Virus record (IMG/VR): IMGVR_UViG_3300001605_000025
Coordinates: 1-64,000 of that record
DNA: 64,000 nt
Strand: one strand, 5' to 3'
Source: a virus
Taxonomy: Duplodnaviria > Heunggongvirae > Uroviricota > Caudoviricetes
Of this stretch, positions 1 to 64,000 are shown one piece after another; positions within the stretch are counted from its first letter, which is position 1, and every line of letters begins with the position of its first letter. The notes beneath the pieces were generated by a model, which searched no databases, had not been told where the DNA came from, and worked only from the letters and a program-made list of their open reading frames with translations. The position numbers were made by a program, and so were the translations under genes.

Positions 1-900
1 ATACCATCCCAAATCATAAATTCACAATCTGCTTTCCCTTCCCCTCTGCAACATCGGTAAAAAGGTTCCCGCTGCTGTGCGTCGGGGGTCATGGGATACC
101 TCTCGGACACTTCTTTAATTGTCTTGCGGTATTACAATGCCCGTATATTGCATCATTGTGTTTACACCTATTCCCTTGATATCCCGCCATAGCATTTTCA
201 TCATGATATTCAATATCTGGACATTCACGTTCCGGCTGCTGTGTGTCAGTCATCGTTTCCACCTCGGGATAGCACCACGAGATTTATTCAAACATACTCC
301 ATGAAGATTGCAATATTTTTGCAATAGTTCGTCAGGAACCTTTTGCGGTATATCTTTTGGAAGACTTACTGAACATGTCATACTCGGACATAGATTACAT
401 ATAGCATCACTCATTGTTATCTCTCCGTTTCCGTTCTCGATCAACAATTCGTTTCTCAGATTCTGGTAATCCGTTATACCAGTCGTCCCAAAGTTTCTGA
501 CGTTCCTCCTCAGTCATCGGAGGCTTATTGATTAGCTTCTTAAAGTCAACCATGAGTCACCTCCCGATTAAAGAAGTCCGGATCCTTCTTAAATATTGGA
601 CACCAGAAGATAACGATTAACCATTCAAAGAACGATAACCGTCCAAACTGCTGGCAACCGTTCACATAGAAGATACATCGTTTACATCTCATCGTTTATC
701 ACCATAATCGAAATAACAAAGTGTGCAACCTTCTCCATCCCATGCTCGACAACGATTACCGGGTTCAATATCGAATCGTCTAAACGGTACACCAACTCTA
801 CATACGGTACCGTTTCCAAAGATCCTAAACGGACAGTAAAGTCCACCCTCCCACTTCTCATCAACCATCTTAATCACCTAGCTCTTCGTCTTTAAAAAAT

Positions 901-1800
901 TTAGTTGGGTGAGTCTACATTCTTGAACAACGGTAACCCGTTATCGTTCACTGGAATATAGATTGCCTTCGGATTAGTCTTCATCGTTTCCAACCAATAC
1001 CACTGTAAGTACTGTTCAGATAACGATCCGGCGATAATCTTGTTCGCATCAGCGATACCTTGAGCTTCAGCTCTCATACGGTTTGATTCCATCTCCTGGA
1101 CACTAACTTCATTCTGCTTGGTCTTAATCTTAGTCTCCATATTCATCTGATCAGTTCGTGCATTCGTGAATTCAGGTGGAAACTCAATATTCCGTATATA
1201 GAACTGCTCAATCGTTATGGAGTCCTTAACCCCAACGTTGTTAATACGCTCACGTACAGCGTCACCCATTCTCTGTTCAACTAACAGTCTGTCTGCTCCA
1301 CCAGTACTTGCAGAATACAACGTCTTAGCATCATACTGAGACATTACATCCCTCGGCACAGTATGCATAGGGTCCCTAAGTACTGTCGTAATATAATCAG
1401 TTCCTACAGTCTTATAAACCTCTACGGCTTTATTTGGATTCAGATGATAGTTCATTGTGACACCAATCGTAGTCTTTAGGGCTTCATTAGATAGTCCAAC
1501 GATGGTAGCTACATCATTAGTCCCATAGTCTATGTACTTCTGTGTCTGAACGGACATAGGGATTATCCTCGTGAACGGGAACTTCAAGTGAAATCCAGGT
1601 TCAAGAACGTTATCGTTAACAGTTCCGAACGTATCCTGAATTCCAACATGTCCAGCTGGAACAGTTGTTATACAGTTCAATAGTAACGGTAATACTATGA
1701 ACGTCCCTATAACTCCAACAAAGAGTACTCCCAGTACTCTTAACGGTCTCGGTTCTCCATACTTATCTCGAAAGAATGATTGTCTCCGATTGTCTTCCAT
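901..1800 (-). CDS. SPFH/band-7 (prohibitin/HflK-like) membrane protein
   Basis: 299 aa; N-terminal TM helix (LGVLFVGVIGTFIVLPLLL) followed by an SPFH-like beta/alpha core and a coiled-coil region (EVSVQEMESNRMRAEAQGIADANKIIAG) typical of the stomatin/prohibitin/HflKC family. Confidence 0.6.
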   Translation of the reverse strand: MEDNRRQSFFRDKYGEPRPLRVLGVLFVGVIGTFIVLPLLLNCITTVPAGHVGIQDTFGTVNDNVLEPGFHLKFPFTRIIPMSVQTQKYIDYGTNDVATIVGLSNEALKTTIGVTMNYHLNPNKAVEVYKTVGTDYITTVLRDPMHTVPRDVMSQYDAKTLYSASTGGADRLLVEQRMGDAVRERINNVGVKDSITIEQFYIRNIEFPPEFTNARTDQMNMETKIKTKQNEVSVQEMESNRMRAEAQGIADANKIIAGSLSEQYLQWYWLETMKTNPKAIYIPVNDNGLPLFKNVDSPN

Positions 1801-2445
1801 GTCTACACCTGGGCTTTCGCCCAGATGTAAAGTGGACTGATAGGTTCGACCCTAATCAGCCCGTAAATATCTAAGATCTCATTATATGACCAAGAAACAT
1901 TGCTGACAGCATGCCAACTCGTGGTCTTGAAGCAGTTTCTAGAATATCTAAACATTGTGACTTTGTTCGAACGTTCGGATCTCTGCATAAGTCAACTAGC
2001 GTTTGACATTCCATCACCTCTTCAGGTGTCATATTATATGCCTCATGAATTTCCATGTTTAATCCTCCCGAGTGTCCACCATAGTATATGGTTCACCAAG
2101 TTCGTTCAACTTTCGTTTCCAGAGGTCAATCTCCCGATCATCAATCTTAAACTCAAGTTTCGTCTTAGTCATTGTGACTATAATCGTCTCATGTTTTAAT
2201 CGTTCATTGATTGCTTTATCCAGATCAATATACTGCTCCGTCATTAGAACTCCTCTTGTCTAACTAATTCATATACCTCAATTACCACAGGTACTAGATC
2301 TCGTCCACATTTATTCGATTGTCTATTCAACTCCGTAACAATAGCATATTTTGATCGTCCAGACTGGACCATCTTTAGCACCGTAGTTAGTAACCGTACA
2401 TGAAAAAGTTTTTTTGTATCATCAGTTAGTCCTATCGCAACGATA

Positions 2446-2946
2446 TTATCCTGCAGTACGATCGCAAGATTGTCCCTTTTCGTCATCTAGTAGACTCCCG
2501 AACGTTGTGAATGATTTCACTGCGAACACACTCTGTCCCTTTCGTGAAACAGATTCCGGACTACTGTTCGGAGCAACAAAATTCCACCGTTTAATCAGTG
2601 AAGCTGCAATACCCGATACAATATATATTATATCTTCTCGTATTGGATCCGGTAATCCTTTGAACTCAGGTTTACCAACATACCGTTTAATAACAGTTCC
2701 GTTCGCAACGTATATCACCTGTTCCTTTTGTTTCACACGTAACGGAAAATTTGCAGGTGGATACTCTGCAAGTACCCGCCCGTCAGTTGCGATCCTCCGT
2801 ATAATGTGGGGTGTTTTATTCTCCCAACCGTTTATCTTCATCAGTCCATCTCCGAGCTCTCTCTTTAGCAGCTGGTATACCACCTTCAATGTATCCTTTC
2901 GTCTTGTGTTTACATTCCGAACATAAGTATCCAGTAAATGGATCAA
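2446..2946 (-). CDS. hypothetical protein
   Basis: 166-aa ORF on the strand of the surrounding leftward block; overlapping + strand ORF 2414-2926 judged antisense. Confidence 0.4.
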   Translation of the reverse strand: MIHLLDTYVRNVNTRRKDTLKVVYQLLKRELGDGLMKINGWENKTPHIIRRIATDGRVLAEYPPANFPLRVKQKEQVIYVANGTVIKRYVGKPEFKGLPDPIREDIIYIVSGIAASLIKRWNFVAPNSSPESVSRKGQSVFAVKSFTTFGSLLDDEKGQSCDRTAG

Positions 2947-3073
2947 TTAATATCGTTCCATCTTCTTTAGTATGTGTGATCAATCCTTCAACGCATCCGT
3001 TTATCTGACTCTCCCGAATCAACGATCCACAACAGAAGCATACTGCTGTAGCTGGTAGGTAGTCACTTCTCAT
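2816..3073 (-). CDS. Cys-rich zinc-ribbon protein
   Basis: 85 aa with CFCCGS...CSEC cysteine pairs. Confidence 0.35.
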   Translation of the reverse strand: MRSDYLPATAVCFCCGSLIRESQINGCVEGLITHTKEDGTILIDPFTGYLCSECKHKTKGYIEGGIPAAKERARRWTDEDKRLGE

Positions 3074-3075
3074 AG

Positions 3076-3453
3076 TTATTCCTCACTAGTCTTCCGTCTT
3101 GTAATGTACCCAGCTACCACATCGTAGCCCCACGTATTCAACGTTCTTACTGGAATATCAGGGATTCCATATCCTGTCATTCGTAAGGAAGCTAAATTTA
3201 AGCACTGAATAAATACTTGTGCATCCAATCGATCGCTCTCTTTAGATAGTTGTCCATATGCTTCGTTAACCAACCGCCTTAGCTCCACGTTCGTTATGAC
3301 TTTCTTGTGTACACCCCAACACTGGTCTAAGGTGTTACCGTATTCCAGTCCGCATCCAGTACAGTAGCCAACCTTCTGGAGTTTATCTCTGTAGGCTTGT
3401 CGTACCACTGAATGGCAGAATGGACAGTAACCCATGATACGTTCGTTAGACAT
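3076..3453 (-). CDS. zinc-finger protein
   Basis: 125 aa; CPFC ... CTGCG motifs (C4 zinc ribbon) at N-terminus. Confidence 0.45.
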   Translation of the reverse strand: MSNERIMGYCPFCHSVVRQAYRDKLQKVGYCTGCGLEYGNTLDQCWGVHKKVITNVELRRLVNEAYGQLSKESDRLDAQVFIQCLNLASLRMTGYGIPDIPVRTLNTWGYDVVAGYITRRKTSEE

Positions 3454-3478
3454 AAACGATACCTCTCAGAGGTACCGT

Positions 3479-3832
3479 TTAAGCCTTCCGAACGATGTAT
3501 GCAACGTTTCCTTCCTTGATGATCTCGTAGTCACCCTTTTCTACTGCAGACCGGATAGATGAGTTCTGTACCCTGGTGTCTCCATCTTCAGTCTTCTCGA
3601 GACCAAATTTCAGGTCTACCAGGCGCTTCAATGTCGCAACACTGATCTTGTCTTTTCCAGCTGCAAACAGTTCATCACGGTACTCGCGAATCTGATCGGC
3701 AGATACACTTGCCTGTCCAGACTTCCGGACCTTCCTCTCTGCATCGATCTTGTCGTACAGATCTCCGAGTTCCATTACATCCGCATTTTCGATACTGGGT
3801 GCCGGAGCGCCCTTCTTGCTTGCTTTAGGCAT
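3479..3832 (-). CDS. hypothetical lysine-rich protein (start adjusted to internal Met with AGGAGAG SD)
   Basis: ORF track 3479-3946; Met39 (MPKASKK) is preceded by AGGAGAGACGAAAAC so true start likely 3832. Confidence 0.45.
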   Translation of the reverse strand: MPKASKKGAPAPSIENADVMELGDLYDKIDAERKVRKSGQASVSADQIREYRDELFAAGKDKISVATLKRLVDLKFGLEKTEDGDTRVQNSSIRSAVEKGDYEIIKEGNVAYIVRKA

Positions 3833-3911
3833 GTTTTCGTCTCTCCTGTTCAGGCCTTTCACCTGTGCTGCCCGGAAATGTTTCCGTTTCCGGGTTTCAG
3901 CCAAATAAAGG

Positions 3912-4196
3912 TTATAAAGTAATAGGTACAGCTCTACCCTGTACAAATTTCATTGGTGGGGTTGCTCCCATTGCCTGGTCTATAGTATTCTTGATTATAA
4001 ATGCATCCTCTCTAGTGTTAGCTTTAAACACTATGTATCCTTCACCTACCACTTGGACTCTCCAATGATCGTAATGACTAACTCCATCATCAGGTGGAAA
4101 GATGATAATGGATTTTATTGCATCCACTCTCATCTGGTTGAAATTATGTCCGTTGTCAAACGCTATCATTCCAGTTGGTAATACTTCGATTTTCAT
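3912..4196 (-). CDS. hypothetical protein
   Basis: 94-aa ORF in leftward block. Confidence 0.35.
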   Translation of the reverse strand: MKIEVLPTGMIAFDNGHNFNQMRVDAIKSIIIFPPDDGVSHYDHWRVQVVGEGYIVFKANTREDAFIIKNTIDQAMGATPPMKFVQGRAVPITL

Positions 4197-4208
4197 AGAA
4201 CGATCCTC

Positions 4209-4487
4209 TCAGTCATGCTCAAACAGTTTCCTGAGCGTATCCCGTCTCGTTATACGGTCCTGGTCCTTCAATGCTTGCATCACAATGATAACTTCTATCT
4301 TTGTGAAGTTATCGTACAGGAGCTGTGCAAATCCAGACCTGCAGTCAGGGTACAATTTATCTTCGTGCCTAACAAGCCTGTTGTACTTCCTCATGATTTG
4401 TTCGAGACGTTCCTTGGTCATTCCCATAGCAATCGGATAATCATTGCTTTCATGATTCCACACAATCTGTTCGTTTTCTGGTTCCAT
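4209..4487 (-). CDS. hypothetical protein
   Basis: 92-aa ORF in leftward block. Confidence 0.35.
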   Translation of the reverse strand: MEPENEQIVWNHESNDYPIAMGMTKERLEQIMRKYNRLVRHEDKLYPDCRSGFAQLLYDNFTKIEVIIVMQALKDQDRITRRDTLRKLFEHD

Positions 4488-5002
4488 AGTTTCACCTACA
4501 AATTATCTTCATTACAAATATCACATTCTTCAGGATCATTCCCATGAATGCACATATCTGGTAGTTGTTCATCATTCATTACATCTTCAAGTTCATCTTC
4601 AGGAAGACTTCCATCTTCCGTCATCAACGGAACAATTACTGATGCTATCAGTTCGATCATCTAGCTCACCGTATCAGACCATAAATGAACATTGTTTAGT
4701 TCTTCAATCACATGATCAAGTGGTTCAGTCTCATCACTATAACTACAGTCTGCTCTGAGGTCCTCAAGATCAAGAATGATCCTTTTCAGTCTTGTGCTTA
4801 GACTCATGTTGTCTCCTTTCCTGGTAGATCTCAACCATAGCTTTTGCTCCGTGCATGAATGCACGTTGGAACAACTGCATCTGTTCCGGATCGTTGATTG
4901 ATTCGTTATTAGCTACGGTTAAGCATTTCATCTGTAATCTGATAAATGCAGTTCTCGCTTCATCACTTAATCGTTTTGATTTATCCAAATCATCCATTAC
5001 GA

Positions 5003-6196
5003 TCACTCCATCGGTTCTTTAATCTCTTTGAATGCTTTCAGAATATTCTTCGTTGTTAACGAGTCACCGTAAATAATACAGTTCTCGAACGCAGCGCGGA
5101 TATCTGATCCGCTCGCATCTCTCAGTTCTTTACAGAGCCAATCAACATCAACATCAGCTTCGTAGCGTCCTGCATAAAACGCTACAATCATACGTCTCTT
5201 CTCATCTGTCGGCTTCTGTACTTTAATTGCAGGACCTAAACGTCCCACCCTCAGTAATGCTTCATCCAGATCAGCTGCTCGATTTGTTGTCGCGATGAAC
5301 TTAACATGTCCGATATCTCCAACACCATCGAGAACACGTAACAGCTTGAAGACTTTCTCTCTATCTACAGCTCGTGTAAGTCCGTTCTCATCAATCTCAT
5401 CCGCAACAATCAACGCACTTTTTCCGAGGAATCTCATCAGTTTATCGAGTGCTTTCACGAAGTCCTCCCAGGTATCCGAATCAGACCCTAACGGATAGTG
5501 TATCCAGTCCGGAGTTCTCCGTATGATCTCCTTCACGATCTCACTCTTTCCACAACCTGGGGATCCATGTAGTAAAATGTGTCGGTTGATCAATCTTGGA
5601 TCAGTTGTTGTAATCGTAGCGAGAATCCGTTCAATTGTTTTTTCCTCACCAACCAATTCGATACTACCCTCCTCAAGCGTCATGACTTTGCTGAGTGCTG
5701 CGAATATGATCGTCTTCAACGGTTCGAGAGCTTCCTTGTATCCGCTGATGTATAGCACCGACAGTATGTTTATCATACTCTCGTACTTTGAATCGTTCTC
5801 GAACTCGATATACGTTCCTGGTGGAAACTTCTCACATTGCCTATTCGGATCTCCATATACCCGTGAAGTTGTACTGAACCATCCACCACGTCCACCGATC
5901 TTGGTAGATATGAAAGGTCCACTAATACTAACATTAATGAACGGGTGGCACTTCAGATATTTCAGTGGACTATCGGTACCATCTTCATCATCATCATCAC
6001 TGATGGTCCTCATATTCTTTACTGGAGTTGTTATCCGGAAATATGTACCAATCATAGGTCCGAACATTCCTGGAGACATACCTACATATAGATTCTCCGT
6101 ATCAACGAGCTTCCCGATCACTTTGATCGCATCGTTGATTACTTTCATATTACTCTCCAGCTTTGTGGTTTTACCGGTATACGTTAACTCAGTCAT
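5003..6196 (-). CDS. AAA+ ATPase (classical AAA clade) with unknown N-terminal domain
   Basis: Walker A GSPGCGKS, Walker B LIVADEIDE, second region of homology ATTNRAADLDEALLRVGRL (arginine fingers) in C-terminal half; ~190-aa N-terminal domain unassigned. Confidence 0.75.
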   Translation of the reverse strand: MTELTYTGKTTKLESNMKVINDAIKVIGKLVDTENLYVGMSPGMFGPMIGTYFRITTPVKNMRTISDDDDEDGTDSPLKYLKCHPFINVSISGPFISTKIGGRGGWFSTTSRVYGDPNRQCEKFPPGTYIEFENDSKYESMINILSVLYISGYKEALEPLKTIIFAALSKVMTLEEGSIELVGEEKTIERILATITTTDPRLINRHILLHGSPGCGKSEIVKEIIRRTPDWIHYPLGSDSDTWEDFVKALDKLMRFLGKSALIVADEIDENGLTRAVDREKVFKLLRVLDGVGDIGHVKFIATTNRAADLDEALLRVGRLGPAIKVQKPTDEKRRMIVAFYAGRYEADVDVDWLCKELRDASGSDIRAAFENCIIYGDSLTTKNILKAFKEIKEPME

Positions 6197-6200
6197 CTTA

Positions 6201-6470
6201 TCACCTTATATGTCCTTTGATCAACACACCTTTCCGTCTTGGAGCCTTCCCGCTAACAAGTTTCCGTCCACATCCAGGTAACGGACACTTGTGATCTAGT
6301 TCCGGATGAGCCGTTAGATGTTGATAGGCCATGAATCCATGATCGTGATGCAAGTAGTAAAACGTAACGTCTATTGGTTTGTCCTCCCAATCAGTCGTTT
6401 CGTATATACGTGTTGTATCACTATCGGACTTCAGTTTCATCTCTTTAATACTGATAGTCATACGATACAC
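6201..6470 (-). CDS. hypothetical protein (His/Cys-rich, possible zinc-binding)
   Basis: 89 aa, HHDHGFMAYQH ... CPLPGCGRK. Confidence 0.35.
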   Translation of the reverse strand: MYRMTISIKEMKLKSDSDTTRIYETTDWEDKPIDVTFYYLHHDHGFMAYQHLTAHPELDHKCPLPGCGRKLVSGKAPRRKGVLIKGHIR

Positions 6471-6742
6471 CCGTGTTTCATCAGTATATTCATCAGTTCA
6501 ACGGCACCTGTATTAAACGCTGCTTCGTACATCAAACGTTCACCGGTAGTTAGTGTGAATCCCAGATCGTTGATTCTAGTTACTCTCGCGGCAATTAGTT
6601 CTTCAGTTATCTGTTTTGCATCCATTCATTGCCTCCCGTTCGTGTATCATCTTGTGGGCATCGATCCGACGTAAGCCCACACGTCTCCGTTCATCGGTAG
6701 CGATTAGGATCTTCGCTGTGCATATCGGACAGGTATATATTA

Positions 6743-7144
6743 TCATGGTATGATCCTGAAGTCTGGTAATCTCGTCGTTACCGCGGTAACGATTTTATCA
6801 ATATCCAGGCCTTCGCCATTATTGTTGATCGCGTGGTGAATTGCATGTTCAGTACATCCTTCTAGTTGACCAAGCTGGTAGGCTCTCAGTATTGCTACCA
6901 GTTTACTGAGGTTCTGGTGGCAAACATCAGAGTATAACAACCAGATCTTGTCCTCGTAAATATCGAGTGAGTCCATCATCAAGATGGCTCCGAGTCCACC
7001 CATTGAACGTGGATCGATAACATCACCCTGTTTAATCAGTTCGGCACATACTCGTACCGCTCCTGGGTTCCCGTTGCTCATCTTCATTATGCCATCGAAT
7101 GTTGTCATGTTCAAATCGTTAATTCTTGGGTTGTCGTATGACAT
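6743..7144 (-). CDS. hypothetical protein
   Basis: 133-aa ORF, leftward block. Confidence 0.35.
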   Translation of the reverse strand: MSYDNPRINDLNMTTFDGIMKMSNGNPGAVRVCAELIKQGDVIDPRSMGGLGAILMMDSLDIYEDKIWLLYSDVCHQNLSKLVAILRAYQLGQLEGCTEHAIHHAINNNGEGLDIDKIVTAVTTRLPDFRIIP

Positions 7145-8120
7145 GTTGTTACCTCTTAGTCTAATCGTTTAACTTTTACGATCTCCCTTAGATCTACATC
7201 ATCATGGTAACCACGCGGATCAGTCGCCATGTAGAAACACTCCACTACCATATCTTCAAATGATAGATCTTCTGGATTGATCTCCTGATAGTCAGCGATA
7301 ACAGGTCTCAGTCTCTCCAGTTGGTCGTCTGGTATCTCAACCTGGAAGATCATATAACTTTCGCTCCTAGAATCTCATACGCACGCTTGACATCGTCAAG
7401 TGTTGGAATTCCTTGGAAGTCGTTCAGTATTCCAGTCTCTGGATCTATAATCCAGTGGAACGTCTCATCGATATCAAGACTATCGATCTCAGTATCGGAC
7501 ATCGTTCCTACATCAGCATACAGTACGTTAGCTATCACTAACGGATTGTATATCCTTGGGTCTTTCATTTCAGTCACCGTTTACTGGTATTTAGTGCCGT
7601 ACAGTCGTACTGCTGCTACTCTGGTAATCTTATCTTGAACACTACCAACTTCACGTTGTAGTGTCACATATCTTAGTACAGCCATTTCAAATAGTTGATC
7701 CTGTTGTGGAGTTGTTTCACCAAGTATTGATTGTATGGTGTATTGAGCAAGTACGTTCGCTAACGTGATTGAAAGTAGTTCGTCAACTGTAAATTCCATG
7801 CTCACTTCATGATCCCTCATATTGATCAGTCCCTCCGATTCGGGTAATACCGTTCCGTTTTGCAATCCTTACACTGTACATGTTCCCCACCCGTTCTGGT
7901 ATTACGTACCGTCACGTTGGTGGATCCACACTTGTAACACTTGTTATGCATTGAAACCTCGTTATATCATTACACTTCGGCTACCATTTTCATTAGTGCT
8001 TTGTCCAACTGTTGGTCATCAAGCTCTCCATTTTTTGCTAACTGCTTCAAGAAGGTTGTAGCACCTTCTTTAGTAGATAGATTGAGTTTCATGAACTCAT
8101 CAAACTGTTTCGCTTCCATG

Positions 8121-8519
8121 TTACGTCTCCTTTGGTTCCCAATCCCTCGGGTGTATATGCCTCGTTATATCGTGCACAACACCGTCATCGGTGGTATACT
8201 GTGTCAGTAATGTATCGCCAGTCATCCACGTTGTCTTCGAGTCGAGATACTGTGCGTTGAACAGTTCTCCAATTAGATCGTCCATTAGTACACAGATTAA
8301 CGTTGCCTGGTCTTGCTCGACTAGCTTGTTCAGAATCTTGCCGATCTTAGCTTGTGCCTTATAGTACGCTTTTCGATTAGCAAGTGGATACGTTGCATCG
8401 TTCACATCGAACATGTTGTGTTCCCACATGTTGGCTAGCTTCTTTATCTGATCAACGTGTAGTGACCGGTTAACGATTGCCTGGTTGAGCATCGTTTCAG
8501 ACTTCGTATATCCAGTCAT
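8121..8519 (-). CDS. hypothetical protein
   Basis: 132-aa ORF. Confidence 0.35.
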   Translation of the reverse strand: MTGYTKSETMLNQAIVNRSLHVDQIKKLANMWEHNMFDVNDATYPLANRKAYYKAQAKIGKILNKLVEQDQATLICVLMDDLIGELFNAQYLDSKTTWMTGDTLLTQYTTDDGVVHDITRHIHPRDWEPKET

Positions 8520-8809
8520 ACGTTCTCCAGTAGCTTTTTCTTATCGTTGTCAGACACCCAGATCTCGTTATGTCCACACGATCCCTTACACAGATACGGG
8601 TAACAGTGTTTCACTGCATGACAGGACATCTCAGGTACATCTGGACATGTTTCGTTCATTAACGGACATCGAGCGTCATCCCAGAACCTCATTACTTCTT
8701 CGAGGAAATTAATCCTACGTATTGCCCAGTCTGGAACATCATTCCAGTCACCAGACAGATGATCTGCATATCCGTCCGGATACTTTGGCTGTACTTTTTC
8801 ACGGTTCAT
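8516..8809 (-). CDS. Cys-rich hypothetical protein
   Basis: 97 aa with CPLMNETCP ... CHAVKHCYPYLCKGSCGH cysteine/histidine cluster. Confidence 0.4.
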   Translation of the reverse strand: MNREKVQPKYPDGYADHLSGDWNDVPDWAIRRINFLEEVMRFWDDARCPLMNETCPDVPEMSCHAVKHCYPYLCKGSCGHNEIWVSDNDKKKLLENV

Positions 8810-9130
8810 TTGGTCTCACCGACACTACGTTTGTTTCATACTCCCAGTCATACTGAACATACGTGCAAGGAATTAGTGCATTCTTACACGCTTCAGCAAC
8901 CTTCTCTTGAAGGTTTGCTTGTGTACATCCTTCTATCCGAAGAAGCATTCCCTGGACGAACACTCTAGATGCATCAGTGATTATTGCACCGTAAACTTCT
9001 TCCAGATCACCATCGTGATATTTTGTACCGTCAGATACAAAATATATCGTCATGGTATCGCACCCCACATAGTTCTACGAAACGCATAGTATACGCCTCG
9101 TACCGTCATACTCATAGCTCGAAACATAGT

Positions 9131-9466
9131 TTAGTCCTCTTTACTGTACTTCTCGATCAGTTGATCGAGTTCTACATAGAATTCTTTCGGAAACTGTTTC
9201 TTCGGTGCAGTCGAACGAGCTTCTGGTATTACCTTCGATTCGTCCAAGTATGCACACTCTCTCCAGAGTTCGAATACTCCAACTACTGGTCCGGAATCTT
9301 CCAGTATCTCGATCAGCTCTCCAACGTCAGATGTTACGATCTGGTTGAACCCAGTATCATCACATTCTTCAGGATCGGGCCACTTATATACAAACGTATA
9401 TAATCGACCGTACTTATCAACTAACCGTACACCTAACGGGTCGTTCGTACTATATGTTTCATCCAT
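9131..9466 (-). CDS. hypothetical protein
   Basis: 111-aa ORF. Confidence 0.35.
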   Translation of the reverse strand: MDETYSTNDPLGVRLVDKYGRLYTFVYKWPDPEECDDTGFNQIVTSDVGELIEILEDSGPVVGVFELWRECAYLDESKVIPEARSTAPKKQFPKEFYVELDQLIEKYSKED

Positions 9467-9468
9467 GA

Positions 9469-9978
9469 TTAGTCCTCCAGATTGATAATCTCGTACGTTA
9501 GCCCGTACATTCGCTTCTTTGTTCGTACTTCGCTACTTCTTTCATATGAACCAGTTAGTCCATCGAACCGTTCGAATAGTTCCCACTCATCGGAAATCTG
9601 TTCTTTCAGTCTTCGAACTTTCAGACACATCGTTCTCCATACAACATTATAGATGTAACATTTCGGTTTGAACGGAATACGTTTCCACTCAAACTTCTGT
9701 TCATGACAACGTAGAACTATGTTCGCGATATGTTCTTCGGAACAGTCAAAATTCAGTCTCGTTGTACCCTCATAGTAGAATGTTAGTTCCTCCATCACGT
9801 TCAGTTGAAATGATATGTTCGTCGGTGCGTTCTTATTGAACTCTCTCGTGGCTTCGGGCGACAGTTTATCTTTGGTCTCAGATGATCTAGATGCTCTTGA
9901 CCGTCGTGAACGATCAACATCATCATACAGTTTCTTTATTCTGTTCCATTTTTCTTGATCTGTTTCATCTAGTACCAT
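9469..9978 (-). CDS. hypothetical protein (first gene of the leftward early block)
   Basis: 169 aa; AT-rich promoter-like region 9980-10060 immediately upstream. Confidence 0.4.
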   Translation of the reverse strand: MVLDETDQEKWNRIKKLYDDVDRSRRSRASRSSETKDKLSPEATREFNKNAPTNISFQLNVMEELTFYYEGTTRLNFDCSEEHIANIVLRCHEQKFEWKRIPFKPKCYIYNVVWRTMCLKVRRLKEQISDEWELFERFDGLTGSYERSSEVRTKKRMYGLTYEIINLED

Positions 9979-10189
9979 GTTGACCTCTCGATCATATTCT
10001 CATTCTTATCTATCGTATATATATTAAACTTGTTCTCATATATAAGTATAGGTTCTCGCAATTAACCGTTAAGATGGTTATTACCATTCAGGCTCTCTAT
10101 ACCAACAAAATGTTTATTATATATAGTCCGGTAGTTTGCATGATAACGGTAGTGGCGCAGATGATGGAACTTAACGGTCTGTGAACTGT

Positions 10190-10500
10190 TGTAGGGAATC
10201 TTTCCTTTTAGAGGGTAGATCGGCTTTTGTCGGTGTGTCTTGCGGTCCTTCGGTCCGGAGCTCCGTAATTTCCCATGGGTATAGCTCTGCGTCGGGGATT
10301 GCATAGCACCCCTCGTAATCCATCTTACGAATCTTAATCTTCGTAATGACCCGTTTAATAGTGTGTTCGCTCCTTCGTCTGCACGCTTGCTCGATAATAA
10401 GGTTGGTCGTCCTTCATCCCCCGCATGCCTCTTCAGTTCGGCGGTAACCAGATTGAACGGTCGGTCGGTCGGGCCTCCTCCTAACGTCAGGAGTACCCCT
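10190..10500. other. GC-rich (~55% GC) ORF-free island, candidate structured ncRNA or cis element
   Basis: No ORF of 60 aa or more on either strand except a low-complexity 80-aa frame; local GC far above the ~41% background; palindromes (CGGAGCTCCG, CGGGG..CCCCTCG), CGGT x3 tandem, ends in A9 run at 10503-10511. Confidence 0.3.
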
Positions 10501-10636
10501 TTAACAAAAAAAAATTATGGTGTTACTTGCCTGTCATCTTAGCGGCAGATACGCTTTGTTTCCACTCATCCAGGACTTCACACCATTCACTCCACATAGC
10601 GGCTTTGACCGCAGGGTAGTCATGCATACTACCTCG

Positions 10637-10945
10637 TTACTTCTTTGCGGCCTGGTCCTTCTTCTTTGGAGCCTCGTACCTGAACACGTTGTGCGCTACT
10701 TCTTTGAACCCTGCCTTTCCGTCCATTGCGTACTTAACAGTCATCCAGTTGACCTTCACCTTGGGCTCATCACCAGTCTTGCCTTCATTCAGGCCAGCAT
10801 CAAGCCATGCCCTCAGTTTTGCAACTGTGTAGTCCTGGCCATCCGCCATGATCTCCTTCAAGATCTTGTTGTACCTGGCTACTGATTCAGTCTTCGACCT
10901 TCCGCGCACTTCAACGTTTGCCTTGATTGCATTCCAGTCTGTCAT
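10637..10945 (-). CDS. hypothetical basic protein
   Basis: 102 aa, lysine-rich C-terminus; overlapping + ORF 10517-10885 judged spurious. Confidence 0.4.
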   Translation of the reverse strand: MTDWNAIKANVEVRGRSKTESVARYNKILKEIMADGQDYTVAKLRAWLDAGLNEGKTGDEPKVKVNWMTVKYAMDGKAGFKEVAHNVFRYEAPKKKDQAAKK

Positions 10946-11128
10946 GCTTTACTCCTTGGCACCCTTTTTTGTGCCACATGCTTCACAAATTTCTTCATCG
11001 ATACACACACTTTGATATCATCGGTCGGCTTGCCCAGTGCTAGTTGGCAACGCGTCATCCCCAATCTATCATTCAACAGGTCAGGACATCCATCACACTT
11101 CATCCTTCATCCCCCCTTTTATTTTCAA

Positions 11129-11314
11129 TTAAACAATAATAACAATTTCATGTTCAAGATCCGGTACTAATTCCTTAACAGTAACATACCCTCTTACATC
11201 AGGTAATCGGTCCGCTACAATAACGTTGCCTCGATAATTAACAGTTGCGTAAACTGTGATAGTTCCAAGATCAACTTTGGTCCATAACATATCGTCAACA
11301 CGTATTGGTTCCAC
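11129..11314 (-). CDS. hypothetical small protein
   Basis: 61 aa; lies just outside the G-free tract and has normal amino-acid composition. Confidence 0.3.
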   Translation of the reverse strand: MEPIRVDDMLWTKVDLGTITVYATVNYRGNVIVADRLPDVRGYVTVKELVPDLEHEIVIIV

Positions 11315-11514
11315 TTTTAACCTCCTTTTTGTTTTTCAACAATATAAAAACAACTTCAACAGTTAACCACTATAATCAACCCCAGCTAGGCGGGGGTTGA
11401 TAGGTGTCGGTAACCTTATAACTATAACGCTTAGTTGTGTAACCATATAAGTCACCTTTCATTAAAAAAACTTTAAAATAACTCTCTATTCCACATACAC
11501 CTTATTACTTCTTA

Positions 11515-11706
11515 TCACCACTCCTCAAATTCAAATCCATCTTCATCCACCAACTTCCCTTTCTTTCTATTCAATAAATTATTATAACTATAATCCTCCT
11601 CACTTTCTTTCTCATCAACATTACACATACCTTTAACATTCCATCCACAACTTATTATCTCACACTTTCTCCCTTTCCAACAAATCTTATCTTTACCTTC
11701 AATCAT
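11515..11706 (-). CDS. small protein encoded by cytosine-free mRNA (gene 4 of G-free cassette)
   Basis: 63 aa; protein lacks P,H,Q,T,A entirely, rich in C/W/K/E/G; GGAG SD upstream; ATGA overlap with upstream gene. Confidence 0.5.
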   Translation of the reverse strand: MIEGKDKICWKGRKCEIISCGWNVKGMCNVDEKESEEDYSYNNLLNRKKGKLVDEDGFEFEEW

Positions 11707-11845
11707 TATTCTTCATCTCCTTCATATATTCATTAATACCTTTATCATATACTTCTTTACTCACTTCTTTCCACCACTTACATTCAATACAATCATCATA
11801 ACATTCATCAACCTCTTTATTTAAACAAAACCCATATCTACTCAT
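11699..11845 (-). CDS. small protein encoded by cytosine-free mRNA (gene 3, hand-translated MSRYGFCLNKEVDECYDDCIECKWWKEVSKEVYDKGINEYMKEMKNND)
   Basis: 48-aa ORF found by manual translation; overlaps stop of the upstream gene and start of the downstream gene. Confidence 0.35.
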   Translation of the reverse strand: MSRYGFCLNKEVDECYDDCIECKWWKEVSKEVYDKGINEYMKEMKNND

Positions 11846-12107
11846 TCTTAATCACCACCCAATCTTCAACCTTTAATATATCATCATTCAACATTAACTT
11901 CTCAATAACATACCCCTCTTTATTCAACATATCCTTTATTCTATATATATCCAAACACTTATTCATATATCTACTTAAATCACCAACAATATCCTTTAAT
12001 CTCTTACTCCCACCAATCCTCACACTCATAATAACCATATCACATACATTACTATAATTAACCTTCTCAACCTTACCACATAACATTCTCATACAATATA
12101 CCTCCAT
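11838..12107 (-). CDS. small protein encoded by cytosine-free mRNA (gene 2; likely true start at Met6, 12092, GGAGG SD)
   Basis: 89-aa ORF, statistically unexpected in a 3-letter sequence with ~12% stop frequency; no P/H/Q/T/A residues. Confidence 0.5.
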   Translation of the reverse strand: MEVYCMRMLCGKVEKVNYSNVCDMVIMSVRIGGSKRLKDIVGDLSRYMNKCLDIYRIKDMLNKEGYVIEKLMLNDDILKVEDWVVIKNE

Positions 12108-12127
12108 TATAATTTCACATAAAATAA

Positions 12128-12253
12128 TTAAATTCTCCTCTCACTATACATCATCTTACCCTTCTCATCAAACTCCAACTTCTTCTTAATATCAACAATC
12201 TCCCATTCATTCTTATCCTTATTCCAAACCTTATCCTTCACAATCTCAATCAT
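12128..12253 (-). CDS. small protein encoded by cytosine-free mRNA (gene 1, MIEIVKDKVWNKDKNEWEIVDIKKKLEFDEKGKMMYSERRI)
   Basis: Manual translation; perfect AGGAGG SD 8 nt upstream of ATG at 12253. Confidence 0.35.
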   Translation of the reverse strand: MIEIVKDKVWNKDKNEWEIVDIKKKLEFDEKGKMMYSERRI

Positions 12254-12478
12254 ACTCTTAACCTCCTATATATTTTCATAAACCTTAATAACATTAATAA
12301 AAATTTAACATATAACTATCTATATTCTATATATATGGTCACCGTACATCATTACCACTAGTTGCAATGTTTTGCACAAGCTAGCACCGGAAATACTTAA
12401 GGAGTAGCCCGTTAGTCCGTCTACTCGAACGTTCCGTTTAAATATAGGCACGTCCCAAAAACTTTACCGGAGATACCA

Positions 12479-13006
12479 ATGGATAGTGAACAACCTTGTC
12501 CTGTGTGTCGTGCTGGTAGTCTTGGAGCTACCATGATGCGGGACTGCCACCTTGGACGAAAGACTACATTTCAAGTTGCCGCCGAACTAGACACAACTAA
12601 CGAACTTGTGATGAAGCATATCAATGAGTCCCACGAACTAACGTTTGATGAGGACGGAGCGTTACGGTCACAAGATAGACTGATGGATGACTTACTGAAA
12701 ACGTTAAAGACACTGAAAACGTGGACGGATTATGTTGTAAATACAGTTAAGGATCCAAACCAGATCGACCGTGCTAAAGTTGATATGTTAGTCCGGTTAT
12801 CACAGGAAGCTAGAAAGACAATCGAATCGGTAGCTACTTTGCAGGGAAGAAAGGGCCCGGGAGACACACATATCCAAATGCAGATCCTGAACGGTAAGGT
12901 CGTTCTGTTGACTAATACGATTATCGATGTAGCATGTCCAGACTGTAAGATGAAGATTCTAGATGCAATTGAAGGCCAACCATTGCTTATGGAGGCTCCT
13001 AAATGA
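12479..13006 (+). CDS. terminase small subunit candidate (N-terminal zinc ribbon)
   Basis: 175 aa directly upstream of and overlapping TerL; CPVC ... CPDC zinc-ribbon pairs; GGAG SD. Confidence 0.45.
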   Translation: MDSEQPCPVCRAGSLGATMMRDCHLGRKTTFQVAAELDTTNELVMKHINESHELTFDEDGALRSQDRLMDDLLKTLKTLKTWTDYVVNTVKDPNQIDRAKVDMLVRLSQEARKTIESVATLQGRKGPGDTHIQMQILNGKVVLLTNTIIDVACPDCKMKILDAIEGQPLLMEAPK

Positions 13007-14478
13007 TTGAGACAGAGTGTCAGCTGTCAAGTCACGAGACGCTAGATGGAAAGGATTACGTTCAGTACATGAGAACTGTTCTAAAAGGTAAATCAGATCC
13101 AGTTTGGTGGATAAAAGAGTATCTAGGTGTTAAATTTGAACCACACCATATAGAACAAGAGCTCGTTCTACGTCAGTGGTATCGACATCGTTACAATCCA
13201 ACACTGATACCTTATAAGAATATGTACGTATTGGCGGGAATGAGGTCTGGAAAGACAGCACTTGATAGCATGATTACATGTTATGAACTGTTTGATGTTG
13301 TGACATTACCGAAGATTCCGTGGGAGTACTATAGCTTAATACGGAATCAGTTAGTAACGTTATCGATTCTATCGATTAGTCGTGACCAGTCAGATGACGG
13401 TCTATGGGGTAACGTCCAGCAGTTCCTCGACAAGAATGCGTGGTTCGACCAGTGGACTGACCTAACTCTGAAGTCAGAAAGTGCTGATATAGCGTCTAAA
13501 CGTGTTGGAATACGTGTTCTATCATCATCTAGCAGTACAATTGTAGGACGATCTAACAGATTCGTGGGACTAGATGAGTTAGATAGTTTTGAAAATACAG
13601 AAGGGAAGCGCGGAGCATGGAAAGTATTCACGAAAATGCAAAACTCAACACAGACATTCGGCCAAGATGGCCGACTTGCTGCAATATCATCATCGAACGA
13701 CGACCCGAATTCTATTATGAATACGTTAATCAGGCAGTCAGAAGGGAAGCAGAACGTTTTAGCAATTATGAAGCCTACTTGGATTATGAATACAGCGATT
13801 TCGGAAGCGGAGCTGAGGGAGGAGTACAAGGACAATCTAGCAGGGTTCTACAGAGACTTCGCATGTATGCCAGGTATGTACACTGGAATGGAGTTCCCAG
13901 ATGGTATAAAACTAGCTGATATACCGAATGTTTTCCTGACGAAACGTTCAGACGTTCCGTATGGTCGTGTCATTGCGATAGATCCTGCAGCTAAGAATGA
14001 TGCATTTGGTGTTGCTACTGGATATCGTGCGTTCGGTCGTGTGATTGTTGATGGGGTATGTCGGTTTCAGAAAACTGGAGATGAAGTCTTTATTAATCCA
14101 GAGGATATTGACAAGTTTCTAGAAGAATGTTATAAGTATATGAACATAAGAGCTCTTGTATTTGATACATGGATGTATCCGAACATTATTCATAAGGCAG
14201 AACATGATCACGGTCTTATGTGTGTCAAACATATTGTACGGAAAGCAGAATACGATGCAGTTAAAGGTATGATTAAACAGGGAACTTTGGATGTAGTAGC
14301 AGATCCAGTGCTAAAGCGTGAGTGTGAAGGATTAAAGATTATTAACGATTTACGGGTAGATCACCCGTTACAAGGGAGTAAAGACATGGCAGATTGTGTA
14401 GCAAACGTTGTATGGTACTTAACAGAATGTGAGGTTGAACCTCAGAAGCCGAGAATCTTATTAGCGAAGGTGTTCTAA
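13003..14478 (+). CDS. terL: terminase large subunit
   Basis: 491 aa; Walker A VLAGMRSGKTA, Walker B-like VGLDELD, C-terminal RNase-H-like nuclease motifs (VIAIDPAAKNDAFGVA ... VVADPV). Confidence 0.85.
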   Translation: MIETECQLSSHETLDGKDYVQYMRTVLKGKSDPVWWIKEYLGVKFEPHHIEQELVLRQWYRHRYNPTLIPYKNMYVLAGMRSGKTALDSMITCYELFDVVTLPKIPWEYYSLIRNQLVTLSILSISRDQSDDGLWGNVQQFLDKNAWFDQWTDLTLKSESADIASKRVGIRVLSSSSSTIVGRSNRFVGLDELDSFENTEGKRGAWKVFTKMQNSTQTFGQDGRLAAISSSNDDPNSIMNTLIRQSEGKQNVLAIMKPTWIMNTAISEAELREEYKDNLAGFYRDFACMPGMYTGMEFPDGIKLADIPNVFLTKRSDVPYGRVIAIDPAAKNDAFGVATGYRAFGRVIVDGVCRFQKTGDEVFINPEDIDKFLEECYKYMNIRALVFDTWMYPNIIHKAEHDHGLMCVKHIVRKAEYDAVKGMIKQGTLDVVADPVLKRECEGLKIINDLRVDHPLQGSKDMADCVANVVWYLTECEVEPQKPRILLAKVF

Positions 14479-15978
14479 ATGGGACTAATTAAGGATACAG
14501 TAGGTAAGTTATTTGGATATCCAGTTACAAACACACGGTCCGTTCAGCAGATCAGTAACCCTGTAACTCGGACAATGGCTGGAAAGAAGATCACTGTAAA
14601 ACTGGTAGAATTTCTACAGAACATCTCTGACTTTAGCAACATGCAGGATGAAGAGATGCAAGAACAGATGTTTATCTGGGAACCTGAAGTTGGAGGTGCG
14701 TTAGATAGGTTGTCTACTTTAGTCGCGGAGTGTTATCAGGGACCAATTCTGATGGATACCGATAAGGCAACATCTGAGATTGAAGAGACTATGCTTAAAG
14801 AAGCGAAACGTATATCGGATCGTATACAAATGGCGAATCAGTTTGAGATGTATGGAGAACTGTTACCGTTGTTTGGTGATGTTTACGTTGATGTACGTGA
14901 CCCACTAACGTATCGTATTATACCTAATAAGTACGTTACGATAGTTGAGAGTAAGGATCAGATTAACCAAATGATACCAAACGTTCTAATGACTAACGGG
15001 AACTATCTAGTATTTAACGAGACATTCCAGACTAATATGTTTATACTAGAGCCAAGTCAGTGGATTCATCTTAAGTATAAAGATACTCCAATCTTTGCAG
15101 TAGATAAGAAAGGAAGACAGACATATGGTATCTATTCTGTTAGTCCTGTTCAGCGAGCCATCATCGCGACATGGCAGAAGCGTCAAACGTCTATCATTGA
15201 CATATTATATCGCTGGAGAATCATTCCACGTGAGATCCACTCTGTTGACAGTACGATCTTTGCATTGGACCAGTTTTCCGGTAGTCAGATGGATCGTCTC
15301 GACGCTTCAAAAACGAAAGCTGATCAGTATATAAGCGAGTATAACAAAAGTATTGAAAACCAGACACCTGATCAAGGATATACAGTACTTGATACAATTG
15401 ACATCAAGATGTTGGAAACGAAAGCTAATTCGTACATGCGAACTAACGAGTTGATAGATCAGCTAGATGCAAAAGTTTGGACTGCATTAAATATGCCAAA
15501 GTCAGTTGTAACAGGCGAGGGTGCCGGATCGTATGCATCAGAACTTATTATTAGTAATTACGTTAGTCAGAAAGCGTTACAGATCGCTAAGAAGATACGA
15601 CCGTTACTGCTGACTAATCTTCGTGCTAGACTTCTGATGATTAATCCGGAATTTCCAGTCGAGAAGATAGATCTAAAATTAGAGCTAGAAATGGCAGCTA
15701 CACGGTTAGAAACGTTCCGTGAAATGGCTATTATGGCATCACTCGGATGTTTCACGCAGACCGAAATCCGTTCAATGATACCTGGATACGCTCCACTGAC
15801 TGAGGAACAGAAATCTGAAGTCGTAACGGGTGGACGGACAGTTCAGGCTGCTCTTGACCAGTTTGATTCCTTACAGGCGAAGTACCCAGATACTCCACAA
15901 AGTGATAGTCAGCATAAACAAGATTCCGGTCAGCAAGCAGTAACTAAGACTCAAAAGTCTGCTGTTACTCCACAATAA
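14479..15978 (+). CDS. portal protein
   Basis: 499 aa, immediately downstream of terL with ATG overlapping its stop; size and position canonical. Confidence 0.6.
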   Translation: MGLIKDTVGKLFGYPVTNTRSVQQISNPVTRTMAGKKITVKLVEFLQNISDFSNMQDEEMQEQMFIWEPEVGGALDRLSTLVAECYQGPILMDTDKATSEIEETMLKEAKRISDRIQMANQFEMYGELLPLFGDVYVDVRDPLTYRIIPNKYVTIVESKDQINQMIPNVLMTNGNYLVFNETFQTNMFILEPSQWIHLKYKDTPIFAVDKKGRQTYGIYSVSPVQRAIIATWQKRQTSIIDILYRWRIIPREIHSVDSTIFALDQFSGSQMDRLDASKTKADQYISEYNKSIENQTPDQGYTVLDTIDIKMLETKANSYMRTNELIDQLDAKVWTALNMPKSVVTGEGAGSYASELIISNYVSQKALQIAKKIRPLLLTNLRARLLMINPEFPVEKIDLKLELEMAATRLETFREMAIMASLGCFTQTEIRSMIPGYAPLTEEQKSEVVTGGRTVQAALDQFDSLQAKYPDTPQSDSQHKQDSGQQAVTKTQKSAVTPQ

Positions 15979-16085
15979 CTTCTTTTTAACTGTTGGTTGA
16001 ACAACCTCTCTCCGTGAACAACCCTCTTCATCTCTTGTCCCTCTTTTATATATAGGTTCGGATATACCAGTTCGTGGAGGTTCTA

Positions 16086-17138
16086 ATGAGTGATAACATT
16101 GAGTGGCGGTCGCTCGACGTAACGGCTGCCGAAGGTATGTCCCTACGCGTTGGAACTTTCCTAGCATCGGACGGTGAACCAGTTGAGTTTACACAAGATG
16201 TTCTTAAGAAGGTGTTTTCTAAAGTAACTAAGCCTGTTCCAATGTACCTCACGCACAAAGATGCGGGAACTGGTAAGGATCGTGTCATACTTGGACATGC
16301 TGTAAAACTTGGCATAACTCCACAGTATGATAGTATTCATTTTAAAGCACTAATGATGGATCCAACGTTTAAGCTTATGTATGCATCGGGTTACGATGAC
16401 ACTAGCGCAGAGATTACTCCTATCCGGGATGAAGCCACTGGACGAATAGTCGATGGTGTGCTGACTGGCTTTGCGGTAGTGCCAAATCCGGCAATAAGTG
16501 GGACAGAGATGAAAGTATCTGCGATAGCCTTTTCGACTGGAGGAACGACAGGATCTTATGTACCAACAGTTCCTGTAGTTCCAAAGATTGAATTGGATTC
16601 GGCAAAGGATATCGTTAAACCGAATAACGGAGGGATTAAGTTGACAGGAAAAACGGTCATTGAACGCACACTGCTCGAGAGTGGGGTACCAGCTGATAAA
16701 CTGGACGCTACCGTCGACGCTCTCGGTCAGGCGTTCAGTAAGAAGTTCGAGCAGGCGGGTCTTCAGAAGAAATTCGAAGATGCCCAGGAAGCTATTAAGC
16801 TTGCTTGTTCCGAACGTGATGAGATGAAGAAGAAATTTGAGGACTTAAATAACGAGTACAACACTATGCTTTCGGATAAGGTTGCAGCACTGTCGTCTGA
16901 GATTAAGACGATTGGATTTGCAAATGCTGAAGCTATTGTTGAAGGACTCGATGTTCGTCAGAAAATTGCAACATTAAGTAAGATGAAGGAAGGTCTTGCT
17001 ACTAGCAAGCCTATGACTGCTGGCGCACAGTTCCAGACACAGGTACCACCTGCAGCTAGTTCTGCTAAAGCATTCCAGGATAATCTGACTGAACTTGGTG
17101 TTGCTGACCTTTGGAACAAATATCATAAGGGGGCCTAA
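16086..17138 (+). CDS. prohead protease (HK97/S78-like) fused to scaffolding coiled-coil domain
   Basis: ORF track start 16074 is GTG; ATG at 16086 has GGAGG SD. N-terminal pattern VEFTQDVLKKVF..VPMYLTHKD....ILGHA resembles S78 prohead protease; C-terminal 150 aa coiled coil (KKFEQAGLQKKFEDAQEAIK...). Confidence 0.55.
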   Translation: MSDNIEWRSLDVTAAEGMSLRVGTFLASDGEPVEFTQDVLKKVFSKVTKPVPMYLTHKDAGTGKDRVILGHAVKLGITPQYDSIHFKALMMDPTFKLMYASGYDDTSAEITPIRDEATGRIVDGVLTGFAVVPNPAISGTEMKVSAIAFSTGGTTGSYVPTVPVVPKIELDSAKDIVKPNNGGIKLTGKTVIERTLLESGVPADKLDATVDALGQAFSKKFEQAGLQKKFEDAQEAIKLACSERDEMKKKFEDLNNEYNTMLSDKVAALSSEIKTIGFANAEAIVEGLDVRQKIATLSKMKEGLATSKPMTAGAQFQTQVPPAASSAKAFQDNLTELGVADLWNKYHKGA

Positions 17139-17140
17139 CC

Positions 17141-17644
17141 ATGGCAGGCGCAACCGAAGCAACTATTATAAGTTATGGACTGGAGAATCCAGCACAAGCA
17201 ATCGCGTATACAATTCTCGAAGCCTACGCTACACCTGGTTACGTTGTGAAAGTTCACACAGTATCAGGTCAGATGACTGGAACAAACGCAATTACGGATA
17301 TCCCGGACGGTTACATCATTAAGAGTACTGTTCCTGCTACAATGCAAGCAATAGTTAACTCTGTAGAAGGTGATGCACAGACATTACAGTTTATCGGTGT
17401 TCAGGCACTTATTCCTGGACAAATCGCGTATCTGCAGCTTGCAGCCGCAACTGTAGCTGTAGCGATTGGCGACTTGCTTGGACCTACTGTAACACAAGGT
17501 TGTGTATCACCACGTTCAGCTACTGGTGTTAGAGGTGCTGGAATTGCAATTGCGAAGGCTCTTGAGGCTAAGGATGCAGCAGCTGGCGGAACGATTCGTT
17601 GTCGTATTATCCCGACTATGTACTTTGGAGCTGGATTACCATGA
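17141..17644 (+). CDS. head protein (decoration/accessory candidate)
   Basis: 167 aa between protease/scaffold and capsid gene; Ala/Gly-rich. Confidence 0.3.
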   Translation: MAGATEATIISYGLENPAQAIAYTILEAYATPGYVVKVHTVSGQMTGTNAITDIPDGYIIKSTVPATMQAIVNSVEGDAQTLQFIGVQALIPGQIAYLQLAAATVAVAIGDLLGPTVTQGCVSPRSATGVRGAGIAIAKALEAKDAAAGGTIRCRIIPTMYFGAGLP

Positions 17645-18513
17645 TCAGCAAGTACTTTAGTTCTGGTTATTCAGATCGTCCGATGGAGAAGAAGGATATC
17701 ATACGGGAGCTTGTGTATCTCCAGGCTGATGAGATGCTGCCAATGAAACAGGCAGTTGTTCAGAAGCCTATTGGAGTTCTTGACTTTAAGTACGATATTC
17801 CTAAGATCACTAGGATCGCATCTCAGAAGATTGAGGAAGGGACTCGTTCTGATAGGAAACGCATGGAGTTCTGGCAGAAAGCTGTTAGCCTGGATAAGTA
17901 TCAGACAACCGTAACGATTACGGATGAAGCGAAGGTTCGACAGCTCGGTAACACCCAGACCTCGATGACTATCGATGCGGTAGCTCGTGGTATGGCTTAC
18001 GATATTGATACTGAGATTATGAATGCTCTTATTGCAGCGACTCCAACTGCAACTGCAGCAACTGCATCAGCGAAATGGAATCTATCGTCAGCATCTCCAG
18101 GGTACGATATTGCAAGCGTTCTATCGAAAATCTTCGATAACACGAACATTATGGAACAGGACCTTTCGAATGTTCAGGTGTATGTTCCGGCAAGTGTCTG
18201 GCCGTTCCTGAAATTCCCGAAGGATGTCGGATTGCTGTACACTTCCGTTAAGGACTTTATCGAGAAACAACAGGCTGTGACAATGTATCTGAGTAGAAAG
18301 TTGACTAATGGAGCTCTCGTAGTTCTTCCAGGTCAGCAGACTGCACATCACTTGACGTATAACGGAACCGAAGTCCCGACTGCTGAGAATCAGCGTGAGA
18401 TTGGTGTTGGTGAAGAGTACGTCATTACTAGGTACTACAAGACTGTTGTCATTCCGGATACTGTTTACGGAACAACTACTTCTCGGCTTGGTTGGATTTC
18501 CGTTGTTGCATAA
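17641..18513 (+). CDS. major capsid protein candidate
   Basis: ORF 17599 starts at TTG; ATG 17641 overlaps upstream stop (ATGA) with GGAG SD; size, position after protease/scaffold. Confidence 0.55.
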   Translation: MISKYFSSGYSDRPMEKKDIIRELVYLQADEMLPMKQAVVQKPIGVLDFKYDIPKITRIASQKIEEGTRSDRKRMEFWQKAVSLDKYQTTVTITDEAKVRQLGNTQTSMTIDAVARGMAYDIDTEIMNALIAATPTATAATASAKWNLSSASPGYDIASVLSKIFDNTNIMEQDLSNVQVYVPASVWPFLKFPKDVGLLYTSVKDFIEKQQAVTMYLSRKLTNGALVVLPGQQTAHHLTYNGTEVPTAENQREIGVGEEYVITRYYKTVVIPDTVYGTTTSRLGWISVVA

Positions 18514-18522
18514 GGTGTTCAG

Positions 18523-18939
18523 ATGACTGTCAACTTATCTGCACTTCTTTTTAGAGTGCGATCGATGGTAGCGGAGATCGACATCCGTAATATGGATGAT
18601 CTCGAGATGTTCCGTGAAGTCCAGAAAGCGTACTACTTTATAGAGAAGATTAAAAGTTCGACAGTTACTGATACTGATCTGGAGGTACCAATTATTTGTT
18701 TAGCAGCGTACTACAGTCATGTGAACTATACGTTACTAAACGCCAGACAGATTGGAACGATCGACGAGACTGTTATTATCAGACAGCAAGAGCTAAAAAA
18801 GATAGCTCGTGCAATGCTTCAAACGATCACTGAGAATGTAATCGCTGAAGACTTAAGTATTGATAACAGTAGATATGCTGAAGTTGGTGGTATAGGCTTC
18901 TCGTTAACACGAGGTGTACTTGATGATACACGTTTCTGA
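18523..18939 (+). CDS. head-tail connector/adaptor candidate
   Basis: 138 aa, position after capsid gene. Confidence 0.35.
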   Translation: MTVNLSALLFRVRSMVAEIDIRNMDDLEMFREVQKAYYFIEKIKSSTVTDTDLEVPIICLAAYYSHVNYTLLNARQIGTIDETVIIRQQELKKIARAMLQTITENVIAEDLSIDNSRYAEVGGIGFSLTRGVLDDTRF

Positions 18940-19366
18940 GTTCTGGACTAGTAAGTACGGTCAGGCAGCACTTGATGGTATCCAGTCTAGAGGATCTCAG
19001 TACTGGGCTAACAATATTTACCGGTATTATAAACAGGATACTGGTAAGTTAGGCCAGGCTTGTGATATCACTGTCGAGGATGGTATAGTTATCATCGGTA
19101 TGAAGCCTATATACGGTATTCAGCGCGATGGAACGATTCATGAATACGGTCAGGATATAATGAACGGTATTAGACCTGGACCCGGAAAGTATAATCCGGT
19201 AAGGGGTGTTCGTATCAAGACTGGGTACTATCCAGGTGTTTCCGTTACTAAGTTTTGGGAACCGTGGTTAGCTGAATTCGAACCAGCTATGCTGGAGATT
19301 GTTCGAGAGGAAGTGTCATCAAATTTGAGAGACTTCATAACTGAACAATTCAAACAGGGTGCTTAA
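18923..19366 (+). CDS. head closure / tail completion candidate
   Basis: ORF track 18914 (GTG); ATG 18923 with GAGGTG SD. Confidence 0.3.
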   Translation: MIHVSEFWTSKYGQAALDGIQSRGSQYWANNIYRYYKQDTGKLGQACDITVEDGIVIIGMKPIYGIQRDGTIHEYGQDIMNGIRPGPGKYNPVRGVRIKTGYYPGVSVTKFWEPWLAEFEPAMLEIVREEVSSNLRDFITEQFKQGA

Positions 19367-19367
19367 T

Positions 19368-19727
19368 ATGGTTACATCGTTCAACGAACTGTACGATAAA
19401 GTTGTTTCGTATGGATACGATGTTTCGAGAGAGATCGAGGAACATCTAGATATTGGTACGATTTGGATGGAGTTCACAAATTGTGATCTGAAAGTTGAAT
19501 CTATCGATAATTCTTCATACATATCGACTAACGTTGTAACGTTCTACTGGATTGAACGTGATCCAGGAGTGATTGTAACTAATATTGCTGCATTTCTGAC
19601 TAAACTAGGTACAGACAAATGGTCAGAGAACCGATTCGTGTTTAAACGATCAGGTTGTAAGCGAGTCGGTCAAACCTATCGTGTGTTTGTACCAGTTGAA
19701 TGGGTAGAAGTAATTACTCTACCATAG
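19368..19727 (+). CDS. tail completion candidate
   Basis: ORF track 19359 (GTG); ATG at 19368. Confidence 0.3.
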   Translation: MVTSFNELYDKVVSYGYDVSREIEEHLDIGTIWMEFTNCDLKVESIDNSSYISTNVVTFYWIERDPGVIVTNIAAFLTKLGTDKWSENRFVFKRSGCKRVGQTYRVFVPVEWVEVITLP

Positions 19728-19738
19728 GAGGAATTTAA

Positions 19739-20713
19739 ATGGGACGATATGTAAAAATCTCAACTGAGACTGAATCAACATTTGGTAACGGCACTGCAAT
19801 GCTTGCTGTTGCTAAGTTCACACCAATTCGTGTGAAGAGTATATCGAACCCTGTTGATCGTGGTCTTCTGATTGAAGAGAACATTGAAGGGTATATCCCT
19901 ACTGCTGCATATGGTGGTGCTCTGAAACTTTCCGGAACACTGGAAGGTAATCTTAGACCTAAGCAGATGGAGAACTTGATTTACTCGTTAATGGGTGCAT
20001 CGGCGGCAACGGCTGCTGGGATCCTGACGGGTATAGTCTATACGATGGCGAATCCGTTAAGTATTCAGATGAAAATTGGTGAGTCAACCACAGCAGCGAC
20101 TACCGATCTGGAACTTGGCTACATGGGTGCTGCCGTTAAGACGTTCAACATGAATGTTGCTGCGAAGGAATTCGTAACTGCACGTTTCGACTGGTTCGCT
20201 AAGAACTATACAGCTGCAAGTCCGTATAGTCCTCCAGCTTCGGGAGACTATTCAGATGAAGAACCAATTGTGTTCTATAATGCTAGTGTATCATTCGATG
20301 GTGTCGACACGAGTGCTAAGATTAAGAACATGACGATAAACATCGACCGGAAAGTTGATGAGGAACGGTATGTTATCGGAGACTACACGTTGACTGAAAT
20401 TGGTATCAACGGTATGAATGAGGTTACAGGAGACATCACGTTTACAGAACATGAGTACGGTATCTTTAGACAGGCGTTATTCGGTGCAACCACTGCATCG
20501 ACACTTGGTTGCGATGATGCTGTCGGAACAGCAGCATTCTTAGCACAATTTACGGATATTGCAGTGTGTGGTGCTGAAGCAGTTAAGATGTATGTTGAGT
20601 TCGGATCGATTAAATTCGCATCTACCGACACTACAATTAATGGTCAGAACGAGATTGAGAAGAAAGTTTCATACCGTGCCGTTGGGTACTTCGGTATCGG
20701 TGTTGCTACCTAA
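19739..20713 (+). CDS. major tail protein candidate
   Basis: 324 aa with AGGAGG SD, directly upstream of chaperone + tape measure. Confidence 0.5.
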   Translation: MGRYVKISTETESTFGNGTAMLAVAKFTPIRVKSISNPVDRGLLIEENIEGYIPTAAYGGALKLSGTLEGNLRPKQMENLIYSLMGASAATAAGILTGIVYTMANPLSIQMKIGESTTAATTDLELGYMGAAVKTFNMNVAAKEFVTARFDWFAKNYTAASPYSPPASGDYSDEEPIVFYNASVSFDGVDTSAKIKNMTINIDRKVDEERYVIGDYTLTEIGINGMNEVTGDITFTEHEYGIFRQALFGATTASTLGCDDAVGTAAFLAQFTDIAVCGAEAVKMYVEFGSIKFASTDTTINGQNEIEKKVSYRAVGYFGIGVAT

Positions 20714-20734
20714 GATGGTTAGTGGTGATGGACG

Positions 20735-21109
20735 ATGACAACGTTAAATATTAAAACTGCAAATGGAATCTATGAGGTTCGGAAACCAGCTGGAAAGCTT
20801 GGTGCTAGAAATATGATCATCCTGTCGAAGCTGGCGAATGTTCAGCCGATAAAAGTGAATGTGGAGAATGAAGATCCAGCTTTTGTTGAAAAAGTTCGAC
20901 AGATGAATAACGCTAAACAGATGGAAGCCTTCGGGAATGTCTTCGAAGAGTGGTCTGATAAGATCTTACCAACGATTGTTGTTAAGGGACCCTTTACGTA
21001 CGAAGAGATGCCTGGAGAGGACCAGCTGGCTATATTCCTTGCGTTGACACAAGAGACTCAGGTGACGGAAGAATTCTTTCAGATCTTGCCCGCCGAGCCT
21101 AGTGTATAA
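20735..21109 (+). CDS. tail assembly chaperone candidate
   Basis: 124 aa acidic protein between major tail and tape measure genes. Confidence 0.45.
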   Translation: MTTLNIKTANGIYEVRKPAGKLGARNMIILSKLANVQPIKVNVENEDPAFVEKVRQMNNAKQMEAFGNVFEEWSDKILPTIVVKGPFTYEEMPGEDQLAIFLALTQETQVTEEFFQILPAEPSV

Positions 21110-21264
21110 CCTTGGAACATTAGCGTTCTTTACTGGGTCCCGACCCTCCGCTTTTTTCGAGTGGAACGATCCAGACGACTGGGCCGAACGACTAACGTTT
21201 GATAGTTTAGTAATGAACACTGCAATGCCAGAGCTAATAAATAAAATTATTGGAGGGGATTCCA

Positions 21265-24200
21265 ATGGCAGATCGTGAAATTATTGAGTACGAAATAGTA
21301 ATGGATGATACCCAACTAGTAGAGACGGAACGGAGAGTGAAGGAACTTCGTGGAATGCTTGAAGATGTCCGGAAAGGTGTTACTGTTAATATGACTGTAC
21401 CGGATATCGAGAAGGAACTGAAAGCTCGTGTTGCTGCTATAAATAGCTATATTAAGGGTAGTATTAAAATCGACGATATGTTCGATAGACGATTTGACAG
21501 AAATGCTGCTCGTTCTGTAGGTGATGATGTTGGTAAGCAAGTTGCAAAAGGAATGACTGAAGCAATACGAAGTGCCTTAAATAAATTCACACCTGATACT
21601 GATGTTAATCTCGAGAAGCATATTGCTGATCCCCTCCAGCAAAAGACTATTCGTGAAACGTTAACACCTAGTAAAACAAAGACATCACAACTTGTAGCAT
21701 CGAAACGTGAATCGTTAGCTAACATTAAACAGTCTATTACTGCCCTACAAAATCTAACCGCTGAACAGAAATCAGAGCTATCAAAGCGAAATAAAGAGAT
21801 CGACAGACTGTATAGTGATGAGGAACGGGCTGATAACGAGTTTATTGATCAGTTAACTGATGCTGAAGAGCGTCATGATCAAGTTATTAAAGACTTATCA
21901 GTTCAGATGAAAAAGCCACGGTCTGAACTGAAAGATGAAGGCTTCTATATTAAAGGGAAGTTCGTAAAGACTGGATTCGGATCACATAGGGACGTATTGG
22001 AACCCACACCATTAGTTACTCCAGCTAGTAAAGAGTATGGAAAAGGCATCGGAGCTCAACAGAAGATACCAGAACCAGGTCCTGTTCCGTCTAGATTACC
22101 GTCTCGTGACAGGTTTAAGACGAATGAAGAGTTTCTACTGGCGTTAAGAAAGGCCCGTGAGTTTTATATTACTCAGACGTTTAAGGAGATCTTTGGACGT
22201 GGAGCGATAGATACTAAGGCTTTAAGTAGGATGACAAAGGAGCAGCTAGCAATTACGACTAATGAGAATGCACCACGGAAGCCGAGATTAGATAAACAGA
22301 TCGAAACTGAGTTAAAGTTACTGTTTAACGATCCGAAGTATACTGTTAAGTTAAATGAGATATTAAAACAAGCTGAGACGAATGAACTTGGTGCTATACA
22401 AGAAATTAGATCTATTATAGAGTATGAACGTGGTAAAGTTGACGATATAATGCCCTATAATAGGATTAAACAGTGGAAGGATAGACTAAAGTCTACTGAA
22501 CCGGAGGATACTGGAAAACGTGAATATCATCAGGTAGTTCCGAGACATCAGGCGTATGATCCATTGTGGCACAAAAGGGCAGGACGGACAGTAGAACGTA
22601 CTGTATCAGCTGAACCGGTTGATCAGTTGACTGATAAGTTTGTGCGACAGAAAGACGTTAAGTATGATACGATATCTAAGATACAACGGAGGATGCGTGG
22701 TATTAATAAACTAGCTGATCAGTTGTATACTGTAATTCAGGACGCACAGACGTTATCACCTAAGTTTTATGCTGCACTAAATACTAGACAGCCTAAACCG
22801 ATTAGTAAGCATGCTTTATCACCAAAATTGGAAGCTATGCTAGAGGTAGAAGCTGAAAGACAGTTAGCTCCACAACGAGAAGTTCAGAGAGCTCCCGCTA
22901 CATTAGTTGCGTTTACTGGACATCGTCCAAATAAACTTGGTGGATATGATGAGACAACACAACCAGTTAGAGATATTAAAGCCGGACTAGTAGACTCTAT
23001 ACGGACTGCTATTGCCAGTGGAACGAAACATTTCATATCAGGAATGGCACTTGGTGCTGATATGTGGGCTGCAGAGGCAGTACTCGAACTTAAAAAGGAG
23101 TTCCCTGATATTAAGTTAACAGCAGCTGTTCCATTTAAAGGTCAAGAACGTCAGTGGCCTAAACCAGTACAAGAACGTTATAGTAAAATATTAAGTCAGG
23201 CTGATACTGTTAAGTATATCTCAGATGAAAAGTCAAAACTAAGTATATCTCAGATGATGCAGAAGCGTAACCAGTGGATGGTTGATCAAGCCGACAAGAT
23301 GATTGCCGTATTTAGCGGATCTGCTGGAGGAACTGCAAACACTATCAGAGCTGCTAAGAAACGTGGAATACCGGTAGAAAATGTGCTTGAAAATTTGAAA
23401 CAACCTGAACAAGCGAGAACAGAGACAGTTCGGGAGGCTAAGAAGACGTTAGGTCCTCAGTATGTTCCACCTGTTGTACCAACGACTATTGAGCAGACTG
23501 AGAAAGTTGTTAAGCCTGTCGAGAAAGCGATTCAGAAGCCGGTAACTGAAAAGCAGGTGGGTCCAGATGCGTTCGCTAAAATAGCTGATGCGATTAATAA
23601 TCAGTTGACGATCCAATCTGGACCCGGACTTACTCCTGAACAGTTAACTAAGCATATAGACTGGATGGGACTTGGAAAGGAAATTGGTACTGGGTTTGAA
23701 CCAAATCCTATTAATCTGAAACCGATTCAGGAAGCTATGGAACGGGTACTAAACGCTGAACCGCCAAAATTATTAACAGCAGGTAAACCAACTGAAGTGC
23801 CTGATAAGGTAACATTGTATCGTGGGGGAGCACGTAAGAAAGAAGATAGTGATATAGAATCTACAAGTAATTGGTTCACAGATGAGCTGGAACGTGCACG
23901 CGGATACGCAGCTATGCGGACTATGGCGTCTGAAGGAGAAAATAAAGTTCCAGCGATTAAAACAATTAGTGTTCCATCTAGTTTACTAAAAACGTTAAAA
24001 GATGTTGGGTCACATAGTCCGGGACATGAATTCCAGTTACCACCGGAAATTGCTAAACGTGCAGAAACTGCCCCAGACTTACTGAAAGGTCCGATCACTA
24101 TATATGGTAAGACACCAACAGTTAAAATGCAACAGGCTTACGATTCGTTAGTTGATAAGGTAATTCAACCAATAAAGACTGGGATTGATACATTTAATAA

Positions 24201-27200
24201 TCGATCAACTGAGATACCAGCTGAATCGGGAACGAAGTATTTCAAGAATGCCCCAAAGAGTCAACGATTTGAAGACTCATTAAGTGGACTAGATCGTAAA
24301 GAGTATATGCAAGAATCTCAAGAAGGACTTGATGCGTTACATAATGAAATGAATAATATGACCTGGGAGCAGAGTGGTGAAGTAAATAAAGTAAAAGATG
24401 TACAGAAGAAACGTCAGGACTTAATTGATTTTGTTAAGAATGCTGGTGTAAAAATTGGTCTCGATATCGATGAAACGATTCAAAGTATGAACGTGTTCTC
24501 GATTATGTTTGGTGAAGAGAGCAAGGGATTCTTAGATCCTGAATATATGAATAAGAATTACGAACAGTGGTTTGAGAAGCTAAATAAACTAAGCCCGATA
24601 TATAGTGATATACAAAAGTTCCTCGGGAATAAATCCGTACTGATAACAGCTAGACCAAATCTAGTGGGACTTCACGATAAAGCACAACAAATCGGTAAGC
24701 AGTTCGGAGCTATAGCAACGTTCGCAGTTGAGAATACGAAAGAGAAGGCTAAACTGATTAAGGAACTAGGACTAGAAACGTATTACGATGAGGATACGTT
24801 ACAAGTTACCAAATTACAGAAGGAGCTTGATGCAATAGGTGCAACGACTAAAGTTATGCAGTCTGATTTTGGTGTTGCAAGAGAGAAAGGTGAACTACCA
24901 AATGTTAAGCGTATGGCTGAACAAGCTACAGCTAAACCGGTAACTAGTCCTGTTAAGACTGAATTACCAACAGCTCCGGCACAGAAACCAACTAGGAATA
25001 CGATAGCTGATACGTTAAAGGGAATGGTAATAAACGGTGGTGCGTTAGGTGGTGCTGGACTTGGATTCCTTGGTGGGATGACACTTGGACCGTTACCTGC
25101 AGTCTTTACAGGTTGGTTAGGTGCTAACATTGGGATGTGGGTTGACCGGGTAATCAAGAGTGGTCAACTGAAACAGTCGATTGCGAATCTGTTCAATAAG
25201 ACACCAGTTGTTGAGATTCCACCTACTGTTGTTGAGAAGACAACTCAGGTTGCTACTGGAATTAGTGACGCAATGGCTGGGATGTTAGAACGTTCGACGT
25301 TCCAGGCACAGAAAGTTATACGTGATAAGTTTGCATCTGTTGATAAGAACGGCGGAACGTTAACGATTGAAGAGGCTCCTGGTGCAGAACCTGCTTATCC
25401 TGGTGCAGCTGTTCCAAATGTTCCGTATGTGAATCCTGCTCTCGTTACTAGAGTTGAAGGAAGCGTAACGGGTATAGTTACAGCAATGACTACAGCATCG
25501 AGAGATATAGCGACCGCTGGTGGAAAGGTAGCTGGACAGATACAAGTTCTTGGGATGGAGGACTTCGGAAGTCTTGGTGGTAGTATAAAGGAAGCTGCAC
25601 AGAAAGGTGTTCAAGCTGTTCAGGAGAAAATGCCACGATTAGGATCGTCTGAACGTCCATATACCGGTGGTATTCGTTGGCAGAAGTTCTTAGACGGAAC
25701 GTTGTTTACGGATCAGAAAGCTTATGAGGAAGCAGTTGCAGCGAAGATTGATGAGTCAATTAAGTTCCAGGTTGACACGCTACGTGAGATGACTGGACTA
25801 TCGTTAGAAGCAGCAACAACGTTACGAAAGGATCTAGCTGCTATAATTAAGCCATCTCGTATGAAGATGTCTACGTTAATTGGTAGAGCTAAGGCGTATA
25901 TCGAGACTAAAGGGGCAACTGGAACTACTCCTGAGGCACTGAAGGAGTTTGCAACTGGTGAGGAGAAGATATTTGAACGATCTCATCCTGCAATGAAGAA
26001 TCTAGTTCCTGAGGACGTTACACCGTATCAGAGAATGTTTGGACAGGACTACACAATTAAACTGTCATTCCTAGATTATGATGAGTTCATGGCTGCAGCT
26101 GAGACTGTAAGACAGTTACCTGGATGGACTAGTACCGCGACTAAGGAATTCGAACGGTATGGTCAGCTCGGAACTAATGTTCTACATACGATGAAAGTTA
26201 CCGGACATATACCTGGTGGAAAGGAGATTGGGGGACGGATTGAACAGGTACGGACAGCTACCGAAACGTTAGCAACTGGACCATCGGCTATAACTGAAAG
26301 AAGTCAGTTAGAGATTGGAGATAAACGACTGAACTTACAGGAACGGATGAACTTAGCTGCGATGTATCTGGATAAACTGAACTGGAAGCTTGTACGCGGA
26401 CAGATGGCTCTATTAGGTATCGCATTCTCGATGATGGGTGCAATCAAGATGATCCAGAAGGCCTGGTCGACTGTAACAACTAGTATGTCGAATCTACCTG
26501 ATATATTTAAGAATATCGGTATGGCGATGGCATTCGGACCAGCTAACGCACAGGGATTCCTACGGACTATGCTTGGATCGAGTAACCAGATTGTTGGATC
26601 CTGGAAGAAGTTCACCGGTTATACAGCAACGTTAAACTCGATGCTTGCGTACTTTGCATTCCGTTTACTACAGGATACACGTGTAATCTTTGCGATCGAT
26701 CGATTGGTAGAGAAGATTATAGGACTACTGTCCGATCAGGCATTCTTAGATAAGATCTTCGGATTAATAGCTAACATTATCGATGCGTTACCTGGTGCAG
26801 TTGATTGGATCGTTAGTATGGTAACATGGTTAATGGGAATTTTAGAGACTCCAGGGATGAAGGATGTTCTAAAATGGGCTCTCGCTATGGGATTAGCAGC
26901 TCAGTTCCTGATGACCCCGTTAGCATTGTTAGGTGGTGCCGTACAGTTCTTGGGTTGGGCAGTTAGTGCACTAGCAGCTATACTAGCAACTGTACAAGCA
27001 GGATGGACTCTACTATTGGGACAGTTAATGGGAGCGCCAGCTGCATTAACTCAGGTTGTTGCCGGAATAGCTGGTGGAATCGTTCTTGGACTAGCTGCAG
27101 TCTGGTTACTCGTTAAGATGGGAATCATCGATGCAGTAGTTAAGATCGGTGAAGAGTTCCAGAAGAACTTCCCTGATATAATGGCTATACTGAGGATAGT

Positions 27201-28389
27201 TCTATCTCCGTTAGCGTTACTTGGTGGAATAATTCTTGAACTCGTTACAACAGGAGTTCAAGTATTCTGGGATACCTTACGTATTCTATTTGATAGAGGA
27301 GCAATAGATGCTGGAATATATCTGTTACAGGGTTTACTCTATTTAGTCGGTAGGATTGCTAACGTGATAGCGACAGTTCTAGTTGGTGTCATATCATCGG
27401 TTATGCAACTAGTAGTTAAAGCTATTATCAGTAACATAGGATTGATTCCGGGTGTTGGATCATTCCTATCAGCTATGGGATGGGATGCTAAAACTATCAA
27501 TGCTGAAATTGGTAAGGTAGCTACATCATTAACGGGTGGTATTGGATCGTTAGTAGATCAGTTCTTGAGACCTGCTAGTTATGGGATCAGCTCATTACCT
27601 GGAAGAGCTAGAGGCGGAAAGGTAGTTGCTGGAACACCCGTTATCGTTGGTGAAGAAGGACCTGAGGTGTTTGTACCAAGTGGATCTGGAGATATAATTC
27701 CGAATCATATGACTGGATATGCCGACGGTACAGTTGATGCTATAAGTCTTGAGGCGTCAGCAGAGAAGATCGAGAAAGGAGGATCTGATATTGTATACGG
27801 AGCCGAGGCATATAAACGTATAATGGAAGAACACCGTTCTAAGAATTTCGATATGATGAATCGGTTAATTGGTAATGTCGATCGGATATTCTGGGATGTA
27901 TCAACGGGAACGAATCAACAGATCGGAATGACGAACCCGAACGTACCTGTTACCGGTGATAAGGATTATACACGACATAGAGAACAATTCCTAAGTGCTA
28001 GAACACAGGAAGAAGTTCGTGCTATGCCAAGTGGATTCAGCGGACGATATACTGAACTTGTTCAACCTATTGCTAGTGCTGTGACTAGTATAGCAACCGG
28101 GATACATCAATCATACAGTAGTCTAGAAGAAGTTCTAAGATTACGCAAGTCGTTATCATCTATGGGACCGTTAGCGACTCCAGTGTATCCACATCTAGCA
28201 TCTGGTGGGTTTGTTATGCAGACTGGTGCTGCGGTTGTACATAAAGGAGAACGTATAATACCTGCTGAAGAAGCTTCAGTACAATCCGTTCAGGTTACTA
28301 ACTACGTTACGGCTACCGTCAATAATAAGACTGATGAGAAGTATCTGTTAGAGTTAATGGGTAGAAAGTATTACAGTGGAGCGTATTAA
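21265..28389 (+). CDS. tail tape measure protein carrying embedded YpsA-like SLOG domain and NT5C-like HAD nucleotidase domain
   Basis: ORF track 21250 (TTG); ATG 21265 with GGAGGGG SD. N-terminal coiled coils; SLOG/YpsA-like block VAFTGHRPNKLGGY...FISGMALGADMWAAEAVLELKKEFPDIKL...MIAVFSGSAGGTANTI (~22900-23390); HAD block with motif I LDIDET, motif II VLITARP, motif III KQFG, motif IV YYDED (~24450-24800); multi-helix hydrophobic core (~26300-27500); conserved TMP C-terminal VIVGEEGPEVFVP / LASGGFVMQTGAAVVHKGERIIPAEE. Confidence 0.85.
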   Translation: MADREIIEYEIVMDDTQLVETERRVKELRGMLEDVRKGVTVNMTVPDIEKELKARVAAINSYIKGSIKIDDMFDRRFDRNAARSVGDDVGKQVAKGMTEAIRSALNKFTPDTDVNLEKHIADPLQQKTIRETLTPSKTKTSQLVASKRESLANIKQSITALQNLTAEQKSELSKRNKEIDRLYSDEERADNEFIDQLTDAEERHDQVIKDLSVQMKKPRSELKDEGFYIKGKFVKTGFGSHRDVLEPTPLVTPASKEYGKGIGAQQKIPEPGPVPSRLPSRDRFKTNEEFLLALRKAREFYITQTFKEIFGRGAIDTKALSRMTKEQLAITTNENAPRKPRLDKQIETELKLLFNDPKYTVKLNEILKQAETNELGAIQEIRSIIEYERGKVDDIMPYNRIKQWKDRLKSTEPEDTGKREYHQVVPRHQAYDPLWHKRAGRTVERTVSAEPVDQLTDKFVRQKDVKYDTISKIQRRMRGINKLADQLYTVIQDAQTLSPKFYAALNTRQPKPISKHALSPKLEAMLEVEAERQLAPQREVQRAPATLVAFTGHRPNKLGGYDETTQPVRDIKAGLVDSIRTAIASGTKHFISGMALGADMWAAEAVLELKKEFPDIKLTAAVPFKGQERQWPKPVQERYSKILSQADTVKYISDEKSKLSISQMMQKRNQWMVDQADKMIAVFSGSAGGTANTIRAAKKRGIPVENVLENLKQPEQARTETVREAKKTLGPQYVPPVVPTTIEQTEKVVKPVEKAIQKPVTEKQVGPDAFAKIADAINNQLTIQSGPGLTPEQLTKHIDWMGLGKEIGTGFEPNPINLKPIQEAMERVLNAEPPKLLTAGKPTEVPDKVTLYRGGARKKEDSDIESTSNWFTDELERARGYAAMRTMASEGENKVPAIKTISVPSSLLKTLKDVGSHSPGHEFQLPPEIAKRAETAPDLLKGPITIYGKTPTVKMQQAYDSLVDKVIQPIKTGIDTFNNRSTEIPAESGTKYFKNAPKSQRFEDSLSGLDRKEYMQESQEGLDALHNEMNNMTWEQSGEVNKVKDVQKKRQDLIDFVKNAGVKIGLDIDETIQSMNVFSIMFGEESKGFLDPEYMNKNYEQWFEKLNKLSPIYSDIQKFLGNKSVLITARPNLVGLHDKAQQIGKQFGAIATFAVENTKEKAKLIKELGLETYYDEDTLQVTKLQKELDAIGATTKVMQSDFGVAREKGELPNVKRMAEQATAKPVTSPVKTELPTAPAQKPTRNTIADTLKGMVINGGALGGAGLGFLGGMTLGPLPAVFTGWLGANIGMWVDRVIKSGQLKQSIANLFNKTPVVEIPPTVVEKTTQVATGISDAMAGMLERSTFQAQKVIRDKFASVDKNGGTLTIEEAPGAEPAYPGAAVPNVPYVNPALVTRVEGSVTGIVTAMTTASRDIATAGGKVAGQIQVLGMEDFGSLGGSIKEAAQKGVQAVQEKMPRLGSSERPYTGGIRWQKFLDGTLFTDQKAYEEAVAAKIDESIKFQVDTLREMTGLSLEAATTLRKDLAAIIKPSRMKMSTLIGRAKAYIETKGATGTTPEALKEFATGEEKIFERSHPAMKNLVPEDVTPYQRMFGQDYTIKLSFLDYDEFMAAAETVRQLPGWTSTATKEFERYGQLGTNVLHTMKVTGHIPGGKEIGGRIEQVRTATETLATGPSAITERSQLEIGDKRLNLQERMNLAAMYLDKLNWKLVRGQMALLGIAFSMMGAIKMIQKAWSTVTTSMSNLPDIFKNIGMAMAFGPANAQGFLRTMLGSSNQIVGSWKKFTGYTATLNSMLAYFAFRLLQDTRVIFAIDRLVEKIIGLLSDQAFLDKIFGLIANIIDALPGAVDWIVSMVTWLMGILETPGMKDVLKWALAMGLAAQFLMTPLALLGGAVQFLGWAVSALAAILATVQAGWTLLLGQLMGAPAALTQVVAGIAGGIVLGLAAVWLLVKMGIIDAVVKIGEEFQKNFPDIMAILRIVLSPLALLGGIILELVTTGVQVFWDTLRILFDRGAIDAGIYLLQGLLYLVGRIANVIATVLVGVISSVMQLVVKAIISNIGLIPGVGSFLSAMGWDAKTINAEIGKVATSLTGGIGSLVDQFLRPASYGISSLPGRARGGKVVAGTPVIVGEEGPEVFVPSGSGDIIPNHMTGYADGTVDAISLEASAEKIEKGGSDIVYGAEAYKRIMEEHRSKNFDMMNRLIGNVDRIFWDVSTGTNQQIGMTNPNVPVTGDKDYTRHREQFLSARTQEEVRAMPSGFSGRYTELVQPIASAVTSIATGIHQSYSSLEEVLRLRKSLSSMGPLATPVYPHLASGGFVMQTGAAVVHKGERIIPAEEASVQSVQVTNYVTATVNNKTDEKYLLELMGRKYYSGAY

Positions 28390-28391
28390 TC

Positions 28392-29333
28392 ATGCCTCTA
28401 GCGATAACAAGAAGGATTAAGACTGGTGGATCGTTAGTAGATGCTGATCTAGTAGCTGCAACGTTTGATCCGAAACGGGTAACGTTGATACGTAAGATGA
28501 ATTCGGTCTTGACACCAATTCCTGGTGAGCAACATTTCGGGATGCCTATGGGTCCGGAAGCAGTAGAGTTTAGTGTTAATTTTTTGTGGGATCAATCTAA
28601 CTGCCCATGTCCCGGAAGAACATTTGCACAATCATTGAAACAGTGGACCTGTAATTCGATATATGCCGCTACACCATACGGTTCGTTAGTTAATGATATT
28701 GCGACCGCCCACTATATAGCTAAAACGATTACGTATGATCGAAAAGCTCCAGGTGTGAAAGGAGTTAAGAATGGTAGCTGTACGCTGTATCCGGTTTGGA
28801 ATGTAACAATGAACTTAATGAAATTGAGAGATTCAGATGTTACGGACTGTCCAACGTTTACCGATTATACGATTAGTAATTCGTACAGTGGGTCGAGTCT
28901 TACACCGTTCCTTGAAATGACTAATGTACTGGATGATTCTGATATTACTGTACAACCGTCAACAATAAAAGTTGCACATACTGGACAGCCTCAAGCTTTT
29001 GCGTTATATGATGAGGAAGCACTAAGTATATTACCACCGTTAGGTAACGTAGGACCGGTTATCGATATTGAGTTCCGAGCTAGTAATGCTGATTTTGAAC
29101 TTATAAAAGGATGGGCTGCCACACGAACAACTGTTGTATCAACTGATCAATGTCAGTATGACGAATTTGATATTGATAACGCTCCGTCTTACTATAGTAG
29201 ATGGATAGTAAGTGGTTATAGTTGGGATCGTGATGTTGGATCGGGAGGTCAGTATACAGCTACTGGTAAAGTGACTAGGCGTATAGCGATGTCGCTAACA
29301 CGTTATTGGGGATATGAATTACTGGAGGTGTAA
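28392..29333 (+). CDS. distal tail protein (Dit) candidate
   Basis: 313 aa immediately after TMP. Confidence 0.45.
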   Translation: MPLAITRRIKTGGSLVDADLVAATFDPKRVTLIRKMNSVLTPIPGEQHFGMPMGPEAVEFSVNFLWDQSNCPCPGRTFAQSLKQWTCNSIYAATPYGSLVNDIATAHYIAKTITYDRKAPGVKGVKNGSCTLYPVWNVTMNLMKLRDSDVTDCPTFTDYTISNSYSGSSLTPFLEMTNVLDDSDITVQPSTIKVAHTGQPQAFALYDEEALSILPPLGNVGPVIDIEFRASNADFELIKGWAATRTTVVSTDQCQYDEFDIDNAPSYYSRWIVSGYSWDRDVGSGGQYTATGKVTRRIAMSLTRYWGYELLEV

Positions 29334-29336
29334 AAT

Positions 29337-31298
29337 ATGCCGTGGATACTATATGAAGTACTTGCTGCTGCTACGCATAATGTGATAGATTCATCAAGAG
29401 CAATAGTATCATGTGATTTACAGAAACTGAATGAAGCAAGAGTGATTTGTTCACACTCTAACGTTAGTGGTCCAGTTGATAATGATACTGAAGTTCAGAT
29501 TATTGATCAAGTTGTTGATCCGGTAACTAAGTTGGTTACCGAGGAGCATGTACTGATACATGGATATGTAGAAAAGTATGCTCAGATGACTAAAGGAGCT
29601 ATTAATAGTACATACGAGTATACGATAAAGGAACTTGCTGGTGAACTAGAGAAGTATCGTGTACACGTAACGGGAACGTCTAACTATATCGTAACGTGTC
29701 CTGCTCAGAATACTAGTGCTTATGCAGCATCCATTTTAGTTGAAACAACGTGGAGTGCTGCGACAGCTATGACCAATTATTTAGTTGATGCATTACAGTT
29801 TCGTTACATGACTGCTTTAGCTGGACTTAATAAAATAGTCTCACAACTATCTGCGGCGACGGCTGCGACACCACTTTATATGTGGTTTGATAGTGATCTA
29901 AAGACGGTCGGCTGGGGGACCTCTAGGAACGATAGGACGTCTGTGAACTTTATCAAAGGACTGTATTACGATTATAAGGAAGAAAAGACAATCCGTAACC
30001 AGGTAAATGGTGTTGTTATATTTGGTGCTAATAGCGCGTATAGTGGCCAGTATCCAGCTGTTCCGACTGGACACAATCTAGCGGTATATCAGTATGACGA
30101 TGCGAATACTGATGCGGAATGTGAACAGATAGCAACTGCTGTATACTTGACGTGGTGTAATGATCCGAAACGACGTATCCAATTTAAGGTAAGACCTATA
30201 GATACGAAAGTTGCTGGAAGCTACGTATTAGAGGGTGATCGTATACAGGTCGATGGTGTTAACTATACGGTTATCGACATGACGTATACACCGAAAGATA
30301 TACTGATAGGTGTAAATGCTGGAGAGGACTCTGTTCTGTATAGTCTTGGTGATAAACTGAAACCAGTAGCCGGAACAGCTAGTGGAGCACTTAATCAGAG
30401 TTGGGATCCAGGAACACAGAATGTTAGTAGTGACGGAACTACTAAGACAGTCTTTACGTATCAGCTAGCTGATAATACGAAGCTTGGAGATGATTGGTTA
30501 CTAGACTGTACAATTGGAACGTATAAGGCTCAGTCCTATCAGGTTACGGCAGCTGTTGCTAATGAGTTGTTAAGTAATGTACTAGTTCCGTCTAGTTTCG
30601 ATGGACTTAGCTATCCAGGTGATCTGTGGAATGCAGCGACTACCTACTTACCATTCACATCTGGTACTCCTGAACTAGTTGCTGGTTCTGAGATCGAGAA
30701 CGGATTTGAATATGCATTCGCAACTGTATCGTTTACGACTGAACCTATATTAGCAACTGTTGATATTGGATACTTATATGTAACATGTGAATATAATTAT
30801 ACAGGAGCCACTACTGGATGGTTTGAAGGAACGTTCCAGCAGAAATGGAGAATCCCAACTGGTCCAGATGGAGAACGTACATTCTGTACGAATACGTATT
30901 TGATCCCTGGAACTGCGAATACGTGTCAGCCGCATGTTAGATGGAAGTGTCTAGCTGAGATTGGTGTTAATGATGTTGCTGCTGGTGTACATTATTATTT
31001 ACGGAATATTAGTTGTATGTTAGATGTTATACCGAGACATACTCATGACTGGCAACAGACTGGTGTGACGAATGCGAATGAACTGTTAGCTCCACAGACT
31101 GATGATGTTACTGAAGTGGAGACCACACCACCAGCATCGGTAACTGTGTACGTTAATGGAACAAATTTAGGATCGTTAACACCCGGAGTACCGAAGGATA
31201 TTAAATCATATCTAATTGATGGGATTAATGATATATCGTTTACATCGGATACTGTATGTACCGTCACACCATCTGGTAAGTTTATAATGTACGGGTGA
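29337..31298 (+). CDS. tail-associated (Tal)/baseplate hub candidate
   Basis: 653 aa after Dit; GGAGG SD. Confidence 0.45.
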   Translation: MPWILYEVLAAATHNVIDSSRAIVSCDLQKLNEARVICSHSNVSGPVDNDTEVQIIDQVVDPVTKLVTEEHVLIHGYVEKYAQMTKGAINSTYEYTIKELAGELEKYRVHVTGTSNYIVTCPAQNTSAYAASILVETTWSAATAMTNYLVDALQFRYMTALAGLNKIVSQLSAATAATPLYMWFDSDLKTVGWGTSRNDRTSVNFIKGLYYDYKEEKTIRNQVNGVVIFGANSAYSGQYPAVPTGHNLAVYQYDDANTDAECEQIATAVYLTWCNDPKRRIQFKVRPIDTKVAGSYVLEGDRIQVDGVNYTVIDMTYTPKDILIGVNAGEDSVLYSLGDKLKPVAGTASGALNQSWDPGTQNVSSDGTTKTVFTYQLADNTKLGDDWLLDCTIGTYKAQSYQVTAAVANELLSNVLVPSSFDGLSYPGDLWNAATTYLPFTSGTPELVAGSEIENGFEYAFATVSFTTEPILATVDIGYLYVTCEYNYTGATTGWFEGTFQQKWRIPTGPDGERTFCTNTYLIPGTANTCQPHVRWKCLAEIGVNDVAAGVHYYLRNISCMLDVIPRHTHDWQQTGVTNANELLAPQTDDVTEVETTPPASVTVYVNGTNLGSLTPGVPKDIKSYLIDGINDISFTSDTVCTVTPSGKFIMYG

Positions 31299-31762
31299 TA
31301 GTAATGACGTTTCAGAATGGTGATTTTGAAACTGGAGATCTGACGGGATGGACAGATAATAGTTCTGGTGCAGGATCAGCTTCTGTGACAACTGGAGCTA
31401 AATATAGTGGAACGTATGGATGTAGTTTGTTAATGTCATCTAATAGTGAAGGAACGATGGATGGTCAGGCATCGATTAGTCAAGACTTTGATACCAACTT
31501 CATCAGTATTAGTATGAAACATAAAGTGGCACAATTCGATGAAAGTCCAGGGATGGTTGGGTTTCGTGTGTATGTATCTGTACACGATGCTTCACATGCT
31601 GTAACGAATCTCTGGATATATGGGGGTTGGATATGGAGTACGTCGGACTGGGAAACGATGTCGTTCACGAAAGCTGAAATCGAGGCGATGTTTCCGTCCG
31701 GGTACCACTGGAACGAAAGTGGAGTGTCAACACTGATGATTAACCAGTTCGTGCTAGCTTAA
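31295..31762 (+). CDS. baseplate/tail accessory protein
   Basis: 155 aa, overlapping start. Confidence 0.3.
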   Translation: MIVMTFQNGDFETGDLTGWTDNSSGAGSASVTTGAKYSGTYGCSLLMSSNSEGTMDGQASISQDFDTNFISISMKHKVAQFDESPGMVGFRVYVSVHDASHAVTNLWIYGGWIWSTSDWETMSFTKAEIEAMFPSGYHWNESGVSTLMINQFVLA

Positions 31763-31777
31763 TAAGAGGTAGGATAC

Positions 31778-33175
31778 ATGACAATCTATTATAACGAGAG
31801 TTACGTCGATGATATAGAGATTGAGTATCCGTTATCACCTATTATAGAGGTTAGCTTAACGTATCGTGTTAAACGAACTGGTTTAATAACAACAGATCTC
31901 AGGTACGACATATGTCATGTTATCCAGAAAACTTTAGAGTATCGTTTTACACGAACAGTAACACTTAGCCGACCGTTAGTAGAGTGGATACCATCATCTG
32001 CGACTATTAACTATAACGATCAGGGAACATATACAGTTAACAATCTGTATGGTAGTAATAATAATGCGTATGCAAAGTTTAACGTTAATACGGTACCAAG
32101 TAGAACGTTACCGTGGACACTCCAGTATGATTACGGGTATGGTGGACAGAAGCAGGTAACCCGATATGTGATGCACTATCCGAATGGATTCACTGGTAGT
32201 GATATATTTCCGAAGTCGTGGGTATTTGAAGGATCTTTAAACGGAACAACTTGGACAGCGTTAGATACGCAGACTAGTCAGACATTTAGTGTGACACGCA
32301 CTATTGATTTCGTAAACAATAAGGCCTACCGTTACTATCGTCTGAGAGTTACCGAACATTGGAGTCCAGCGTCACCTAAAGATCTATATATAGGTAGAGT
32401 AAAGCTTTACGATCAAGGTAGTACGTTACTTGAATATGCTATATATACGGCATCACTAGAAGCAGATACGTATGCTGGAGTTGCTCCAATAAACGTTACG
32501 TTTACCATTACGGATGAAAGTTTACCAAGTCTACCTAGATATCATTGGGATTTCGGAGATGGAACATCTGGATATAGTACAACACCAACAGCACGGAAAC
32601 AATACCTAAATGCTGGTACGTTTACGGTATCTGTTAGTGTCCCTAATCTAGAGTATCTACCTGTCGCATCGGTAGTAGTAACAATTACTGAAAGGCCAGC
32701 TGGACCACATGCAATGTTCTTTGCAAATCCAGTTATGGGAATCGCACCGTTGAATGTTCAGTTTGAGAACATTAGTGTGTATACTGGAGCCGTAACATGG
32801 GACTGGAATTTCGGAGACGGAACAGATCATTCAGCAGAAAAGAATCCGTTACATACGTATACTGGAGGTGCCACATACAACGTATCGTTAACGGTTACAG
32901 ATAGTGATGGGAATGATACGTTAACTCGGGTAAATTATATACATGGATCAGTTGTTCCGCCATCTGCTAACTTCGAGATTGCTAGTGGAAATGCAACGGT
33001 AACATATGGTGAGGGAATATGGGTGGAACTTAAGGTAACCGATAGTTTAGGGAATACCAGTTCTATCACTATGAACGTACTTCTAGATGATGAAGAAGAT
33101 AGATTCATAGAGTTTAGAAATACATCTACTGGTGATATAGTAGAGTGTAGATGGACATATGGTGATCTATCGTGA
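31778..33175 (+). CDS. tail fibre/baseplate protein with two PKD domains
   Basis: HWDFGDGTSGYST...TFTVSVSV and WDWNFGDGTDHSAEKNPLHTYTGGATYNVSLTVTDSDGN match the PKD-domain WxFGDG signature; N-terminal region resembles a jelly-roll carbohydrate-binding module. Confidence 0.55.
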   Translation: MTIYYNESYVDDIEIEYPLSPIIEVSLTYRVKRTGLITTDLRYDICHVIQKTLEYRFTRTVTLSRPLVEWIPSSATINYNDQGTYTVNNLYGSNNNAYAKFNVNTVPSRTLPWTLQYDYGYGGQKQVTRYVMHYPNGFTGSDIFPKSWVFEGSLNGTTWTALDTQTSQTFSVTRTIDFVNNKAYRYYRLRVTEHWSPASPKDLYIGRVKLYDQGSTLLEYAIYTASLEADTYAGVAPINVTFTITDESLPSLPRYHWDFGDGTSGYSTTPTARKQYLNAGTFTVSVSVPNLEYLPVASVVVTITERPAGPHAMFFANPVMGIAPLNVQFENISVYTGAVTWDWNFGDGTDHSAEKNPLHTYTGGATYNVSLTVTDSDGNDTLTRVNYIHGSVVPPSANFEIASGNATVTYGEGIWVELKVTDSLGNTSSITMNVLLDDEEDRFIEFRNTSTGDIVECRWTYGDLS

Positions 33176-33600
33176 CAGTATATACACATAAGAAGTCTGT
33201 GCTGTATCATCCGACACATCTTTTTGGGACACCAGATATTTGGGGGAAGCCATTTGACTCATCGGTATATCCACAAGATACTCCGATTGTAAGTCAAGGT
33301 ACAACTGGCTTCGACTGGGATGGTACGGGAATAGTATACGTTACACAGTCGTATGAAGGTACGTTATTGTATGGACTAATCGTTGATGATAATGTACGGA
33401 TAGAGACAGCCTTGGATACGTTTGAGACTGTTGGTGGATCTGGGCTTAAACCAGCACTAGATATTACAGCTGGGCTAAACGTTGGATTTAATGCCATTAC
33501 GTTAACAGTTCTTAATACAGGTTTGTTATCAATTGCGTTAGGATGGAATGATGAATACGAATATTATTTATGGACACGTATTGTTCAGGTTTCCGGTTGA
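33172..33600 (+). CDS. tail structural protein candidate
   Basis: 142 aa. Confidence 0.3.
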   Translation: MTVYTHKKSVLYHPTHLFGTPDIWGKPFDSSVYPQDTPIVSQGTTGFDWDGTGIVYVTQSYEGTLLYGLIVDDNVRIETALDTFETVGGSGLKPALDITAGLNVGFNAITLTVLNTGLLSIALGWNDEYEYYLWTRIVQVSG

Positions 33601-33701
33601 TTTCGTGAATGGATCCAACATTTCTAATTAATCTCATTCTTTATATTGAGGGAATAAGATATAATCGTTTCAGGTGATAGGTATCACCATGGAGACTTTT
33701 A

Positions 33702-34229
33702 ATGTCAGCTACTGTAACTATTGCCGAGAAAAACGGCGCGGGTGGAACGCAAACTGATAGCATTACGAATACTAATATGGGTAGTACTGATGCTGTGAAT
33801 CTTGTTGCAGCCTCGTTTCCGATAACTGCTGGAGCGAACAGCTATGAGAAGATTCAGCACTTTAGAGTTTCGGCAGCTGGTGGATCATCACAGATTAAAC
33901 AGCCGAAGGTTTGGGCGTCTGCAGTATTAGCATCTGGTGCGACACTGTACACTAATGCGAATGTGACGCCTGCTAATTATAAGAATGTTGGGACGTACTG
34001 GCAACCTGTTACAACTGCAAGTACTGCTGCGACTTATAACATGCCAACAGCAACTCCTGCAACTGCTAATCTTGGAATTGGTGGAGTGTTACTCGATTCG
34101 GCGTATATCGATCTGGCAGGAACACTTCCAGCATCGACTGATTATCTAGTCACGCAGATCAAGACAAGTTCAAATGCAACAGCCGGAACTACGGTTACTA
34201 TGAATTATCAGTATGATGAGATAGCCTAG
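33702..34229 (+). CDS. low-complexity A/T/S/G-rich fibrous protein
   Basis: 175 aa; perfect palindrome GGTGATAGGTATCACC 13 nt upstream. Confidence 0.3.
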   Translation: MSATVTIAEKNGAGGTQTDSITNTNMGSTDAVNLVAASFPITAGANSYEKIQHFRVSAAGGSSQIKQPKVWASAVLASGATLYTNANVTPANYKNVGTYWQPVTTASTAATYNMPTATPATANLGIGGVLLDSAYIDLAGTLPASTDYLVTQIKTSSNATAGTTVTMNYQYDEIA

Positions 34230-34253
34230 AAAACGATATGGAGAATCAATACA

Positions 34254-34667
34254 ATGATTCCAGTTTGGAAGTTCTACCCGGAACAGTCGGGAGCTGAGAC
34301 ACAAGAAGTGTCACCTGAGCGATGGGCTTGGGTGGCACTCTATTCTGACTGTACAATTCTTGAGCAATTCGGATCAGATGGACGATTCCATCAACTGAAA
34401 GAGATCGACGTAACAAAACTTATCGGGTTCCAGATGGTTAACCTGTTAGGCGTCCAGCAGCCTATTTTGATACACTGGAAACCAGGATGGAAGCTTATAC
34501 ACTTCTATCGTAATATTCGACTGCATGTTGGGACACCTGAAGAGGTAGCTATACGTTTATATTGTTTCGGTTACGAAGCGAATAAGCAAAAGGTTATCAT
34601 CGTAATTATGCCAACTGACCAGATTCGGATTGTTGAAGATGTGAACGAAATATCAATAGAGGGATAG
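34254..34667 (+). CDS. hypothetical tail protein
   Basis: 137 aa. Confidence 0.3.
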   Translation: MIPVWKFYPEQSGAETQEVSPERWAWVALYSDCTILEQFGSDGRFHQLKEIDVTKLIGFQMVNLLGVQQPILIHWKPGWKLIHFYRNIRLHVGTPEEVAIRLYCFGYEANKQKVIIVIMPTDQIRIVEDVNEISIEG

Positions 34668-34668
34668 T

Positions 34669-34953
34669 ATGGCATTAGATACGTCAGCTGTTAAGATCAC
34701 ACCTGCTGAAGTGAAATCGTTAGTAGCGTCTTATATGTTAGCAGAAACTAAGACACCTACACAGATGAAAGAGTTGATCAGTTCGTATGAAGTTAAGTGT
34801 GAACGGATTGATAGTATGATTAATGATCCAATGATACCAGCAGAACTTAAAAAAGATCTAAAGGATAAGAAGCTTCGGATACTTAAGAAGTATATGGTAC
34901 TACAAGAACATGATAAAAACATATCTATTAAGCCCGTAGAAGAGGTTAAGTAA
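34669..34953 (+). CDS. hypothetical protein
   Basis: 94 aa. Confidence 0.3.
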   Translation: MALDTSAVKITPAEVKSLVASYMLAETKTPTQMKELISSYEVKCERIDSMINDPMIPAELKKDLKDKKLRILKKYMVLQEHDKNISIKPVEEVK

Positions 34954-36437
34954 TGGCATATTACTACGTAGACTATACGAATGGTTCGGACTCTCGTACC
35001 GGATTACGTATACCTGCGGGTGACCATGATTCGGTATCTTATTATACAATCGATTCTACTGCAGATACGACACATTTTGTTGATTCAGCGTTAACTGGAG
35101 CAAACGACTACATTAACGGTGGGTACGTCTATAATGTTACACGGTCGATTGGAGCTGTAGTATCTGATTTTGATGCTGCAACTGATACGGTTACGCTAGC
35201 AACGGCAATTGCTGGAATGACTGCTGGTGACTCCTATTATATACTGAACTCGTTTAAGAATATCTCACAGTTTACAACTGCTGGATCAGCTAGAAGTCCA
35301 GGTGATAAATGTTACGTTAGAGCGAATCAGACACACAATCTAGCTTCTACATCACTAGGATTTGATGAGGATGGATCAGTAAGTGCGTTTATTTATCTGA
35401 TAGGTTGTAACGCGACTCAAGGTGTTGATCCGTATCATGATGGATCTGATGTTAGGCCGACGTTAGACTTTGGTGCTACAACAGCATACGTGCAGATATC
35501 AGGAGATTACTGGTGGTATATCCAGAATCTAGATGTTAGGGGATCAACTAGTTCTAATGGTAATATATCTCTTACTGCTGCAATTGGGACTGTTATTGAT
35601 AACTGTATGTCTAGAGATGGTGGAGCGAGCACAACTGGAATTAGAACTAGTATGACTAGAGGTATTTGGTTGATGAATTGTGTTGTCGCGAAGTGCCCGT
35701 ACTATGGAATGTATCTAATGGAGTCATATGTAGTTGTAACTAGATGTGTAATAGATGCAAATGCATCTGGGTCTTCGTATGGTATAGCTACACGTGGATC
35801 AGAAGTAATAGTTAATAATTGTATAATTGGAGCATCAACACCGTTTCTTACTGATATACACTTTAGTTATTCACATGTACTAGTTGGTAATTCTACATTA
35901 AGTAGTTCAGTTAAACTAGTTACGTTACCTGATTACGTGTTTGGTACAGGATCAACTGAGGATTATCTCGGAGTATATGGAAGTTTCTATCGCAAAGTTA
36001 GTTGTCTTGGGGTAACTAATTCAACAGCAGTTACTAGACCAGGTGGAGCATCATCAACTGTTGTTATGCAACCGTATATAACAATGTGGTATAAGAGTCC
36101 GATTAGTATAAACAATTCGATAATAAATCCAGATTTCCGTGTGTGGTCATCTGCTAACGAAAGAACGATTACCGTTTACATACGTGGGTTTAATTGGGCG
36201 TCGTTTCCGACTGCTGAACAACTATATATAAAAGCGGAATATATTTCAGCTGCTAGCCCACTAACATATAGTTCTGCTGTATCGACACAAGTACTAACAG
36301 ATAATACAACATGGGTAGCCTTTCGGGTTACTGTTACACCAGTTGTTGCGTCATTCATTAATATATGGGTTCAACTTGGACAGTTCGAAGATACATCAAC
36401 TGGTATATACGTTGATCCGAAGTTGGTGGTATCATGA
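34953..36437 (+). CDS. receptor-binding protein / tailspike paralogue 1 (parallel beta-helix)
   Basis: 494 aa; N-terminal ~170 aa closely similar to next gene (YY(V/I)DY(T/V)NG..TGL...TVDSTADTTH..D(S/A)ALTG...TL(A/G)TAIAGM(T/A)AGDSYY...ISQFTTAG..RS(P/A)GDKCY(V/I)RANQTH...FDEDGS...YIYLIGCN); middle has beta-helix-like repeats. Confidence 0.55.
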   Translation: MAYYYVDYTNGSDSRTGLRIPAGDHDSVSYYTIDSTADTTHFVDSALTGANDYINGGYVYNVTRSIGAVVSDFDAATDTVTLATAIAGMTAGDSYYILNSFKNISQFTTAGSARSPGDKCYVRANQTHNLASTSLGFDEDGSVSAFIYLIGCNATQGVDPYHDGSDVRPTLDFGATTAYVQISGDYWWYIQNLDVRGSTSSNGNISLTAAIGTVIDNCMSRDGGASTTGIRTSMTRGIWLMNCVVAKCPYYGMYLMESYVVVTRCVIDANASGSSYGIATRGSEVIVNNCIIGASTPFLTDIHFSYSHVLVGNSTLSSSVKLVTLPDYVFGTGSTEDYLGVYGSFYRKVSCLGVTNSTAVTRPGGASSTVVMQPYITMWYKSPISINNSIINPDFRVWSSANERTITVYIRGFNWASFPTAEQLYIKAEYISAASPLTYSSAVSTQVLTDNTTWVAFRVTVTPVVASFINIWVQLGQFEDTSTGIYVDPKLVVS

Positions 36438-37900
36438 CCGATTACTATATTGATTACGTTAACGGACTAAATACGAATACCGGATTACAATATAATCCGT
36501 TAACAGTTGATTCGACAGCTGATACGACACACTTAACAGATGCAGCACTCACCGGTATGACTATTGGAAACGGATCATTTGTTTGGAATGTAACACGAGG
36601 AGCTGGTGCTACAACACTAGCGTGGGATGATGGAACTGATACGTTAACACTTGGAACTGCGATTGCTGGTATGGCTGCGGGAGATTCATATTATCTGATT
36701 ACACCGTATAAAACGATATCTCAGTTCACGACAGCTGGTGGTGTACGATCTGCGGGTGATAAGTGTTATATTAGAGCAAACCAGACTCATGACTGTTCAG
36801 CTGCTAATATAGAGTTTGATGAAGATGGATCGTCTGTTGATTATATTTATCTAATTGGTTGTAACGTAAGTCAGGGTATTGATCCATGGCATGATAATTC
36901 TGATGTTAGACCCATAATAGATTTTAAGAATAGCTCAACATACTATATGTATTTGTATACTGATTATTGGTGGTATATTAAGAATTTAGACTTTACATCA
37001 ATCTATAGATCGTCTGCTGAAGCTGGAATATTATCAACTTGGGTAGTTCTTGGATTATATATTGACAATTGTCAGTTCCATAATGCTACAGGAACAGCAG
37101 CATATGCATTAAATCTAGCACGAGCAGGATGTGTTACTGTACATAATTGTGGGTTTTATTCTAATACAGGACCTGGATTATTTACAAATGAAAGTTGGGG
37201 AATTATAGAAGGATGCACATTCTCTAGTAGTGGTACTGGAACAGGTACTGGAGCAGCTTTCCGAGGAAGTGAATATATTGTAAAAGATTCAGTTTTTGGA
37301 TCACCAACTACATTTGCATATGATATACAGTCTGGGTACGGAGCGAATGTAATTCTGAGAAACTGTACAGTTAACTATAGTAAGTTTACCATTCCTGCAT
37401 TTTCATGGGGATCAATAGCAGTTGAAGATTATAATGGTGTATACGGAGATAAGTATCTAAAGACAGCTCGGGCAGTAATTACTAGTTCGACTGCTGTTAT
37501 ACGGGAAGGTGGATCACCAGAGTCTGCTTATTTAGTAGCAACATCATCTGATGTTGGTCAATATGATGCAGTAGGACTACATGATTCTATCGAACCAGAT
37601 TTTAAGATTTGGTGTACTGATACTACAACAGTTACTATTTATATGAGAGGAGCGGGATGGAGTTCCTTCCCAGTGACAACATACGACCTGTATATTACAG
37701 CTGAATATATATCTGCGACTAATCCATTAGATTATGAGTATGAGTATTCATCACAGGAATTATCTGATAATACTACATGGGTAGGTTATCAAGTTACGTT
37801 TACACCTGCTACTCCCTCGTACGTAGGAATATATGTATGTTTAGCACGGTACGTAGCTAGCACAGGTGTCTATATAGATATAGAACCAGTTATAACTTGA
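36434..37900 (+). CDS. receptor-binding protein / tailspike paralogue 2
   Basis: 488 aa; tandem duplicate of 34953-36437 with diverged C-terminal half. Confidence 0.55.
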   Translation: MTDYYIDYVNGLNTNTGLQYNPLTVDSTADTTHLTDAALTGMTIGNGSFVWNVTRGAGATTLAWDDGTDTLTLGTAIAGMAAGDSYYLITPYKTISQFTTAGGVRSAGDKCYIRANQTHDCSAANIEFDEDGSSVDYIYLIGCNVSQGIDPWHDNSDVRPIIDFKNSSTYYMYLYTDYWWYIKNLDFTSIYRSSAEAGILSTWVVLGLYIDNCQFHNATGTAAYALNLARAGCVTVHNCGFYSNTGPGLFTNESWGIIEGCTFSSSGTGTGTGAAFRGSEYIVKDSVFGSPTTFAYDIQSGYGANVILRNCTVNYSKFTIPAFSWGSIAVEDYNGVYGDKYLKTARAVITSSTAVIREGGSPESAYLVATSSDVGQYDAVGLHDSIEPDFKIWCTDTTTVTIYMRGAGWSSFPVTTYDLYITAEYISATNPLDYEYEYSSQELSDNTTWVGYQVTFTPATPSYVGIYVCLARYVASTGVYIDIEPVIT

Positions 37901-37907
37901 GGGTATC

Positions 37908-39599
37908 ATGATAACAAGGTGGTCTAACGGTAAATTAGTTAGTACGACTGGATCAATATATGAGTGGGTTAGCGGTAGACCTGTAGTAGTTGTAATGTTG
38001 GAGCGGACAACTGTACAGAAGACATTAGTTTATGCGGTTCGTAGCACACCATCGATTACTAAAACGTTAACGTATACTATTAAGAAGTCGGTAAGCGTTC
38101 AGAAATCATTAGCATATGAGATTAGAAATACACAACCATTCATTGTAGAGAAGACATTAACGTATACTATCAGGACTATATTAACTGTACAGAAGACATT
38201 ATCTTATGCTATTAAAAAGTTGGTAAGTATACAAGACACGTTAGCTTATGTTATTAAGAATGTATATACTATCCAGAAGCCATTATCTTATGTAATCGGG
38301 ACTGTAGTTAGTATAACTAAAACGTTAAACTATTCAATTAAAAGTAACTCCAGTAAAACAGCTAGTTTAACATATGTTATTAGTAAAGTATCAACACTAA
38401 CAGAACCGTTAACATACTGTATTACTAGCAGACAAACTATTCAGATATCGTTAACGTACAATGTTCAGGTACCTTCCAGTCTAACAAAACTATTAACGTA
38501 TAGTATACTACGATCAGAAAGTATAACGAGAACATTAAGCTATACTGTTAAGTTTGTATCTAGTAAAACAATCAGTTTGACATATAGTATTACTGGAGGG
38601 TCGGCATTATCAGTTCCGTTAACGTACTACATTGCTACCGAGCAGGTTATTCAACTACCGTTAACGTATAGTATACAGTTTATTTCTAGTATAGTAGACA
38701 CGTTATCGTATAGTATAAAACGGGTAGAAGATATAACTAAGTCGTTAACCTATTCAATTACAGGTATTCCTACTAGGATACTAAGCTTAACGTATAGTAT
38801 CCACAGAGTATCAACGTTAACACACATACTAACGTATAACGTTCAGTTTACTGGCAGTAAGAATCTTGGATTAACATATATCATCGGTAACGTTCCAGTT
38901 ATACAGAAGACGTTAACATATGCTATCGGACTAACAAGTAGTCTGACAAAACAGTTAGATTATAGGATTAGAACGGTAGTGTTGAAAACACTTGAACAAG
39001 CCTATAGTATTAAATTTGTTCAATCTGTATCTAAGACCCTAACGTATGCTATTGAACGTTCAGAATCGTTGAGCATTTCATTAACCTATCGCATCAACGT
39101 TCCAACTAGTATCGCGAAATCATTAGACTACGTTATATTATCGATTACAAGTCCAACCATACAGAAGACGTTAACATACTATATTAAGAGTAGTAAGGTT
39201 GTACAGAAAACATTAACATACTGTATACCATTCAGTGTTCAGAAAACGTTAACGTTAGCGTATAGTATTGGAGTAGGTACAACAATAACTAAGTCACTGG
39301 ATTACATTATACAATCCAGTGTGGATATTCAGAGGACGTTAAGTTACGTGATTAGGGCAGCATTATCTAAAACGCTATCGTTGACATATTCTGTTCTCGG
39401 ATATGTTCCGTGGTATGAAGATATAACGTTAACGTCTTATATTATATTAGAACAAACATTTACATCTAGTATAGATATAACATATAGTATTGAATCGGAT
39501 GTCGATACCGAGTATCTGTTAGACTCTCAGATTACTAGTCTAGAGATATCACTGGAATCGATAGTAGCTATTGAATTAGAGACAGGAGGAACTATATGA
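37908..39599 (+). CDS. tail fibre-like protein built from ~35 tandem 14-residue repeats (consensus TLTYxIxxxxxxxK)
   Basis: 563 aa; 42-nt periodicity visible in both the DNA (acgttaacgtat...cagaagacattaac) and the protein from ~38030 to ~39460. Confidence 0.55.
   Translation: MITRWSNGKLVSTTGSIYEWVSGRPVVVVMLERTTVQKTLVYAVRSTPSITKTLTYTIKKSVSVQKSLAYEIRNTQPFIVEKTLTYTIRTILTVQKTLSYAIKKLVSIQDTLAYVIKNVYTIQKPLSYVIGTVVSITKTLNYSIKSNSSKTASLTYVISKVSTLTEPLTYCITSRQTIQISLTYNVQVPSSLTKLLTYSILRSESITRTLSYTVKFVSSKTISLTYSITGGSALSVPLTYYIATEQVIQLPLTYSIQFISSIVDTLSYSIKRVEDITKSLTYSITGIPTRILSLTYSIHRVSTLTHILTYNVQFTGSKNLGLTYIIGNVPVIQKTLTYAIGLTSSLTKQLDYRIRTVVLKTLEQAYSIKFVQSVSKTLTYAIERSESLSISLTYRINVPTSIAKSLDYVILSITSPTIQKTLTYYIKSSKVVQKTLTYCIPFSVQKTLTLAYSIGVGTTITKSLDYIIQSSVDIQRTLSYVIRAALSKTLSLTYSVLGYVPWYEDITLTSYIILEQTFTSSIDITYSIESDVDTEYLLDSQITSLEISLESIVAIELETGGTI
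38030..39460 (+). repeat. 42-bp coding tandem repeat array inside gene 37908-39599
   Basis: Repeated ...acgttaacgta(t/c)...(a/t)ctattaag... units. Confidence 0.6.
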
Positions 39600-39892
39600 C
39601 CGATGAAAGAATTTACGAAGGAGATGTTGGAGTTCGATTCTTGGTATCAACTGGAATTGATCTCACGACTACAACTGTTACTCAGTTGAAAGTAACGAAA
39701 GGTGACTTATCAACAGCAACTTGGAATGCATCCGTTAACATTGACGATAATACAGTTATGGAGTATATATCTGTTGATGGTGATTTAGATGTTTCAGGAA
39801 AGTACAAGTTATACGCTTACGTAGAATTTACTACCGACTCGAAACATTCGGGACGTGTTGCAACATTCACCGTGTACGATGTATTTAAATAG
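39596..39892 (+). CDS. hypothetical protein
   Basis: 98 aa. Confidence 0.3.
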   Translation: MTDERIYEGDVGVRFLVSTGIDLTTTTVTQLKVTKGDLSTATWNASVNIDDNTVMEYISVDGDLDVSGKYKLYAYVEFTTDSKHSGRVATFTVYDVFK

Positions 39893-39957
39893 TTTCAGGG
39901 TGATGATCTGAACGGTGTTCAGTGAACCTATGCGCATAGGACTAAAGGAGAATATGT

Positions 39958-40908
39958 ATGGATGTATCTTTGATTCAACCAATGGTGATGCCGATTGTAG
40001 TCGCTGCGTTCGGTATCTTTGCCGGTTTCATGTTCATATACCGGAATATGACTACGGGAGATCAGTTTTCGTTTGAGAAGTTCCTCCCTACTATGGGAGT
40101 TGGTGCTATCGCAGCACTTTTCCTGTATGCGACAGGTGGAGTATTTCCGGGTATCGATGAAGTGTTCGCTGAACTGATTATTCTTGCACCTGGTGGTGTA
40201 CCAGCAGTTGCTGCTATCTTTGCAGCTGTACTCGCGATACTGAATGGATTCGCATCGACTAAGCCTATTGTTACTGGGAAGGCTACTGTAAAACAGTCTC
40301 TGGTGGGTGTTAGGCCACTTATGTCAACCCCGACAACTGTTCCAGCTAGTAACGTTGATAGTGGTGGTATTGTAGGTACCCGCATTAAGATGGGTGACGG
40401 ACGGTATGCAATCGTTAACGGTGATGGAACGTTCACATTTGATGATGGATCGATTATCAAGTGTGACGGTACTATTGTTAAGCCTGCTGATCCTGTTCCC
40501 GTTCCGGTTCCAGATCCGACAACTGCCCCTGGGTATACGGAAGTTGGTAGTGATAATATGCCTGACAATTACGTTCCGTGGTCAGCACCCGGATTTACGG
40601 TAATGCCACCCTTTAATAAGATTAAGTCTGGTGAGACTGTTAATCTTCAGGTGTACGTCGGAATGAATAAGGATAAGAAGACTTATCCAGCACTCCAGGT
40701 ACTTTGGGGAGACGGAACTGCATTGCAGGTTGTTCCAGTTGTGAACGGACTTGCTACTGCTTCACACAGTTATACGTATGTTAAGGGAGCAGCAAAGTAT
40801 TCAGGTCGGTCGTTCTATCCTACATTTATCGTGATAGAGAACGATGGAACGGTAACGAACTTTAACACAGTACGAAAGTGTTGTGAAGTTGAAGTTCAAT
40901 CTATCTAA
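39958..40908 (+). CDS. polytopic membrane protein with (PV)n linker and C-terminal beta-rich domain
   Basis: Three predicted TM helices in first 110 aa, PVPVPVPDP linker, C-terminal VLWGDGTAL PKD-like motif; palindrome CCTATGCGCATAGG 18 nt upstream. Confidence 0.4.
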   Translation: MDVSLIQPMVMPIVVAAFGIFAGFMFIYRNMTTGDQFSFEKFLPTMGVGAIAALFLYATGGVFPGIDEVFAELIILAPGGVPAVAAIFAAVLAILNGFASTKPIVTGKATVKQSLVGVRPLMSTPTTVPASNVDSGGIVGTRIKMGDGRYAIVNGDGTFTFDDGSIIKCDGTIVKPADPVPVPVPDPTTAPGYTEVGSDNMPDNYVPWSAPGFTVMPPFNKIKSGETVNLQVYVGMNKDKKTYPALQVLWGDGTALQVVPVVNGLATASHSYTYVKGAAKYSGRSFYPTFIVIENDGTVTNFNTVRKCCEVEVQSI

Positions 40909-40975
40909 ACCTTTTTTAGATCCAGTTCTTTATAACAGGGAAAGGCAAACCCTTTTATAAAGGAGAGAATTCTGA

Positions 40976-41293
40976 ATGCAGACCATTAGAGTGGCACAAA
41001 ATGATGTCTATAACATTAGTTATACGTTAACTAATCCAACGATTAACTTGTGGACCGCTGCTACACCTGCGACACCAAGTGTTGATCTAGACATTATTGA
41101 TATAGATACGAAAGAAGTATTGACAACGATTCCGTGTACGGTTACTGCACCGACAACTGGAGTTATTCGGTTTAGTACTGAGGACTTTGCATCACTGGAT
41201 AAAAAGATGTATCTTGCACAGTTCCGGATAATGATAGGAACGACATTACAGTCGATACCTAAGGATTCCGAACAAGCAGTGTGGGTTTACTAA
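40976..41293 (+). CDS. hypothetical protein
   Basis: 105 aa. Confidence 0.3.
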   Translation: MQTIRVAQNDVYNISYTLTNPTINLWTAATPATPSVDLDIIDIDTKEVLTTIPCTVTAPTTGVIRFSTEDFASLDKKMYLAQFRIMIGTTLQSIPKDSEQAVWVY

Positions 41294-41649
41294 GGGTGGT
41301 CGAAATTGATAACGAAGATCAACATGGAGTGGTAGATTATAGGAATCGATGTATTGACGATCATGAAATGCGTCTACGTCATCTTGAGGCGAATAATAAA
41401 GAACAGGCGAAACTATTCGTCATGTCTGAAAAACTTGAAAACCAAATTCAAGCACTTGATGATAAAACCGATGTTCGATTTAAGAACTTAGAGAAGTGGA
41501 TGGATTCACAAATTGCTATTATTGCAGTTGAACGTGCTACTCAGAAAGAACGTGTAGAGGAAGTTAAAGATACTAAAAAAGATCTGTTTGGGATTATAGC
41601 ACTTGTTATATCATGTATCGTGCTTATACTAAACATACTGAAGGGTTGA
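41281..41649 (+). CDS. tail-anchored coiled-coil membrane protein (XhlA-like, lysis-associated candidate)
   Basis: 122 aa; long N-terminal coiled coil, single C-terminal TM (LFGIIALVISCIVLILNIL). Confidence 0.3.
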   Translation: MGLLRVVEIDNEDQHGVVDYRNRCIDDHEMRLRHLEANNKEQAKLFVMSEKLENQIQALDDKTDVRFKNLEKWMDSQIAIIAVERATQKERVEEVKDTKKDLFGIIALVISCIVLILNILKG

Positions 41650-42023
41650 TGCCTACTATGGTTGCACACAACGAGAACAATGGTATTGTTACCCATTGTA
41701 AACAGGAAACTACTATTGATAGACTAGTAGCGAAACAAGATAAGTATGAAGAACTAATAGCACAACTGATCACTAATGGAAGTAAAATAGATATGTTATC
41801 AGAGAGTATAGGTGAACTGAAAGATTCATTTAGTGTGATAACAAAGTGTTTACACACAATACAAATAACACAAGCTACATTACCATCGCAAACTGAAATT
41901 TCAACAATGAAGGAGGATTTGGTCCGGCATCGGACATGGTTTCAAATCCTTGGGGCTGCTACTGGGATCTTGGCTACACTTACTATTGCGTTGATAATGT
42001 TTATAGTAAATAAGATACTCTAG
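41613..42023 (+). CDS. tail-anchored coiled-coil membrane protein (XhlA-like), paralogous architecture
   Basis: 136 aa; C-terminal TM (ILGAATGILATLTIALIMFIV). Confidence 0.3.
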   Translation: MYRAYTKHTEGLMPTMVAHNENNGIVTHCKQETTIDRLVAKQDKYEELIAQLITNGSKIDMLSESIGELKDSFSVITKCLHTIQITQATLPSQTEISTMKEDLVRHRTWFQILGAATGILATLTIALIMFIVNKIL

Positions 42024-42508
42024 CGGTTCATTTCTTTACGGAAATTAGTGATGTGGACATCGAGCTGGAACATTGGGTTGATTGTAACAATTTTCTCTAC
42101 AACCTCCTTCGCTGACTCTCTAACCGTTATCAAATCGTATTGTGCAGCTATAATTGCTAAATTCAGTTGATACATATATCTCGATAACATTACTGTCTTT
42201 TTAGTAACCTCATATTCATTTAGTATATCGGTACGTTTTGCAATTGAATTTTCTAATCGTTGTCTCAAATACGTCAGTCGAGTCTCCAGTCGTAAGATCT
42301 CTTCACGTGTTGTATTAATCACATCATCATTTATCTTTAGCCGCATCTCAACAGCGATATCTGCAAACTCATCTGAATCAATAATATCTAACGCTTTAGT
42401 AGTAATATTAGATAGATCTAGTCCCATATTCTTAATTCGTTCAACTTTCTCTCTATCAACATATACCGATGTTGTTCCCTTTCGCACCATTAGAATCCTC
42501 CTCAACAA
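42020..42508 (-). CDS. hypothetical protein (last gene of leftward replication block)
   Basis: 162 aa; convergent with the tail/lysis module. Confidence 0.35.
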   Translation of the reverse strand: MLRRILMVRKGTTSVYVDREKVERIKNMGLDLSNITTKALDIIDSDEFADIAVEMRLKINDDVINTTREEILRLETRLTYLRQRLENSIAKRTDILNEYEVTKKTVMLSRYMYQLNLAIIAAQYDLITVRESAKEVVEKIVTINPMFQLDVHITNFRKEMNR

Positions 42509-42592
42509 TGACTACCATAGCACAATAGCTGCTCCGAATCATCCAGATATGTGTTCACAGCGTGTATTCGATAGCACCTACCGTAATACGTC

Positions 42593-43699
42593 CTACTTCA
42601 ACTTAACCAGATCACCGGCTAGTGTTTCTATCAGTCTATACTTAATCATATCAGCTAACTTCTCGTATACCTGTTTAGCATTCCAACCTACCATTGAACA
42701 TTCCTTAACGATATCACGTCTTGCACATGTTCCGCCGTGTAACGTAACGATGCGTCTAATCTGAACAAAGTCTAGGTTATTCGCTATGTCATCTCTCCAC
42801 ATCTTTTCATTTTGTAACAACGTTACTAGATCTGGATCCGTAACATCAAGATGCATAACAGGTTCGATCTCACGTTTCATCAGATGGTATCCAAGAATTA
42901 ACCGATTGAAGTAACTCGATTCAAAACTATATATATCCATCTCATGGTACAACTTCAGTATTGAGTCGTCAAATTCGATCTTGTTAATCGTATCCATCTG
43001 GTGTACTTGATCGTCGATGTTACTCCACAACACAGACATAGCTTGTGGATTCGGTCTTACATTTTGTGTCCGATGCATGATATCCATCAACGCTATATTA
43101 TCAGCATACGTAGGTAGGAATACCATAAAGATCAGTCTACGCCCTAACCCAGAACTAAGATCATAACTTCCAGGCTGAATTCCAGCCCACATCGATAGAT
43201 TCGTCTGATAGGCTATAGCTCCAGACGATAATCGTTTGAACACTCGTCCGTGATCTAACGCTGCTAACAGTTGTGTTTCCATCTGACTATTCATCTGATT
43301 CTTTAAGGCATCAGATATCGCTTTAAACTCATCAATTAACAACAGTCCATCTTTATTCAGTTCTGCAGCTCCAGGATTATTAATGCCTAAACCGTTAACC
43401 GACACGACAGTTCCAACAAAACCGGCTTCAGTCATTGACTGTTCACTAGCAATCTGGATCTCCGTCCCGTGAAAGATACCATGTGGATCAGCAGCCATAG
43501 TCTGGAGATAGTAAGTCTTCATAAACCCAGGTGGAGCTACAAATAGTAAGTGGCATCGCATATTCGGTAACTGCTTACCAGCATAGTATATCTCCCGTTT
43601 CTGGTTCATCAGATTGAACGCATGAACAGCATAGCTACAGGTAAAGTATGGAGCGTAGATCTCCCGTTTGTAAGCTTGCCGATCAGCAAGTTCACTCAT
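42593..43699 (-). CDS. AAA-like ATPase with degenerate P-loop
   Basis: FVAPPGFMKT (degenerate Walker A), LLLIDEF (Walker B); next to the ERCC4 nuclease. Confidence 0.35.
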   Translation of the reverse strand: MSELADRQAYKREIYAPYFTCSYAVHAFNLMNQKREIYYAGKQLPNMRCHLLFVAPPGFMKTYYLQTMAADPHGIFHGTEIQIASEQSMTEAGFVGTVVSVNGLGINNPGAAELNKDGLLLIDEFKAISDALKNQMNSQMETQLLAALDHGRVFKRLSSGAIAYQTNLSMWAGIQPGSYDLSSGLGRRLIFMVFLPTYADNIALMDIMHRTQNVRPNPQAMSVLWSNIDDQVHQMDTINKIEFDDSILKLYHEMDIYSFESSYFNRLILGYHLMKREIEPVMHLDVTDPDLVTLLQNEKMWRDDIANNLDFVQIRRIVTLHGGTCARRDIVKECSMVGWNAKQVYEKLADMIKYRLIETLAGDLVKLK

Positions 43700-43722
43700 G
43701 ATCTGATCGTAAATTGATTTCG

Positions 43723-44355
43723 TTAGAATCTCTCCTTTAACGTTCTTCTTATCTGAATTGATTTCGCTGGACCAATTCCACGAACTCTCTGTAAATCTTT
43801 ATCTGGAACGTTTGCGATATTTGTTAAACAATTATGAGTCATCATTAATTGTGTCAGTTGTGCTGTTGAGATTCCAAGTAAACGTGCTGCCAGTATCGTG
43901 CGATCTCTTCTAACGGGAACATTATACTTTCCCTCATCAACTTTCTTCATGAACTTAACTAACGTGATCATACCTTCCCATTCGTTCTCTACCCATAACG
44001 GTTGAATACCGTACCGGCAGGCTATCGATGCGATCTCTCCGAAGAGAATATCTGGATCGATTGTTATCCCGATATCTCGCATATTCTTAACGTAAGGTGC
44101 TATAGCGCCTGTGATAAGCAGAATCTGGACTTTATCTTGGTGGACAGATATTCGTTCAATCTGATCGTGTATTCTACGATTAGGGCCTGTGATACTTCCA
44201 TACAAGTCTGCAATTGTCTTACGTTCAGCCAAACACCGTTCCGATTGGTAATCTCCTTCGTCTAGTTTAATCCTCCTGAACTTCATTTCCGGGAACTTCT
44301 TAGTTAAAAAGTCATAGTACTTTGGTGGCTCTCTTGTATCTACGTCGACTGGCAT
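43723..44355 (-). CDS. ERCC4/XPF-family structure-specific endonuclease with C-terminal HhH
   Basis: VDVDTREPP ... IKLDEGDYQSERCLAERKTIADLYGSI ... DQIERI matches the ERCC4 nuclease signature (VDxRE, GDY...ERK...DL..S); C-terminal GIGPAKSIQI helix-hairpin-helix. Confidence 0.75.
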   Translation of the reverse strand: MPVDVDTREPPKYYDFLTKKFPEMKFRRIKLDEGDYQSERCLAERKTIADLYGSITGPNRRIHDQIERISVHQDKVQILLITGAIAPYVKNMRDIGITIDPDILFGEIASIACRYGIQPLWVENEWEGMITLVKFMKKVDEGKYNVPVRRDRTILAARLLGISTAQLTQLMMTHNCLTNIANVPDKDLQRVRGIGPAKSIQIRRTLKERF

Positions 44356-44594
44356 GGTATCGTTCCGCCTATCATTAGTTCCTCGTCACACCGTTTACAT
44401 CTACAGAGTACCTCGTAACGTACGGCTCCAACAATAACCTTCTTTAAAACAAAATCTGTAGGGTCCTCAGACCATATGCTAATTGGTTTCTCCATTATAT
44501 CACGATGAACTGTAACATCTAGAACGACCAGTTGATCAGCTGGATGTTTACAGTTTACTGCAGGATCTATTCCAACTATACTAGTTTCAGGCAC
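44340..44594 (-). CDS. hypothetical protein with C-terminal Cys cluster
   Basis: 84 aa, CRCKRCDE...C. Confidence 0.3.
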   Translation of the reverse strand: MPETSIVGIDPAVNCKHPADQLVVLDVTVHRDIMEKPISIWSEDPTDFVLKKVIVGAVRYEVLCRCKRCDEELMIGGTIPCQST

Positions 44595-44783
44595 GTTATC
44601 CCTCTCGGAAAACTTTTCGTTCTATCATCATTCGAATAGCTTCTAGTGCTGGAGATATCTCTACCCAGTCTCCAGAAAAATAGCTGGTTGGTAAGTTTGC
44701 TTTATCGCAATATGAATCAAACAGTTCAGACTTCTGCATCCATTCATGTTCTGTGTCCAGAAGCTCTAAAAATTGGACTAACG

Positions 44784-45563
44784 TTAGATTAGTTTCTTTC
44801 CCTTCCGACATACCGACACCACGTCATGCTGATGAATTGATTCCTGATGTGTACAGACGACTACCCAATCTTCCATCCATCCATCGATCGTTGCACCGAT
44901 CACTCTTGAAGCATCCTCGACAAACAGATTCGTTCGGGCGGCTCGCTGACACCAATCTAGTTCGTCCGGTCTCTTCATCAACGGTATAGGAACAATGTCT
45001 ACCACTTCGATGATCCGTGCTACAATTGATGTCATTAGATCGTCCAGGTCCTCCTTCGGCGATAACAATCCAGTTACCTGTGCTAAAGCTCGCTGCATAT
45101 GAGGAACCCCTCCTTCTTGTTTCACCATTCTCATGGCACATGGGCACACACTCGCATACGGAACTTTCATAGTCAGATACCAATCTTCTTTATCGGGTAC
45201 ACGGACACCTTCTAACATACTATCTATAAAGATCAATTGTTCGTTCTCCATCTCATATGCTGCTGTCCAATTACATTCCCAGTAACTGTTAGTCGTTTCA
45301 TGTCCTTCAGCTAACGTTTCTAATAATTCTGAGTTCATATAAATCGGATCGTCCTCGTAATCTGTTAACGCATCAACTAATCGTGACATATGAACACCAG
45401 TCCGATCGATCAGATCAACATAAGCAGACTGACTTGTTAACGTTCGTCGTCCGCTAAAGTCTTGCATAAACTGTTTGAATCCTTTAATACCAACTTTCTC
45501 TAGTGGCATACCACCAGACGGACCTTCAGCATAGTCAGGTAACAATCGTACACATGAATCCAT
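44784..45563 (-). CDS. possible GTP cyclohydrolase I type 2 (FolE2/MptA-like), first step of 7-deazaguanine synthesis; assignment tentative
   Basis: ORF track 44784-45665; internal Met (MDSCVRLL) preceded by AAGGAG SD. EKVGIKGF motif near N-terminus and conserved Cys/His/Glu positions are reminiscent of the FolE2 family; located immediately downstream of queE-queD. Confidence 0.3.
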   Translation of the reverse strand: MDSCVRLLPDYAEGPSGGMPLEKVGIKGFKQFMQDFSGRRTLTSQSAYVDLIDRTGVHMSRLVDALTDYEDDPIYMNSELLETLAEGHETTNSYWECNWTAAYEMENEQLIFIDSMLEGVRVPDKEDWYLTMKVPYASVCPCAMRMVKQEGGVPHMQRALAQVTGLLSPKEDLDDLMTSIVARIIEVVDIVPIPLMKRPDELDWCQRAARTNLFVEDASRVIGATIDGWMEDWVVVCTHQESIHQHDVVSVCRKGKKLI

Positions 45564-45737
45564 ACTACTGCTCCTTTGGGTTCTTCCAGTTACCAAATAC
45601 AGTCTCAAGAACAGCTGCTGAATATGGATGTGTATTACATGAATTATGAAGTAGCTGTTGGTCACAGCTTATAGCTCGTAACGCCTCTCCAATTGCATCT
45701 ACTTTCTGTTCAAGTCTTTTAAAGTCTTTAGTAGTCA

Positions 45738-46385
45738 TTATCTCACCTTATACAGTACATGAAGTCTCGGGCTTACGGCTCCGTTAACTCCATATTCATC
45801 CATCATACGAATAATCTCACGAACCATTCTATTATGTTCCGTTATCATCGTATCGTCCTGGGGAGTCATCGGCATAAAGTACATTCTCACTTCAGAGTGT
45901 TCAGTTGCCCATTTCATCCACCATCTAATATTCTCATACCTAATAACTGGTTTAATAACTACATCTACTTCACAAATGTTAGTCCACAACGTTAATAGAT
46001 CGGTCAGTCCAGAAGTAGGTAGTTCACTATCTTTCGGACTAACAACTACCAGATCGAACGCAGCAACACCAAACGGTATCGTTCCATTCGTTTCGATAGC
46101 ATGTGTCATACCTAACGATTCAACTGAAGCGATCGTATCCTTTATCTCATCAACCTGGAGTCCAGGTTCTCCACCAGTCCAGACAACGTTCCTCACTCCT
46201 TTCTTATATGCTTTAGTAATCAGGCTTTTTAGTTCAGTCCGACTAACATTAATATACAGTGTTGCGTATTTCGTATCACAAAAAGGACAATGAAGATTAC
46301 AGCCCGATAGTCTTATAAACAACGACCGTACTCCAGCTTGTGGACCTTCACCCTGAATCGATATAAACGTTTCGTTTAGTCTCAT
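45738..46385 (-). CDS. queE: 7-carboxy-7-deazaguanine synthase (radical SAM)
   Basis: ETFISIQGEGPQAG..FIRLSGCNLHCPFCDTKY (Cx3Cx2C-like CNLHCPFCD cluster), TGGEP motif. Confidence 0.85.
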   Translation of the reverse strand: MRLNETFISIQGEGPQAGVRSLFIRLSGCNLHCPFCDTKYATLYINVSRTELKSLITKAYKKGVRNVVWTGGEPGLQVDEIKDTIASVESLGMTHAIETNGTIPFGVAAFDLVVVSPKDSELPTSGLTDLLTLWTNICEVDVVIKPVIRYENIRWWMKWATEHSEVRMYFMPMTPQDDTMITEHNRMVREIIRMMDEYGVNGAVSPRLHVLYKVR

Positions 46386-46816
46386 TGTAACCCTCTCTCA
46401 GGAGTCCACGTGACGGTAGCCTTACTAACATCATTCTCCCATACCGTCACACTAACCATTGTTAGTGGTCCAAGTTTCCAGTTGTACACATCCATCACAC
46501 TATTACAAAGTAACGTTGCAATATTTTCGCATGTTGGATTCTCTCTCGTTGGATATACTAGTTGATTACACGATCTAAGTATCTGAACTAACGGATCAGA
46601 TTCTTTCAGTATCACTTTATGATCCATACCATCCGTTAGTCTTTTAAGTACCGTAAAGTTCTCGAGGTACCCAACAGAGTTAACTTTGTCACCCTGTAAG
46701 ACAAAATCTACTTTCCAATTATGCCCATGTAAGAATCCACATTTCGAATCATCACCATACTGTCTATGTGCAGCTTCAAAATCGACAGACGTCTGTATCG
46801 TAACCATGATGTTCAC
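46382..46816 (-). CDS. queD: 6-carboxy-5,6,7,8-tetrahydropterin synthase
   Basis: FEAAHR ... KCGFLHGHNW (CxxxHGH zinc/catalytic motif) ... DHKVIL. Confidence 0.8.
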   Translation of the reverse strand: MNIMVTIQTSVDFEAAHRQYGDDSKCGFLHGHNWKVDFVLQGDKVNSVGYLENFTVLKRLTDGMDHKVILKESDPLVQILRSCNQLVYPTRENPTCENIATLLCNSVMDVYNWKLGPLTMVSVTVWENDVSKATVTWTPERGLQ

Positions 46817-47336
46817 CTAAAAATTTAGTGCCTGGTAACTACAGGTACTTGTTCACACTGTCTAACGATAGTCCCATTAGTTCCAGTTTTCTTATAATCA
46901 GTGCAATACATTTGAGGTCCATGTAACACTTTGAGTGCTGCTGGACATTTTCTAGCTCTCGATACGTTGACACATTTAACAATTTCTTTCATTTGACCGC
47001 CCTTAATAACGCTGATTCAGTCGATAACTGTTCATCATCAGGATATAGTTCCTCAAACATTGCTAACGATTCTTCAAATTGTTCCGTTGACATCTCTTTA
47101 TGATGTTTCACGTTCTGTTCTATCGTACCACAAATCTTTCGTGCAGCAATATCAGACTTTCCACGTTTCCGTTGTGCCGTCACACATGCTGCAAAATCTG
47201 GATATGGACCGATTGGCATAACTAATCATCTTCCTGTAGTTCTCTTTTGATCACAGTACATGCTGCGGTAATTGCACTACAGTAGACCTTACTCTCGGTT
47301 CTGTTCGATCCACCGTACCTACATTCATCTTTAATC

Positions 47337-47606
47337 TTAGCAATAAGTTCCTTTGCTGATAACATACTCATCTCCTTGGCCTAACGTTGATAGTGCTTTA
47401 GCTGATAACTGATAGATATTATTATACTGTTCTTGCGCTATCGTAATCAGCCAACCATCTTTAGATGCTCGTGTGATTGATGTCGCAACGTCATCACCAA
47501 GATACTTTCGAACCTTAGTTCTCGTAAATGATGTTTGCTTAAATCTATCGTACAGGAGAACAATTAGTTCTCGTGGTGGTATCTTGCCTACTTTCCGTCT
47601 AGTCAT
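47337..47606 (-). CDS. small DNA-binding (winged-helix-like) protein
   Basis: 89 aa, basic N-terminus. Confidence 0.3.
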   Translation of the reverse strand: MTRRKVGKIPPRELIVLLYDRFKQTSFTRTKVRKYLGDDVATSITRASKDGWLITIAQEQYNNIYQLSAKALSTLGQGDEYVISKGTYC

Positions 47607-47823
47607 CTCTAACTCTCATCCTCCAGTTCCTTAGTTAAATCATCTCTCATATCATTAAGTTCAGCTCTTATATCAACCAACTGACTGTCTAGATCAGAAA
47701 TATTTAGTACTACTGTCTCAATATCAAGCTCGTCGGTACTACATAGCTTATGTACAGCATCAAGTTGGTTAATTGCTTCATTCATCATATACCTAATACT
47801 AGCTAAGTACTCAGGTATGTCGT

Positions 47824-48231
47824 TCACTTTATCTCCCTCGCGATTACAACTCGATTCAAGTGGTCAGCTGTCTGAATATAAATGTTCGTTCTTGGAGTCC
47901 ATTTAATAGTAACACGAACATTCCGTTCACGAATAACAGTTAGAACAGTTGTACAGAGTTCAGCTAACCGTTTATTCGTAGTCTGGTACTGTTTGTTCAA
48001 CTGTTTAACAACAAGTTCACTATCCGAATACAGTGTTATGTCATCGTATCCCTCTCCTATACAATAGTTTAATGCGTTCAACAGTCCAGTATACTCAGCA
48101 ACGTTATTCGTTACACCTGTAAGTATATCAGTTCGTTGATACACTACTATATTGTTCTTCACTATTAAAAAGGAGGCTGCACCTATCCCGTTGCTATTCT
48201 TACCGGATCCATCACTGTAAGCTACAATCAT
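47824..48231 (-). CDS. rnhA: RNase H
   Basis: MIVAYSDGSGKNSNGIGAASFLIV matches the RNase HI N-terminal DGS...G.G motif; 135 aa. Confidence 0.55.
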   Translation of the reverse strand: MIVAYSDGSGKNSNGIGAASFLIVKNNIVVYQRTDILTGVTNNVAEYTGLLNALNYCIGEGYDDITLYSDSELVVKQLNKQYQTTNKRLAELCTTVLTVIRERNVRVTIKWTPRTNIYIQTADHLNRVVIAREIK

Positions 48232-48529
48232 AACGTATCACCCTAAATACTGAACTAAGAAATGATGGACAACAATCGCTACTGTAACTCCTATTAGTAC
48301 TACTATAACCATCATTAAGTCTATCATTTAGTGGTCACCTTTGGACGTTCCTCAATAACAAACGATATAATCAACGATAAGTGAGTAATGATAGCTTCAC
48401 ATTCTTCTAGTGATAGTTCTAATCGTTGTCCGACATCCCCACGATAAGACTGGTCACTCATCTGGCCACACATATATTTCCATTCTTGTTCTCTTATCGG
48501 TATAACTAATCGATTACCTCTAATCATCG

Positions 48530-48820
48530 TTATCCTCCCATAGCAATTGCATACAGTAGTTGACGTTCATCAGAACAAACTATCTCATCTTCACCTTGTT
48601 CAGCAATCTTATCCTCGAACATTTTAATCATTTTCGGACCACCGATAACCTTGGCAATTCCGTACCAAGTTTTCAGATTACTCGGTTCTCCAGTTGAGAT
48701 TATCAGATCTCCAGGTTTCCACGGATGAGGTGATGTTACACCCTCCACCCACGCTCCGTTAACAAACTTACCACTCATCATCACCACTCTCATCTTCTCC
48801 AGGGCAGTAATCGTTACCAC
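48530..48820 (-). CDS. hypothetical protein
   Basis: 96 aa. Confidence 0.3.
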   Translation of the reverse strand: MVTITALEKMRVVMMSGKFVNGAWVEGVTSPHPWKPGDLIISTGEPSNLKTWYGIAKVIGGPKMIKMFEDKIAEQGEDEIVCSDERQLLYAIAMGG

Positions 48821-49030
48821 TTAAATATCGCTGACAGATTCCCATACTTCCCATGTTATCACATTCCAGTTCTGGATACTCACAGTCTGTCATAGTTTAC
48901 CACCTAACCACATGTAACATTATACTGTCTGCTCGATTATCATTCTTCCAGTCTCTAGCAGCAAACGGATCGTTAAACTCCTTAAGATGGAGTCCTTTAG
49001 TATCCTTCCAAAGAACAATCCAGTCTTCAG

Positions 49031-50950
49031 TTATGAACATCCAGACCACCCGCATGTCATACACGTTCCGCTTCTACAACCCGAACCGAAACTAAGTACC
49101 GTCCCACATTGTGGACACTTATTCGTTACAATTTCAGATTCTGTAAACCAGAATGCATTCATTCGTTTCGCAAGAATATCCGGACAACTCTTTCCAGCAG
49201 AGTTTGGATTCTTCATTGCGGTAGTACACTCAACTTTCGATAGCGTCGATATGATCCGTTTAATCGTTGTCTTCTCATCACCATAGAGTCTCGGGTCATG
49301 TATATACTTGGAAATAACCTTCCCCATTCCTTCCATGTTAGCCTTACATCCGCCTTGCGTGAGAACATAAGCTTCGTATGGGTGATCGTCGGCGATGTTG
49401 TTATTGGTAGTAACGTGTATCTCGCCACACCCTGTGGGGAAGTCCAACGTTCTACCGTATCGTTCAACTCTGTCTCCTTTAGAGCTCGGTTGGCCTCTTC
49501 CTGGAATCGGTCCAGTAGGTCGAACAGATGTAAGTACCTGTTTATCTTTTGAACCATCTCGATACACCGTTATCCCTTTGCATTTCAGTTTCCAAGCTAA
49601 ATGTATCGCATCCTCAATATCCTGTACTGTAGCACTTGATGATAGATTAATCGTTTTTGATACAGCGTTATCAACATGGTTCTGCCAGGCAGCCATATGT
49701 TTCAACTGCCACTCTACAGATATATGCTTAGCTGTATCTTCTAGTAATCCATGTTGTCTTGCGAGATCGGTCAGTGGATGTTCGAGTGTTACAATTCCAG
49801 CTTCTGACTCTCGTGTGTACGTCCAGTCAAATACTGGTTCGATACCTGACGAACAATCTGCAAGGAAGGATAATGTTCCAGTTGGAGCAATCGTCATAAC
49901 TGTTTCGTTGTTATAGGTCCGTCCTGGAACTTCTCTCGTTGCAACATCATAGTACCTAGATCCAATCTTATCGATCAACTGAATCGCTTCTGTTGATTGA
50001 TAGCTGATACCCATTTTAATCAGTAAGTCAGCCCAACCCATAACACCGGATCCAATCTTTCTAGACAGTAATGTAGCCTCTCGTATCTCTGGTATCGGGA
50101 ACGTATTCAAATCAATAACATCGTTTAACGCTCGTACCGACAATCTTACCGTATCGTCAAGCATCCCGTAATCAAACGTCTCTCCTTCCGGTATCAGTTT
50201 ACTTAGATTGATAGACGCTAAATTGCACGACTCATACGGTCGTAACGGCTGTTCGCCACAAGGGTTCGTACAATCGATAACACCTCTCTCAGGAAACCGA
50301 TTCGTCTCGTTGAGTCTATCCAAAAATACGACACCGGGGTCTCCCGTTCTCCAGGCATGCTCTGCAATAGTGTGAACCAGTCCGTTATCGCTTTGCATAT
50401 CTGAGTCCTTGATCCCGACGCTAATATTGAAATGTGATAGTCCGGATCCACTATCTTTACAGTGTATAAACTCTTGGATGTCTGGATGATCAGCGTTAAG
50501 TATCCCCATATTGGCACCCTCGCGTTTACCTCCTTGGGATACCACACCGGCTGACTCGTTAAGCAATTCCATGACTTTAACAGGACCACATGCTTTCCCT
50601 TTAGTTGATTGTATAAGTGAGCCACGTGGTCTAAGTCTAGAGAAGTTGAAACCGGTTCCACCAAAGTACTTATGCACACGGGCGGCGTGCCAAACCGTTC
50701 TATATATTCCATCCAGTGAATCTTCCACTGGTAAGACGTAACACGCTGATAATCCTCCAGCTCCCGGTACGCCTGCATTAACAAGCGTCGGAGTGTTTGG
50801 CAACCAGATTCCGTGAGACATAGCATTGAGCAATGTTTCCGTGTACTTGCGATCCTCTCGTCCGATAAACTTTGCAACTCTCTCATATACATCACGTTCT
50901 GTTCTCTCTCCAGGTTGTAAATAACGATCCTTTAGTAGTTTCTCTTTCAT
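49031..50950 (-). CDS. nrdJ: ribonucleotide reductase, class II (adenosylcobalamin-dependent)
   Basis: 639 aa; active-site TNPCGEQPL, GTGFNFS, C-terminal Cys4 zinc ribbon (CPQCG...CMTCGWSGC). Confidence 0.8.
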   Translation of the reverse strand: MKEKLLKDRYLQPGERTERDVYERVAKFIGREDRKYTETLLNAMSHGIWLPNTPTLVNAGVPGAGGLSACYVLPVEDSLDGIYRTVWHAARVHKYFGGTGFNFSRLRPRGSLIQSTKGKACGPVKVMELLNESAGVVSQGGKREGANMGILNADHPDIQEFIHCKDSGSGLSHFNISVGIKDSDMQSDNGLVHTIAEHAWRTGDPGVVFLDRLNETNRFPERGVIDCTNPCGEQPLRPYESCNLASINLSKLIPEGETFDYGMLDDTVRLSVRALNDVIDLNTFPIPEIREATLLSRKIGSGVMGWADLLIKMGISYQSTEAIQLIDKIGSRYYDVATREVPGRTYNNETVMTIAPTGTLSFLADCSSGIEPVFDWTYTRESEAGIVTLEHPLTDLARQHGLLEDTAKHISVEWQLKHMAAWQNHVDNAVSKTINLSSSATVQDIEDAIHLAWKLKCKGITVYRDGSKDKQVLTSVRPTGPIPGRGQPSSKGDRVERYGRTLDFPTGCGEIHVTTNNNIADDHPYEAYVLTQGGCKANMEGMGKVISKYIHDPRLYGDEKTTIKRIISTLSKVECTTAMKNPNSAGKSCPDILAKRMNAFWFTESEIVTNKCPQCGTVLSFGSGCRSGTCMTCGWSGCS

Positions 50951-51603
50951 AGTCTCATCACGTTACCGATGTAATCTTCGTCACGCTTTAAGTACAGATG
51001 TGGACAGAAACAAATATGTGTATACGTTCCAACCGGTAGTCCTACAGCTAACGATATATGTTTCTGTAACTCCGTTAGTCCATACATATTTGGACCTAGT
51101 CCCAGTGTCATATCCTCCGACCGGAATACAACTTTCATATTTAAACGTCCTTCTCTTACATCACAATGTATCAACTGTAAGCACGGAACGTCTTCACGAG
51201 TCGTATCCAATTTCGGATTCCATGTTATCGCTTGAGCTCGTCTAGTAGATGGTGACCCAATAAGTTTCTGTTCAATATACGTTATCTGGTTGATCCCAAA
51301 GTGATGCGTTAATCGATCGTGGTAATCGTAGACAAAGTCAGCAGACGTTCCCGCAATCAGATCGTTAGCATACTGATCCATATACTTCTGACTGAACGGT
51401 AGTGTGGGAGGTTTAATAAATCGTGGTTCCACAAACGGAGTTCTAATAAACAATGCTAGTTCTTTAGCCTCAATAGTATCCTGTTTGTTCTCTCCAGGAT
51501 ATACAATCGGGCATTCAGTCTCATCTTTATAACAATGGTTCATGATATACCGTATAACGATCTCATGACCTTTCGCTAAGTTAGGTGCTTGTAACAACTT
51601 CAT
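50947..51603 (-). CDS. thymidylate synthase (ThyA)-family enzyme, short and divergent (possible dNMP hydroxymethylase)
   Basis: RRAQAITWNP, VPCLQLIHC (catalytic Cys in PC motif), RSEDMTLGLGPNMYGLTEL (RSxDxxLGxPFN-like, Asn retained so dUMP-type), CPHLY; only 218 aa and lacks the folate-binding ELLWFLxGxTN segment. Confidence 0.65.
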   Translation of the reverse strand: MKLLQAPNLAKGHEIVIRYIMNHCYKDETECPIVYPGENKQDTIEAKELALFIRTPFVEPRFIKPPTLPFSQKYMDQYANDLIAGTSADFVYDYHDRLTHHFGINQITYIEQKLIGSPSTRRAQAITWNPKLDTTREDVPCLQLIHCDVREGRLNMKVVFRSEDMTLGLGPNMYGLTELQKHISLAVGLPVGTYTHICFCPHLYLKRDEDYIGNVMRL

Positions 51604-52136
51604 CCTTCACTTCCTTACGTTTCTTTTTAGCCGATAGTCTAGCAGATTCACGTGAACATGTTTTACATACATAAGTTCGTCCTCTTTTCTCATGCCAGTA
51701 ATTAGTTGTAACGTAGAACTGATCTTCTGGTAGATCTTGTTTACAGTGAGAACATATCATTTTAAATCCTCGTTTAAATTATGTATTGTTCACCAAAAAT
51801 AACGTATTGTGCAAAGATATTTATTATTTCCTATATATGAATCGTGTGGAGTTGAACAATAAGTTATCTATGATATCTACTCACAATGCTATCCAATATC
51901 TTATTTACTTTCAGTGCGTATTCCTTACATCCACCTTGCATCTCTACAGCTACTGCAATCTCCCATAACTCAGTATCAGTAATGCAGTACTTTCGTGCAG
52001 GTGGACGTTCAATCACGATATCACCTACTTCTTATCGAACGTAATAACAACACGCTCAACTGGTAATATAGTAGCCTTAAGTTCAAGTTTCACATACGAC
52101 ACCCCGTAGAACATTAAGTCACGATTCACTCGTTCC

Positions 52137-52442
52137 TCACTTCTCCGGCCATGGTCGTCTATTAGCATGAAACATATACCCAACTCGTTGTAACGATCCA
52201 TCTAGTAGTCTAATACAAACTATCTCCGCATGATATCCAGCAGCTTCTAATGGAGCTACTTCATTACATATGATATCATTACATTCAGTAGTTAACCTAT
52301 TTGCTTGATCACCAAACTCAGTAACTGTTATCAATCCTGCTTTTAGGTCAAACCATAGATCATCTTTCCGTTTAGCTAATATCTGTAATCGATCGTGAGC
52401 ATCTTTTAATTCTTGAAGCTTCTGATCAGTCATAAATATCAC
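52137..52442 (-). CDS. hypothetical protein
   Basis: 101 aa. Confidence 0.3.
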   Translation of the reverse strand: MIFMTDQKLQELKDAHDRLQILAKRKDDLWFDLKAGLITVTEFGDQANRLTTECNDIICNEVAPLEAAGYHAEIVCIRLLDGSLQRVGYMFHANRRPWPEK

Positions 52443-53184
52443 TAAACTTCTTTAGTCCATCATCTGGAAACAACCTCGGTAACTCCTCTAACGTACACAT
52501 ACGACAGGCTGCAAACTTTCCGTCCGAACAACGATACGGGAAGTCATTCTTATCTATTGCAGCACGTAGTTTAGCAATCCGTGTCAAAGCTAACCGTCTC
52601 ATATCATCTGTTAACTGTTCAGTATATATGGCTTGCAATCTTGGATTAATCAATCGAAGTTCGGTTATAGTTCCTGGGTTACCTGATAACTCCCAAAGTA
52701 CCGCATAGAAAGCTAATTGTCGTATAGCAGATTCCGTATTCATCTTACTACCGGTCTTATACTCTATCAGTCGTACAGTATTATATAGTTTGTCAACCCA
52801 CTCTGCACCATCTAACGTTGACTTTATCTGTATACGATCACATTGCATAAACAGTTCACGATACAGTGGACAGAACTCGTTCTCACGTTCCTCATTCCTT
52901 AGTTTGTCAAGTCGTTTCCGTTGATACGATAGGAACCATTCATACATTGATAGTTCTTCTTCATTCAACCAGTCTGCGGGTATTAGTTCCGACCAATCAT
53001 CAGGATCAATAGTTAGTGCATAGTCGAAGAATCGTTCAGCAAACTCATGAAACCTAGTCCCGATCAGCATCTTCTGGTTAACGGGTTTATTAACCAGTTC
53101 GACGTATTGGTGGTAAAATTGTCTCGGACAGAAGTCATAACTTTCTAGCATCGACTTTCGTATATGTTTATCGTTCATATACAT
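52426..53184 (-). CDS. Cas4-like PD-(D/E)xK exonuclease with Fe-S cysteine cluster
   Basis: N-terminal CPRQFYHQY, core IEYKTG (EhK), QLAFYAVLW (QhxxY), C-terminal CSDGKFAACRMC. Confidence 0.7.
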   Translation of the reverse strand: MYMNDKHIRKSMLESYDFCPRQFYHQYVELVNKPVNQKMLIGTRFHEFAERFFDYALTIDPDDWSELIPADWLNEEELSMYEWFLSYQRKRLDKLRNEERENEFCPLYRELFMQCDRIQIKSTLDGAEWVDKLYNTVRLIEYKTGSKMNTESAIRQLAFYAVLWELSGNPGTITELRLINPRLQAIYTEQLTDDMRRLALTRIAKLRAAIDKNDFPYRCSDGKFAACRMCTLEELPRLFPDDGLKKFSDIYD

Positions 53185-53260
53185 CCTCCGTGAAGAATCA
53201 CCAACGCAATCGCTATTATGAATCCCAATAGGACACCCAGTACAACATCTTGATTTACGT

Positions 53261-53962
53261 TCATATGTCTAACCTGTTTGATATAATCCATCCACAACCT
53301 ATTCCAGCAGCATTACCACTAATCGTTAGCGGCATATCTTGACCGATACCAATTATACACTCCTGTAGTCTACCGATTATCGGCTGTATCTGTTTCAAAT
53401 AATCAGTAGCTACAAGTACTGTAACTTTAGGTGCTTCCTCCTTTCGTATCGTAATCTCATCACGTTTATACGTAACGTCAACAAGTTCAGCTAACTTATC
53501 TTCAAAAACGATACCATCTGGTCCATACGTTATTTTCATAGCAGCACTACTGTCTTTCTTATCATAAGCGTCAGTAATTGTTTGTATCCCAAACTTCAGA
53601 TCGTTAGGTGTCATTGTAAAAACATTAGTCCATGGAATCTTCGGACTCGGTCCAGGTTTTACACCAGTCAATCTTTTCAGTTTATAGTTTGCACGTCCTG
53701 AATGAACAACTACCGGATTATCCAGTTCAATTGTAACGTCCCCAACCATCGTAGATGGAAAGTCATCAAACCTAAGTGCTAGATTAGTTGCATCAGTAGA
53801 CGTACAAGCAACTTTACATTCTACGAATCCTACCAACGCAATATCAGTCGCAGACATGAATAGATGATCCAGTTGAACGTTGATGTTACTTTCAGGAACA
53901 AACGATCTCATAATCGCTAACGCTAATGTTAATCGTTCTCCAGTTATCGTAATACTAGTCAT
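53261..53962 (-). CDS. hypothetical protein (possible gp45/PCNA-like sliding clamp)
   Basis: 233 aa, size and neighbourhood of T4-type family B polymerase; no clear motif. Confidence 0.2.
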   Translation of the reverse strand: MTSITITGERLTLALAIMRSFVPESNINVQLDHLFMSATDIALVGFVECKVACTSTDATNLALRFDDFPSTMVGDVTIELDNPVVVHSGRANYKLKRLTGVKPGPSPKIPWTNVFTMTPNDLKFGIQTITDAYDKKDSSAAMKITYGPDGIVFEDKLAELVDVTYKRDEITIRKEEAPKVTVLVATDYLKQIQPIIGRLQECIIGIGQDMPLTISGNAAGIGCGWIISNRLDI

Positions 53963-54109
53963 GGGTACTCTCCAGTCAGTTTACCTTTATAATTTCGTCT
54001 CCGTTTGATAATTTCTGTCCTACCTTTGGTTTAATTTTCATTACCGTTGTACTCAGTTTACCTTCTGGACTTCTAACAGATACAATCCATTTCGTCTGAG
54101 GTTTCCGTG

Positions 54110-54670
54110 TCATGGTGTATTCTCGAAATAACGAGATCCCGTGGCTCCAGTCTGATCATGATATTTTGCGTCATGTTTCGAATAATACGGAACATTAGCG
54201 TGGTGTGTCTTATAAAAAACTAATTGAGCGATAGGCATCCCAGCTGTCAGAATGATAGAGCGCATATTCTCGTTCGTCATCTCTAAGGTAATTGTACCCC
54301 GGAATCCGCAATCCACCCATCCGCCAGTTTGATGTACAGTAATCCCTAATCTCGCTAACGAGCTTTTGCCTTCGATCGTCGCACATACTTCATCACTTAA
54401 CTCAATCCGTTCCATCGTTTCAGCTAGTAAGAATGAATTCTTCTCTAATGTTATCCGTTCAGCTGTAAAATGATGTAGACCAAGTTCTACTGATTCTTTA
54501 TCATATGGATCAATCGGATAGTTAAATGACTGGATATCATACACAGCAAAGTTATTACCTAGTCTAACATCAATACTATTCGACTGAATACCATTCTTAT
54601 ATAGTGGCAGTATCTTTATATCTCCACTTTCCAATAATCCGTTCAGTTGCCAATCAACCATTACGCTCAT
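54110..54670 (-). CDS. dcd: dCTP deaminase (dUTPase superfamily)
   Basis: IDVRLGNNF, GKSSLARLGITVH, HDAKYHDQTGA line up with Dcd motifs VDVRLGNKF, GRSSLARLGL, EDAKYRNQQGA. Confidence 0.8.
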   Translation of the reverse strand: MSVMVDWQLNGLLESGDIKILPLYKNGIQSNSIDVRLGNNFAVYDIQSFNYPIDPYDKESVELGLHHFTAERITLEKNSFLLAETMERIELSDEVCATIEGKSSLARLGITVHQTGGWVDCGFRGTITLEMTNENMRSIILTAGMPIAQLVFYKTHHANVPYYSKHDAKYHDQTGATGSRYFENTP

Positions 54671-55161
54671 TTATTATCATCCACCTTCGTTAACGTTGTA
54701 GTTATCGGGTTCTTTATTTCATTCGCTAACGCCCATTGTCTTGGATCATTCCACGGTTCGGGTTGGAATCCAACACCTGTTTCTTTCTTAAACTGATTAT
54801 CAGTAACGTATACAATTAAGAACCAGAGCATCCATCCTATACGTGCACGAAGTTCAGGAATTGCAACATACATCCATACGAAGTGATCAATTATAGGTCC
54901 AAAGATACTCTTTAACGTCTCATCAGTTTCATGTGACATGTAGTATTGTCTAAACATAAGCATTACGTGGTTGTTGGAGTTCCGCCAAATTGGATTACTA
55001 GGATTCCAGAGTTCAGGATCCAATTCCAGACTACCGATCACAATTGACATTCCTCTTAGTCTATCCAAAATAATAGGATCTATCGTCAACTTTCCATCTC
55101 CGTGTATCTGATATTCATTCTTATCTGTTACAGTTGCAGTCGCACTACCTTGTTGTTTCAT
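54667..55161 (-). CDS. hypothetical protein
   Basis: 164 aa, Trp-rich. Confidence 0.3.
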   Translation of the reverse strand: MKQQGSATATVTDKNEYQIHGDGKLTIDPIILDRLRGMSIVIGSLELDPELWNPSNPIWRNSNNHVMLMFRQYYMSHETDETLKSIFGPIIDHFVWMYVAIPELRARIGWMLWFLIVYVTDNQFKKETGVGFQPEPWNDPRQWALANEIKNPITTTLTKVDDNK

Positions 55162-55835
55162 CCTTTACCACCATGCATCATATCCCATAATTGACCACGA
55201 CCTGCAGGATACCAATGTTCTGGATAGAATGCCTTCAGTCCTAGACGTGATAACTCATCTCTTTTATACATATCTTTATGAACGTTCAGTCTCTCAATAA
55301 CAAAATTAACAGATCGTTCAATACCTTCATCAGTTTCGTACATATGAATTCCATAGTCCCAGAACTTGGTAATATATTCGATACGATCCATTCGTTTCTC
55401 ATGTGTCAGATATAGTGCACGTTCCTCCTTAAGTATCGTTAAACGTTTAGACTTATCGGTAGTACTCCATTCAGTATACCGTTCTATCAGTCTCCACATT
55501 AGATATCCGAATCGTTCATAGTACATATCATCATTTCGATGAAGAACCACTAGAAATGCTCCTAACCGGTGTATTGCAAGTCTATTCAACCACGAACATC
55601 CTTTTAACAATTTGGGTATCTCACGAACATACTCATCAAATAGTACCATGGTTAACTTCATACTGTCAGTTATAAACTCACCACTATCAACTCGTAACCA
55701 CTCAGGTCTTAATATCAATCCTTTCAGTAGATTAATATTATTACCGTTCATGATCACATCAAGAATCAGTGGTTTGTCTTTCGCATGGAACTCGGCTCCA
55801 TGTCCATCATCATACCATAAACTAGGAACTCTCAT
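55158..55835 (-). CDS. hypothetical protein
   Basis: 225 aa. Confidence 0.3.
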   Translation of the reverse strand: MRVPSLWYDDGHGAEFHAKDKPLILDVIMNGNNINLLKGLILRPEWLRVDSGEFITDSMKLTMVLFDEYVREIPKLLKGCSWLNRLAIHRLGAFLVVLHRNDDMYYERFGYLMWRLIERYTEWSTTDKSKRLTILKEERALYLTHEKRMDRIEYITKFWDYGIHMYETDEGIERSVNFVIERLNVHKDMYKRDELSRLGLKAFYPEHWYPAGRGQLWDMMHGGKG

Positions 55836-56340
55836 TGAACACCTGTGTCTGTACTCTTTCTAGTGGAATTGTACCAATATCTTTAACACCATATTCAACC
55901 GACGTAGCTGTAAGTGCCTGTCGGTTACCATACGAAAAATATACATAGTATAGTCCGATAGAGGATCCTTTAGGAAGTGTCACACTGAATGATCCATCAC
56001 CGGTTGTACTAGTATTGGCGACATCTTTAGAACTTTCATTTTTCACGGTAACTACTATAGCTGCTTGTGGAAGACCATCTACTGTGGCCTTACCTTGAAT
56101 TTTAATATAGTCAGGAGTCGGAGTTGGTGTAGGTGTTGGTACAATAACCAATACTAGGAGTATAGCCACGAGTATCATGACTGTCCATACTATCTGTTTC
56201 AGATCCATTTGATCACATCCAATTAGAACCATTTTGTTAGTCCGGTTTGTCCATTGATTTCTGTATCCCAATTCAATCCGATAGATTCCATTAAAGACTC
56301 CATCTTCATCTGAACTGTCTTCAGTCCCATTTTTTGCCAA
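55822..56340 (-). CDS. membrane-anchored protein with (PT)n linker and Ig-like beta domain
   Basis: TM helix (IVWTVMILVAILLVLVIV) then PTPTPTPTPD then beta-rich domain. Confidence 0.35.
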   Translation of the reverse strand: MAKNGTEDSSDEDGVFNGIYRIELGYRNQWTNRTNKMVLIGCDQMDLKQIVWTVMILVAILLVLVIVPTPTPTPTPDYIKIQGKATVDGLPQAAIVVTVKNESSKDVANTSTTGDGSFSVTLPKGSSIGLYYVYFSYGNRQALTATSVEYGVKDIGTIPLERVQTQVFNESS

Positions 56341-58508
56341 TCAACCGTAACACGAGATAATAGATCAGCGTCAGGATAATCAGTATCGATACATATAACG
56401 TCAACGGGACTAATGCAATATAATAACTTAGGCTTCTTGTCTGCCCTGAACTTAATTCCAAGAAGTTTCCGTCCATTCTCTTTACCTCGAATCCAAGGGC
56501 TTGAACCTCTCTCTTCGTGTGAACGATTCTTTGTAATACCCTTAGGTATCGCTACAAGTTGACAACCAACTCTACCGTTCAATATATTATAGTAAGTTTC
56601 TCTTATTAAACGTACTGCTGTTTCGGGATCATTGTTAACGAGAACGTTCTCGAAGAATTGTTTCATCAACGTTCTCGATATCTCGGCAGTATCCGATCGT
56701 TTGACTTCAAGCCCAGTATAGTTAACCTTTGGTGGTAGTTTTGTAAGGTCTTGTCCATCCTTCCAAATAAGAACACCGGCATAACGTTTCTTCGCAGCGA
56801 CGTCCTTGTCCGACCGTTTCTTAAACATAAGTGTGCGGTATATCTTCTCCAGTTTAAGCGTAGGAGCAAGATGGTCGGCGATATTGACGGATCGTGCCCA
56901 ATCCAAGAGATAAGTATTGAGTTCCGTCTGGATGCGCAAACCTTCTTCTGGTGTCTTAACTGGCTTGATAAACGTACTGTCCGTATCCCCATAGACGATA
57001 GTATAACCCAACTCTCTGATGCGTTTATGTAGTTCTCTGGAGATCTCGCGACCCTTTCCAGTAATAAACGCTGCGATTTCGGGTTTATGGAGTCTGGCTC
57101 CAGAAAAAGCCAAATATCCGTAGAACGCGTTGATGACATATTTCAAACTCTGTTCACTAGTTAACATAGCCTTTGAGGCTTTACCTTCCATTTTCAATCG
57201 TCTCATCACATCTCTAGCTTCCATCAATTCAACGATGATCTTAGGTATCATCTTAAGTCTGTCCGGACTCAGATTAAACGCTAAGATAATTGATGGGTAT
57301 AGAGCTTTCAAATCAGTAGTACCAACGTTCTCGTGAACACCAAACTCCGGTTGTAAGACTAACGCTCCTTCATAATCAACCGATACCACATCATGTCGCT
57401 TAGTCGGTAGAGGCATAACCTCACCAGCTAATACGACCTTATGCATGATATAGTATTCGATAATCTTTGCACGTTGATAGCAATCGGTAATCTTGATACC
57501 GACCATCCTACGGAGAGACTCGTAGAACTCTATAAGTCCAGTTTCAGCATCGATCTTCTGTAACGCAATAACATCATTCTTTCCGTACTGTATAAGTTCC
57601 TTCCAACGCTTCTCTTGGATCAAGGTACGGATATGATCTCCGTGGTCTTCGTACGTGAACTGTGCCTCGTGCCGTGCCACAAACTTTAAGTCGTAAGTTG
57701 GTAAACCACCCTTTGGCTTGCTCCAGTCCTTGTAGAATTTCAGCATATCGAAGAGTTCCCGTCCTTGCCATCTCTCCTCGTCTGGGTACGTCGTAGGCCA
57801 CCTCGATAACTTCGAAACATTGACCTTGAGCATCCTTGCTCTTCTTATGATATACGGAATATCGAACTTTTCGCTGTACCAACCGCACATCAGATCCGGA
57901 TCTGTTCTCCAAACGAACTCTACAAATGCTGTGAGTAATTCCTGTTCCGTATCGAACGACTCTTGGTCTGGGTCGATCAACTCTCCGTTCAGTGTAAACA
58001 CTTTGCACTCTGATGTGTAAGAATCTAGGACCTGTATCTGACAGATTGGCCATTTGCATTCCTCCGGTAGTGGCATTTCATCAACTGGACTATCAACTTC
58101 AATATCGAAAAAGCAGCATCTCGGTTTCAACATCGGAACGTCTATTGGGTGTCCCAGTTCATCGAACCCATACATGATTCCGTGATCGATTAGGTAACGC
58201 ATATCGTAAACGATATCCGCTTCGCACGTAAACGGAAAGAGATCACGTACCTTCGGAACGTCACTCGGTAATCTTGTGAAACATCGTGTAACGTTTCGCC
58301 CAAAAGCATCAATGTAACCAGGTTCCGTTCTAGTGATAAAAGGAGTTGACGGAATGTACGACCCTCCTCCGTAAAAGTAAGGTTCTTGATTTCCAAACCC
58401 CATAACTTTGACTTCTTCCGGTTTATCATAATTCCGACCTATCAATACCGTTATTGGTTTCCCGTTATGCATTGTCCAGAACGATTGTTCCCAAACGTAC
58501 CGACTCAT
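56223..58508 (-). CDS. family B DNA polymerase
   Basis: 761 aa; Exo I CFFDIEVD, Pol C motif TIVYGDTDSTFI (YGDTDS), K..Y..AFYG motif. Confidence 0.9.
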   Translation of the reverse strand: MSRYVWEQSFWTMHNGKPITVLIGRNYDKPEEVKVMGFGNQEPYFYGGGSYIPSTPFITRTEPGYIDAFGRNVTRCFTRLPSDVPKVRDLFPFTCEADIVYDMRYLIDHGIMYGFDELGHPIDVPMLKPRCCFFDIEVDSPVDEMPLPEECKWPICQIQVLDSYTSECKVFTLNGELIDPDQESFDTEQELLTAFVEFVWRTDPDLMCGWYSEKFDIPYIIRRARMLKVNVSKLSRWPTTYPDEERWQGRELFDMLKFYKDWSKPKGGLPTYDLKFVARHEAQFTYEDHGDHIRTLIQEKRWKELIQYGKNDVIALQKIDAETGLIEFYESLRRMVGIKITDCYQRAKIIEYYIMHKVVLAGEVMPLPTKRHDVVSVDYEGALVLQPEFGVHENVGTTDLKALYPSIILAFNLSPDRLKMIPKIIVELMEARDVMRRLKMEGKASKAMLTSEQSLKYVINAFYGYLAFSGARLHKPEIAAFITGKGREISRELHKRIRELGYTIVYGDTDSTFIKPVKTPEEGLRIQTELNTYLLDWARSVNIADHLAPTLKLEKIYRTLMFKKRSDKDVAAKKRYAGVLIWKDGQDLTKLPPKVNYTGLEVKRSDTAEISRTLMKQFFENVLVNNDPETAVRLIRETYYNILNGRVGCQLVAIPKGITKNRSHEERGSSPWIRGKENGRKLLGIKFRADKKPKLLYCISPVDVICIDTDYPDADLLSRVTVDWQKMGLKTVQMKMESLMESIGLNWDTEINGQTGLTKWF

Positions 58509-58511
58509 AGT

Positions 58512-59105
58512 TTATCCTCTGTGTAACCATCCTGGAAGTCCACCATGCACATTGAACCGATTAGATGCAATCACATCAGACCAGTCACCTGGATGCATAA
58601 TGATACAACCTCTCGGTGCAGACGCATGTACAAGTACACGTATACTTTGTCTACCATCATCTAAACCTAGATCCCAACTCATTGAATGTGTTTCAGGTAC
58701 AGAATCAACTTGCTGACCATATAGATGTAACCGATCGATAAGTAGATATACTGCTCGTCCAACGGCACACCTTATCATATCGAATCTCGAATTTTTAATT
58801 GTATCGTTATCTATAGCAAGCTGAACCCCAACAGGTAAGTATAACGTTACGACGACACGTAAATGATTATCTGAGTACGCACGAATCTTTAGATGTTCCA
58901 TAATACGTTCTACACGTGGACTAGTCCTAGCTAGTTTAACTAACTCTTCATAAACTGCACATTCTACATCTGGTTTTCTTGAACCGTTCTTTAGTTGCTT
59001 AAACGTAAGCGTAAGATGTGCTAAAGCTTCAAGTACGTCAGTAGGATTCTCATCTCTAAACAATGCAAATATCCTATCAGCTATATACTGCTGTCTAGTG
59101 TTCAT
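58512..59105 (-). CDS. hypothetical protein
   Basis: 197 aa. Confidence 0.3.
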   Translation of the reverse strand: MNTRQQYIADRIFALFRDENPTDVLEALAHLTLTFKQLKNGSRKPDVECAVYEELVKLARTSPRVERIMEHLKIRAYSDNHLRVVVTLYLPVGVQLAIDNDTIKNSRFDMIRCAVGRAVYLLIDRLHLYGQQVDSVPETHSMSWDLGLDDGRQSIRVLVHASAPRGCIIMHPGDWSDVIASNRFNVHGGLPGWLHRG

Positions 59106-59305
59106 AAATCACCACAAACCTTGAGTATACAGTTGTTCGTAAATCTCGTTAATCCGATCTCCAATTTCATCCCAACGTGCACACTCATTATCAGACAGTA
59201 CACATCCACTAGCTTCCATTGCTTGAAACCTATTCCACTGGACAACAAGTTTAGCTTGTTCAGCTTTCATAGCTTTAGCTTGTTCCCTAGTAATGTTTAC
59301 CATAT

Positions 59306-59569
59306 CTAGCTCCGTACGTAGAATCCAGGATCATTCTCTACAATGTACAATCTTCGTTCATGCTTCAATGGAACATGTGTCGGTCTCATAATTATAGTCC
59401 CATCTTCTTTCAGATAGTAATAATCATTCTCCGAAACAGGTCTCATATGTACAGCCCTACATTTTTTACATCCATAGTGTGATACAAGAATCCATCCATA
59501 GCTAGAACGTTCCGTATACCAGACACCTAAAAATGTTATGTCATCAGATCCACACGTTGGACATTTCAT
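59306..59569 (-). CDS. zinc-ribbon protein
   Basis: CPTCGSDD ... CKKCRAV. Confidence 0.35.
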   Translation of the reverse strand: MKCPTCGSDDITFLGVWYTERSSYGWILVSHYGCKKCRAVHMRPVSENDYYYLKEDGTIIMRPTHVPLKHERRLYIVENDPGFYVRS

Positions 59570-59657
59570 ACTTTCACCTTTTGTTTACGTTCCTTATTTG
59601 CCCTTCGTTTCGCATCCTTCTTATCATGCGACCGTCCTCGTGGTAACATTCTAACCA

Positions 59658-60494
59658 TTAGTCCACCATTGATCGCTTTGGTAGTTCAGACTCAGCAAAG
59701 ATCATCTGACCGTCAGCTTGTGTAAACGCATCCAGGAACTGAATATTCTTCACGATATCGTACATCATCACCTTATCATCAAGTCCAGAGTTATCAGATC
59801 CATCCCAACTAATCGGTAACCGTGATGTAACTTTCCGTCCGTCCATCTTAACGTTCCGTGTTATCTGCCACTGCTGTTTCAAATCGACTTCGTTAATAGC
59901 AGCACTAACACACAAGCTACTATCAATACTATTAAACCGACCAGCCATATTATATATTTCAAGCAGGTTATCCCATCCAAACGCGTGGACGTAACGATCT
60001 TGAGGAAGGTCCAAAAACTTATGCAAGCTACCACGATCGAAACCAAGACGGTAACTAAAGATACTGATTCCGAGAGCGACATCTCTATACTTCCGTATCA
60101 TATTCCACTGTTCTAGCATCTCGTTAGGTCTTTCGTGAAGAATACACATCAGATTAATATTATCATCCAGAAGACCTTCAGACTGGTACTCCTCCAGAAT
60201 ATCAATAGTCATCCGACCAGTTTCAATTCCATCCGTCAGTTTCTCAGGTCCAACAACGAACACCTGATCGGCATCAAGTTGTCTAGCCATGACCATCATA
60301 TGTTCAAAATCAGTAGCCTTTACATCTTCATATAATGCATTATCTAGAACTACGGTATCCCATTTCCGTCCGAGATAGAAGTCTCGATAGGCTTTAATCT
60401 TCCAGTACTGTGATAGAATAAAAACATTAGTTGTTCCTGCAACATCTAACGTCTCCAGGTATCCAATCGGAACGATCGGCATATAGTTAACCAT
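59658..60494 (-). CDS. possible TGT-like DNA-guanine transglycosylase (DpdA-like); tentative
   Basis: VVLDNALYE aligns with TGT active-site ILTDSGGFQ; HAFGWDN...FNSIDSSLCV aligns with YLMGVGKP...GIDMFDCV; no zinc site, as in phage DpdA. Confidence 0.35.
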   Translation of the reverse strand: MVNYMPIVPIGYLETLDVAGTTNVFILSQYWKIKAYRDFYLGRKWDTVVLDNALYEDVKATDFEHMMVMARQLDADQVFVVGPEKLTDGIETGRMTIDILEEYQSEGLLDDNINLMCILHERPNEMLEQWNMIRKYRDVALGISIFSYRLGFDRGSLHKFLDLPQDRYVHAFGWDNLLEIYNMAGRFNSIDSSLCVSAAINEVDLKQQWQITRNVKMDGRKVTSRLPISWDGSDNSGLDDKVMMYDIVKNIQFLDAFTQADGQMIFAESELPKRSMVD

Positions 60495-60897
60495 TCAGTT
60501 CATCTCCTTTAACAATAATAGTAGATGATGTTCCCGTTAACGCTGTTCGTTTCTTTGGACTAATCGGTTGTAAGCTAGTTACATGATCCGATAACATTGA
60601 TATGTCCGAATCCGTACCGATTACCGGAGCATGTTCCACTGATGGTTGTGTAGCATCATCCAGTAACGATAATGCTAGTGCGCAATAATTCGCAGTATCG
60701 ATCAGTTCATCACGAAGCTTAGAACTCGATACAGAGTACCGCGCTCGTGTAGCCTTAATCGTGATCTGGACTAACCAATCTTCAAGTCCATGTAATGCAA
60801 TAACATCAGTCGTATATCCAGGACCAGCAGACGTAAGTCTGTCAATCATATGTTCTAACTGTTTAATAGCTTTCTTCGTTCTTTCATCAGCAGTCAT
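60487..60897 (-). CDS. hypothetical protein
   Basis: 136 aa. Confidence 0.3.
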   Translation of the reverse strand: MTADERTKKAIKQLEHMIDRLTSAGPGYTTDVIALHGLEDWLVQITIKATRARYSVSSSKLRDELIDTANYCALALSLLDDATQPSVEHAPVIGTDSDISMLSDHVTSLQPISPKKRTALTGTSSTIIVKGDELNG

Positions 60898-60991
60898 TCA
60901 CTTACCTCGTTTTACACATTCACAGATAACACGTTTCATATCTCCGTACTTCGGACTATGAAGTTCAACTCTCACTCCAGTTCCTCCGCAT

Positions 60992-61189
60992 TTAGGACAA
61001 ATCCATTTTCTCATCATCATACCTTACAGGCATAAACATTGCTTTGGCTCCGTCGAAGATAATACACTTCTGTCGTTGAGCAACACCGATATCCATGTAT
61101 CTCTCATTCGACCTATCAATTATGATAGTACATGCGTACTCCTCACACTCTGTACAAATGTATGCAGTCTTAACGTTCTCGGATTTCAT
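60992..61189 (-). CDS. zinc-ribbon protein
   Basis: CTECEEYAC. Confidence 0.3.
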   Translation of the reverse strand: MKSENVKTAYICTECEEYACTIIIDRSNERYMDIGVAQRQKCIIFDGAKAMFMPVRYDDEKMDLS

Positions 61190-61969
61190 TCAGTTCACCT
61201 TAATCTTAGATGTGTCACGGAGATGCTTAACGATCGAATCCCATGTTGGATTCGTCAGTGGTGTGTGAGTCCCGCCAAACCGATCACCCTTAAAGATCAC
61301 TTGTCTAGTCAGTCCGTCATACTTCATTTCCAGTATAACATCAAACCAGTAGTCAGTTTTCTTCTGCCACTTAGCCTTATCGTATCCAAGATCAGCACCA
61401 CGGTCACCAACAGCAGCCTCTGCACGGAAACACCCGATAACATTCCACTGGGAGTGAAGCATCATCATGATAAACTCGTTATACCGTTTATTGGCGTGTC
61501 CCCAAGCTAACCGTCCAGGATCTGTAAAGTTCGATTCGTCCTTCCATGTTCCTAACCAATCCCATATATCAGATCCACTATCGATCACGATAGTTCCGAT
61601 TGGACCCTTATAGTCAGCGATAAAGTCAGTCAGAACATCCATCGCCTCATATGCAGCGTCTAAGCTCTTTACAACGTCAACTTTATGGAGCTTCTTATCA
61701 GCTTCATAAAGTACCTGGGCAACGTGAATCTGTTCCTGAACATCTTTTGGAAACTGTAAACGATTCAGTGACCAAGATCCTTCAGTATCTATCCCATAGA
61801 TAGGTTTAGGAGCTGTCATCGCTAGATGTGTCTTCCCGACTTTCGCACGTCCCCAACACGCTATCTTGAGACCCGAAACGTGTTCTAGTTCCACAGAAGG
61901 CTTAAAGATCTCCTTAATATTCCGTGGAACACGTTCTGGTTCGTCCTTAATCTTCTTTCCGAGTGCCAT
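61190..61969 (-). CDS. RecA-fold ATPase, Sak4/AAA_24-like recombination protein
   Basis: Walker A ACWGRAKVGKTHLA, Walker B TIVIDSGSD, ~250 aa single-domain architecture. Confidence 0.5.
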   Translation of the reverse strand: MALGKKIKDEPERVPRNIKEIFKPSVELEHVSGLKIACWGRAKVGKTHLAMTAPKPIYGIDTEGSWSLNRLQFPKDVQEQIHVAQVLYEADKKLHKVDVVKSLDAAYEAMDVLTDFIADYKGPIGTIVIDSGSDIWDWLGTWKDESNFTDPGRLAWGHANKRYNEFIMMMLHSQWNVIGCFRAEAAVGDRGADLGYDKAKWQKKTDYWFDVILEMKYDGLTRQVIFKGDRFGGTHTPLTNPTWDSIVKHLRDTSKIKVN

Positions 61970-61972
61970 ATG

Positions 61973-63496
61973 TTACCCCGTTAAAAAAGTATAGTGTTCA
62001 ATATCCTTTAACATTGTTCCACGATCAGCTTCAAACATTGGAACAAACTTGAATACTGCATCGCTGTATCCACTAATCGGACATGTTAACGGATCCGACT
62101 CTGGAATCTTAAGTAGTCCGTAAGACGATACATCGAAACTATACAGTCTACAGTTCGGATTGACTTTCATCCTGTACTGTTTAAGCACATCCTGAACGTC
62201 ACTACCGTACCCGTAGCTATTATAGCACTGCATATCGGAGAACAAGAAGATCCGATCGTAGAACTGGTTCTTCGATAATATATCAGTTATTGCTAACCAA
62301 GCATTAGTAGAATGACCAACGTCAGTAGTAGCAACTTTCTGCATATTAGTAAGAATGCTGTCACGTTTAGATAACGGTACAGTCTTGTAAGTTTGTCCGA
62401 ACGCACCAACTGTTGCCTCCTCACATACATGTAACGAGATTGCACTGAACAGTGATGCGATATCAATGCACTGAACAGTACTCTTATCGGAAACGTCTGA
62501 ATGCATCGATCCACTGTTATCAGACGCAATAAATGTCTTGCCTGATATCCGTGGAACATTCTCAACGGATATAGTCATTGCATCGTTTATCGCATCCAGA
62601 ACTTTTGTAGGTCCACCTACCTCACGGTAAGCACTGAAGAACCTATAGGGGAACTGTTTACTTTTCCGTACAGCAACAGGATCCGTTAACCGCTTCAGAT
62701 AAAGATTCATATCAACATCATGCTTCTGGAAGTTTCTTAAGTTCCTCAGTAGCGCCATGTAGCCCATCTTTGGAATTACTTCCTCCCATGTCCTCTTAGA
62801 AGCACCGTTCTTCGAAATGTGAGTCTCCCAAGTAAACGGAGTCTCCAATGTTCCGTTGATAATCTTATCATACAGTACCTGTTGTTCTGCAGATTTCGGT
62901 TTCGGATGTGTCAGGAAGATAACATCTTTCAGTGTTACCTTTCCTTCACGATTATACTTCGCCAGCTGGTATTCATCAAACTGGTTTAACGCATCACTAA
63001 TACCCTTCTTTAGCATTCCAGGTATCGGAGCGAATGTCTTCGGTACATACTTCTTACCTTGAGCTTCAAGTGAGGCTTTCCGTTTCGCTTCTACTTCTGG
63101 GTTAATAGGTGACGACGCTAAAAAGTATGCTATCGCTTCTGCGGGTTCGTCAGCTCTCCGAAGAATACTTGAAACATATTTATACGCACCTTCCAGTTTA
63201 GTTCCAGCCTTAGCATACTCAACTAATAGAAACACAGGAACAGTTCTCAAGTACATTTCGTTCCGTGCATATGCCGCCAACTTCGGTACGTACTCAGGAT
63301 CGTTTACACTGATCCGTTTAACAAGATTCAGTATAGCATCGCTAGTCTGTTTCTCCTTCGTATAGTATGAGTCTCCAGACATCATAAACGACATCGTGTG
63401 GAGCATCAATGCTAACTTGTCAGAAGGCTTATACGCTTCCGCCCCCTCATAGTTAACGGGTTTCGTTCCGTTTGGTTTTGCATTAAATCTCGCCAT
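61973..63496 (-). CDS. rsr: Ro60/Rsr-like TROVE-domain protein with C-terminal vWA (MIDAS) domain
   Basis: 507 aa; N-terminal VNYEGAEAYKPSD (cf. Rsr NNAGGFVYTVSD), HEAT-like repeats, C-terminal MIDAS DNSGSM and TDVGHSTNAW...SD motifs. Confidence 0.75.
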   Translation of the reverse strand: MARFNAKPNGTKPVNYEGAEAYKPSDKLALMLHTMSFMMSGDSYYTKEKQTSDAILNLVKRISVNDPEYVPKLAAYARNEMYLRTVPVFLLVEYAKAGTKLEGAYKYVSSILRRADEPAEAIAYFLASSPINPEVEAKRKASLEAQGKKYVPKTFAPIPGMLKKGISDALNQFDEYQLAKYNREGKVTLKDVIFLTHPKPKSAEQQVLYDKIINGTLETPFTWETHISKNGASKRTWEEVIPKMGYMALLRNLRNFQKHDVDMNLYLKRLTDPVAVRKSKQFPYRFFSAYREVGGPTKVLDAINDAMTISVENVPRISGKTFIASDNSGSMHSDVSDKSTVQCIDIASLFSAISLHVCEEATVGAFGQTYKTVPLSKRDSILTNMQKVATTDVGHSTNAWLAITDILSKNQFYDRIFLFSDMQCYNSYGYGSDVQDVLKQYRMKVNPNCRLYSFDVSSYGLLKIPESDPLTCPISGYSDAVFKFVPMFEADRGTMLKDIEHYTFLTG

Positions 63497-63522
63497 AACA
63501 CTTCTCCAGTATTAGGTATTCG

Positions 63523-63609
63523 GACTTCGGTACTTAACGGTAACGGGTGGGAGTTGAACCCACACTGACTATCATCGTACTTGTCAGCTCCACCATGTAC
63601 GACAGGGCA
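63523..63609 (-). tRNA. tRNA-like element A: perfect 7-bp acceptor stem (GTAACGG/CCGTTAC) and canonical T-arm (GTGGG TTCAACT CCCAC); the 47-nt internal region does not fold by eye into standard D and anticodon arms (type II tRNA or tRNA mimic)
   Basis: Manual reverse-complement and folding; ends ~45 nt upstream of the rsr start codon. Confidence 0.4.
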
Positions 63610-63612
63610 ATT

Positions 63613-63690
63613 CCGTTACCAATGTGACTGCTGGGATTTGAACCCAGGTCGCTCGCGTGGAAGGCGAAGTAACTGTCAACTACGCCACTC
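63613..63690 (-). tRNA. tRNA-like element B: canonical T-arm (CTGGG TTCAAAT CCCAG), anticodon-like arm TTCGC-CTTCCAC-GCGAG (UCC, Gly-like), D-arm-like GTAG-TTGACAG-TTAC, but local acceptor pairing only 5/7; a perfect partner GTGACTG lies at 63737-63743
   Basis: Manual folding; may be a degenerate tRNA-Gly or a Y-RNA-like element with a terminal stem. Confidence 0.35.
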
Positions 63691-63952
63691 TCTTAAGGGT
63701 ACAACCGTTTACAGCTATGTTAAGCATGATGAACCGTACTACACTACAGTCACTACATTAATTGTATGACAGGTGGGGGGGTTATATCCTCTCCGCTTAC
63801 AGATGGAAGCGTCTTTTACCGAGGTGCTTTACCTCTGACCATCGTACCTGTCACTAGTAATGATTGGAGGAACAATCGTTAACGGTGTTATTCCGGTAAG
63901 TCTGAAGTAACCGTTAACTTTACCATCCAATCTCTAACATATCGTTAGATAG

Positions 63953-64000
63953 TGAGTCTGTCCGGATTTGAACCGGAACCTCTTCATCCACAGTGAAGTA
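63953..64000 (-). tRNA. tRNA-His (GUG), partial: 3' half only, 5' end beyond window
   Basis: Anticodon stem CTTCA/TGAAG with loop CTGTGGA (anticodon GTG), T-arm TCCGG TTCAAAT CCGGA, acceptor 3' strand CAGACTC + discriminator A. Confidence 0.55.

Follow-up and report, generated by a model that had tools for sequence, protein, structure and literature searches.

The tape measure protein (TMP) of the analyzed phage, a product of 2374 aa, contains a complete SLOG domain of the YpsA/YoqJ type. No description of a TMP combined with a SLOG domain was found in the literature, and the fusion looks unique. It is best explained by the capture of a stand-alone YoqJ/DUF1273-type phage gene, whole and in frame, into the N-terminal region of the TMP. 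All coordinates refer to the window, i.e. the whole stretch of DNA analyzed (64,000 nucleotides, positions 1 to 64,000 of IMG/VR record IMGVR_UViG_3300001605_000025).

The tape measure gene and its neighborhood

The following features were distinguished in and around the TMP gene:

19739..20713, plus strand: tail tube protein gene (Pfam Phage_tube_2 PF18906, E=1.6e-16; PHROG tail family)
20735..21109, plus strand: 124-aa ORF at the position of a tail assembly chaperone (assigned by position)
21265..28389, plus strand: TMP ORF, 2374 aa plus stop codon, uninterrupted
26377-27474 (approximate), plus strand: multi-helix hydrophobic block (hydropathy)
27649-27666, plus strand: GEEGPE motif (sequence)
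28204-28251, plus strand: GGFV...HKGE motif (sequence)
28392..33175, plus strand: downstream tail-tip and receptor-binding genes (products of 313 aa, 653 aa, 155 aa with CBM-like features and 465 aa with a PKD domain)

The 2374-aa ORF is the tape measure protein of this phage. The gene order is that expected for a TMP, with the tail tube gene followed by the chaperone-like ORF, the TMP ORF and genes for distal tail and receptor-binding proteins. Hydropathy windows above 1.6 extend across residues 1871-2069, marking a hydrophobic multi-helix block (residues ~1870-2070) that presumably inserts into the membrane. Likeness to recognized TMPs is confined to the C-terminal motif region, where the surroundings of GEEGPE match phrog_8892 (“tail length tape measure protein”, E=0.0017) and tblastn led to proteins annotated as TMPs in cyanophage KBS-S-2A (4e-7) and in Methylophilaceae phage P19250A (3e-4). 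None of the Pfam TMP families was matched by the ORF. Both the hydrophobic core and the two C-terminal motifs had been named in the first-pass annotation of this DNA, and they are indeed present. The 124-aa ORF had no family match in PHROG/Pfam-type profile searches; three-frame translation revealed an open stretch of ~65 codons in the +1 frame (about 21066-21270), which ends at the TMP start and is a candidate for frameshifting.

A Shine-Dalgarno-like sequence, GGAGGGG, lies directly upstream of the TMP start codon (ATG). All 7125 nt of the ORF were recovered with 0 mismatches from Logan assemblies SRR943323, SRR636569 and SRR943325 and from ENA ERZ27315067. The sequence is the same at each base in at least five independent assemblies, which bears out the single 2374-aa ORF proposed initially. 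The JGI gene call P0001 is shorter (1530 aa) and begins with V845, encoded by a GTG codon internal to the ORF; since its first residue is a Val from an internal GTG, it is probably a 5′-partial call and not a broken gene. A split of the ORF in some assemblies, which this call had led us to consider, was rejected, as the ORF is intact in all retrievable assemblies.

A complete SLOG domain within the TMP

Residues 545-725 of the TMP constitute a genuine, complete YpsA/YoqJ-type SLOG domain, with the following features:

22897..23439, plus strand: complete YoqJ/YpsA-type SLOG domain, residues 545-725 (Pfam, PDB, AlphaFold)
22912-22929, plus strand: FTGHRP motif of the SLOG domain (sequence)
23041-23061, plus strand: GMALGAD (GxD) motif of the SLOG domain (sequence)

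Pfam family YpsA (PF06908) matched residues 548-693 with 111.8 bits (cutoff 27.7; E=4.5e-32), and Bacillus subtilis YpsA (PDB 2nx2) was found with E=8e-20 at 26% identity. The AlphaFold2 model, based on a 35-sequence alignment, has a pLDDT of 94.8 and a Rossmannoid fold, with 2nx2 as its top Foldseek match (TM 0.82, rmsd 1.9 Å, E=9e-15). The YpsA (DUF1273, SLOG) domain predicted by the first-pass annotation at about 22900-23390 is thus confirmed, together with its fold. The domain keeps all 16 invariant columns (TGHR, F..GM..G.D, A.P, W, R...M, GT) of the 35-sequence alignment, in which the TMP domain itself is included. The predicted nucleotide-ligand site has been kept whole in the captured domain. 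It includes the GxD/E motif, here G-A-D (residues 596-598), which is conserved in the YpsA family and predicted to bind a small nucleotide ligand (PMC6459960).

The domain covers the full length of stand-alone family proteins (about 170 aa), and the GC content of its coding segment (0.416) is like that of the whole TMP gene (0.421). These two features point to an old, maintained insertion; a recent, compositionally foreign one was rejected on the basis of the GC values.

The closest relatives of the domain are YoqJ-like phage proteins and not the gpsB-linked YpsA. Stand-alone YoqJ proteins of phages and prophages (e.g. SPbeta YoqJ) belong to the same family, with up to 53% identity, and share its invariant residues and full length. 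The fold, the GxD/E motif and the equivalent of W87 are also common to B. subtilis YpsA, which differs in its low overall identity, in residues E44 and W45, and in its gpsB neighborhood, whereas the TMP domain sits inside a phage tail gene.

Family membership and the structural match to 2nx2 would suit an injected cell-division inhibitor, blocking FtsZ ring assembly at entry as YpsA does when overproduced in B. subtilis, where it causes filamentation (PMC6459960). This analogy, drawn in the first-pass annotation, proved weak. Filamentation requires YpsA residues G42, E44, W45, G53, E55 and W87 (PMC6459960); G42, G53 and W87 are kept in the TMP domain, but E55 is replaced by D, E44 by K and W45 by H. 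Several filamentation residues are also missing from the phage homologue YoqJ (PMC6459960), whose clade is the nearest to the TMP domain, and the few TMP copies entering per infection would be far below overexpression levels. We therefore consider a role in division arrest very improbable.

Genomic contexts of SLOG homologues

In each of the ~300 homologue contexts inspected (the best 120 proteins, 80 genome loci, ~100 phage records and three of the four IMG/VR loci found), the SLOG homologue was encoded by a stand-alone gene, with products of about 160-305 aa, and no second TMP-SLOG fusion was identified among them. The combination thus appears to be undescribed, as had been supposed at the outset, and is known from one phage lineage only; with the fusion so confined, neither covariation nor recurrence can be cited in favor of selection. 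We read it as a variant of two known themes, enzyme-carrying TMPs and stand-alone phage SLOG proteins. YoqJ-type proteins are separate gene products usually encoded in replication or early regions, whereas the copy described here is an internal domain of a tail protein. The SLOG fusions catalogued so far involve HTH, HNH, exonuclease, helicase, guanylate kinase, Macro, NADAR and DUF4326 domains, with the TMP not among them (PMC9503650).

In cultured phages, the homologues are located mostly in replication/recombination modules, adjoined by genes for RuvC-like resolvases and helicases, and are annotated as DprA-like ssDNA-binding proteins. The TMP domain itself gave secondary Pfam and NCBIfam matches to DprA (DNA_processg_A, E=1.4e-7 to 5e-9; TIGR00732), and its nearest structural neighbors after YpsA are ShosA and DprA, with DprA structures, including an ssDNA complex, at Foldseek ranks 3-11. 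Such contexts and structural neighbors favor a DNA-related role just as well. The domain would then act as a DprA-like pilot. It would bind the leading end of the genome, single-stranded or cohesive, which adjoins the N-terminal part of the TMP in the tail, and would escort this end, protect it or hand it to recombination or repair proteins during entry into the cell. Its location would suit this task: the SLOG domain lies within the N-terminal quarter of the TMP, and in studied siphoviruses the N-terminal part of the TMP is the head-proximal, DNA-proximal end. However, the domain is far closer to YpsA (TM 0.82) than to DprA (TM about 0.6), it retains the GxD/E motif, the predicted site of binding to small nucleotide ligands in the YpsA clade, and phage genes were labeled “DprA-like” by homology, not by experiment. 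A pilot of the DNA end is accordingly an unlikely explanation.

Proposed two-part architecture of the TMP

The remaining segments of the protein were delimited as follows:

21265..22896, plus strand: charged N-terminal region, residues 1-544, including a Pro-rich linker (residues ~245-290; no detectable homologue of the region)
23440..23634, plus strand: Pro-, Lys-, Glu-, Gln- and Thr-rich linker, residues 726-790 (composition)
23635..24426, plus strand: orphan region, residues 791-1054 (no homologue found)
24880..25020, plus strand: Pro-rich linker, residues 1206-1252 (sequence)
25021..25152, plus strand: Gly-rich hydrophobic segment, residues 1253-1296 (sequence; similar segment in the L001 TMP)
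25765..28389, plus strand: conserved TMP core, residues 1501-2374, shared with the L001 TMP (BLASTP, 28% identity, E=3e-52)

Searches for relatives of the core recovered one full-length protein, the giant TMP L001 (found a second time as L006), plus the short fragments L008 and L009. Conservation among the related TMPs does not extend to their N-terminal halves. L001 has in common with the TMP the core and a module of ~150 aa (residues 1055-1205, see below), and contains a JAMM-like motif (HxHx7Sx2D) in place of the SLOG domain, which points to swappable N-terminal cargo. The TMP is best explained as a two-part protein, with a conserved C-terminal core of ~875 aa, which includes the hydrophobic block and a tip-proximal GEEGPE-type motif, and a lineage-variable N-terminal “cargo” of ~1250 aa, in which stretches without detectable homologues and globular modules are connected through Pro/Lys-rich linkers.

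Only noise-level Pfam matches were obtained for residues 1-544. Pro, Lys, Glu, Gln and Thr account for 51% of residues 706-790. An exhaustive phmmer search of residues 741-1260 against 1.84 billion representative proteins returned the TMP itself only, and a word-indexed search, tblastn against phages and IMG/VR pattern scans yielded zero matches; with this part of the protein an orphan, structure prediction there is limited to the single sequence. The orphan region 791-1054 has no match in Pfam or PDB. It contains LYRGG...STSNW...GHEFQLP, which bears a superficial resemblance to ADP-ribosyltransferase motifs. Arg and Ser of known ADP-ribosyltransferases are spaced by roughly 35 aa or more. An enzyme of the R-S-E type in residues 850-925 was rejected, as R853 and S866 are 13 aa apart, neither ExE nor QxE is present, and the segment is matchless in Pfam and PDB.

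A second conserved module

Between the orphan region and the second Pro-rich linker lies the module shared with L001:

24427..24879, plus strand: conserved domain of ~150 aa with a HAD-like motif pattern, residues 1055-1205 (homology to the L001 TMP)
24460-24477, plus strand: LDIDET (sequence)
24640-24657, plus strand: LITARP (sequence)
24691-24708, plus strand: IGKQFG (sequence)
24781-24795, plus strand: YYDED (sequence)

Alignment with residues 1211-1333 of L001 gave a Smith-Waterman score of 66, against 32.4±5.5 for shuffled sequences (reached by 0 of 2000), and BLASTP E=0.001, so the module is, as judged from sequence comparison, a real conserved domain common to the two TMPs. It includes, besides the four strings listed, ENTKEKAK and a Rossmann-like beta-alpha-beta stretch. 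A hydrophobic strand ends in motif I (GLDIDET in the TMP, GYDWDET in L001), and G-x-D-x-D-E-T, the S/T-x-R position, ENTKEKAK and a downstream Asp are all conserved in L001.

The four strings had been taken in the first-pass annotation as the motifs of an NT5C-like HAD 5′-nucleotidase at about 24450-24800. All of them are present, but the HAD identity found no profile support. No HAD match was obtained in Pfam (E limit 10), in NCBIfam (E limit 1) or in PDB by sequence or profile search; the sole sub-threshold Pfam match was ADH_zinc_N, an NAD-type Rossmann segment (E=0.002). Our own HMMs for NT5C (10 phage proteins) and PNKP phosphatase (12 phage PNKP-phosphatase domains) gave zero matches to the module. 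The proteins for these profiles were retrieved by tblastn; the PNKP seed was validated by a 100% match, whereas for the NT5M seed the support is limited to its retrieval of phage genes annotated as 5′-nucleotidases. In hhalign, motifs I and II aligned in register with both profiles, with scores of 17.1-17.4 against 11.6±2.0 for column shuffles (1 of 150 shuffles reached 17). The score against NT5C (17.35) corresponds to a probability of 0.9%, and is no better than that of NT5C against SLOG, two unrelated Rossmannoids (18.7), while two true HAD families scored 40.6. The single-sequence AlphaFold prediction (pLDDT 48) is unusable as a model. The module shares with HAD phosphatases (NT5C and the 3′-phosphatase of T4 PNKP) a DxDxT-like motif, Ser/Thr-x-Arg, a Lys-rich helix and an acidic strand in the same order, but lacks profile or structural support and scores at the noise level of unrelated Rossmannoids. 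We take it to be another conserved Rossmannoid module of the cargo, which may be a HAD-like phosphatase.

If it were, the SLOG domain and an NT5C-like HAD enzyme could be injected as a pair that degrades a second messenger or remodels dNMP pools by glycosidic cleavage followed by dephosphorylation. The order and spacing of the strings (a post hoc regular expression matched 2 of 3000 shuffled TMPs, motif I alone being found in 2.6%), the conservation in L001 and the hhalign register speak for such a pair. Given the searches described above, we nevertheless find it improbable; moreover, the two modules are not an obligate pair, since L001 contains the ~150-aa module without any SLOG domain.

Possible role of the SLOG domain at infection

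We infer that the TMP-borne SLOG domain is delivered into the cell ahead of the DNA and acts there on a nucleotide-derived molecule, likely an NAD+/ADP-ribose-derived defense signal. This proposal is tentative, its chances falling somewhat short of even. At adsorption, the TMP would be expelled from the tail tube before the DNA, and its core would form or line a channel through the envelope. The N-terminal cargo would exit last, adjoining the DNA end, and reach the cytoplasmic side. There, the SLOG domain would fold or refold and bind or cleave a nucleotide-derived small molecule, and its activity would be in place before any phage gene expression. The suggested type of ligand follows the published prediction for viral SLOG proteins, which belong mainly to the YpsA-like clade and are predicted to counter ADPr-derived signals (PMC9503650). 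The injected module degrading Thoeris- or CBASS-type signals that the first-pass annotation suggested would agree with this prediction for viral YpsA-like SLOG domains in general. Domains that process NAD/ADPr are frequently carried in virions so that they can act early (PMC9503650). No genes for Macro, NADAR or Nudix partners were seen among the ORFs scanned.

The tail-tube lumen measures ~4 nm, and a folded Rossmannoid domain of ~20 kDa, present in several TMP copies, fits it poorly. The SLOG domain would therefore be unfolded or staggered in the virion. This lack of space, which argues against folded enzymes in the particle, would also agree with the inserted domains being structural or assembly passengers (ruler-length spacers, chaperone docking sites or a neutral fusion) with no role in the target cell, as would the single lineage and the non-conserved N-terminal halves of related TMPs. 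Against this stand the full set of invariant ligand-site residues and the very confident fold. Decay would be expected of a mere spacer. In addition, an internal in-frame insertion requires two precise junctions, and the composition of the SLOG segment has been ameliorated to match the surrounding gene. We regard passengers of this kind as improbable, to about the same degree as the paired enzymes.

Delivery of an effector by the TMP has precedents. TMPs are ejected, and some contain enzymatic domains (PMC6116005): those of mycobacteriophage TM4 (Rpf-like motif), T5 (pb2) and phiIPLA35 (muramidase) likewise combine the ruler with an enzyme domain released at infection (PMC6116005). However, these domains cut peptidoglycan in the envelope, whereas the SLOG domain is a nucleotide-binding Rossmannoid from a family of intracellular proteins of cells and phages. 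An effector that precedes gene expression and counters nucleotide-based defense is a concept shared with virion-packaged NAD+/ADPr-processing and polyvalent proteins (Macro, NADAR, Nudix, ARTs; T4 Alt), a network to which viral SLOG proteins have been assigned (PMC9503650, PMC7824862). Unlike the embedded SLOG domain, those proteins are head-packaged or stand-alone. In contractile injection systems, TMP-related proteins with exchangeable functional domains serve as cargo; the Sle1-type effectors of actinobacterial systems have a TMP-like scaffold with an exchangeable domain, are loaded into the tail tube and are ejected (PMC13277306). They differ in being non-phage proteins with C-terminal functional domains unrelated to SLOG.

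A broader and rather doubtful extension of the effector proposal is that the giant TMPs of this lineage are polyvalent injection vehicles, in which a channel-forming core would be combined with swappable, cytoplasm-directed, enzyme-like modules, threaded unfolded and refolding in the host to disarm defenses, based on nucleotide signals or of other kinds, before the genome arrives. The modules may be the SLOG domain and the DxDxT Rossmannoid in the phage studied here, and the same Rossmannoid with a JAMM-like domain in L001. If true, this would constitute a route for delivering anti-defense functions distinct from that of head-packaged proteins.

Should the SLOG domain be inert, the fusion would be an oddity of one uncultivated phage only. 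If it enters the cell with the TMP, the siphovirus tail lumen can deliver cytoplasm-directed effectors, beyond the wall-cutting enzymes. The protein would then offer a natural test case for what phage YoqJ/DUF1273 SLOG proteins bind or cleave and for the way in which a tail tube houses folded domains and lets them thread through. Such a protein would also suggest a design principle for engineered phages carrying protein cargo in the tape measure.

Tape measure gene

The ORF encoding the 2374-aa tape measure protein (TMP) runs uninterrupted at 21265-28389 on the + strand (2374 codons plus stop), as the first-pass annotation had it, and its ATG is preceded by a few bases and then by GGAGGGG, a ribosome-binding-like sequence. 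Exact-protein look-ups retrieved the identical 2374-aa product from contigs of independent assemblies (Logan SRR943323, SRR636569 and SRR943325; ENA ERZ27315067), and all retrievable copies of the gene showed 0 base differences from the window over 7125 bases (5529 in one cut contig). The longest contigs with this gene reach about 74.9 kb, so the window represents most of one phage genome; megablast found no near-identical DNA in the INPHARED phage collection. A 1530-aa JGI/IMG gene call (P0001), placed in the same 90% cluster and present on two JGI contigs (the longest of 74,884 bp), corresponds to TMP residues 845-2374. Since its first residue is Val845, read from an internal GTG codon, it is probably a 5′-partial call at a contig end rather than a split gene.

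The ORF occupies the canonical TMP position in the gene order. Terminase-like and capsid genes are followed by three small connector-size ORFs and then by:

19739-20713, upstream of the TMP gene: Phage_tube_2 tail tube protein
20735-21109, between the tail tube and TMP genes: 124-aa ORF
21265-28389, + strand: TMP

Downstream lie genes for two proteins of 313 and 653 aa, for one CBM-like and one PKD-domain protein, and for beta-helix proteins. The GGKVVAGTPVIVGEEGPEVFVP region of the TMP matches PHROG TMP families as well as proteins annotated as TMPs in cyanophage KBS-S-2A and in Methylophilaceae phage P19250A, and residues 1871-2069 form a dense multi-helix hydrophobic block. The capsid and tube genes have no ORF of sheath size between them, and from this gene content a siphovirus-like virion is probable.

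About 65 codons (21066-21270, +) stay open in the +1 frame relative to the 124-aa ORF, which holds the tail-chaperone position; this stretch overlaps the end of that ORF and stops at the TMP start. It recalls the G/GT tail-chaperone frameshift, yet the frame is +1 (or -2), and no slippery site was identified for the overlap. Among the distal genes, the two adjacent beta-helix proteins (494 and 488 aa; 34953-37900, +) and the PKD/F5_F8 type C and CBM_4_9-like proteins (31295-33175, +) are likely tail spikes, depolymerases or receptor-binding proteins.

The embedded SLOG domain

TMP residues 545-725 (22897..23439) cover the segment that had been described as a YpsA-like SLOG domain. The profile match to DUF1273/SLOG proposed as a check was found: Pfam YpsA (PF06908) matches residues 548-693 with E=4.5e-32, far over the curated cutoff, with DprA as a secondary, weaker match, and phmmer aligned Bacillus subtilis YpsA (PDB 2nx2) with E=8e-20. 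The closest relatives among the 120 best matches in a 5.8-billion-sequence collection are proteins of 160-305 aa with at most 53% identity, named ‘phage-like protein YoqJ’ or ‘SLOG family protein’ at their source. In an alignment with 34 relatives, the window sequence covers the whole length of the family proteins and contains 16 of the 16 invariant columns (TGHR, F..GM..G.D, A.P, W, R...M, GT). The AlphaFold2 model built on this alignment has a pLDDT of 94.8, and Foldseek ranked 2nx2 first (TM 0.82, rmsd 1.9 Å). The profile match, the full-length span, the invariant columns and the fold together establish that a complete gene of the yoqJ type lies in frame inside the TMP gene. Linkers with much Pro, Lys, Glu, Gln and Thr adjoin it on either side, and in base composition it resembles the remaining TMP gene.

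YpsA orthology did not hold. The GxD/E motif (G53/E55), predicted to form the ligand site of YpsA (PMC6459960), is retained as G-A-D, while E44 and W45, both required for the YpsA filamentation phenotype (PMC6459960), are replaced by K and H. Several such residues are also missing from phage YoqJ (PMC6459960), and on this ground the domain is classed with the YoqJ clade and not as a YpsA orthologue.

All other SLOG occurrences inspected are small stand-alone genes. The 120 best protein matches are each at most 305 aa long; of 579 loci confirmed in bacterial and archaeal contigs (one genome per species), the best 80 lie in stop-to-stop ORFs of 158-237 codons; and of the four loci found in IMG/VR, three have ORFs of at most 172-303 aa. 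In the roughly 100 phage records listed, out of 236, the stand-alone genes carry the annotations DUF1273, ‘GTP-binding domain’ or ‘DprA-like ssDNA binding protein’. The SLOG fusion partners recorded in a survey of NAD+/ADPr domains of viruses are HTH, HNH, exonuclease, helicase, guanylate kinase, Macro, NADAR and DUF4326 only (PMC9503650), and a full-text search for ‘tape measure protein’ with SLOG or DUF1273 found no such fusion described. The fusion is real, intact and apparently unique, and the earlier suggestion that the combination was undescribed is supported by the literature and homologue contexts covered.

Genomes of Bacillota and Clostridia, together with metagenomes of gut and soil, supply the nearest SLOG relatives among the best matches. 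The TMP motif and the terminase are weakly matched in phages that infect Gram-negative bacteria or cyanobacteria. The Firmicute host presumed in the first-pass annotation should not be assumed.

The 150-residue module

Residues 1055-1205 cover the segment that had been read as an NT5C-like HAD 5′-nucleotidase. The motif strings quoted for it are present in the sequence, but the assignment failed every standard test. Pfam, searched with E-values up to 10, gave no HAD family, NCBIfam returned nothing relevant, and no HAD chain was found in the PDB by sequence or profile search (E up to 10). The sole sub-threshold Pfam match was ADH_zinc_N (residues 1141-1183, E=0.002), an NAD-type Rossmann beta-alpha-beta segment. 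Exhaustive phmmer against 1.84 billion representatives found no homologue of residues 741-1260 other than the sequence itself; with no alignment available, only a single-sequence structure model could be made (pLDDT 48, unusable).

A related 2573-aa TMP is encoded at 4160-11881 of IMG/VR contig IMGVR_UViG_3300032156_000026 (L001). Its residues 1211-1333 align with the module (Smith-Waterman 66; shuffles 32.4±5.5, 0 of 2000 reaching 66; BLASTP E=0.001), and both copies keep G-x-D-x-D-E-T, an S/T-x-R position, an identical ENTKEKAK octapeptide and a downstream Asp. Because of this homologous stretch with common motifs, the module is, on sequence evidence, a real, conserved domain.

Home-made profiles of 12 phage PNKP 3′-phosphatase domains and 10 phage NT5C proteins gave no HMMER match in either TMP. 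With hhalign, motifs I and II fell in register with both profiles, at scores of 17.1 and 17.35 (column shuffles 11.6±2.0, 1 of 150 reaching 17; probability ~1%). Two true HAD families scored 40.6 against each other (probability 85%), and NT5C against an unrelated SLOG alignment 18.7, so the apparent HAD signal is no stronger than the generic likeness among Rossmannoid families. A four-motif regex, composed after the sequence was seen, matched 2 of 3000 shuffled TMPs. NT5C membership is therefore not supported, and we regard the module as a conserved alpha/beta-type domain with a HAD-like first motif and as a possible HAD member. The first-pass annotation was half right: the SLOG fusion stands, the nucleotidase is unconfirmed.

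The C-terminal cores of the two TMPs are 28% identical (E=3e-52), and the alignable part begins near residue 1500 and runs to the C terminus. In the preceding part, what the two proteins share is limited to the 150-aa module and a hydrophobic, Gly-rich segment, in differing order. The SLOG domain is absent from the L001 protein, which has at about residue 1483 an exact JAMM/MPN metalloprotease signature, HSHPEENAIISPDD (HxHx7Sx2D; Prok-JAB sub-threshold, E=0.025). This comparison, together with the Pro-rich linkers of the window TMP, suggests a conserved core preceded by a variable region of strung modules.

Residues 851-925 (23815-24040, +; LYRGG...STSNWF...GHEFQLP) superficially resemble the R-S-E ADP-ribosyltransferase signature; this reading was rejected, as the spacing is wrong and neither a homologue nor a profile match was found.

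Other predicted genes

901-1800, - strand: phage-encoded SPFH/Band 7 family protein (E=6e-24)
44784-45665, - strand: FolE2-type GTP cyclohydrolase I (E=4e-32)
45738-46385, - strand: radical-SAM protein of QueE-like size, followed by a 144-aa ORF
49031-50950, - strand: ribonucleotide reductase with TSCPD domain
50947-51603, - strand: thymidylate-synthase-like protein (only the C-terminal half of the profile matched)
52426-53184, - strand: PD-(D/E)XK/Cas4-like nuclease
54110-54670, - strand: dCTP deaminase-like protein
61973-63496, - strand: Ro60/TROVE and vWA protein (E=2e-30)

The 44784-46816 block looks like a 7-deazaguanine (preQ0/queuosine-type) pathway, which, if present, would suggest modified phage DNA. 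Within the nucleotide-metabolism block (49031-55161, -), the thymidylate-synthase-like product is possibly a dNMP hydroxymethylase. A tRNA-model match (63953-64000, 34.5 bits), interrupted by the window end, lies about 450 nt upstream of the Ro60 gene; ARAGORN found no tRNA there. The match may represent either a tRNA or a tRNA-like Y-RNA of the YrlA type that partners the Ro60 homologue.

Possible role of the TMP-borne SLOG domain

Siphovirus TMPs fill the tail tube, leave ahead of the DNA at infection and insert in the envelope, and some carry peptidoglycan-cleaving domains (PMC6116005). Actinobacterial contractile injection systems were recently found to eject TMP-related scaffolds with exchangeable functional domains as cargo (PMC13277306). 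The YpsA-like clade predominates among viral SLOG domains, which are predicted, and only predicted, to bind or cleave ADP-ribose-derived immune signals, and virion packaging for early action is common among NAD/ADPr-processing proteins (PMC9503650). From the anatomy of the protein, which is what the data establish, we infer delivery, ligand and benefit on these grounds taken together: in the best-supported reading, still a tentative one, the TMP would carry a SLOG domain competent for its ligand to the cytoplasmic side just as the phage enters.

In the Foldseek search, ShosA and DprA structures came next after 2nx2 (TM ~0.6), and phage SLOG genes, in the roughly 100 records listed out of 236, often adjoin helicases or RuvC-like resolvases, a recombination-module context. 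Both observations favour the main alternative, in which the domain would act as DprA does, on the end of the DNA that comes in; we consider it less likely. The chief physical objection to delivery is space: the tail-tube lumen measures about 4 nm, and several TMP copies that each bear a folded domain of some 20 kDa would fit poorly. Any delivery model thus needs the virion to hold the domain unfolded or staggered, and the poor fit makes a passenger or assembly role conceivable.

Enzyme-bearing TMPs and phage YoqJ-type SLOG proteins were already known; here they are joined in one protein. The value of this TMP, which we regard as moderate, is that it offers a concrete, testable case of cytoplasm-directed cargo within a tape measure protein.

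What the first reader, a model, noticed from the sequence alone, without database searches (positions are those of the whole stretch)
44784..46816. 7-deazaguanine (preQ0-type) biosynthesis genes queE-queD plus a possible FolE2-like gene, with a candidate DpdA-like transglycosylase 13 kb away
QueE (radical SAM, CNLHCPFCD) and QueD (CGFLHGHNW) are confidently identified. The adjacent 260-aa gene may be a type-2 GTP cyclohydrolase. No QueC (SGGxDS PP-loop) is visible in the window. The pathway may therefore stop at 7-carboxy-7-deazaguanine or borrow host QueC.

ORF 59658-60494 has a TGT-like active-site pattern (VVLDNALYE and IDSSLCV) without the zinc site, as in phage DpdA enzymes that insert 7-deazaguanines into DNA. 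Together these predict that virion DNA carries a 7-deazaguanine derivative as anti-restriction armour. This connects to the G-free template strand of the 11.5-12.3 kb cassette.
Basis: partly seen in the sequence, partly recalled or inferred. Interest (0 to 1): 0.6.

Follow-up and report, generated by a model that had tools for sequence, protein, structure and literature searches.

The report
Viral 7-deazaguanine DNA-modification gene set
This uncultivated ~75-kb virus carries a full gene set (FolE2, QueD, QueE, a DpdL-type enzyme just outside the window, and a DpdA3-type DNA transglycosylase) that most likely swaps guanine in its own DNA for 7-deazaguanine, a known anti-restriction strategy found here in a new lineage with a different first enzyme.

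Summary
QueD (46382-46816), QueE (45738-46385) and a FolE2-type GTP cyclohydrolase (44784-45563) lie on the minus strand. No QueC is present.

ORF 59658-60494 has no Pfam, NCBIfam or PDB sequence hit. Its AlphaFold model (pLDDT 91.6) matches DpdA and tRNA-guanine transglycosylases best. Its family profile aligns full-length with reference DpdA3 proteins, including Cellulophaga phage phiST (98.4%, E 4e-15).

The missing-QueC puzzle has an answer outside the window. The same genome (a 74.9-kb contig, identical over the 12-kb overlap) encodes a DpdL homologue about 2.9 kb past the window end. It has the LxxxHRHxF signature, a QueD-like fold, and a 98.2% profile match to phiST DpdL.

In related viruses the que cluster comes with QueC or without it. 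DpdL was seen only in the lineage that lacks QueC.

The best reading is a phiST-type pathway: GTP to CDG to 7-deazaguanine, then base exchange into DNA (dDG). This is a new member of a kind described in 2023. Two features differ: FolE2 replaces FolE, and the DpdA3 clade is divergent.

The final product is inferred, not shown. The G-free stretch is real (885 nt), but its link to this system is speculative.

The parts
46382..46816 (-). queD: 6-carboxy-5,6,7,8-tetrahydropterin (CPH4) synthase, 144 aa. An alternative ATG start lies at 46807.
   Evidence: PF01242 E 2e-21. Best NCBIfam model is QueD, TIGR03367, 6.6e-17. PHROG 2389 'QueD-like' 7e-25. Motif C26-GFL-H30-G-H32 matches CxxxHGH. Matches PDB QueD 4ntm/3qn0.
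45738..46385 (-). queE: radical-SAM 7-carboxy-7-deazaguanine (CDG) synthase, 215 aa. It overlaps queD by 4 nt.
   Evidence: PF04055 1.8e-13. The top five NCBIfam hits are all QueE models. PHROG 2076 'QueE-like' 3e-33 over the full length. Matches PDB QueE 6nhl, 4njg and 5tgs. CX3CX2C cluster motif CNLHCPFC.
45565..45738 (-). Small 57-aa ORF wedged between queE and folE2, function unknown. It occupies the slot where QueC sits in the QueC-bearing sister lineage, but it is not a QueC remnant.
   Evidence: Its start overlaps the queE stop, and its stop lies 1 nt before the folE2 ATG. It shows no similarity to QueC. Its only homologue is a small ORF next to the AAA_24 gene in L001 (54% over 50 aa, E 2e-11). 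Closer relatives have queE and folE2 directly adjacent (L023, L024).
44784..45563 (-). folE2: type IB GTP cyclohydrolase I, 259 aa from the ATG at 45563. The mechanical ORF extends to a GTG at 45665. It makes 7,8-dihydroneopterin triphosphate from GTP.
   Evidence: PF02649 4e-32, profile 9-259 of 260. NCBIfam FolE2 1.2e-29 versus MptA 5.6e-12. Matches PDB FolE2 2r5r, 8g6c and 3d2o. 61 homologue clusters all carry PF02649, several on 60-78-kb viral contigs.
59658..60494 (-). dpdA3-like: zinc-less TGT-fold DNA guanine transglycosylase candidate, 278 aa. It sits in the replication module between the AAA_24 ATPase gene and polB.

Best explanation
The window comes from a ~75-kb tailed dsDNA virus that encodes a complete phiST-type 7-deazaguanine DNA-modification pathway.

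Proposed steps:
1. FolE2 converts GTP to dihydroneopterin triphosphate.
2. QueD converts that to CPH4.
3. QueE, a radical-SAM enzyme, converts CPH4 to 7-carboxy-7-deazaguanine (CDG).
4. There is no QueC, so preQ0 is not made by the virus.
5. Instead, a DpdL homologue is predicted to decarboxylate CDG to 7-deazaguanine (DG). DpdL is a QueD-fold paralogue in which the catalytic Cys is replaced by Leu, giving the motif LREPHRHKF. It is encoded about 2.9 kb beyond the window's 3' end (L010:6214-6597).
6. The DpdA3-like TIM-barrel transglycosylase (59658-60494) then exchanges guanine in the replicated viral DNA for this base, giving 2'-deoxy-7-deazaguanosine (dDG). By analogy with TGT and DpdA, D191 would be the nucleophile and D51 the general acid/base.

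Removing N7 from the major groove blocks restriction enzymes and other DNA-targeting defences.

What is shown here: gene identities by sequence, profile and predicted fold; conservation of candidate catalytic residues; physical linkage in one genome; co-occurrence across related genomes.

What is inferred: every enzymatic activity, the identity of the final base, the extent of replacement, and the protective role.
For: Precursor genes:
- QueD, QueE and FolE2 are identified.

The transglycosylase:
- Fold results place the product in the TGT/DpdA superfamily.
- Profile-profile comparison places it in DpdA3: 98.4%, E 4e-15, full length. Against phiST DpdA3 alone, E 8e-6.
- Among all 327 window ORFs, the best BLASTP hit of phiST DpdA3 is this ORF.
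- Reference DpdA3 itself has no Pfam hit, so the negative Pfam result is expected.

The same genome:
- L010 (contig logan SRR943323_269151, 74,870 bp) is identical to window 51973-64000, with 0 mismatches in 12,028 nt.

DpdL:
- L010:6214-6597 matches DpdL of a relative at 42% identity, E 2e-24.
- The profile of five window-clade DpdL homologues against phiST DpdL gives 98.2%, E 2.9e-14.
- H19, L31, H35, H37, F39, R53, E56, S79, C80, E81 and E106 are invariant with phiST DpdL.
- The AF2 model (pLDDT 92.5) matches E. coli QueD 4ntk best, TM about 0.7.

Co-occurrence of DpdA3-like and que genes:
- By sequence: the window genome; IMGVR 3300001605_000037 (L013+L024); 3300039098_000077 (L038); 3300038675_000143 (L018+L019); 3300013099_000024 (L026).
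- The 74,747-bp contig carries QueD-QueE-FolE2 without QueC (L049); its DpdA3-like gene is linked only by matching contig length.
- By matching contig length only: 73,974.

QueC versus DpdL pattern:
- Relatives with QueC (L019/L020/L028, L048, L026) show no DpdL in the parts seen.
- Relatives with DpdL (window genome, L013/L024) have queD-queE-folE2 without QueC.
- The DpdL and DpdA3-like hit lists share seven contig lengths: 74981, 64943, 73974, 70639, 25018, 13825 and 16070.

Literature:
- In phiST, FolE+QueD+QueE+DpdL+DpdA3 without QueC goes with complete G to dDG replacement and restriction resistance (PMC10516641).
Against: - No activity of DpdL has ever been demonstrated. Its authors could not reconstitute dDG formation in E. 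coli (PMC10516641). The dDG end product therefore rests on one correlative precedent.
- The DpdA3-like protein is only about 20% identical to reference DpdA3.
- Its link to TGT by sequence alone is weak. The PDB HMM search found no hit. hhalign against E. coli TGT gave only 6.8% probability.
- Assignment of catalytic residues is by conservation and motif order, not by superposition.
- The position equivalent to the base-recognising Asp is Glu (E84) in this clade.
- All three que proteins score below NCBIfam equivalog cut-offs.
- The first 1.3 kb of the contig was not inspected.
- Several relatives were seen only in 20-kb pieces, so the QueC/DpdL exclusivity rests on few fully seen genomes.
- The host might supply QueC.
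- There are no data on the actual DNA.
Confidence: 0.6

Rival explanations
1. The pathway ends at CDG. The DpdA3-like enzyme inserts CDG itself, giving dCDG in DNA. Alternatively, decarboxylation or amidation happens on the DNA. The DpdL-like protein would then act after insertion or do something else.
For: QueE is the last canonical enzyme present and QueC is absent. [quoted passage not shown]
Against: In phiST, which has the same gene set, no dCDG was detected and G was fully replaced by dDG. The DpdL homologue is conserved in this virus lineage, with its metal-binding His residues intact. That argues for a working enzyme acting on a pterin- or purine-like small molecule.
Confidence: 0.12
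2. The virus relies on host QueC to turn its CDG into preQ0, possibly with further host enzymes. The transglycosylase would then insert preQ0 or a derivative (dPreQ0, dADG or dPreQ1).
For: A sister lineage carries its own QueC between QueE and FolE2, or next to the DpdA3-like gene (L019, L020, L048, L026). So DpdA3-like enzymes of this group can evidently work with QueC products. Many hosts encode QueC (general knowledge).
Against: In the genomes examined, those that lack QueC and could be checked carry DpdL, and those with QueC do not. That looks like a switch of end product rather than outsourcing. The DpdA3-like proteins of the two lineages differ at conserved motifs, HAFGWDN against HALGIDD and ILHE against VFQG. 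This is compatible with different substrates.
Confidence: 0.1
3. The que genes are auxiliary metabolic genes that boost host queuosine/archaeosine tRNA modification or pterin supply. The TIM-barrel ORF 13 kb away would be an unrelated replication-module protein. Viral DNA would be unmodified.
For: The ORF lies in the replication module, not next to the que genes, and has no hit in Pfam, NCBIfam or PDB sequence searches. Several relatives with the ORF showed no que genes within 10 kb either side (L001, L002).
Against: The fold and the profile place it specifically in TGT/DpdA3. Where whole or large parts of genomes were seen, the ORF and the que genes are on the same contig. L001 and L002 carry DpdL, which has no known role outside DNA deazaguanine pathways. 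In Bacillus phage BSP7 the DpdA3 gene also sits directly upstream of the DNA polymerase gene.
Confidence: 0.05

Closest known systems
Cellulophaga phage phiST dDG system: FolE, QueD, QueE, DpdL, DpdA3, no QueC (Hutinet, Cui et al. 2023, PMC10516641)
   Same: Same logic and the same set of steps: GTP cyclohydrolase, QueD, QueE, a QueD-paralogue DpdL with LxxxHRHxF, and a ~260-aa zinc-less DpdA3 transglycosylase, with no QueC. Profile matches are 98.4% for DpdA3 and 98.2% for DpdL.
   Different: - The first step uses FolE2 (type IB, PF02649) instead of FolE.
- DpdA3 and DpdL are only about 20-25% identical to phiST's.
- The genes are dispersed. The que cluster, dpdA3 and dpdL lie about 13 kb and about 6.4 kb apart, rather than in one block.
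- The virus backbone is unrelated: PolB, Ro60, class II RNR.
- There is no MazG/dUTPase-like gene detectably similar to CGPG_00068.
Bacterial DpdA of the Dpd restriction-modification system (Salmonella Montevideo, PDB 7ui4; PMC10164549)
   Different: There is no zinc-binding C-terminal insertion (278 against 413 aa). Identity is 12%. No DpdB ATPase or DpdC partner is recognised. The predicted substrate is DG rather than preQ0.
QueC-containing sister viruses found here (L019/L020/L028, L048, L026) and Bacillus phage BSP7 (QueC, QueD, QueE, FolE, DpdA3)
   Same: They have the same replication module and the same queD-queE-...-folE2-ERCC4 arrangement. Their DpdA3-like gene is 30-37% identical.
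   Different: They encode QueC and so can make preQ0. No DpdL was seen in them. Their DpdA3-like proteins carry clade-specific substitutions in conserved motifs.
DpdA4 (PF20314/DUF6610) of haloarchaeal viruses such as HVTV-1
   Same: It is also a distant viral TGT relative that inserts a 7-deazaguanine (preQ1) into DNA (PMC10516641).
   Different: The window protein does not hit PF20314 in Pfam-A at E <= 0.01. It aligns with DpdA3 instead.

Membership tests
QueD (CPH4 synthase, T-fold, PF01242 / TIGR03367) | PTPS/T-fold domain | tested here: met
   PF01242 76.6 bits against a cut-off of 22.4, E 2e-21. Matches PDB QueD 4ntm and 3qn0.
QueD (CPH4 synthase, T-fold, PF01242 / TIGR03367) | CxxxHGH motif with the catalytic Cys. 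This distinguishes QueD from DpdL (PMC10516641). | tested here: met
   Sequence ...KCGFLHGHNW....
QueD (CPH4 synthase, T-fold, PF01242 / TIGR03367) | NCBIfam equivalog cut-off | tested here: not met
   61.7 bits against a cut-off of 89.25. It is still the best-scoring model, so this is a divergent member.
QueE (7-carboxy-7-deazaguanine synthase, radical SAM) | Radical-SAM CX3CX2C cluster motif and radical-SAM domain | tested here: met
   CNLHCPFC; PF04055 1.8e-13.
QueE (7-carboxy-7-deazaguanine synthase, radical SAM) | Closer to QueE than to other radical-SAM families | tested here: met
   The top five NCBIfam models are all QueE (7e-23 to 6e-16); the next is NrdG2 at 1e-13. The top three PDB hits are QueE. 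PHROG QueE-like 3e-33, full length. The gene is adjacent to queD in all relatives.
QueE (7-carboxy-7-deazaguanine synthase, radical SAM) | NCBIfam equivalog cut-off | tested here: not met
   81.5 bits against cut-offs of 200-300.
FolE2 (GTP cyclohydrolase IB, PF02649) | Full-length GCHY-1 domain above the Pfam gathering score | tested here: met
   112.2 bits against 25, profile 9-259 of 260. Matches PDB FolE2 2r5r, 8g6c and 3d2o.
FolE2 (GTP cyclohydrolase IB, PF02649) | FolE2 rather than the archaeal MptA or GTP cyclohydrolase IV branch | tested here: met
   FolE2 model 1.2e-29 against MptA 5.6e-12 and GCH IV 7.5e-9. It is below the equivalog cut-off (103.7 against 215).
FolE2 (GTP cyclohydrolase IB, PF02649) | Metal-ligand and active-site residues | tested here: inconclusive
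   C140, C142, H155, E201, H239, E241, H244 and H246 are invariant in 25 homologues. They were not mapped onto a solved active site.
TGT superfamily (tRNA/DNA guanine transglycosylases) | (beta/alpha)8 barrel of the TGT type | tested here: met
TGT superfamily (tRNA/DNA guanine transglycosylases) | Three invariant active-site aspartates: general acid/base, base recognition, nucleophile (PMC10164549) | tested here: inconclusive
   D51 and D191 are invariant, and position 84 is always D or E. A weak hhalign places D191 on the E. coli TGT nucleophile D264. No structural superposition was possible with these tools.
TGT superfamily (tRNA/DNA guanine transglycosylases) | Structural Zn site (CxCxxC...H) | tested here: not met
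   There are only two Cys (117, 195), neither conserved. The protein ends soon after strand 8. The five DpdA3 references aligned here are equally short (253-277 aa) and show no invariant Cys, so this does not argue against DpdA3 membership.
TGT superfamily (tRNA/DNA guanine transglycosylases) | Pfam TGT (PF01702) sequence match | tested here: not met
   No Pfam or NCBIfam hit at E <= 0.01. The same holds for phiST DpdA3.
DpdA3 (viral DNA 7-deazaguanine transglycosylase subfamily, reference phiST CGPG_00065) | Homology to reference DpdA3 over the full length | tested here: met
   hhalign of A1 against phiST alone: 83.5%, E 8e-6. Against phiST, MA9V-3, BSP7 and two IMG/VR DpdA3: 98.4%, E 4e-15, 235 columns. 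Shared invariants are LDN, HxxG and SxD.
DpdA3 (viral DNA 7-deazaguanine transglycosylase subfamily, reference phiST CGPG_00065) | Encoded in viral genomes together with 7-deazaguanine synthesis genes | tested here: met
   Co-occurrence on the window genome and at least five related contigs.
DpdA3 (viral DNA 7-deazaguanine transglycosylase subfamily, reference phiST CGPG_00065) | Guanine / 7-deazaguanine exchange activity on DNA | not testable with these tools
   This needs biochemistry. It has not been reconstituted for any DpdA3 so far (PMC10516641).
DpdA4 (PF20314 / DUF6610) | Match to PF20314 | tested here: not met
   No Pfam hit.
DpdL (proposed CDG decarboxylase; the gene lies outside the window at L010:6214-6597) | LxxxHRHxF in place of QueD's CxxxHGH | tested here: met
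   LREPHRHKF. L31, H35, R36, H37 and F39 are invariant in 35 homologues.
DpdL (proposed CDG decarboxylase; the gene lies outside the window at L010:6214-6597) | QueD-like T-fold and homology to phiST DpdL (CGPG_00067) | tested here: met
   AF2 pLDDT 92.5. The best Foldseek hit is E. coli QueD 4ntk, E 1e-5, TM 0.7. hhalign against phiST DpdL gives 98.2%, E 2.9e-14.
DpdL (proposed CDG decarboxylase; the gene lies outside the window at L010:6214-6597) | Occurs with DpdA, a GTP cyclohydrolase, QueD and QueE, but without QueC | tested here: met
   This holds for the window genome and for IMGVR 3300001605_000037.
DpdL (proposed CDG decarboxylase; the gene lies outside the window at L010:6214-6597) | CDG decarboxylase activity | not testable with these tools
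   It has never been shown for any member (PMC10516641).
QueC (preQ0 synthase) | PP-loop SGGxDS and PF06508 | tested here: not met
   The motif is absent in all six frames of the window and of L010, and present in L019 and L026. tblastn with relatives' QueC finds no hit. No PF06508 is recorded among the called genes of contig positions 1332-25170.

The most novel reading that the evidence does not exclude
The 885-nt stretch with no G on the + strand (11452-12336) might be an adaptation to genome-wide G to 7-deazaguanine replacement. It carries four tightly packed minus-strand ORFs whose mRNA would contain no C.

On this reading, the template strand of the first leftward genes carries no modifiable base. 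It would therefore never be a DpdA substrate, never hold a covalent or abasic intermediate, and present no modified template base to the host RNA polymerase. That would link DNA hypermodification to strand-specific sequence composition.

A second, more modest novel reading concerns the QueC-to-DpdL swap between sister lineages. Together with matching substitutions in their DpdA3-like proteins, it may record a recent natural switch of the inserted base from preQ0 to DG.
Probability: 0.1. Interest if true: 0.8.

Novelty: new member of a known kind. Interest (0 to 1): 0.42.

Why it matters
7-Deazaguanine replacement of G is one of the most complete DNA hypermodifications known in viruses. The dDG branch (DpdL plus DpdA3) rests on a single phage group, and its enzymology is unproven.

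What this locus adds:
- The same gene logic occurs in an unrelated, uncultivated virus lineage found in many metagenomes.
- FolE2 replaces FolE here. FolE2 is essentially absent from 50,697 deposited phage records.
- The DpdA3 clade is invisible to Pfam and BLAST annotation.
- Sister genomes carry QueC instead of DpdL. This gives a natural comparison that supports DpdL acting on CDG.
- That comparison also supplies paired DpdA3 variants for working out how substrate specificity is set.

Practical consequences:
- DNA from such viruses may behave abnormally in restriction-based and nanopore workflows.
- The proteins are candidates for enzymatic synthesis of 7-deaza-dG DNA.

Tried and rejected
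**Searches on the 278-aa ORF that found nothing**
- Pfam, NCBIfam, PHROGs and PDB HMM searches gave nothing usable.
- tblastn against 50,697 phage records gave only E >= 0.5.
- The assignment came only from predicted structure and profile-profile comparison.

**Other negative or failed attempts**
- hhalign of the wide DpdA3 profile against a single E. coli TGT sequence gave 6.8% probability. It was used only as a weak pointer for D191.
- A nucleotide search of the que region against phage records found no match.
- DpdL was not found inside the window. BLASTP with phiST DpdL and a motif scan both failed. It turned up only after a relative's DpdL (L015) was used as a bridge and the adjoining contig sequence was fetched.
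- The profile of window-clade DpdL against the window's own QueD was not significant (5.3%).
- I could not fetch the part of IMGVR 3300039098_000077 upstream of position 13789, to look for DpdL there.
- The 136-aa ORF upstream of dpdA3 is conserved in L038 (E 1e-9). It shows no similarity to phiST's MazG-like CGPG_00068.

**Ideas considered and rejected**
- The 57-aa ORF between queE and folE2 as a QueC remnant. It has no similarity to QueC. The equally long ORF at the same place in L021 is unrelated to it.
- DpdA4 membership.

**Host identification attempts**
- The genome-contig scan gave one hit, in a 12.9-kb contig binned to a Planctomycetales MAG.
- No tRNA genes were found in the window.
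- The archaeal TATA-like motif TTTAWATA is not enriched: 7 found against 10.3 expected.
- The host remains unresolved.

**Other checks**
- No long G-free runs occur in any fetched locus, apart from 91-142 nt upstream of the terminase genes in four TerL relatives.
Full report
**1. What is in the window**

The window (GC 41%) is part of a tailed dsDNA virus. It has a plus-strand structural module (about 12.5-42 kb) and minus-strand replication and early modules. It has no nucleotide match among 50,697 deposited phage records.

The finding's coordinates hold three co-directional, tightly packed minus-strand genes.

QueD, 46382-46816:
- PF01242 E 2e-21.
- Its best NCBIfam model is QueD.
- It carries the motif CGFLHGH.
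- It matches solved QueD structures.

QueE, 45738-46385:
- It has the radical-SAM motif CNLHCPFC.
- Its five best NCBIfam models are all QueE.
- It matches PHROG QueE-like at 3e-33.
- It matches solved QueE structures at about 1e-10.

FolE2, 44784-45563:
- PF02649 E 4e-32, nearly full length.
- The NCBIfam FolE2 model scores 1e-29 against MptA at 6e-12.
- It matches solved FolE2 structures.

All three score below NCBIfam's strict equivalog cut-offs, so they are divergent members.

The FolE2 gene most likely starts at the ATG at 45563. A 57-aa ORF (45565-45738) is wedged between queE and folE2, with overlapping or abutting start and stop codons.

The neighbours are replication and nucleotide-metabolism genes:
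- ERCC4 nuclease
- MCM-like ATPase
- RNase H
- class II ribonucleotide reductase
- a short ThyA-like protein
- Cas4-like nuclease
- dCTP deaminase
- family B DNA polymerase
- AAA_24 ATPase
- a Ro60/TROVE protein

**2. The candidate transglycosylase**

ORF 59658-60494 (278 aa) gave no hit in Pfam or NCBIfam, only a marginal PHROG hit, and no PDB sequence-profile hit.

It has 37 homologue clusters, all unannotated metagenomic proteins, several on 50-75-kb contigs.

H170-x-x-G173 and R154 are also invariant.

Structural evidence:
- An AlphaFold model built on this alignment is confident (pLDDT 91.6, pTM 0.90) and is a (beta/alpha)8 barrel.
- The 50 best Foldseek matches are all tRNA-guanine transglycosylases (E about 3e-8, TM 0.63).

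The protein has two non-conserved cysteines and ends soon after the barrel, so it lacks the TGT zinc subdomain.

**3. Which DpdA subfamily**

The 2023 paper on phage 7-deazaguanines (PMC10516641) defines two relevant subfamilies:
- DpdA3 has the reference phiST CGPG_00065, is about 260 aa, and was found only by HHpred.
- DpdA4 corresponds to PF20314 and occurs in archaeal viruses.

I fetched phiST. The results were:
- The family profile aligns with phiST DpdA3 over 218 columns (E 8e-6).
- phiST DpdA3's best BLASTP hit among all 327 window ORFs is this ORF.
- I built a five-member DpdA3 reference set from phiST, Chryseobacterium phage MA9V-3, Bacillus phage BSP7 and two IMG/VR phages. Against it the profile-profile probability is 98.4%, E 4e-15, over 235 columns.
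- In the joint alignment D51, N52, R154, H170, G173, S189 and D191 are invariant, and position 84 is always Asp or Glu.

This pattern is compatible with the Asp95/Asp130/His181/Asp256 active site of DpdA (PMC10164549). However, I could not superpose structures. The only direct pointer is a weak hhalign that puts D191 on the nucleophile of E. coli TGT.

PF20314 (DpdA4) is not matched. Reference DpdA3 is itself invisible to Pfam. I therefore file the ORF as a divergent DpdA3.

**4. The missing QueC and the gene outside the window**

QueC is absent:
- No SGGxDS motif occurs in any frame.
- tblastn with relatives' QueC gives no hit.
- No other deazaguanine enzyme appears among the remaining ORFs scanned.

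In phiST the set FolE+QueD+QueE+DpdA3 without QueC goes with a QueD paralogue, DpdL. Its motif is LxxxHRHxF in place of CxxxHGH. It is proposed to decarboxylate CDG to 7-deazaguanine, and phiST DNA has G fully replaced by dDG.

How the DpdL homologue was found:
- Searching relatives' loci with phiST DpdL found a homologue in L015, a virus whose DpdA3-like protein is 59% identical to the window's.
- Using that protein as a bridge found homologues in L013, L001, L002 and L010.
- L010 is part of a 74,870-bp contig that is identical to window 51973-64000, with 0 mismatches in 12,028 nt.

The gene (L010:6214-6597, 127 aa, motif LREPHRHKF) corresponds to window-equivalent coordinates 66900-67283. 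That is about 2.9 kb beyond the window's end.

Evidence that it is a DpdL:
- The five window-clade proteins match phiST DpdL at 98.2%, E 2.9e-14.
- The signature residues are invariant in 35 homologues.
- Its AlphaFold model (pLDDT 92.5) matches E. coli QueD best.
- A profile search finds 353 clusters of this family in metagenomes.

**5. Comparative genomics**

The DpdA3-like gene keeps its place between the AAA_24 gene and polB in relatives.

It shares a contig with queD-queE-folE2 in:
- the window genome;
- IMGVR 3300001605_000037 (L013+L024);
- 3300039098_000077 (L038);
- 3300038675_000143 (L018+L019, the whole 22-kb contig);
- 3300013099_000024 (L026);
- the 74,747-bp contig, whose que cluster was read directly (L049) but whose DpdA3-like gene is linked by matching contig length only;
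- the 73,974-bp contig, by matching contig length only.

Two lineages emerge.
- In the window's lineage (FolE2 >= 48% identical), queD-queE-folE2 has no QueC. This covers the window, L049, L024, L023 and L021/L022.
- In the sister lineage (FolE2 41-44% identical), QueC sits between queE and folE2 (L019, L020, L048) or next to the DpdA3-like gene (L026).

DpdL was seen only in the first lineage. The DpdL and DpdA3-like hit lists share seven contig lengths. No DpdL was seen in the QueC-bearing contigs, one of which was seen whole.

The DpdA3-like proteins of the two lineages differ in otherwise conserved motifs: HAFGWDN against HALGIDD, and ILHE against VFQG.

The caveat is that several genomes were visible only in 20-kb pieces.

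**6. Mechanism and confidence**

The best-supported reading is a phiST-type pathway:
- FolE2, QueD and QueE make CDG.
- DpdL makes 7-deazaguanine.
- The DpdA3-like enzyme exchanges it for guanine in viral DNA after replication.

I put about 0.85 on "the DNA carries some 7-deazaguanine derivative" and about 0.6 on "it is dDG".

Rivals are direct insertion of CDG, use of host QueC to reach preQ0, and a purely metabolic role of the que genes.

Nothing here is biochemical. DpdL activity in particular has never been demonstrated.

**7. Novelty**

The kind of system is known (2023). This is a new member in an unrelated virus backbone.

Three features are worth noting:
- FolE2 stands in place of FolE. 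Only two doubtful records among 50,697 phage entries have a FolE2. IMG/VR holds at least 15 viral contigs with one, some with phiST-like DpdA3 and DpdL (L031-L033, L037).
- The DpdA3 clade is undetectable by standard annotation.
- There is a natural QueC/DpdL alternation between sister lineages.

**8. The G-free stretch**

The + strand of 11452-12336 has no G at all over 885 nt. The next longest G-free run is 66 nt, and the longest C-, A- and T-free runs are 30-39 nt.

It contains four packed minus-strand ORFs whose proteins lack P, H, Q, T and A.

Small contigs from relatives with TerL 70-89% identical have only 91-142-nt G-free runs at the equivalent position.

No result links it to the deazaguanine system. 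The duplex there would still carry modified G on the other strand. I record it as a separate, striking and unexplained feature.

Noticed in passing
window 11452-12336: 885 nt have no G at all on the + strand. The stretch covers four tightly packed minus-strand ORFs of 41, 89, 48 and 63 aa. Their mRNA would be C-free, and their proteins lack Pro, His, Gln, Thr and Ala. It lies just left of the divergent region before the terminase genes. Relatives with 70-89% identical TerL have only 91-142-nt G-free runs at that spot.
   Followed up: partly
window 61973-63496 (-) and 63953-64000 (-); L010:8900-10001: A Ro60/TROVE+vWA protein is encoded (PF05731 2e-30). A gene-free gap of about 1.1 kb lies upstream of it. 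That gap contains an Rfam tRNA-model hit (L010:9482-9544, 30.9 bits; cut off at the window end) that ARAGORN does not call as a tRNA. It may be a tRNA-like module of a Y-RNA/YrlA-type partner RNA.
   Followed up: partly
L010:6214-6597 (window-equivalent 66900-67283, outside the window): The DpdL homologue that completes the pathway lies just beyond the window's 3' end. A reader restricted to the window cannot see it.
   Followed up: yes
window 50947-51603 (-): A short (218 aa) thymidylate-synthase-like protein matches only the C-terminal half of PF00303. It keeps PC...RSxD...N-type motifs (sequence). It sits next to a class II RNR and near a dCTP deaminase. Whether it is a plain ThyA or a dUMP-modifying enzyme (a second DNA modification) was not tested.
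   Followed up: no
L002:10794-11654, L002:8441-8659, L021:1064-1963, L021:2711-3217: In relatives, the replication module around the DpdA3-like gene carries known anti-defence genes. Gad2 lies directly downstream of DpdA3-like. Tad2-like, Gad1 and Tad3 are also present (precomputed Pfam). This fits a counter-defence hotspot and hints at bacterial hosts.
   Followed up: no
window 60487-60897 (-): A 136-aa ORF overlaps the start of the DpdA3-like gene by 8 nt. It is conserved upstream of the orthologue in L038 (E 1e-9). It has no family hit and no similarity to phiST's MazG-like gene. It could be a partner or accessory of the transglycosylase.
   Followed up: partly
window 43723-44355 (-) and 42593-43699 (-): An ERCC4/XPF-type nuclease follows folE2, directly or after one or two small ORFs, in every que-bearing relative seen far enough downstream (L019-L022, L048, L049). 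A ~370-aa protein follows it in the window lineage (window, L021/L022, L049); in the window it is a weak MCM P-loop match (PF00493, E 2.7e-4). So the que genes are embedded in a conserved replication/repair block.
   Followed up: no
L026:13 and L026:1417-2118: One QueC-bearing relative has two PP-loop (SGGLDS) ORFs near its DpdA3-like gene. The second could be a QueC paralogue that makes a different 7-substituent.
   Followed up: no

What the first reader, a model, noticed from the sequence alone, without database searches (positions are those of the whole stretch)
61973..63743. Ro60/TROVE-vWA protein with tandem tRNA-like RNAs directly upstream: candidate phage Ro-Y RNA module
The 507-aa protein has the Ro60/Rsr N-terminal signature, HEAT-like repeats and a C-terminal MIDAS (DNSGSM) vWA domain. 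In the 200 nt immediately 5' of its start codon, on the same strand, sit two tandem tRNA-like elements with textbook T-arms.

Element A has a perfect acceptor stem and T-arm, but its internal 47 nt do not fold by eye into standard D and anticodon arms. Element B has a T-arm and a Gly-like anticodon arm. Its acceptor strand pairs perfectly only with a GTGACTG 60 nt further upstream, giving a terminal-stem architecture.

Bacterial Ro60 orthologues are typically encoded next to Y RNAs (YrlA) that contain a tRNA-like domain of acceptor, T and D arms with no anticodon arm and use a terminal stem for Ro binding. A genuine partial tRNA-His follows further upstream. The elements could therefore be ordinary or degenerate tRNAs or Y-RNA-like tRNA mimics. 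Either way, Ro60 with tRNA-like RNAs in one phage transcription unit suggests an RNA quality-control or RNA-decoy system, for example to handle tRNA fragments made by host anticodon nucleases.
Basis: partly seen in the sequence, partly recalled or inferred. Interest (0 to 1): 0.7.

Follow-up and report, generated by a model that had tools for sequence, protein, structure and literature searches.

The report
Viral Ro60 with tRNA-framed Y RNAs
A tailed virus, probably of an archaeon, encodes a Ro60 RNA-binding protein preceded by eight Y-RNA-like genes, two of which are complete tRNA look-alikes with the presumed Ro60-binding hairpin inserted between the D and anticodon arms, a form of Y RNA I could not find described that also occurs in crAss001 and the haloarchaeal virus HGTV-1.

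Summary
The 507-aa ORF (61973-63496, minus strand) is a Ro60/TROVE-vWA protein. Its upstream elements are not ordinary tRNAs.

The full contig shows a 1.1-kb gene-free stretch upstream of Ro60. It holds eight Y-RNA modules, all carrying the GNCGUAG...WUACUUCG / CGnnUGUUCCC signature that clusters beside Ro60 genes in about 95 bacterial and viral loci.
- Six modules are ordinary hairpin or YrlA-like units. One lies in the window at 63864-63930.

In that topology a real 7-bp acceptor stem, D arm, anticodon-like arm and T arm frame a closed Ro-binding hairpin inserted at the D/anticodon junction. This is a circular permutation of YrlA. Covariation supports it (88.5% of cells paired versus 36-47% in slid controls). 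A model built without this virus scores Element B at 95 bits (E=2e-20). Deleting the insert makes ARAGORN call tRNA-Gly(UCC).

The same form occurs unannotated in crAss001, and in HGTV-1 it is annotated "tRNA-Asp + intron".

Element A is a reduced tRNA-like element without Y motifs.

Ro60 with Y RNAs in phages is known; this topology is a new variant. Function is inferred, not shown.

The parts
61973..63496 (-). Ro60/TROVE + vWA (MIDAS DNSGS) protein, 507 aa
   Evidence: ORF. Pfam TROVE 2.1e-30 and vWA_Ro60 3.4e-10. Closest solved structure is the Thermus phage phiLo Ro60, 9KOP/9L5Y, E=2.4e-34. More than 4000 homologues found.
63511..63528 (-). Conserved leader motif GAAGUCCGAAUACCUAAU, about 30 nt upstream of the ATG; the GGAG Shine-Dalgarno follows at 63504-63507
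   Evidence: GAAGUCCG(A/G) sits at -30 to -34 from the ATG in all 5 close relatives and at that position in no other of the 84 Ro60 loci checked (3 unrelated matches elsewhere in the -150..+60 window). Function unknown.
63539..63620 (-). Element A: reduced tRNA-like element with an 8-bp acceptor stem, a T arm and two small hairpins; no anticodon arm and no Y motifs
   Evidence: Sequence. Fold (z=-1.9). Rfam gives only tRNA-Sec at 29.4 bits against a gathering score of 47. No ARAGORN call. No hit with R1, R2 or R3. The same position in relatives holds tRNA-Cys (L099), tRNA-Lys (L005) or other tRNA-like elements.
63623..63753 (-). Element B: tRNA-framed (unpermuted) Y RNA. Acceptor 5' strand 63753-63747; UA; D arm 63744-63726; inner-stem strand CUGUAAA 63714-63708; 3'-type motif CGGUUGUACCC 63707-63697; closing loop 63696-63689; Ro-site motif GUGGCGUAG 63688-63680; inner-stem strand UUGACAG 63679-63673; UUAC 63672-63669; anticodon-like hairpin 63668-63652 (loop CUUCCAC, UCC); T arm 63647-63631; acceptor 3' strand 63630-63624; discriminator A 63623
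   Evidence: R2, built without this virus, scores it 95.1 bits, E=2.2e-20, full length. R1 scores it 103.9 bits. Covariation on 20 units is. ARAGORN calls tRNA-Gly(UCC) once the insert is deleted.
63766..63854 (-). Unclassified hairpin with a 9-bp terminal stem GUGACAGGU/ACCUGUCAU, lying between two Y modules
   Evidence: Fold (z=-1.5, not significant). No CM hit. It may be a decayed Y unit (inference only).
63864..63930 (-). Canonical hairpin-type (YrlB-like) Y RNA module: outer stem, GGUAAAG, inner stem UUAACGG/CCGUUAA, UUACUUC loop, CGAUUGUUCCU
   Evidence: R3, built from 30 units of other loci, scores it 48.8 bits, E=2.9e-11. The MFE fold reproduces both stems, z=-2.2.
63953..64000 (-). 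3' part of a second tRNA-framed Y RNA (His-like GUG loop, T arm, acceptor 3' strand), cut by the window end
   Evidence: Rfam tRNA 34.5 bits, truncated. R2 scores it 36.8 bits, truncated. The full copy L001 9421-9544 scores 103.9 bits, E=1.9e-22.

Best explanation
The region is a viral Ro60-Y RNA locus. A co-directional array of eight Y-RNA genes is followed by a tRNA-like element and then the Ro60 gene; six of the array genes are hairpin or YrlA-like and two are tRNA-framed.

Element B and its sibling are Y RNAs built as complete class-I tRNA look-alikes. The Ro60-binding module is inserted, as a closed hairpin, between the D stem and the anticodon stem. That module is a bulged helix carrying GNCGUAG on one strand and CGnnUGUUCCC on the other.

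Proposed working, all inferred:
1. The array is transcribed with the flanking genes.
2. The tRNA-like ends let host RNase P and tRNase Z cut the units out of the precursor, and CCA is added. This also frees the neighbouring hairpin Y RNAs and the Ro60 mRNA.
3. Viral Ro60 binds the internal hairpin.
4. The exposed tRNA body (elbow, acceptor end, anticodon-like loop) tethers Ro60 to tRNA-binding factors or nucleases, or acts as a decoy for them. This parallels YrlA and Yrn1 tethering Rsr to PNPase.

Shown here: the sequence family, its structure, its linkage to Ro60 and its topology. Inferred: processing, Ro60 binding and the effector role.
For: **1. Ro60 identity.**

**2. Signature linked to Ro60.** The 7-mer [AT]TACTTC clusters on the Ro60 strand beside the gene in nearly all of about 95 loci. 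It sits in a common unit of outer stem, GNCGUAG, 7-nt inner stem, WUACUUCG, loop or tRNA-like domain, inner stem, CGnnUGUUCC and outer stem. This matches the published YrlA plan and its GNCGAAN0-1G motif (PMC4201824). It also matches the Salmonella rsr-yrl locus read directly.

**3. The array in this virus.**
- Models built from other loci hit only the 1.1-kb gap in 85 kb searched: six canonical units and two tRNA-framed units.
- All four close relatives checked with contig context (L095, L096, L097, L099) have a 0.8-1.6 kb gene-free stretch upstream of Ro60 with the same make-up.

**4. Topology.**
- The acceptor stem pairs 7/7 in 20/20 units, with all 7 pairs covarying.
- The inner stem pairs an upstream strand with a downstream strand across a short closing stem. 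That stem is capped by CUUG, UUCG or GAAA tetraloops.
- 88.5% of cells are paired versus 36-47% when slid, and 0 of 500 shuffles reach the observed value.

**5. tRNA body.** Removing the insert turns 19/20 units into ARAGORN-callable tRNAs.

**6. Negative control.** Ordinary tRNAs, including about 20 in Streptomyces phage GiJojo, score at most 47 bits, against 72-120 bits for members.

**7. Same form in cultured viruses.** crAss001 and HGTV-1.

**8. Precedent.** Phage Ro60 binds upstream Y-like RNAs in vitro in Thermus phage phiLo (PMC12135203).
Against: - There is no expression, processing or binding data for any member.
- The Ro-site motif differs from the published one (GNCGUAG versus GNCGAAN0-1G). 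My hairpin model R3 does not detect the validated Salmonella YrlA/YrlB at E<0.1. The link to validated Y RNAs therefore rests on architecture and intermediates.
- For Element B alone the consensus structure (-28 to -30 kcal/mol) is not the MFE (-37), and the fold z-score is only -1.1.
- Its D stem has 3 pairs, and only 2 closing-stem pairs are supported.
- Units were first collected with my own motif and stem criteria, so paired percentages are partly by construction (noted for A5).
- A full anticodon arm with U33/R37 loops is more than a tether would need.
Confidence: 0.75

Rival explanations
1. They are real decoding tRNAs (Gly, His, Gln, Thr and others). The Y-like segment is either an intron removed before use or a tolerated extra arm. 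This is how HGTV-1's copy is annotated ('tRNA-Asp + intron').
For: - With the insert deleted, 19/20 units are called as standard tRNAs with sensible anticodon loops.
- The units sit in arrays that also contain ordinary tRNAs (L005 Tyr/Asn/Lys, L099 Cys).
- The virus is probably archaeal, and archaea splice tRNA introns at non-canonical positions (established knowledge).
- GenBank annotates the HGTV-1 copy this way.
Against: - No consistent bulge-helix-bulge motif lies at the insert boundaries in any of 21 units.
- The inner helix is continuous, with only a 1x1 mismatch.
- The same form occurs in crAss001, whose Bacteroides host is a bacterium, and bacteria lack the tRNA splicing endonuclease (established knowledge).
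- The 'intron' carries the motifs of free-standing Y hairpins and is tightly linked to Ro60.
- The 5' strand of the anticodon stem is fixed as UUCG in all units because it is part of the Y signature.
- Orthologous units switch between GUG and UUG loops while keeping the same acceptor stem (L097 versus L099). That is awkward for tRNA identity.
Confidence: 0.12
2. The tRNA-like parts are only processing punctuation. They would be RNase P/Z sites that release the hairpin Y RNAs and the Ro60 mRNA from a polycistronic transcript, with no function of their own once cut.
For: - Element A has little beyond an acceptor stem and a T arm. That combination is the minimal RNase P/Z substrate (established knowledge).
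- A tRNA or tRNA-like element sits about 45 nt upstream of the ATG in all close relatives.
- No terminator-like site lies on the coding strand within the array.
- D. radiodurans Y RNAs are made from a precursor together with tRNA-Asp (PMC4201824).
Against: Punctuation does not explain why the Ro-site hairpin is embedded inside the tRNA frame. It also does not explain why D-loop, T-loop and anticodon-loop nucleotides stay conserved in units from crAss-like to haloarchaeal viruses. It is a plausible reading for Element A, but not a complete account of Element B.
Confidence: 0.08
3. This is an artefact of register. The units are ordinary tandem YrlA RNAs (T arm, closed acceptor hairpin, D arm) or decaying tRNA pseudogenes, read in the wrong frame.
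For: - In tandem arrays the motif order is the same in both registers.
- Chen et al. warned that dimeric tRNAs mimic YrlA.
- Seven bacterial units are ambiguous because neighbouring units share acceptor sequences (class 'BOTH').
Against: - For Element B the 7 nt after the T arm have no partner downstream (5/7 at best) but a perfect partner 125 nt upstream, directly followed by UA and a D arm.
- The same holds for 25 units.
- The closing tetraloop stems and the upstream-to-downstream covariation of the inner stem fit only the tRNA-framed register.
- Conservation with compensatory changes argues against pseudogenes.
Confidence: 0.04

Closest known systems
YrlA (Y RNA-like A) of Salmonella, Mycobacterium and mycobacteriophages (Chen et al. 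2014, PMC4201824; structure preprint 10.1101/312249, PDB 6CU1)
   Same: - It is encoded next to Ro60 on the same strand.
- It has a conserved purine-rich Ro-site strand (GNCGAA-type), followed by a helix, a conserved UA(C), a T arm, an acceptor-like stem and a D arm with tRNA elbow nucleotides.
- Many bacterial members in my loci also have the anticodon-like 'V' hairpin.
   Different: - YrlA ends lie in the Ro-binding stem and its acceptor stem is closed by a loop, making it a permuted tRNA.
- Element B has free tRNA ends and a closed Ro-binding hairpin, so it is the unpermuted form.
- Element B always keeps a 5-bp / 7-nt anticodon-like arm.
- The motif reads GNCGUAG.
- Chen et al. discarded every hit that overlapped annotated tandem tRNAs, which would have hidden this form.
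Yrl1/Yrl2 of Thermus phage phiLo with phiRo60 (PMC12135203; PDB 9KOP, 9L5Y)
   Same: - The phage Ro60 is the closest solved relative of this protein (E=2.4e-34).
- Y-like RNAs lie directly upstream of the gene.
- Binding has been demonstrated in vitro.
   Different: - The phiLo RNAs are described as stem-bulge-stem hairpins with a CGAA motif.
- No tRNA frame is reported.
- There are two RNAs rather than eight.
[quoted passage not shown]
   Same: [quoted passage not shown]
   Different: There the termini arise by cutting the acceptor loop of a permuted RNA, which yields two pieces. Here the gene itself encodes the tRNA order in a single chain.
Archaeal tRNA genes whose intron encodes a functional small RNA (e.g. 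box C/D RNA in the haloarchaeal tRNA-Trp intron; from my own knowledge)
   Same: A functional non-coding RNA module sits inside a tRNA gene, and HGTV-1's copy is annotated as an intron-containing tRNA.
   Different: - No bulge-helix-bulge splice motif was found.
- The insert lies at the D/anticodon junction.
- The form is also present in a bacterial phage.

Membership tests
Ro60 / TROVE-vWA proteins | TROVE (HEAT-repeat ring) domain above the Pfam gathering score | tested here: met
   PF05731, 106.7 bits against a cut-off of 23, E=2.1e-30.
Ro60 / TROVE-vWA proteins | C-terminal vWA domain with a MIDAS DxSxS motif | tested here: met
   PF25045 vWA_Ro60, 40.5 bits against a cut-off of 27.7. D326-N-S328-G-S330 is invariant in 20 relatives.
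Ro60 / TROVE-vWA proteins | Equivalog of bacterial Rsr (NCBIfam NF041674) | tested here: not met
   28.6 bits against a cut-off of 900. It is a distant viral branch and closest to phiLo Ro60.
Ro60 / TROVE-vWA proteins | Binds Y RNA or misfolded RNA | not testable with these tools
   Needs EMSA or co-IP.
YrlA-type bacterial Y RNA (Chen 2014) | Encoded within 4 kb of Ro60 on the same strand | tested here: met
   Element B ends 127 nt upstream of the ATG on the same strand.
YrlA-type bacterial Y RNA (Chen 2014) | Conserved Ro-site strand GNCGAAN0-1G | tested here: inconclusive
   Element B has GUGGCGUAG, i.e. GNCG-UA-G. The same variant is the consensus of 30 hairpin units and 20 framed units. 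The Salmonella units read GGCGAAUG.
YrlA-type bacterial Y RNA (Chen 2014) | tRNA-like domain with T arm, D arm and acceptor-type stem, with elbow nucleotides conserved | tested here: met
   U8, A14, the GG of the D loop and the GTTC.A.TC T loop are invariant or nearly so. The helices covary.
YrlA-type bacterial Y RNA (Chen 2014) | 5' and 3' ends form the Ro-binding stem, and the acceptor stem is closed by a loop (permuted tRNA order T-AS-D) | tested here: not met
   Element B has the order acceptor, D arm, Ro hairpin, anticodon arm, T arm, acceptor. The Ro hairpin is closed. The unit at 63864-63930 has the canonical ends but no tRNA domain, so it is YrlB-like.
YrlA-type bacterial Y RNA (Chen 2014) | Bound and stabilised by Ro60 | not testable with these tools
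   No data are available.
Transfer RNA | Detected by standard tRNA models (ARAGORN default; Rfam RF00005 at gathering score) | tested here: not met
   There is no ARAGORN call in the window. Rfam gives no hit for Elements A or B at the gathering score. Element B is called only when introns are allowed or the insert is deleted.
Transfer RNA | Aminoacylation and decoding | not testable with these tools
   No data are available. The discriminator is A and no CCA is encoded.
Archaeal intron-containing tRNA | Bulge-helix-bulge motif at the exon-intron junctions | tested here: not met
   A scan of 21 units with relaxed limits gave only scattered, inconsistent matches and none at the insert boundaries.

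The most novel reading that the evidence does not exclude
The tRNA-framed units may be dual-purpose molecules. They could be processed, CCA-tailed and perhaps aminoacylated like tRNAs while carrying Ro60 on an extra arm. This would let the virus deliver Ro60 (and a bound exonuclease) to the translation or tRNA-repair machinery. Alternatively, they could offer anticodon-loop decoys (His/Gln-, Thr- and Gly-like) to host anticodon nucleases or tRNA-modifying enzymes. A related possibility is that the Y module is removed by an unknown, non-BHB route, giving both a working tRNA and a free Y RNA. Either case would also suggest that YrlA-type Y RNAs arose from tRNA genes that acquired a Ro-binding arm and were later permuted.
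Probability: 0.15. Interest if true: 0.85.

Novelty: new variant of a known kind. Interest (0 to 1): 0.66.

Why it matters
Ro60 and its Y RNAs are conserved from bacteria to humans, yet what the tRNA-like half of bacterial Y RNAs is for remains open.

- **A natural experiment.** A gene-encoded, unpermuted version with free tRNA ends and an anticodon-like arm points to tRNA-processing enzymes, and perhaps tRNA-binding factors, as partners.
- **A route for evolution.** It gives a concrete path from tRNA to Y RNA.
- **Testable now.** The form occurs in two cultured systems, crAss001 with Bacteroides intestinalis and HGTV-1 with Halogranum, so it can be examined directly.
- **Annotation.** It corrects existing records: a "tRNA with intron" in HGTV-1, blank intergenic DNA in crAss001, and gene-free gaps in many viral contigs.
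- **A marker.** WUACUUC preceded by GNCGUAG is a simple way to find Y-RNA arrays that Rfam did not report in these loci.

Tried and rejected
- **Rfam.** At E<=10 on the upstream region it gave no Y_RNA- or YrlA-like hit. It returned only tRNA, tmRNA T-arm and chance matches.
- **blastn to phages.** No match for the locus against 50,697 phage records.
- **IMG/VR scans.** The single-protein scan found nothing. The alignment-based scan worked.
- **Strict DNA pattern.** A pattern for the closed Ro hairpin found 0 viral contigs and 1 genome contig, so it was too strict to be informative.
- **Archaeal-intron idea.** The BHB scan was negative.
- **Canonical-register reading of Element B.** Rejected. 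There is no acceptor hairpin after its T arm, and only a 5-nt match (GACAG/CUGUC) reaches into Element A.
- **Element A as a Y RNA.** No motif and no model hit.
- **Middle hairpin 63766-63854.** Only a loose resemblance to a Y unit (GGUAAAG) and no model hit, so it is left unclassified.
- **Single-sequence folding.** It does not recover the consensus fold, so I relied on covariation.
- **Reviews.** Two Wolin-lab reviews (PMC10870794, PMC6047535) are not held. I could not check whether they mention this topology. Three full-text searches found no description.
- **Promoter/terminator scan.** Uninformative, with counts at or near shuffled expectation.
Full report
**1. What is at the coordinates**

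The minus-strand ORF 61973-63496 encodes 507 aa.
- It matches Pfam TROVE (E=2.1e-30) and the Ro60-specific vWA domain (E=3.4e-10), both above their curated cut-offs.
- Its DNSGS MIDAS motif is invariant among 20 relatives of 52-70% identity.
- Its closest solved relative is the Ro60 of Thermus phage phiLo (9KOP/9L5Y, E=2.4e-34).
- It is far from the bacterial Rsr equivalog model (28.6 bits against a cut-off of 900).

- Element A (63620-63539) has an 8-bp acceptor stem and a canonical T arm. Its interior cannot form D and anticodon arms.
- Element B has a T arm, a Gly-like hairpin and an acceptor 3' strand CAGTCAC, whose perfect partner GTGACTG lies at 63753-63747. That partner lies 10 nt beyond the finding's stated end.

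ARAGORN calls no tRNA in the whole window. Rfam at gathering threshold reports only the truncated 63953-64000 match. At E<=10 Rfam shows no Y-RNA-like family.

**2. The window shows only the tail of a larger feature**

The identical protein is on a 74.9-kb contig (L001). There the Ro60 gene is preceded by 1.1 kb without ORFs (L001 8900-10000; window coordinate = 73497 minus L001 coordinate). Reading it revealed eight copies of a motif, rGUGGCr...AAC(A/G)G(A/U)UACUUC.

All four close relatives with contig context (L095, L096, L097, L099; 52-60% identity) have a gene-free stretch of 0.8-1.6 kb in the same place.

Across about 95 Ro60 loci from metagenomes and IMG/VR, the 7-mer [AT]TACTTC is clustered on the Ro60 strand. 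It lies directly upstream or downstream of the gene, with copies spaced 80-190 nt apart.

Aligning around it gives one common unit:
1. outer stem
2. G-N-(G/C)-C-G-U-A-G
3. 7-nt inner-stem strand
4. (U/A)UACUUCG
5. either a short loop or a T arm, closed acceptor hairpin, UA and D arm
6. the complementary inner-stem strand
7. CGnnUGUUCC(C)
8. outer stem

This is the published plan of bacterial YrlB/YrlA Y RNAs with their GNCGAAN0-1G Ro-site motif (PMC4201824; 10.1101/312249). The Salmonella rsr-yrl locus, read directly, has the same layout with GGCGAAUG ... UAC ... UUGUCGC.

A covariance model of the hairpin form, R3, was built from 30 units of other loci. In 85 kb of window plus L001 it hits only this gap, six times, at 27-50 bits. 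One hit lies in the window, at 63864-63930 (48.8 bits, E=2.9e-11). One caveat applies: those 30 training units were pre-selected for perfect stems, so their pairing percentage is partly circular.

**3. Element B has a different topology**

For most units the partner of the inner-stem strand lies downstream. For Element B and nine other units in the five close viruses it lies 42-56 nt upstream, followed by the CGnnUGUUCCC motif. In these units:
- The 7 nt after the T arm pair 7/7 with a heptamer 75-85 nt upstream of the anchor. That heptamer is immediately followed by U8-R9 and a D arm.
- There is no acceptor hairpin downstream.

The gene order is acceptor 5' strand, D arm, linker, inner strand, CGnnUGUUCCC, short closing stem and loop, GNCGUAG, inner strand, UUAC, anticodon-like hairpin, 4-5-nt variable loop, T arm, acceptor 3' strand. 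The closing loops are often stable tetraloops: CUUG, UUCG, GAAA.

Evidence for this structure on 20 such units:
- RNAalifold independently recovers the acceptor, D, inner, closing and T helices. Of 24 predicted pairs, 21 show compensatory changes.
- With my 35-pair structure, 88.5% of cells pair, against 36-47% when the partners are slid by 1-3 columns.
- The covariation score is 0.705 against 0.09-0.13 for the slid controls. None of 500 shuffles reaches the observed value.
- A conserved 1x1 mismatch interrupts the inner stem.
- Model R2, built without any sequence of this virus, scores Element B at 95.1 bits (E=2.2e-20) over its full length. It scores the sibling at L001 9421-9544 at 103.9 bits.
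- Ordinary tRNAs score at most 47 bits with these models.
- Deleting the roughly 55-nt insert in silico makes ARAGORN, at default settings, of 20 units as standard tRNAs. Element B becomes tRNA-Gly(UCC). The others become His(GUG), Gln(UUG/CUG), Thr(UGU), Ser, Ile, and one with UCA.

Element B is therefore a complete class-I tRNA look-alike with a Y-RNA Ro-site hairpin inserted at the D/anticodon junction. It is the circular permutation of YrlA, which is itself a permuted tRNA.

**4. Distribution**

- Scores of 72 bits or more with R1 occur in 17 distinct loci. They include 8 of 10 IMG/VR viral contigs and none of 12 loci on contigs longer than 100 kb.
- Each of the five close viruses has exactly two framed units plus three to six canonical ones.
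- **crAss001.** It has two unannotated framed units (MH675552; L104 5624-5767 and 5879-6017) and a hairpin unit downstream of its TROVE gene.
- **HGTV-1.** In this haloarchaeal virus the 132-nt gene annotated "tRNA-Asp (gtc) + Intron", 3 kb upstream of the TROVE gene, is a member (66.5 bits, E=1e-14). A hairpin unit precedes it.
- **Other cultured phages.** Streptomyces, Caulobacter, Gordonia and Xylella/Xanthomonas phages carry canonical arrays.

Chen et al. discarded all candidates that overlapped annotated tandem tRNAs. Three literature searches found no description of this topology. Two reviews could not be read.

**5. Element A and the rest**

- **Element A.** It has no Y motif and no hit with any model. 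Rfam gives only a sub-threshold tRNA-Sec match (29.4 bits against 47). In relatives the last element before Ro60 is a good tRNA-Cys (L099), tRNA-Lys (L005), a tRNA-Sec-like cloverleaf (L095) or another reduced tRNA-like element (L096). The most economical reading is a processing signal between the RNA array and the Ro60 mRNA. This is an inference.
- **Hairpin 63766-63854.** It is unclassified.
- **Leader motif.** GAAGUCCG(A/G) sits about 30 nt upstream of the ATG in all five close relatives and at that position in no other of the 84 loci checked.

**6. Host**

- The Ro60's best match among isolated viruses is HGTV-1.
- The PolB's top matches among 2409 records are all haloarchaeal tailed viruses.
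- Relatives carry MCM helicases.
- The window has an ERCC4/XPF nuclease.
- One of the samples carrying this contig is JGI 3300002220 (record prefix MLSBCLC), which I take, from memory, to be oil-sands tailings.

An archaeal host is likely, at roughly 0.6 as an inference. The feature itself is not restricted to archaeal viruses.

**7. Mechanism and rivals**

My best account, at confidence 0.75 for identity and topology, is that these are Y RNAs. Their tRNA frame lets host RNase P, tRNase Z and the CCA-adding enzyme excise and finish them from a polycistronic transcript. Ro60 binds the internal hairpin, and the tRNA body serves as tether or decoy. Processing and binding are inferred from YrlA biology (PMC4201824) and phiLo binding data (PMC12135203).

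- **Intron-containing tRNA rival.** This is weakened by three results. No bulge-helix-bulge motif is present. The form occurs in a Bacteroides phage. Orthologous units switch between GUG and UUG loops.
- **Register artefact.** The acceptor and inner-stem covariation excludes it.

Weak points:
- There is no experimental data.
- The Ro-site motif deviates from the published one.
- R3 does not detect Salmonella Yrl RNAs.
- The consensus fold of Element B is 7-9 kcal/mol above its MFE.

**8. Verdict**

The finding is real, and its central idea is right: Ro60 with Y-RNA-type tRNA mimics. Ro60 with Y RNAs in phages is already known. What appears new is the gene-encoded, tRNA-framed topology, its spread across bacterial and archaeal viruses, and the size of the array. 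I rate it a new variant of a known kind.

Noticed in passing
window 63511-63528 (-); L095, L096, L097, L099 at -30 to -34 from the Ro60 ATG: The motif GAAGUCCG(A/G)(A/U)UNCCU is conserved at a fixed distance upstream of the Ro60 start in all five close relatives and at that position in no other of the 84 loci checked. It resembles the GGUCCGA of metazoan Y RNAs. It could be a promoter or leader element, or an autoregulatory Ro60 site.
   Followed up: partly
L100 483-614 (HGTV-1, KC292026 70440-70571); L104 5624-5767 and 5879-6017 (crAss001, MH675552): HGTV-1's annotated 'tRNA-Asp (gtc) + Intron' is a tRNA-framed Y RNA. crAss001 has two such units and one hairpin Y unit in DNA that carries no annotation, downstream of TROVE gp96.
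   Followed up: yes
window 43723-46385 (-), 49031-51603 (-), 56223-58508 (-): The window carries FolE2 GTP cyclohydrolase plus a radical-SAM QueE-like protein (a 7-deazaguanine pathway), an ERCC4/XPF nuclease, an RNR with a TSCPD domain and a thymidylate synthase. The PolB's best matches are all haloarchaeal tailed viruses. The virus is probably archaeal.
   Followed up: partly
A2 alignment; L090 2928-3049; L095 3866-3958: The anticodon-like loops fall into two recurrent types, CU-NUG-GA (His/Gln-like, with G37) and CUUGUAA (Thr-like). There is one of each per close virus, except this virus, where the second is Gly-like (UCC). One unit has a UCA (opal/Sec-like) loop, and L095 has a tRNA-Sec-like cloverleaf just upstream of Ro60.
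   Followed up: partly
L110 (OR851267, 'Salmonella phage S.Kent 1-2-1', 2244 bp): The record holds the 3' end of rsr, then three Yrl-type units, then an ORF I take to be the start of rtcB. It looks like Salmonella chromosomal DNA rather than phage DNA.
   Followed up: no
L010 5690-7060, L021 5580-6450, L074 4460-5030 and many other bacterial loci: Bacterial Ro60 genes are followed by arrays of 5-9 Y-RNA units. That is far more than the one or two per genome discussed in the papers I could read. GNCGUAG-N7-WUACUUC is a handy marker for them.
   Followed up: partly
A2 columns 48/95 (Element B: A63710 opposite G63677): A 1x1 mismatch in the middle of the inner stem is conserved, being unpaired in 14 of 20 units. 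It may be part of the protein-binding site.
   Followed up: no
window 63766-63854 (-): An 89-nt hairpin with a perfect 9-bp terminal stem lies between two Y modules. It shares GGUAAAG with the neighbouring unit but matches no model.
   Followed up: partly
L001 9482-9544: Rfam's tRNA model aligns the Y-RNA 5' motif plus inner strand (GGCAUUG-UU-AACGGUU-A) as acceptor and D arm. This hints that the Ro-site strand may itself descend from a tRNA 5' half.
   Followed up: no
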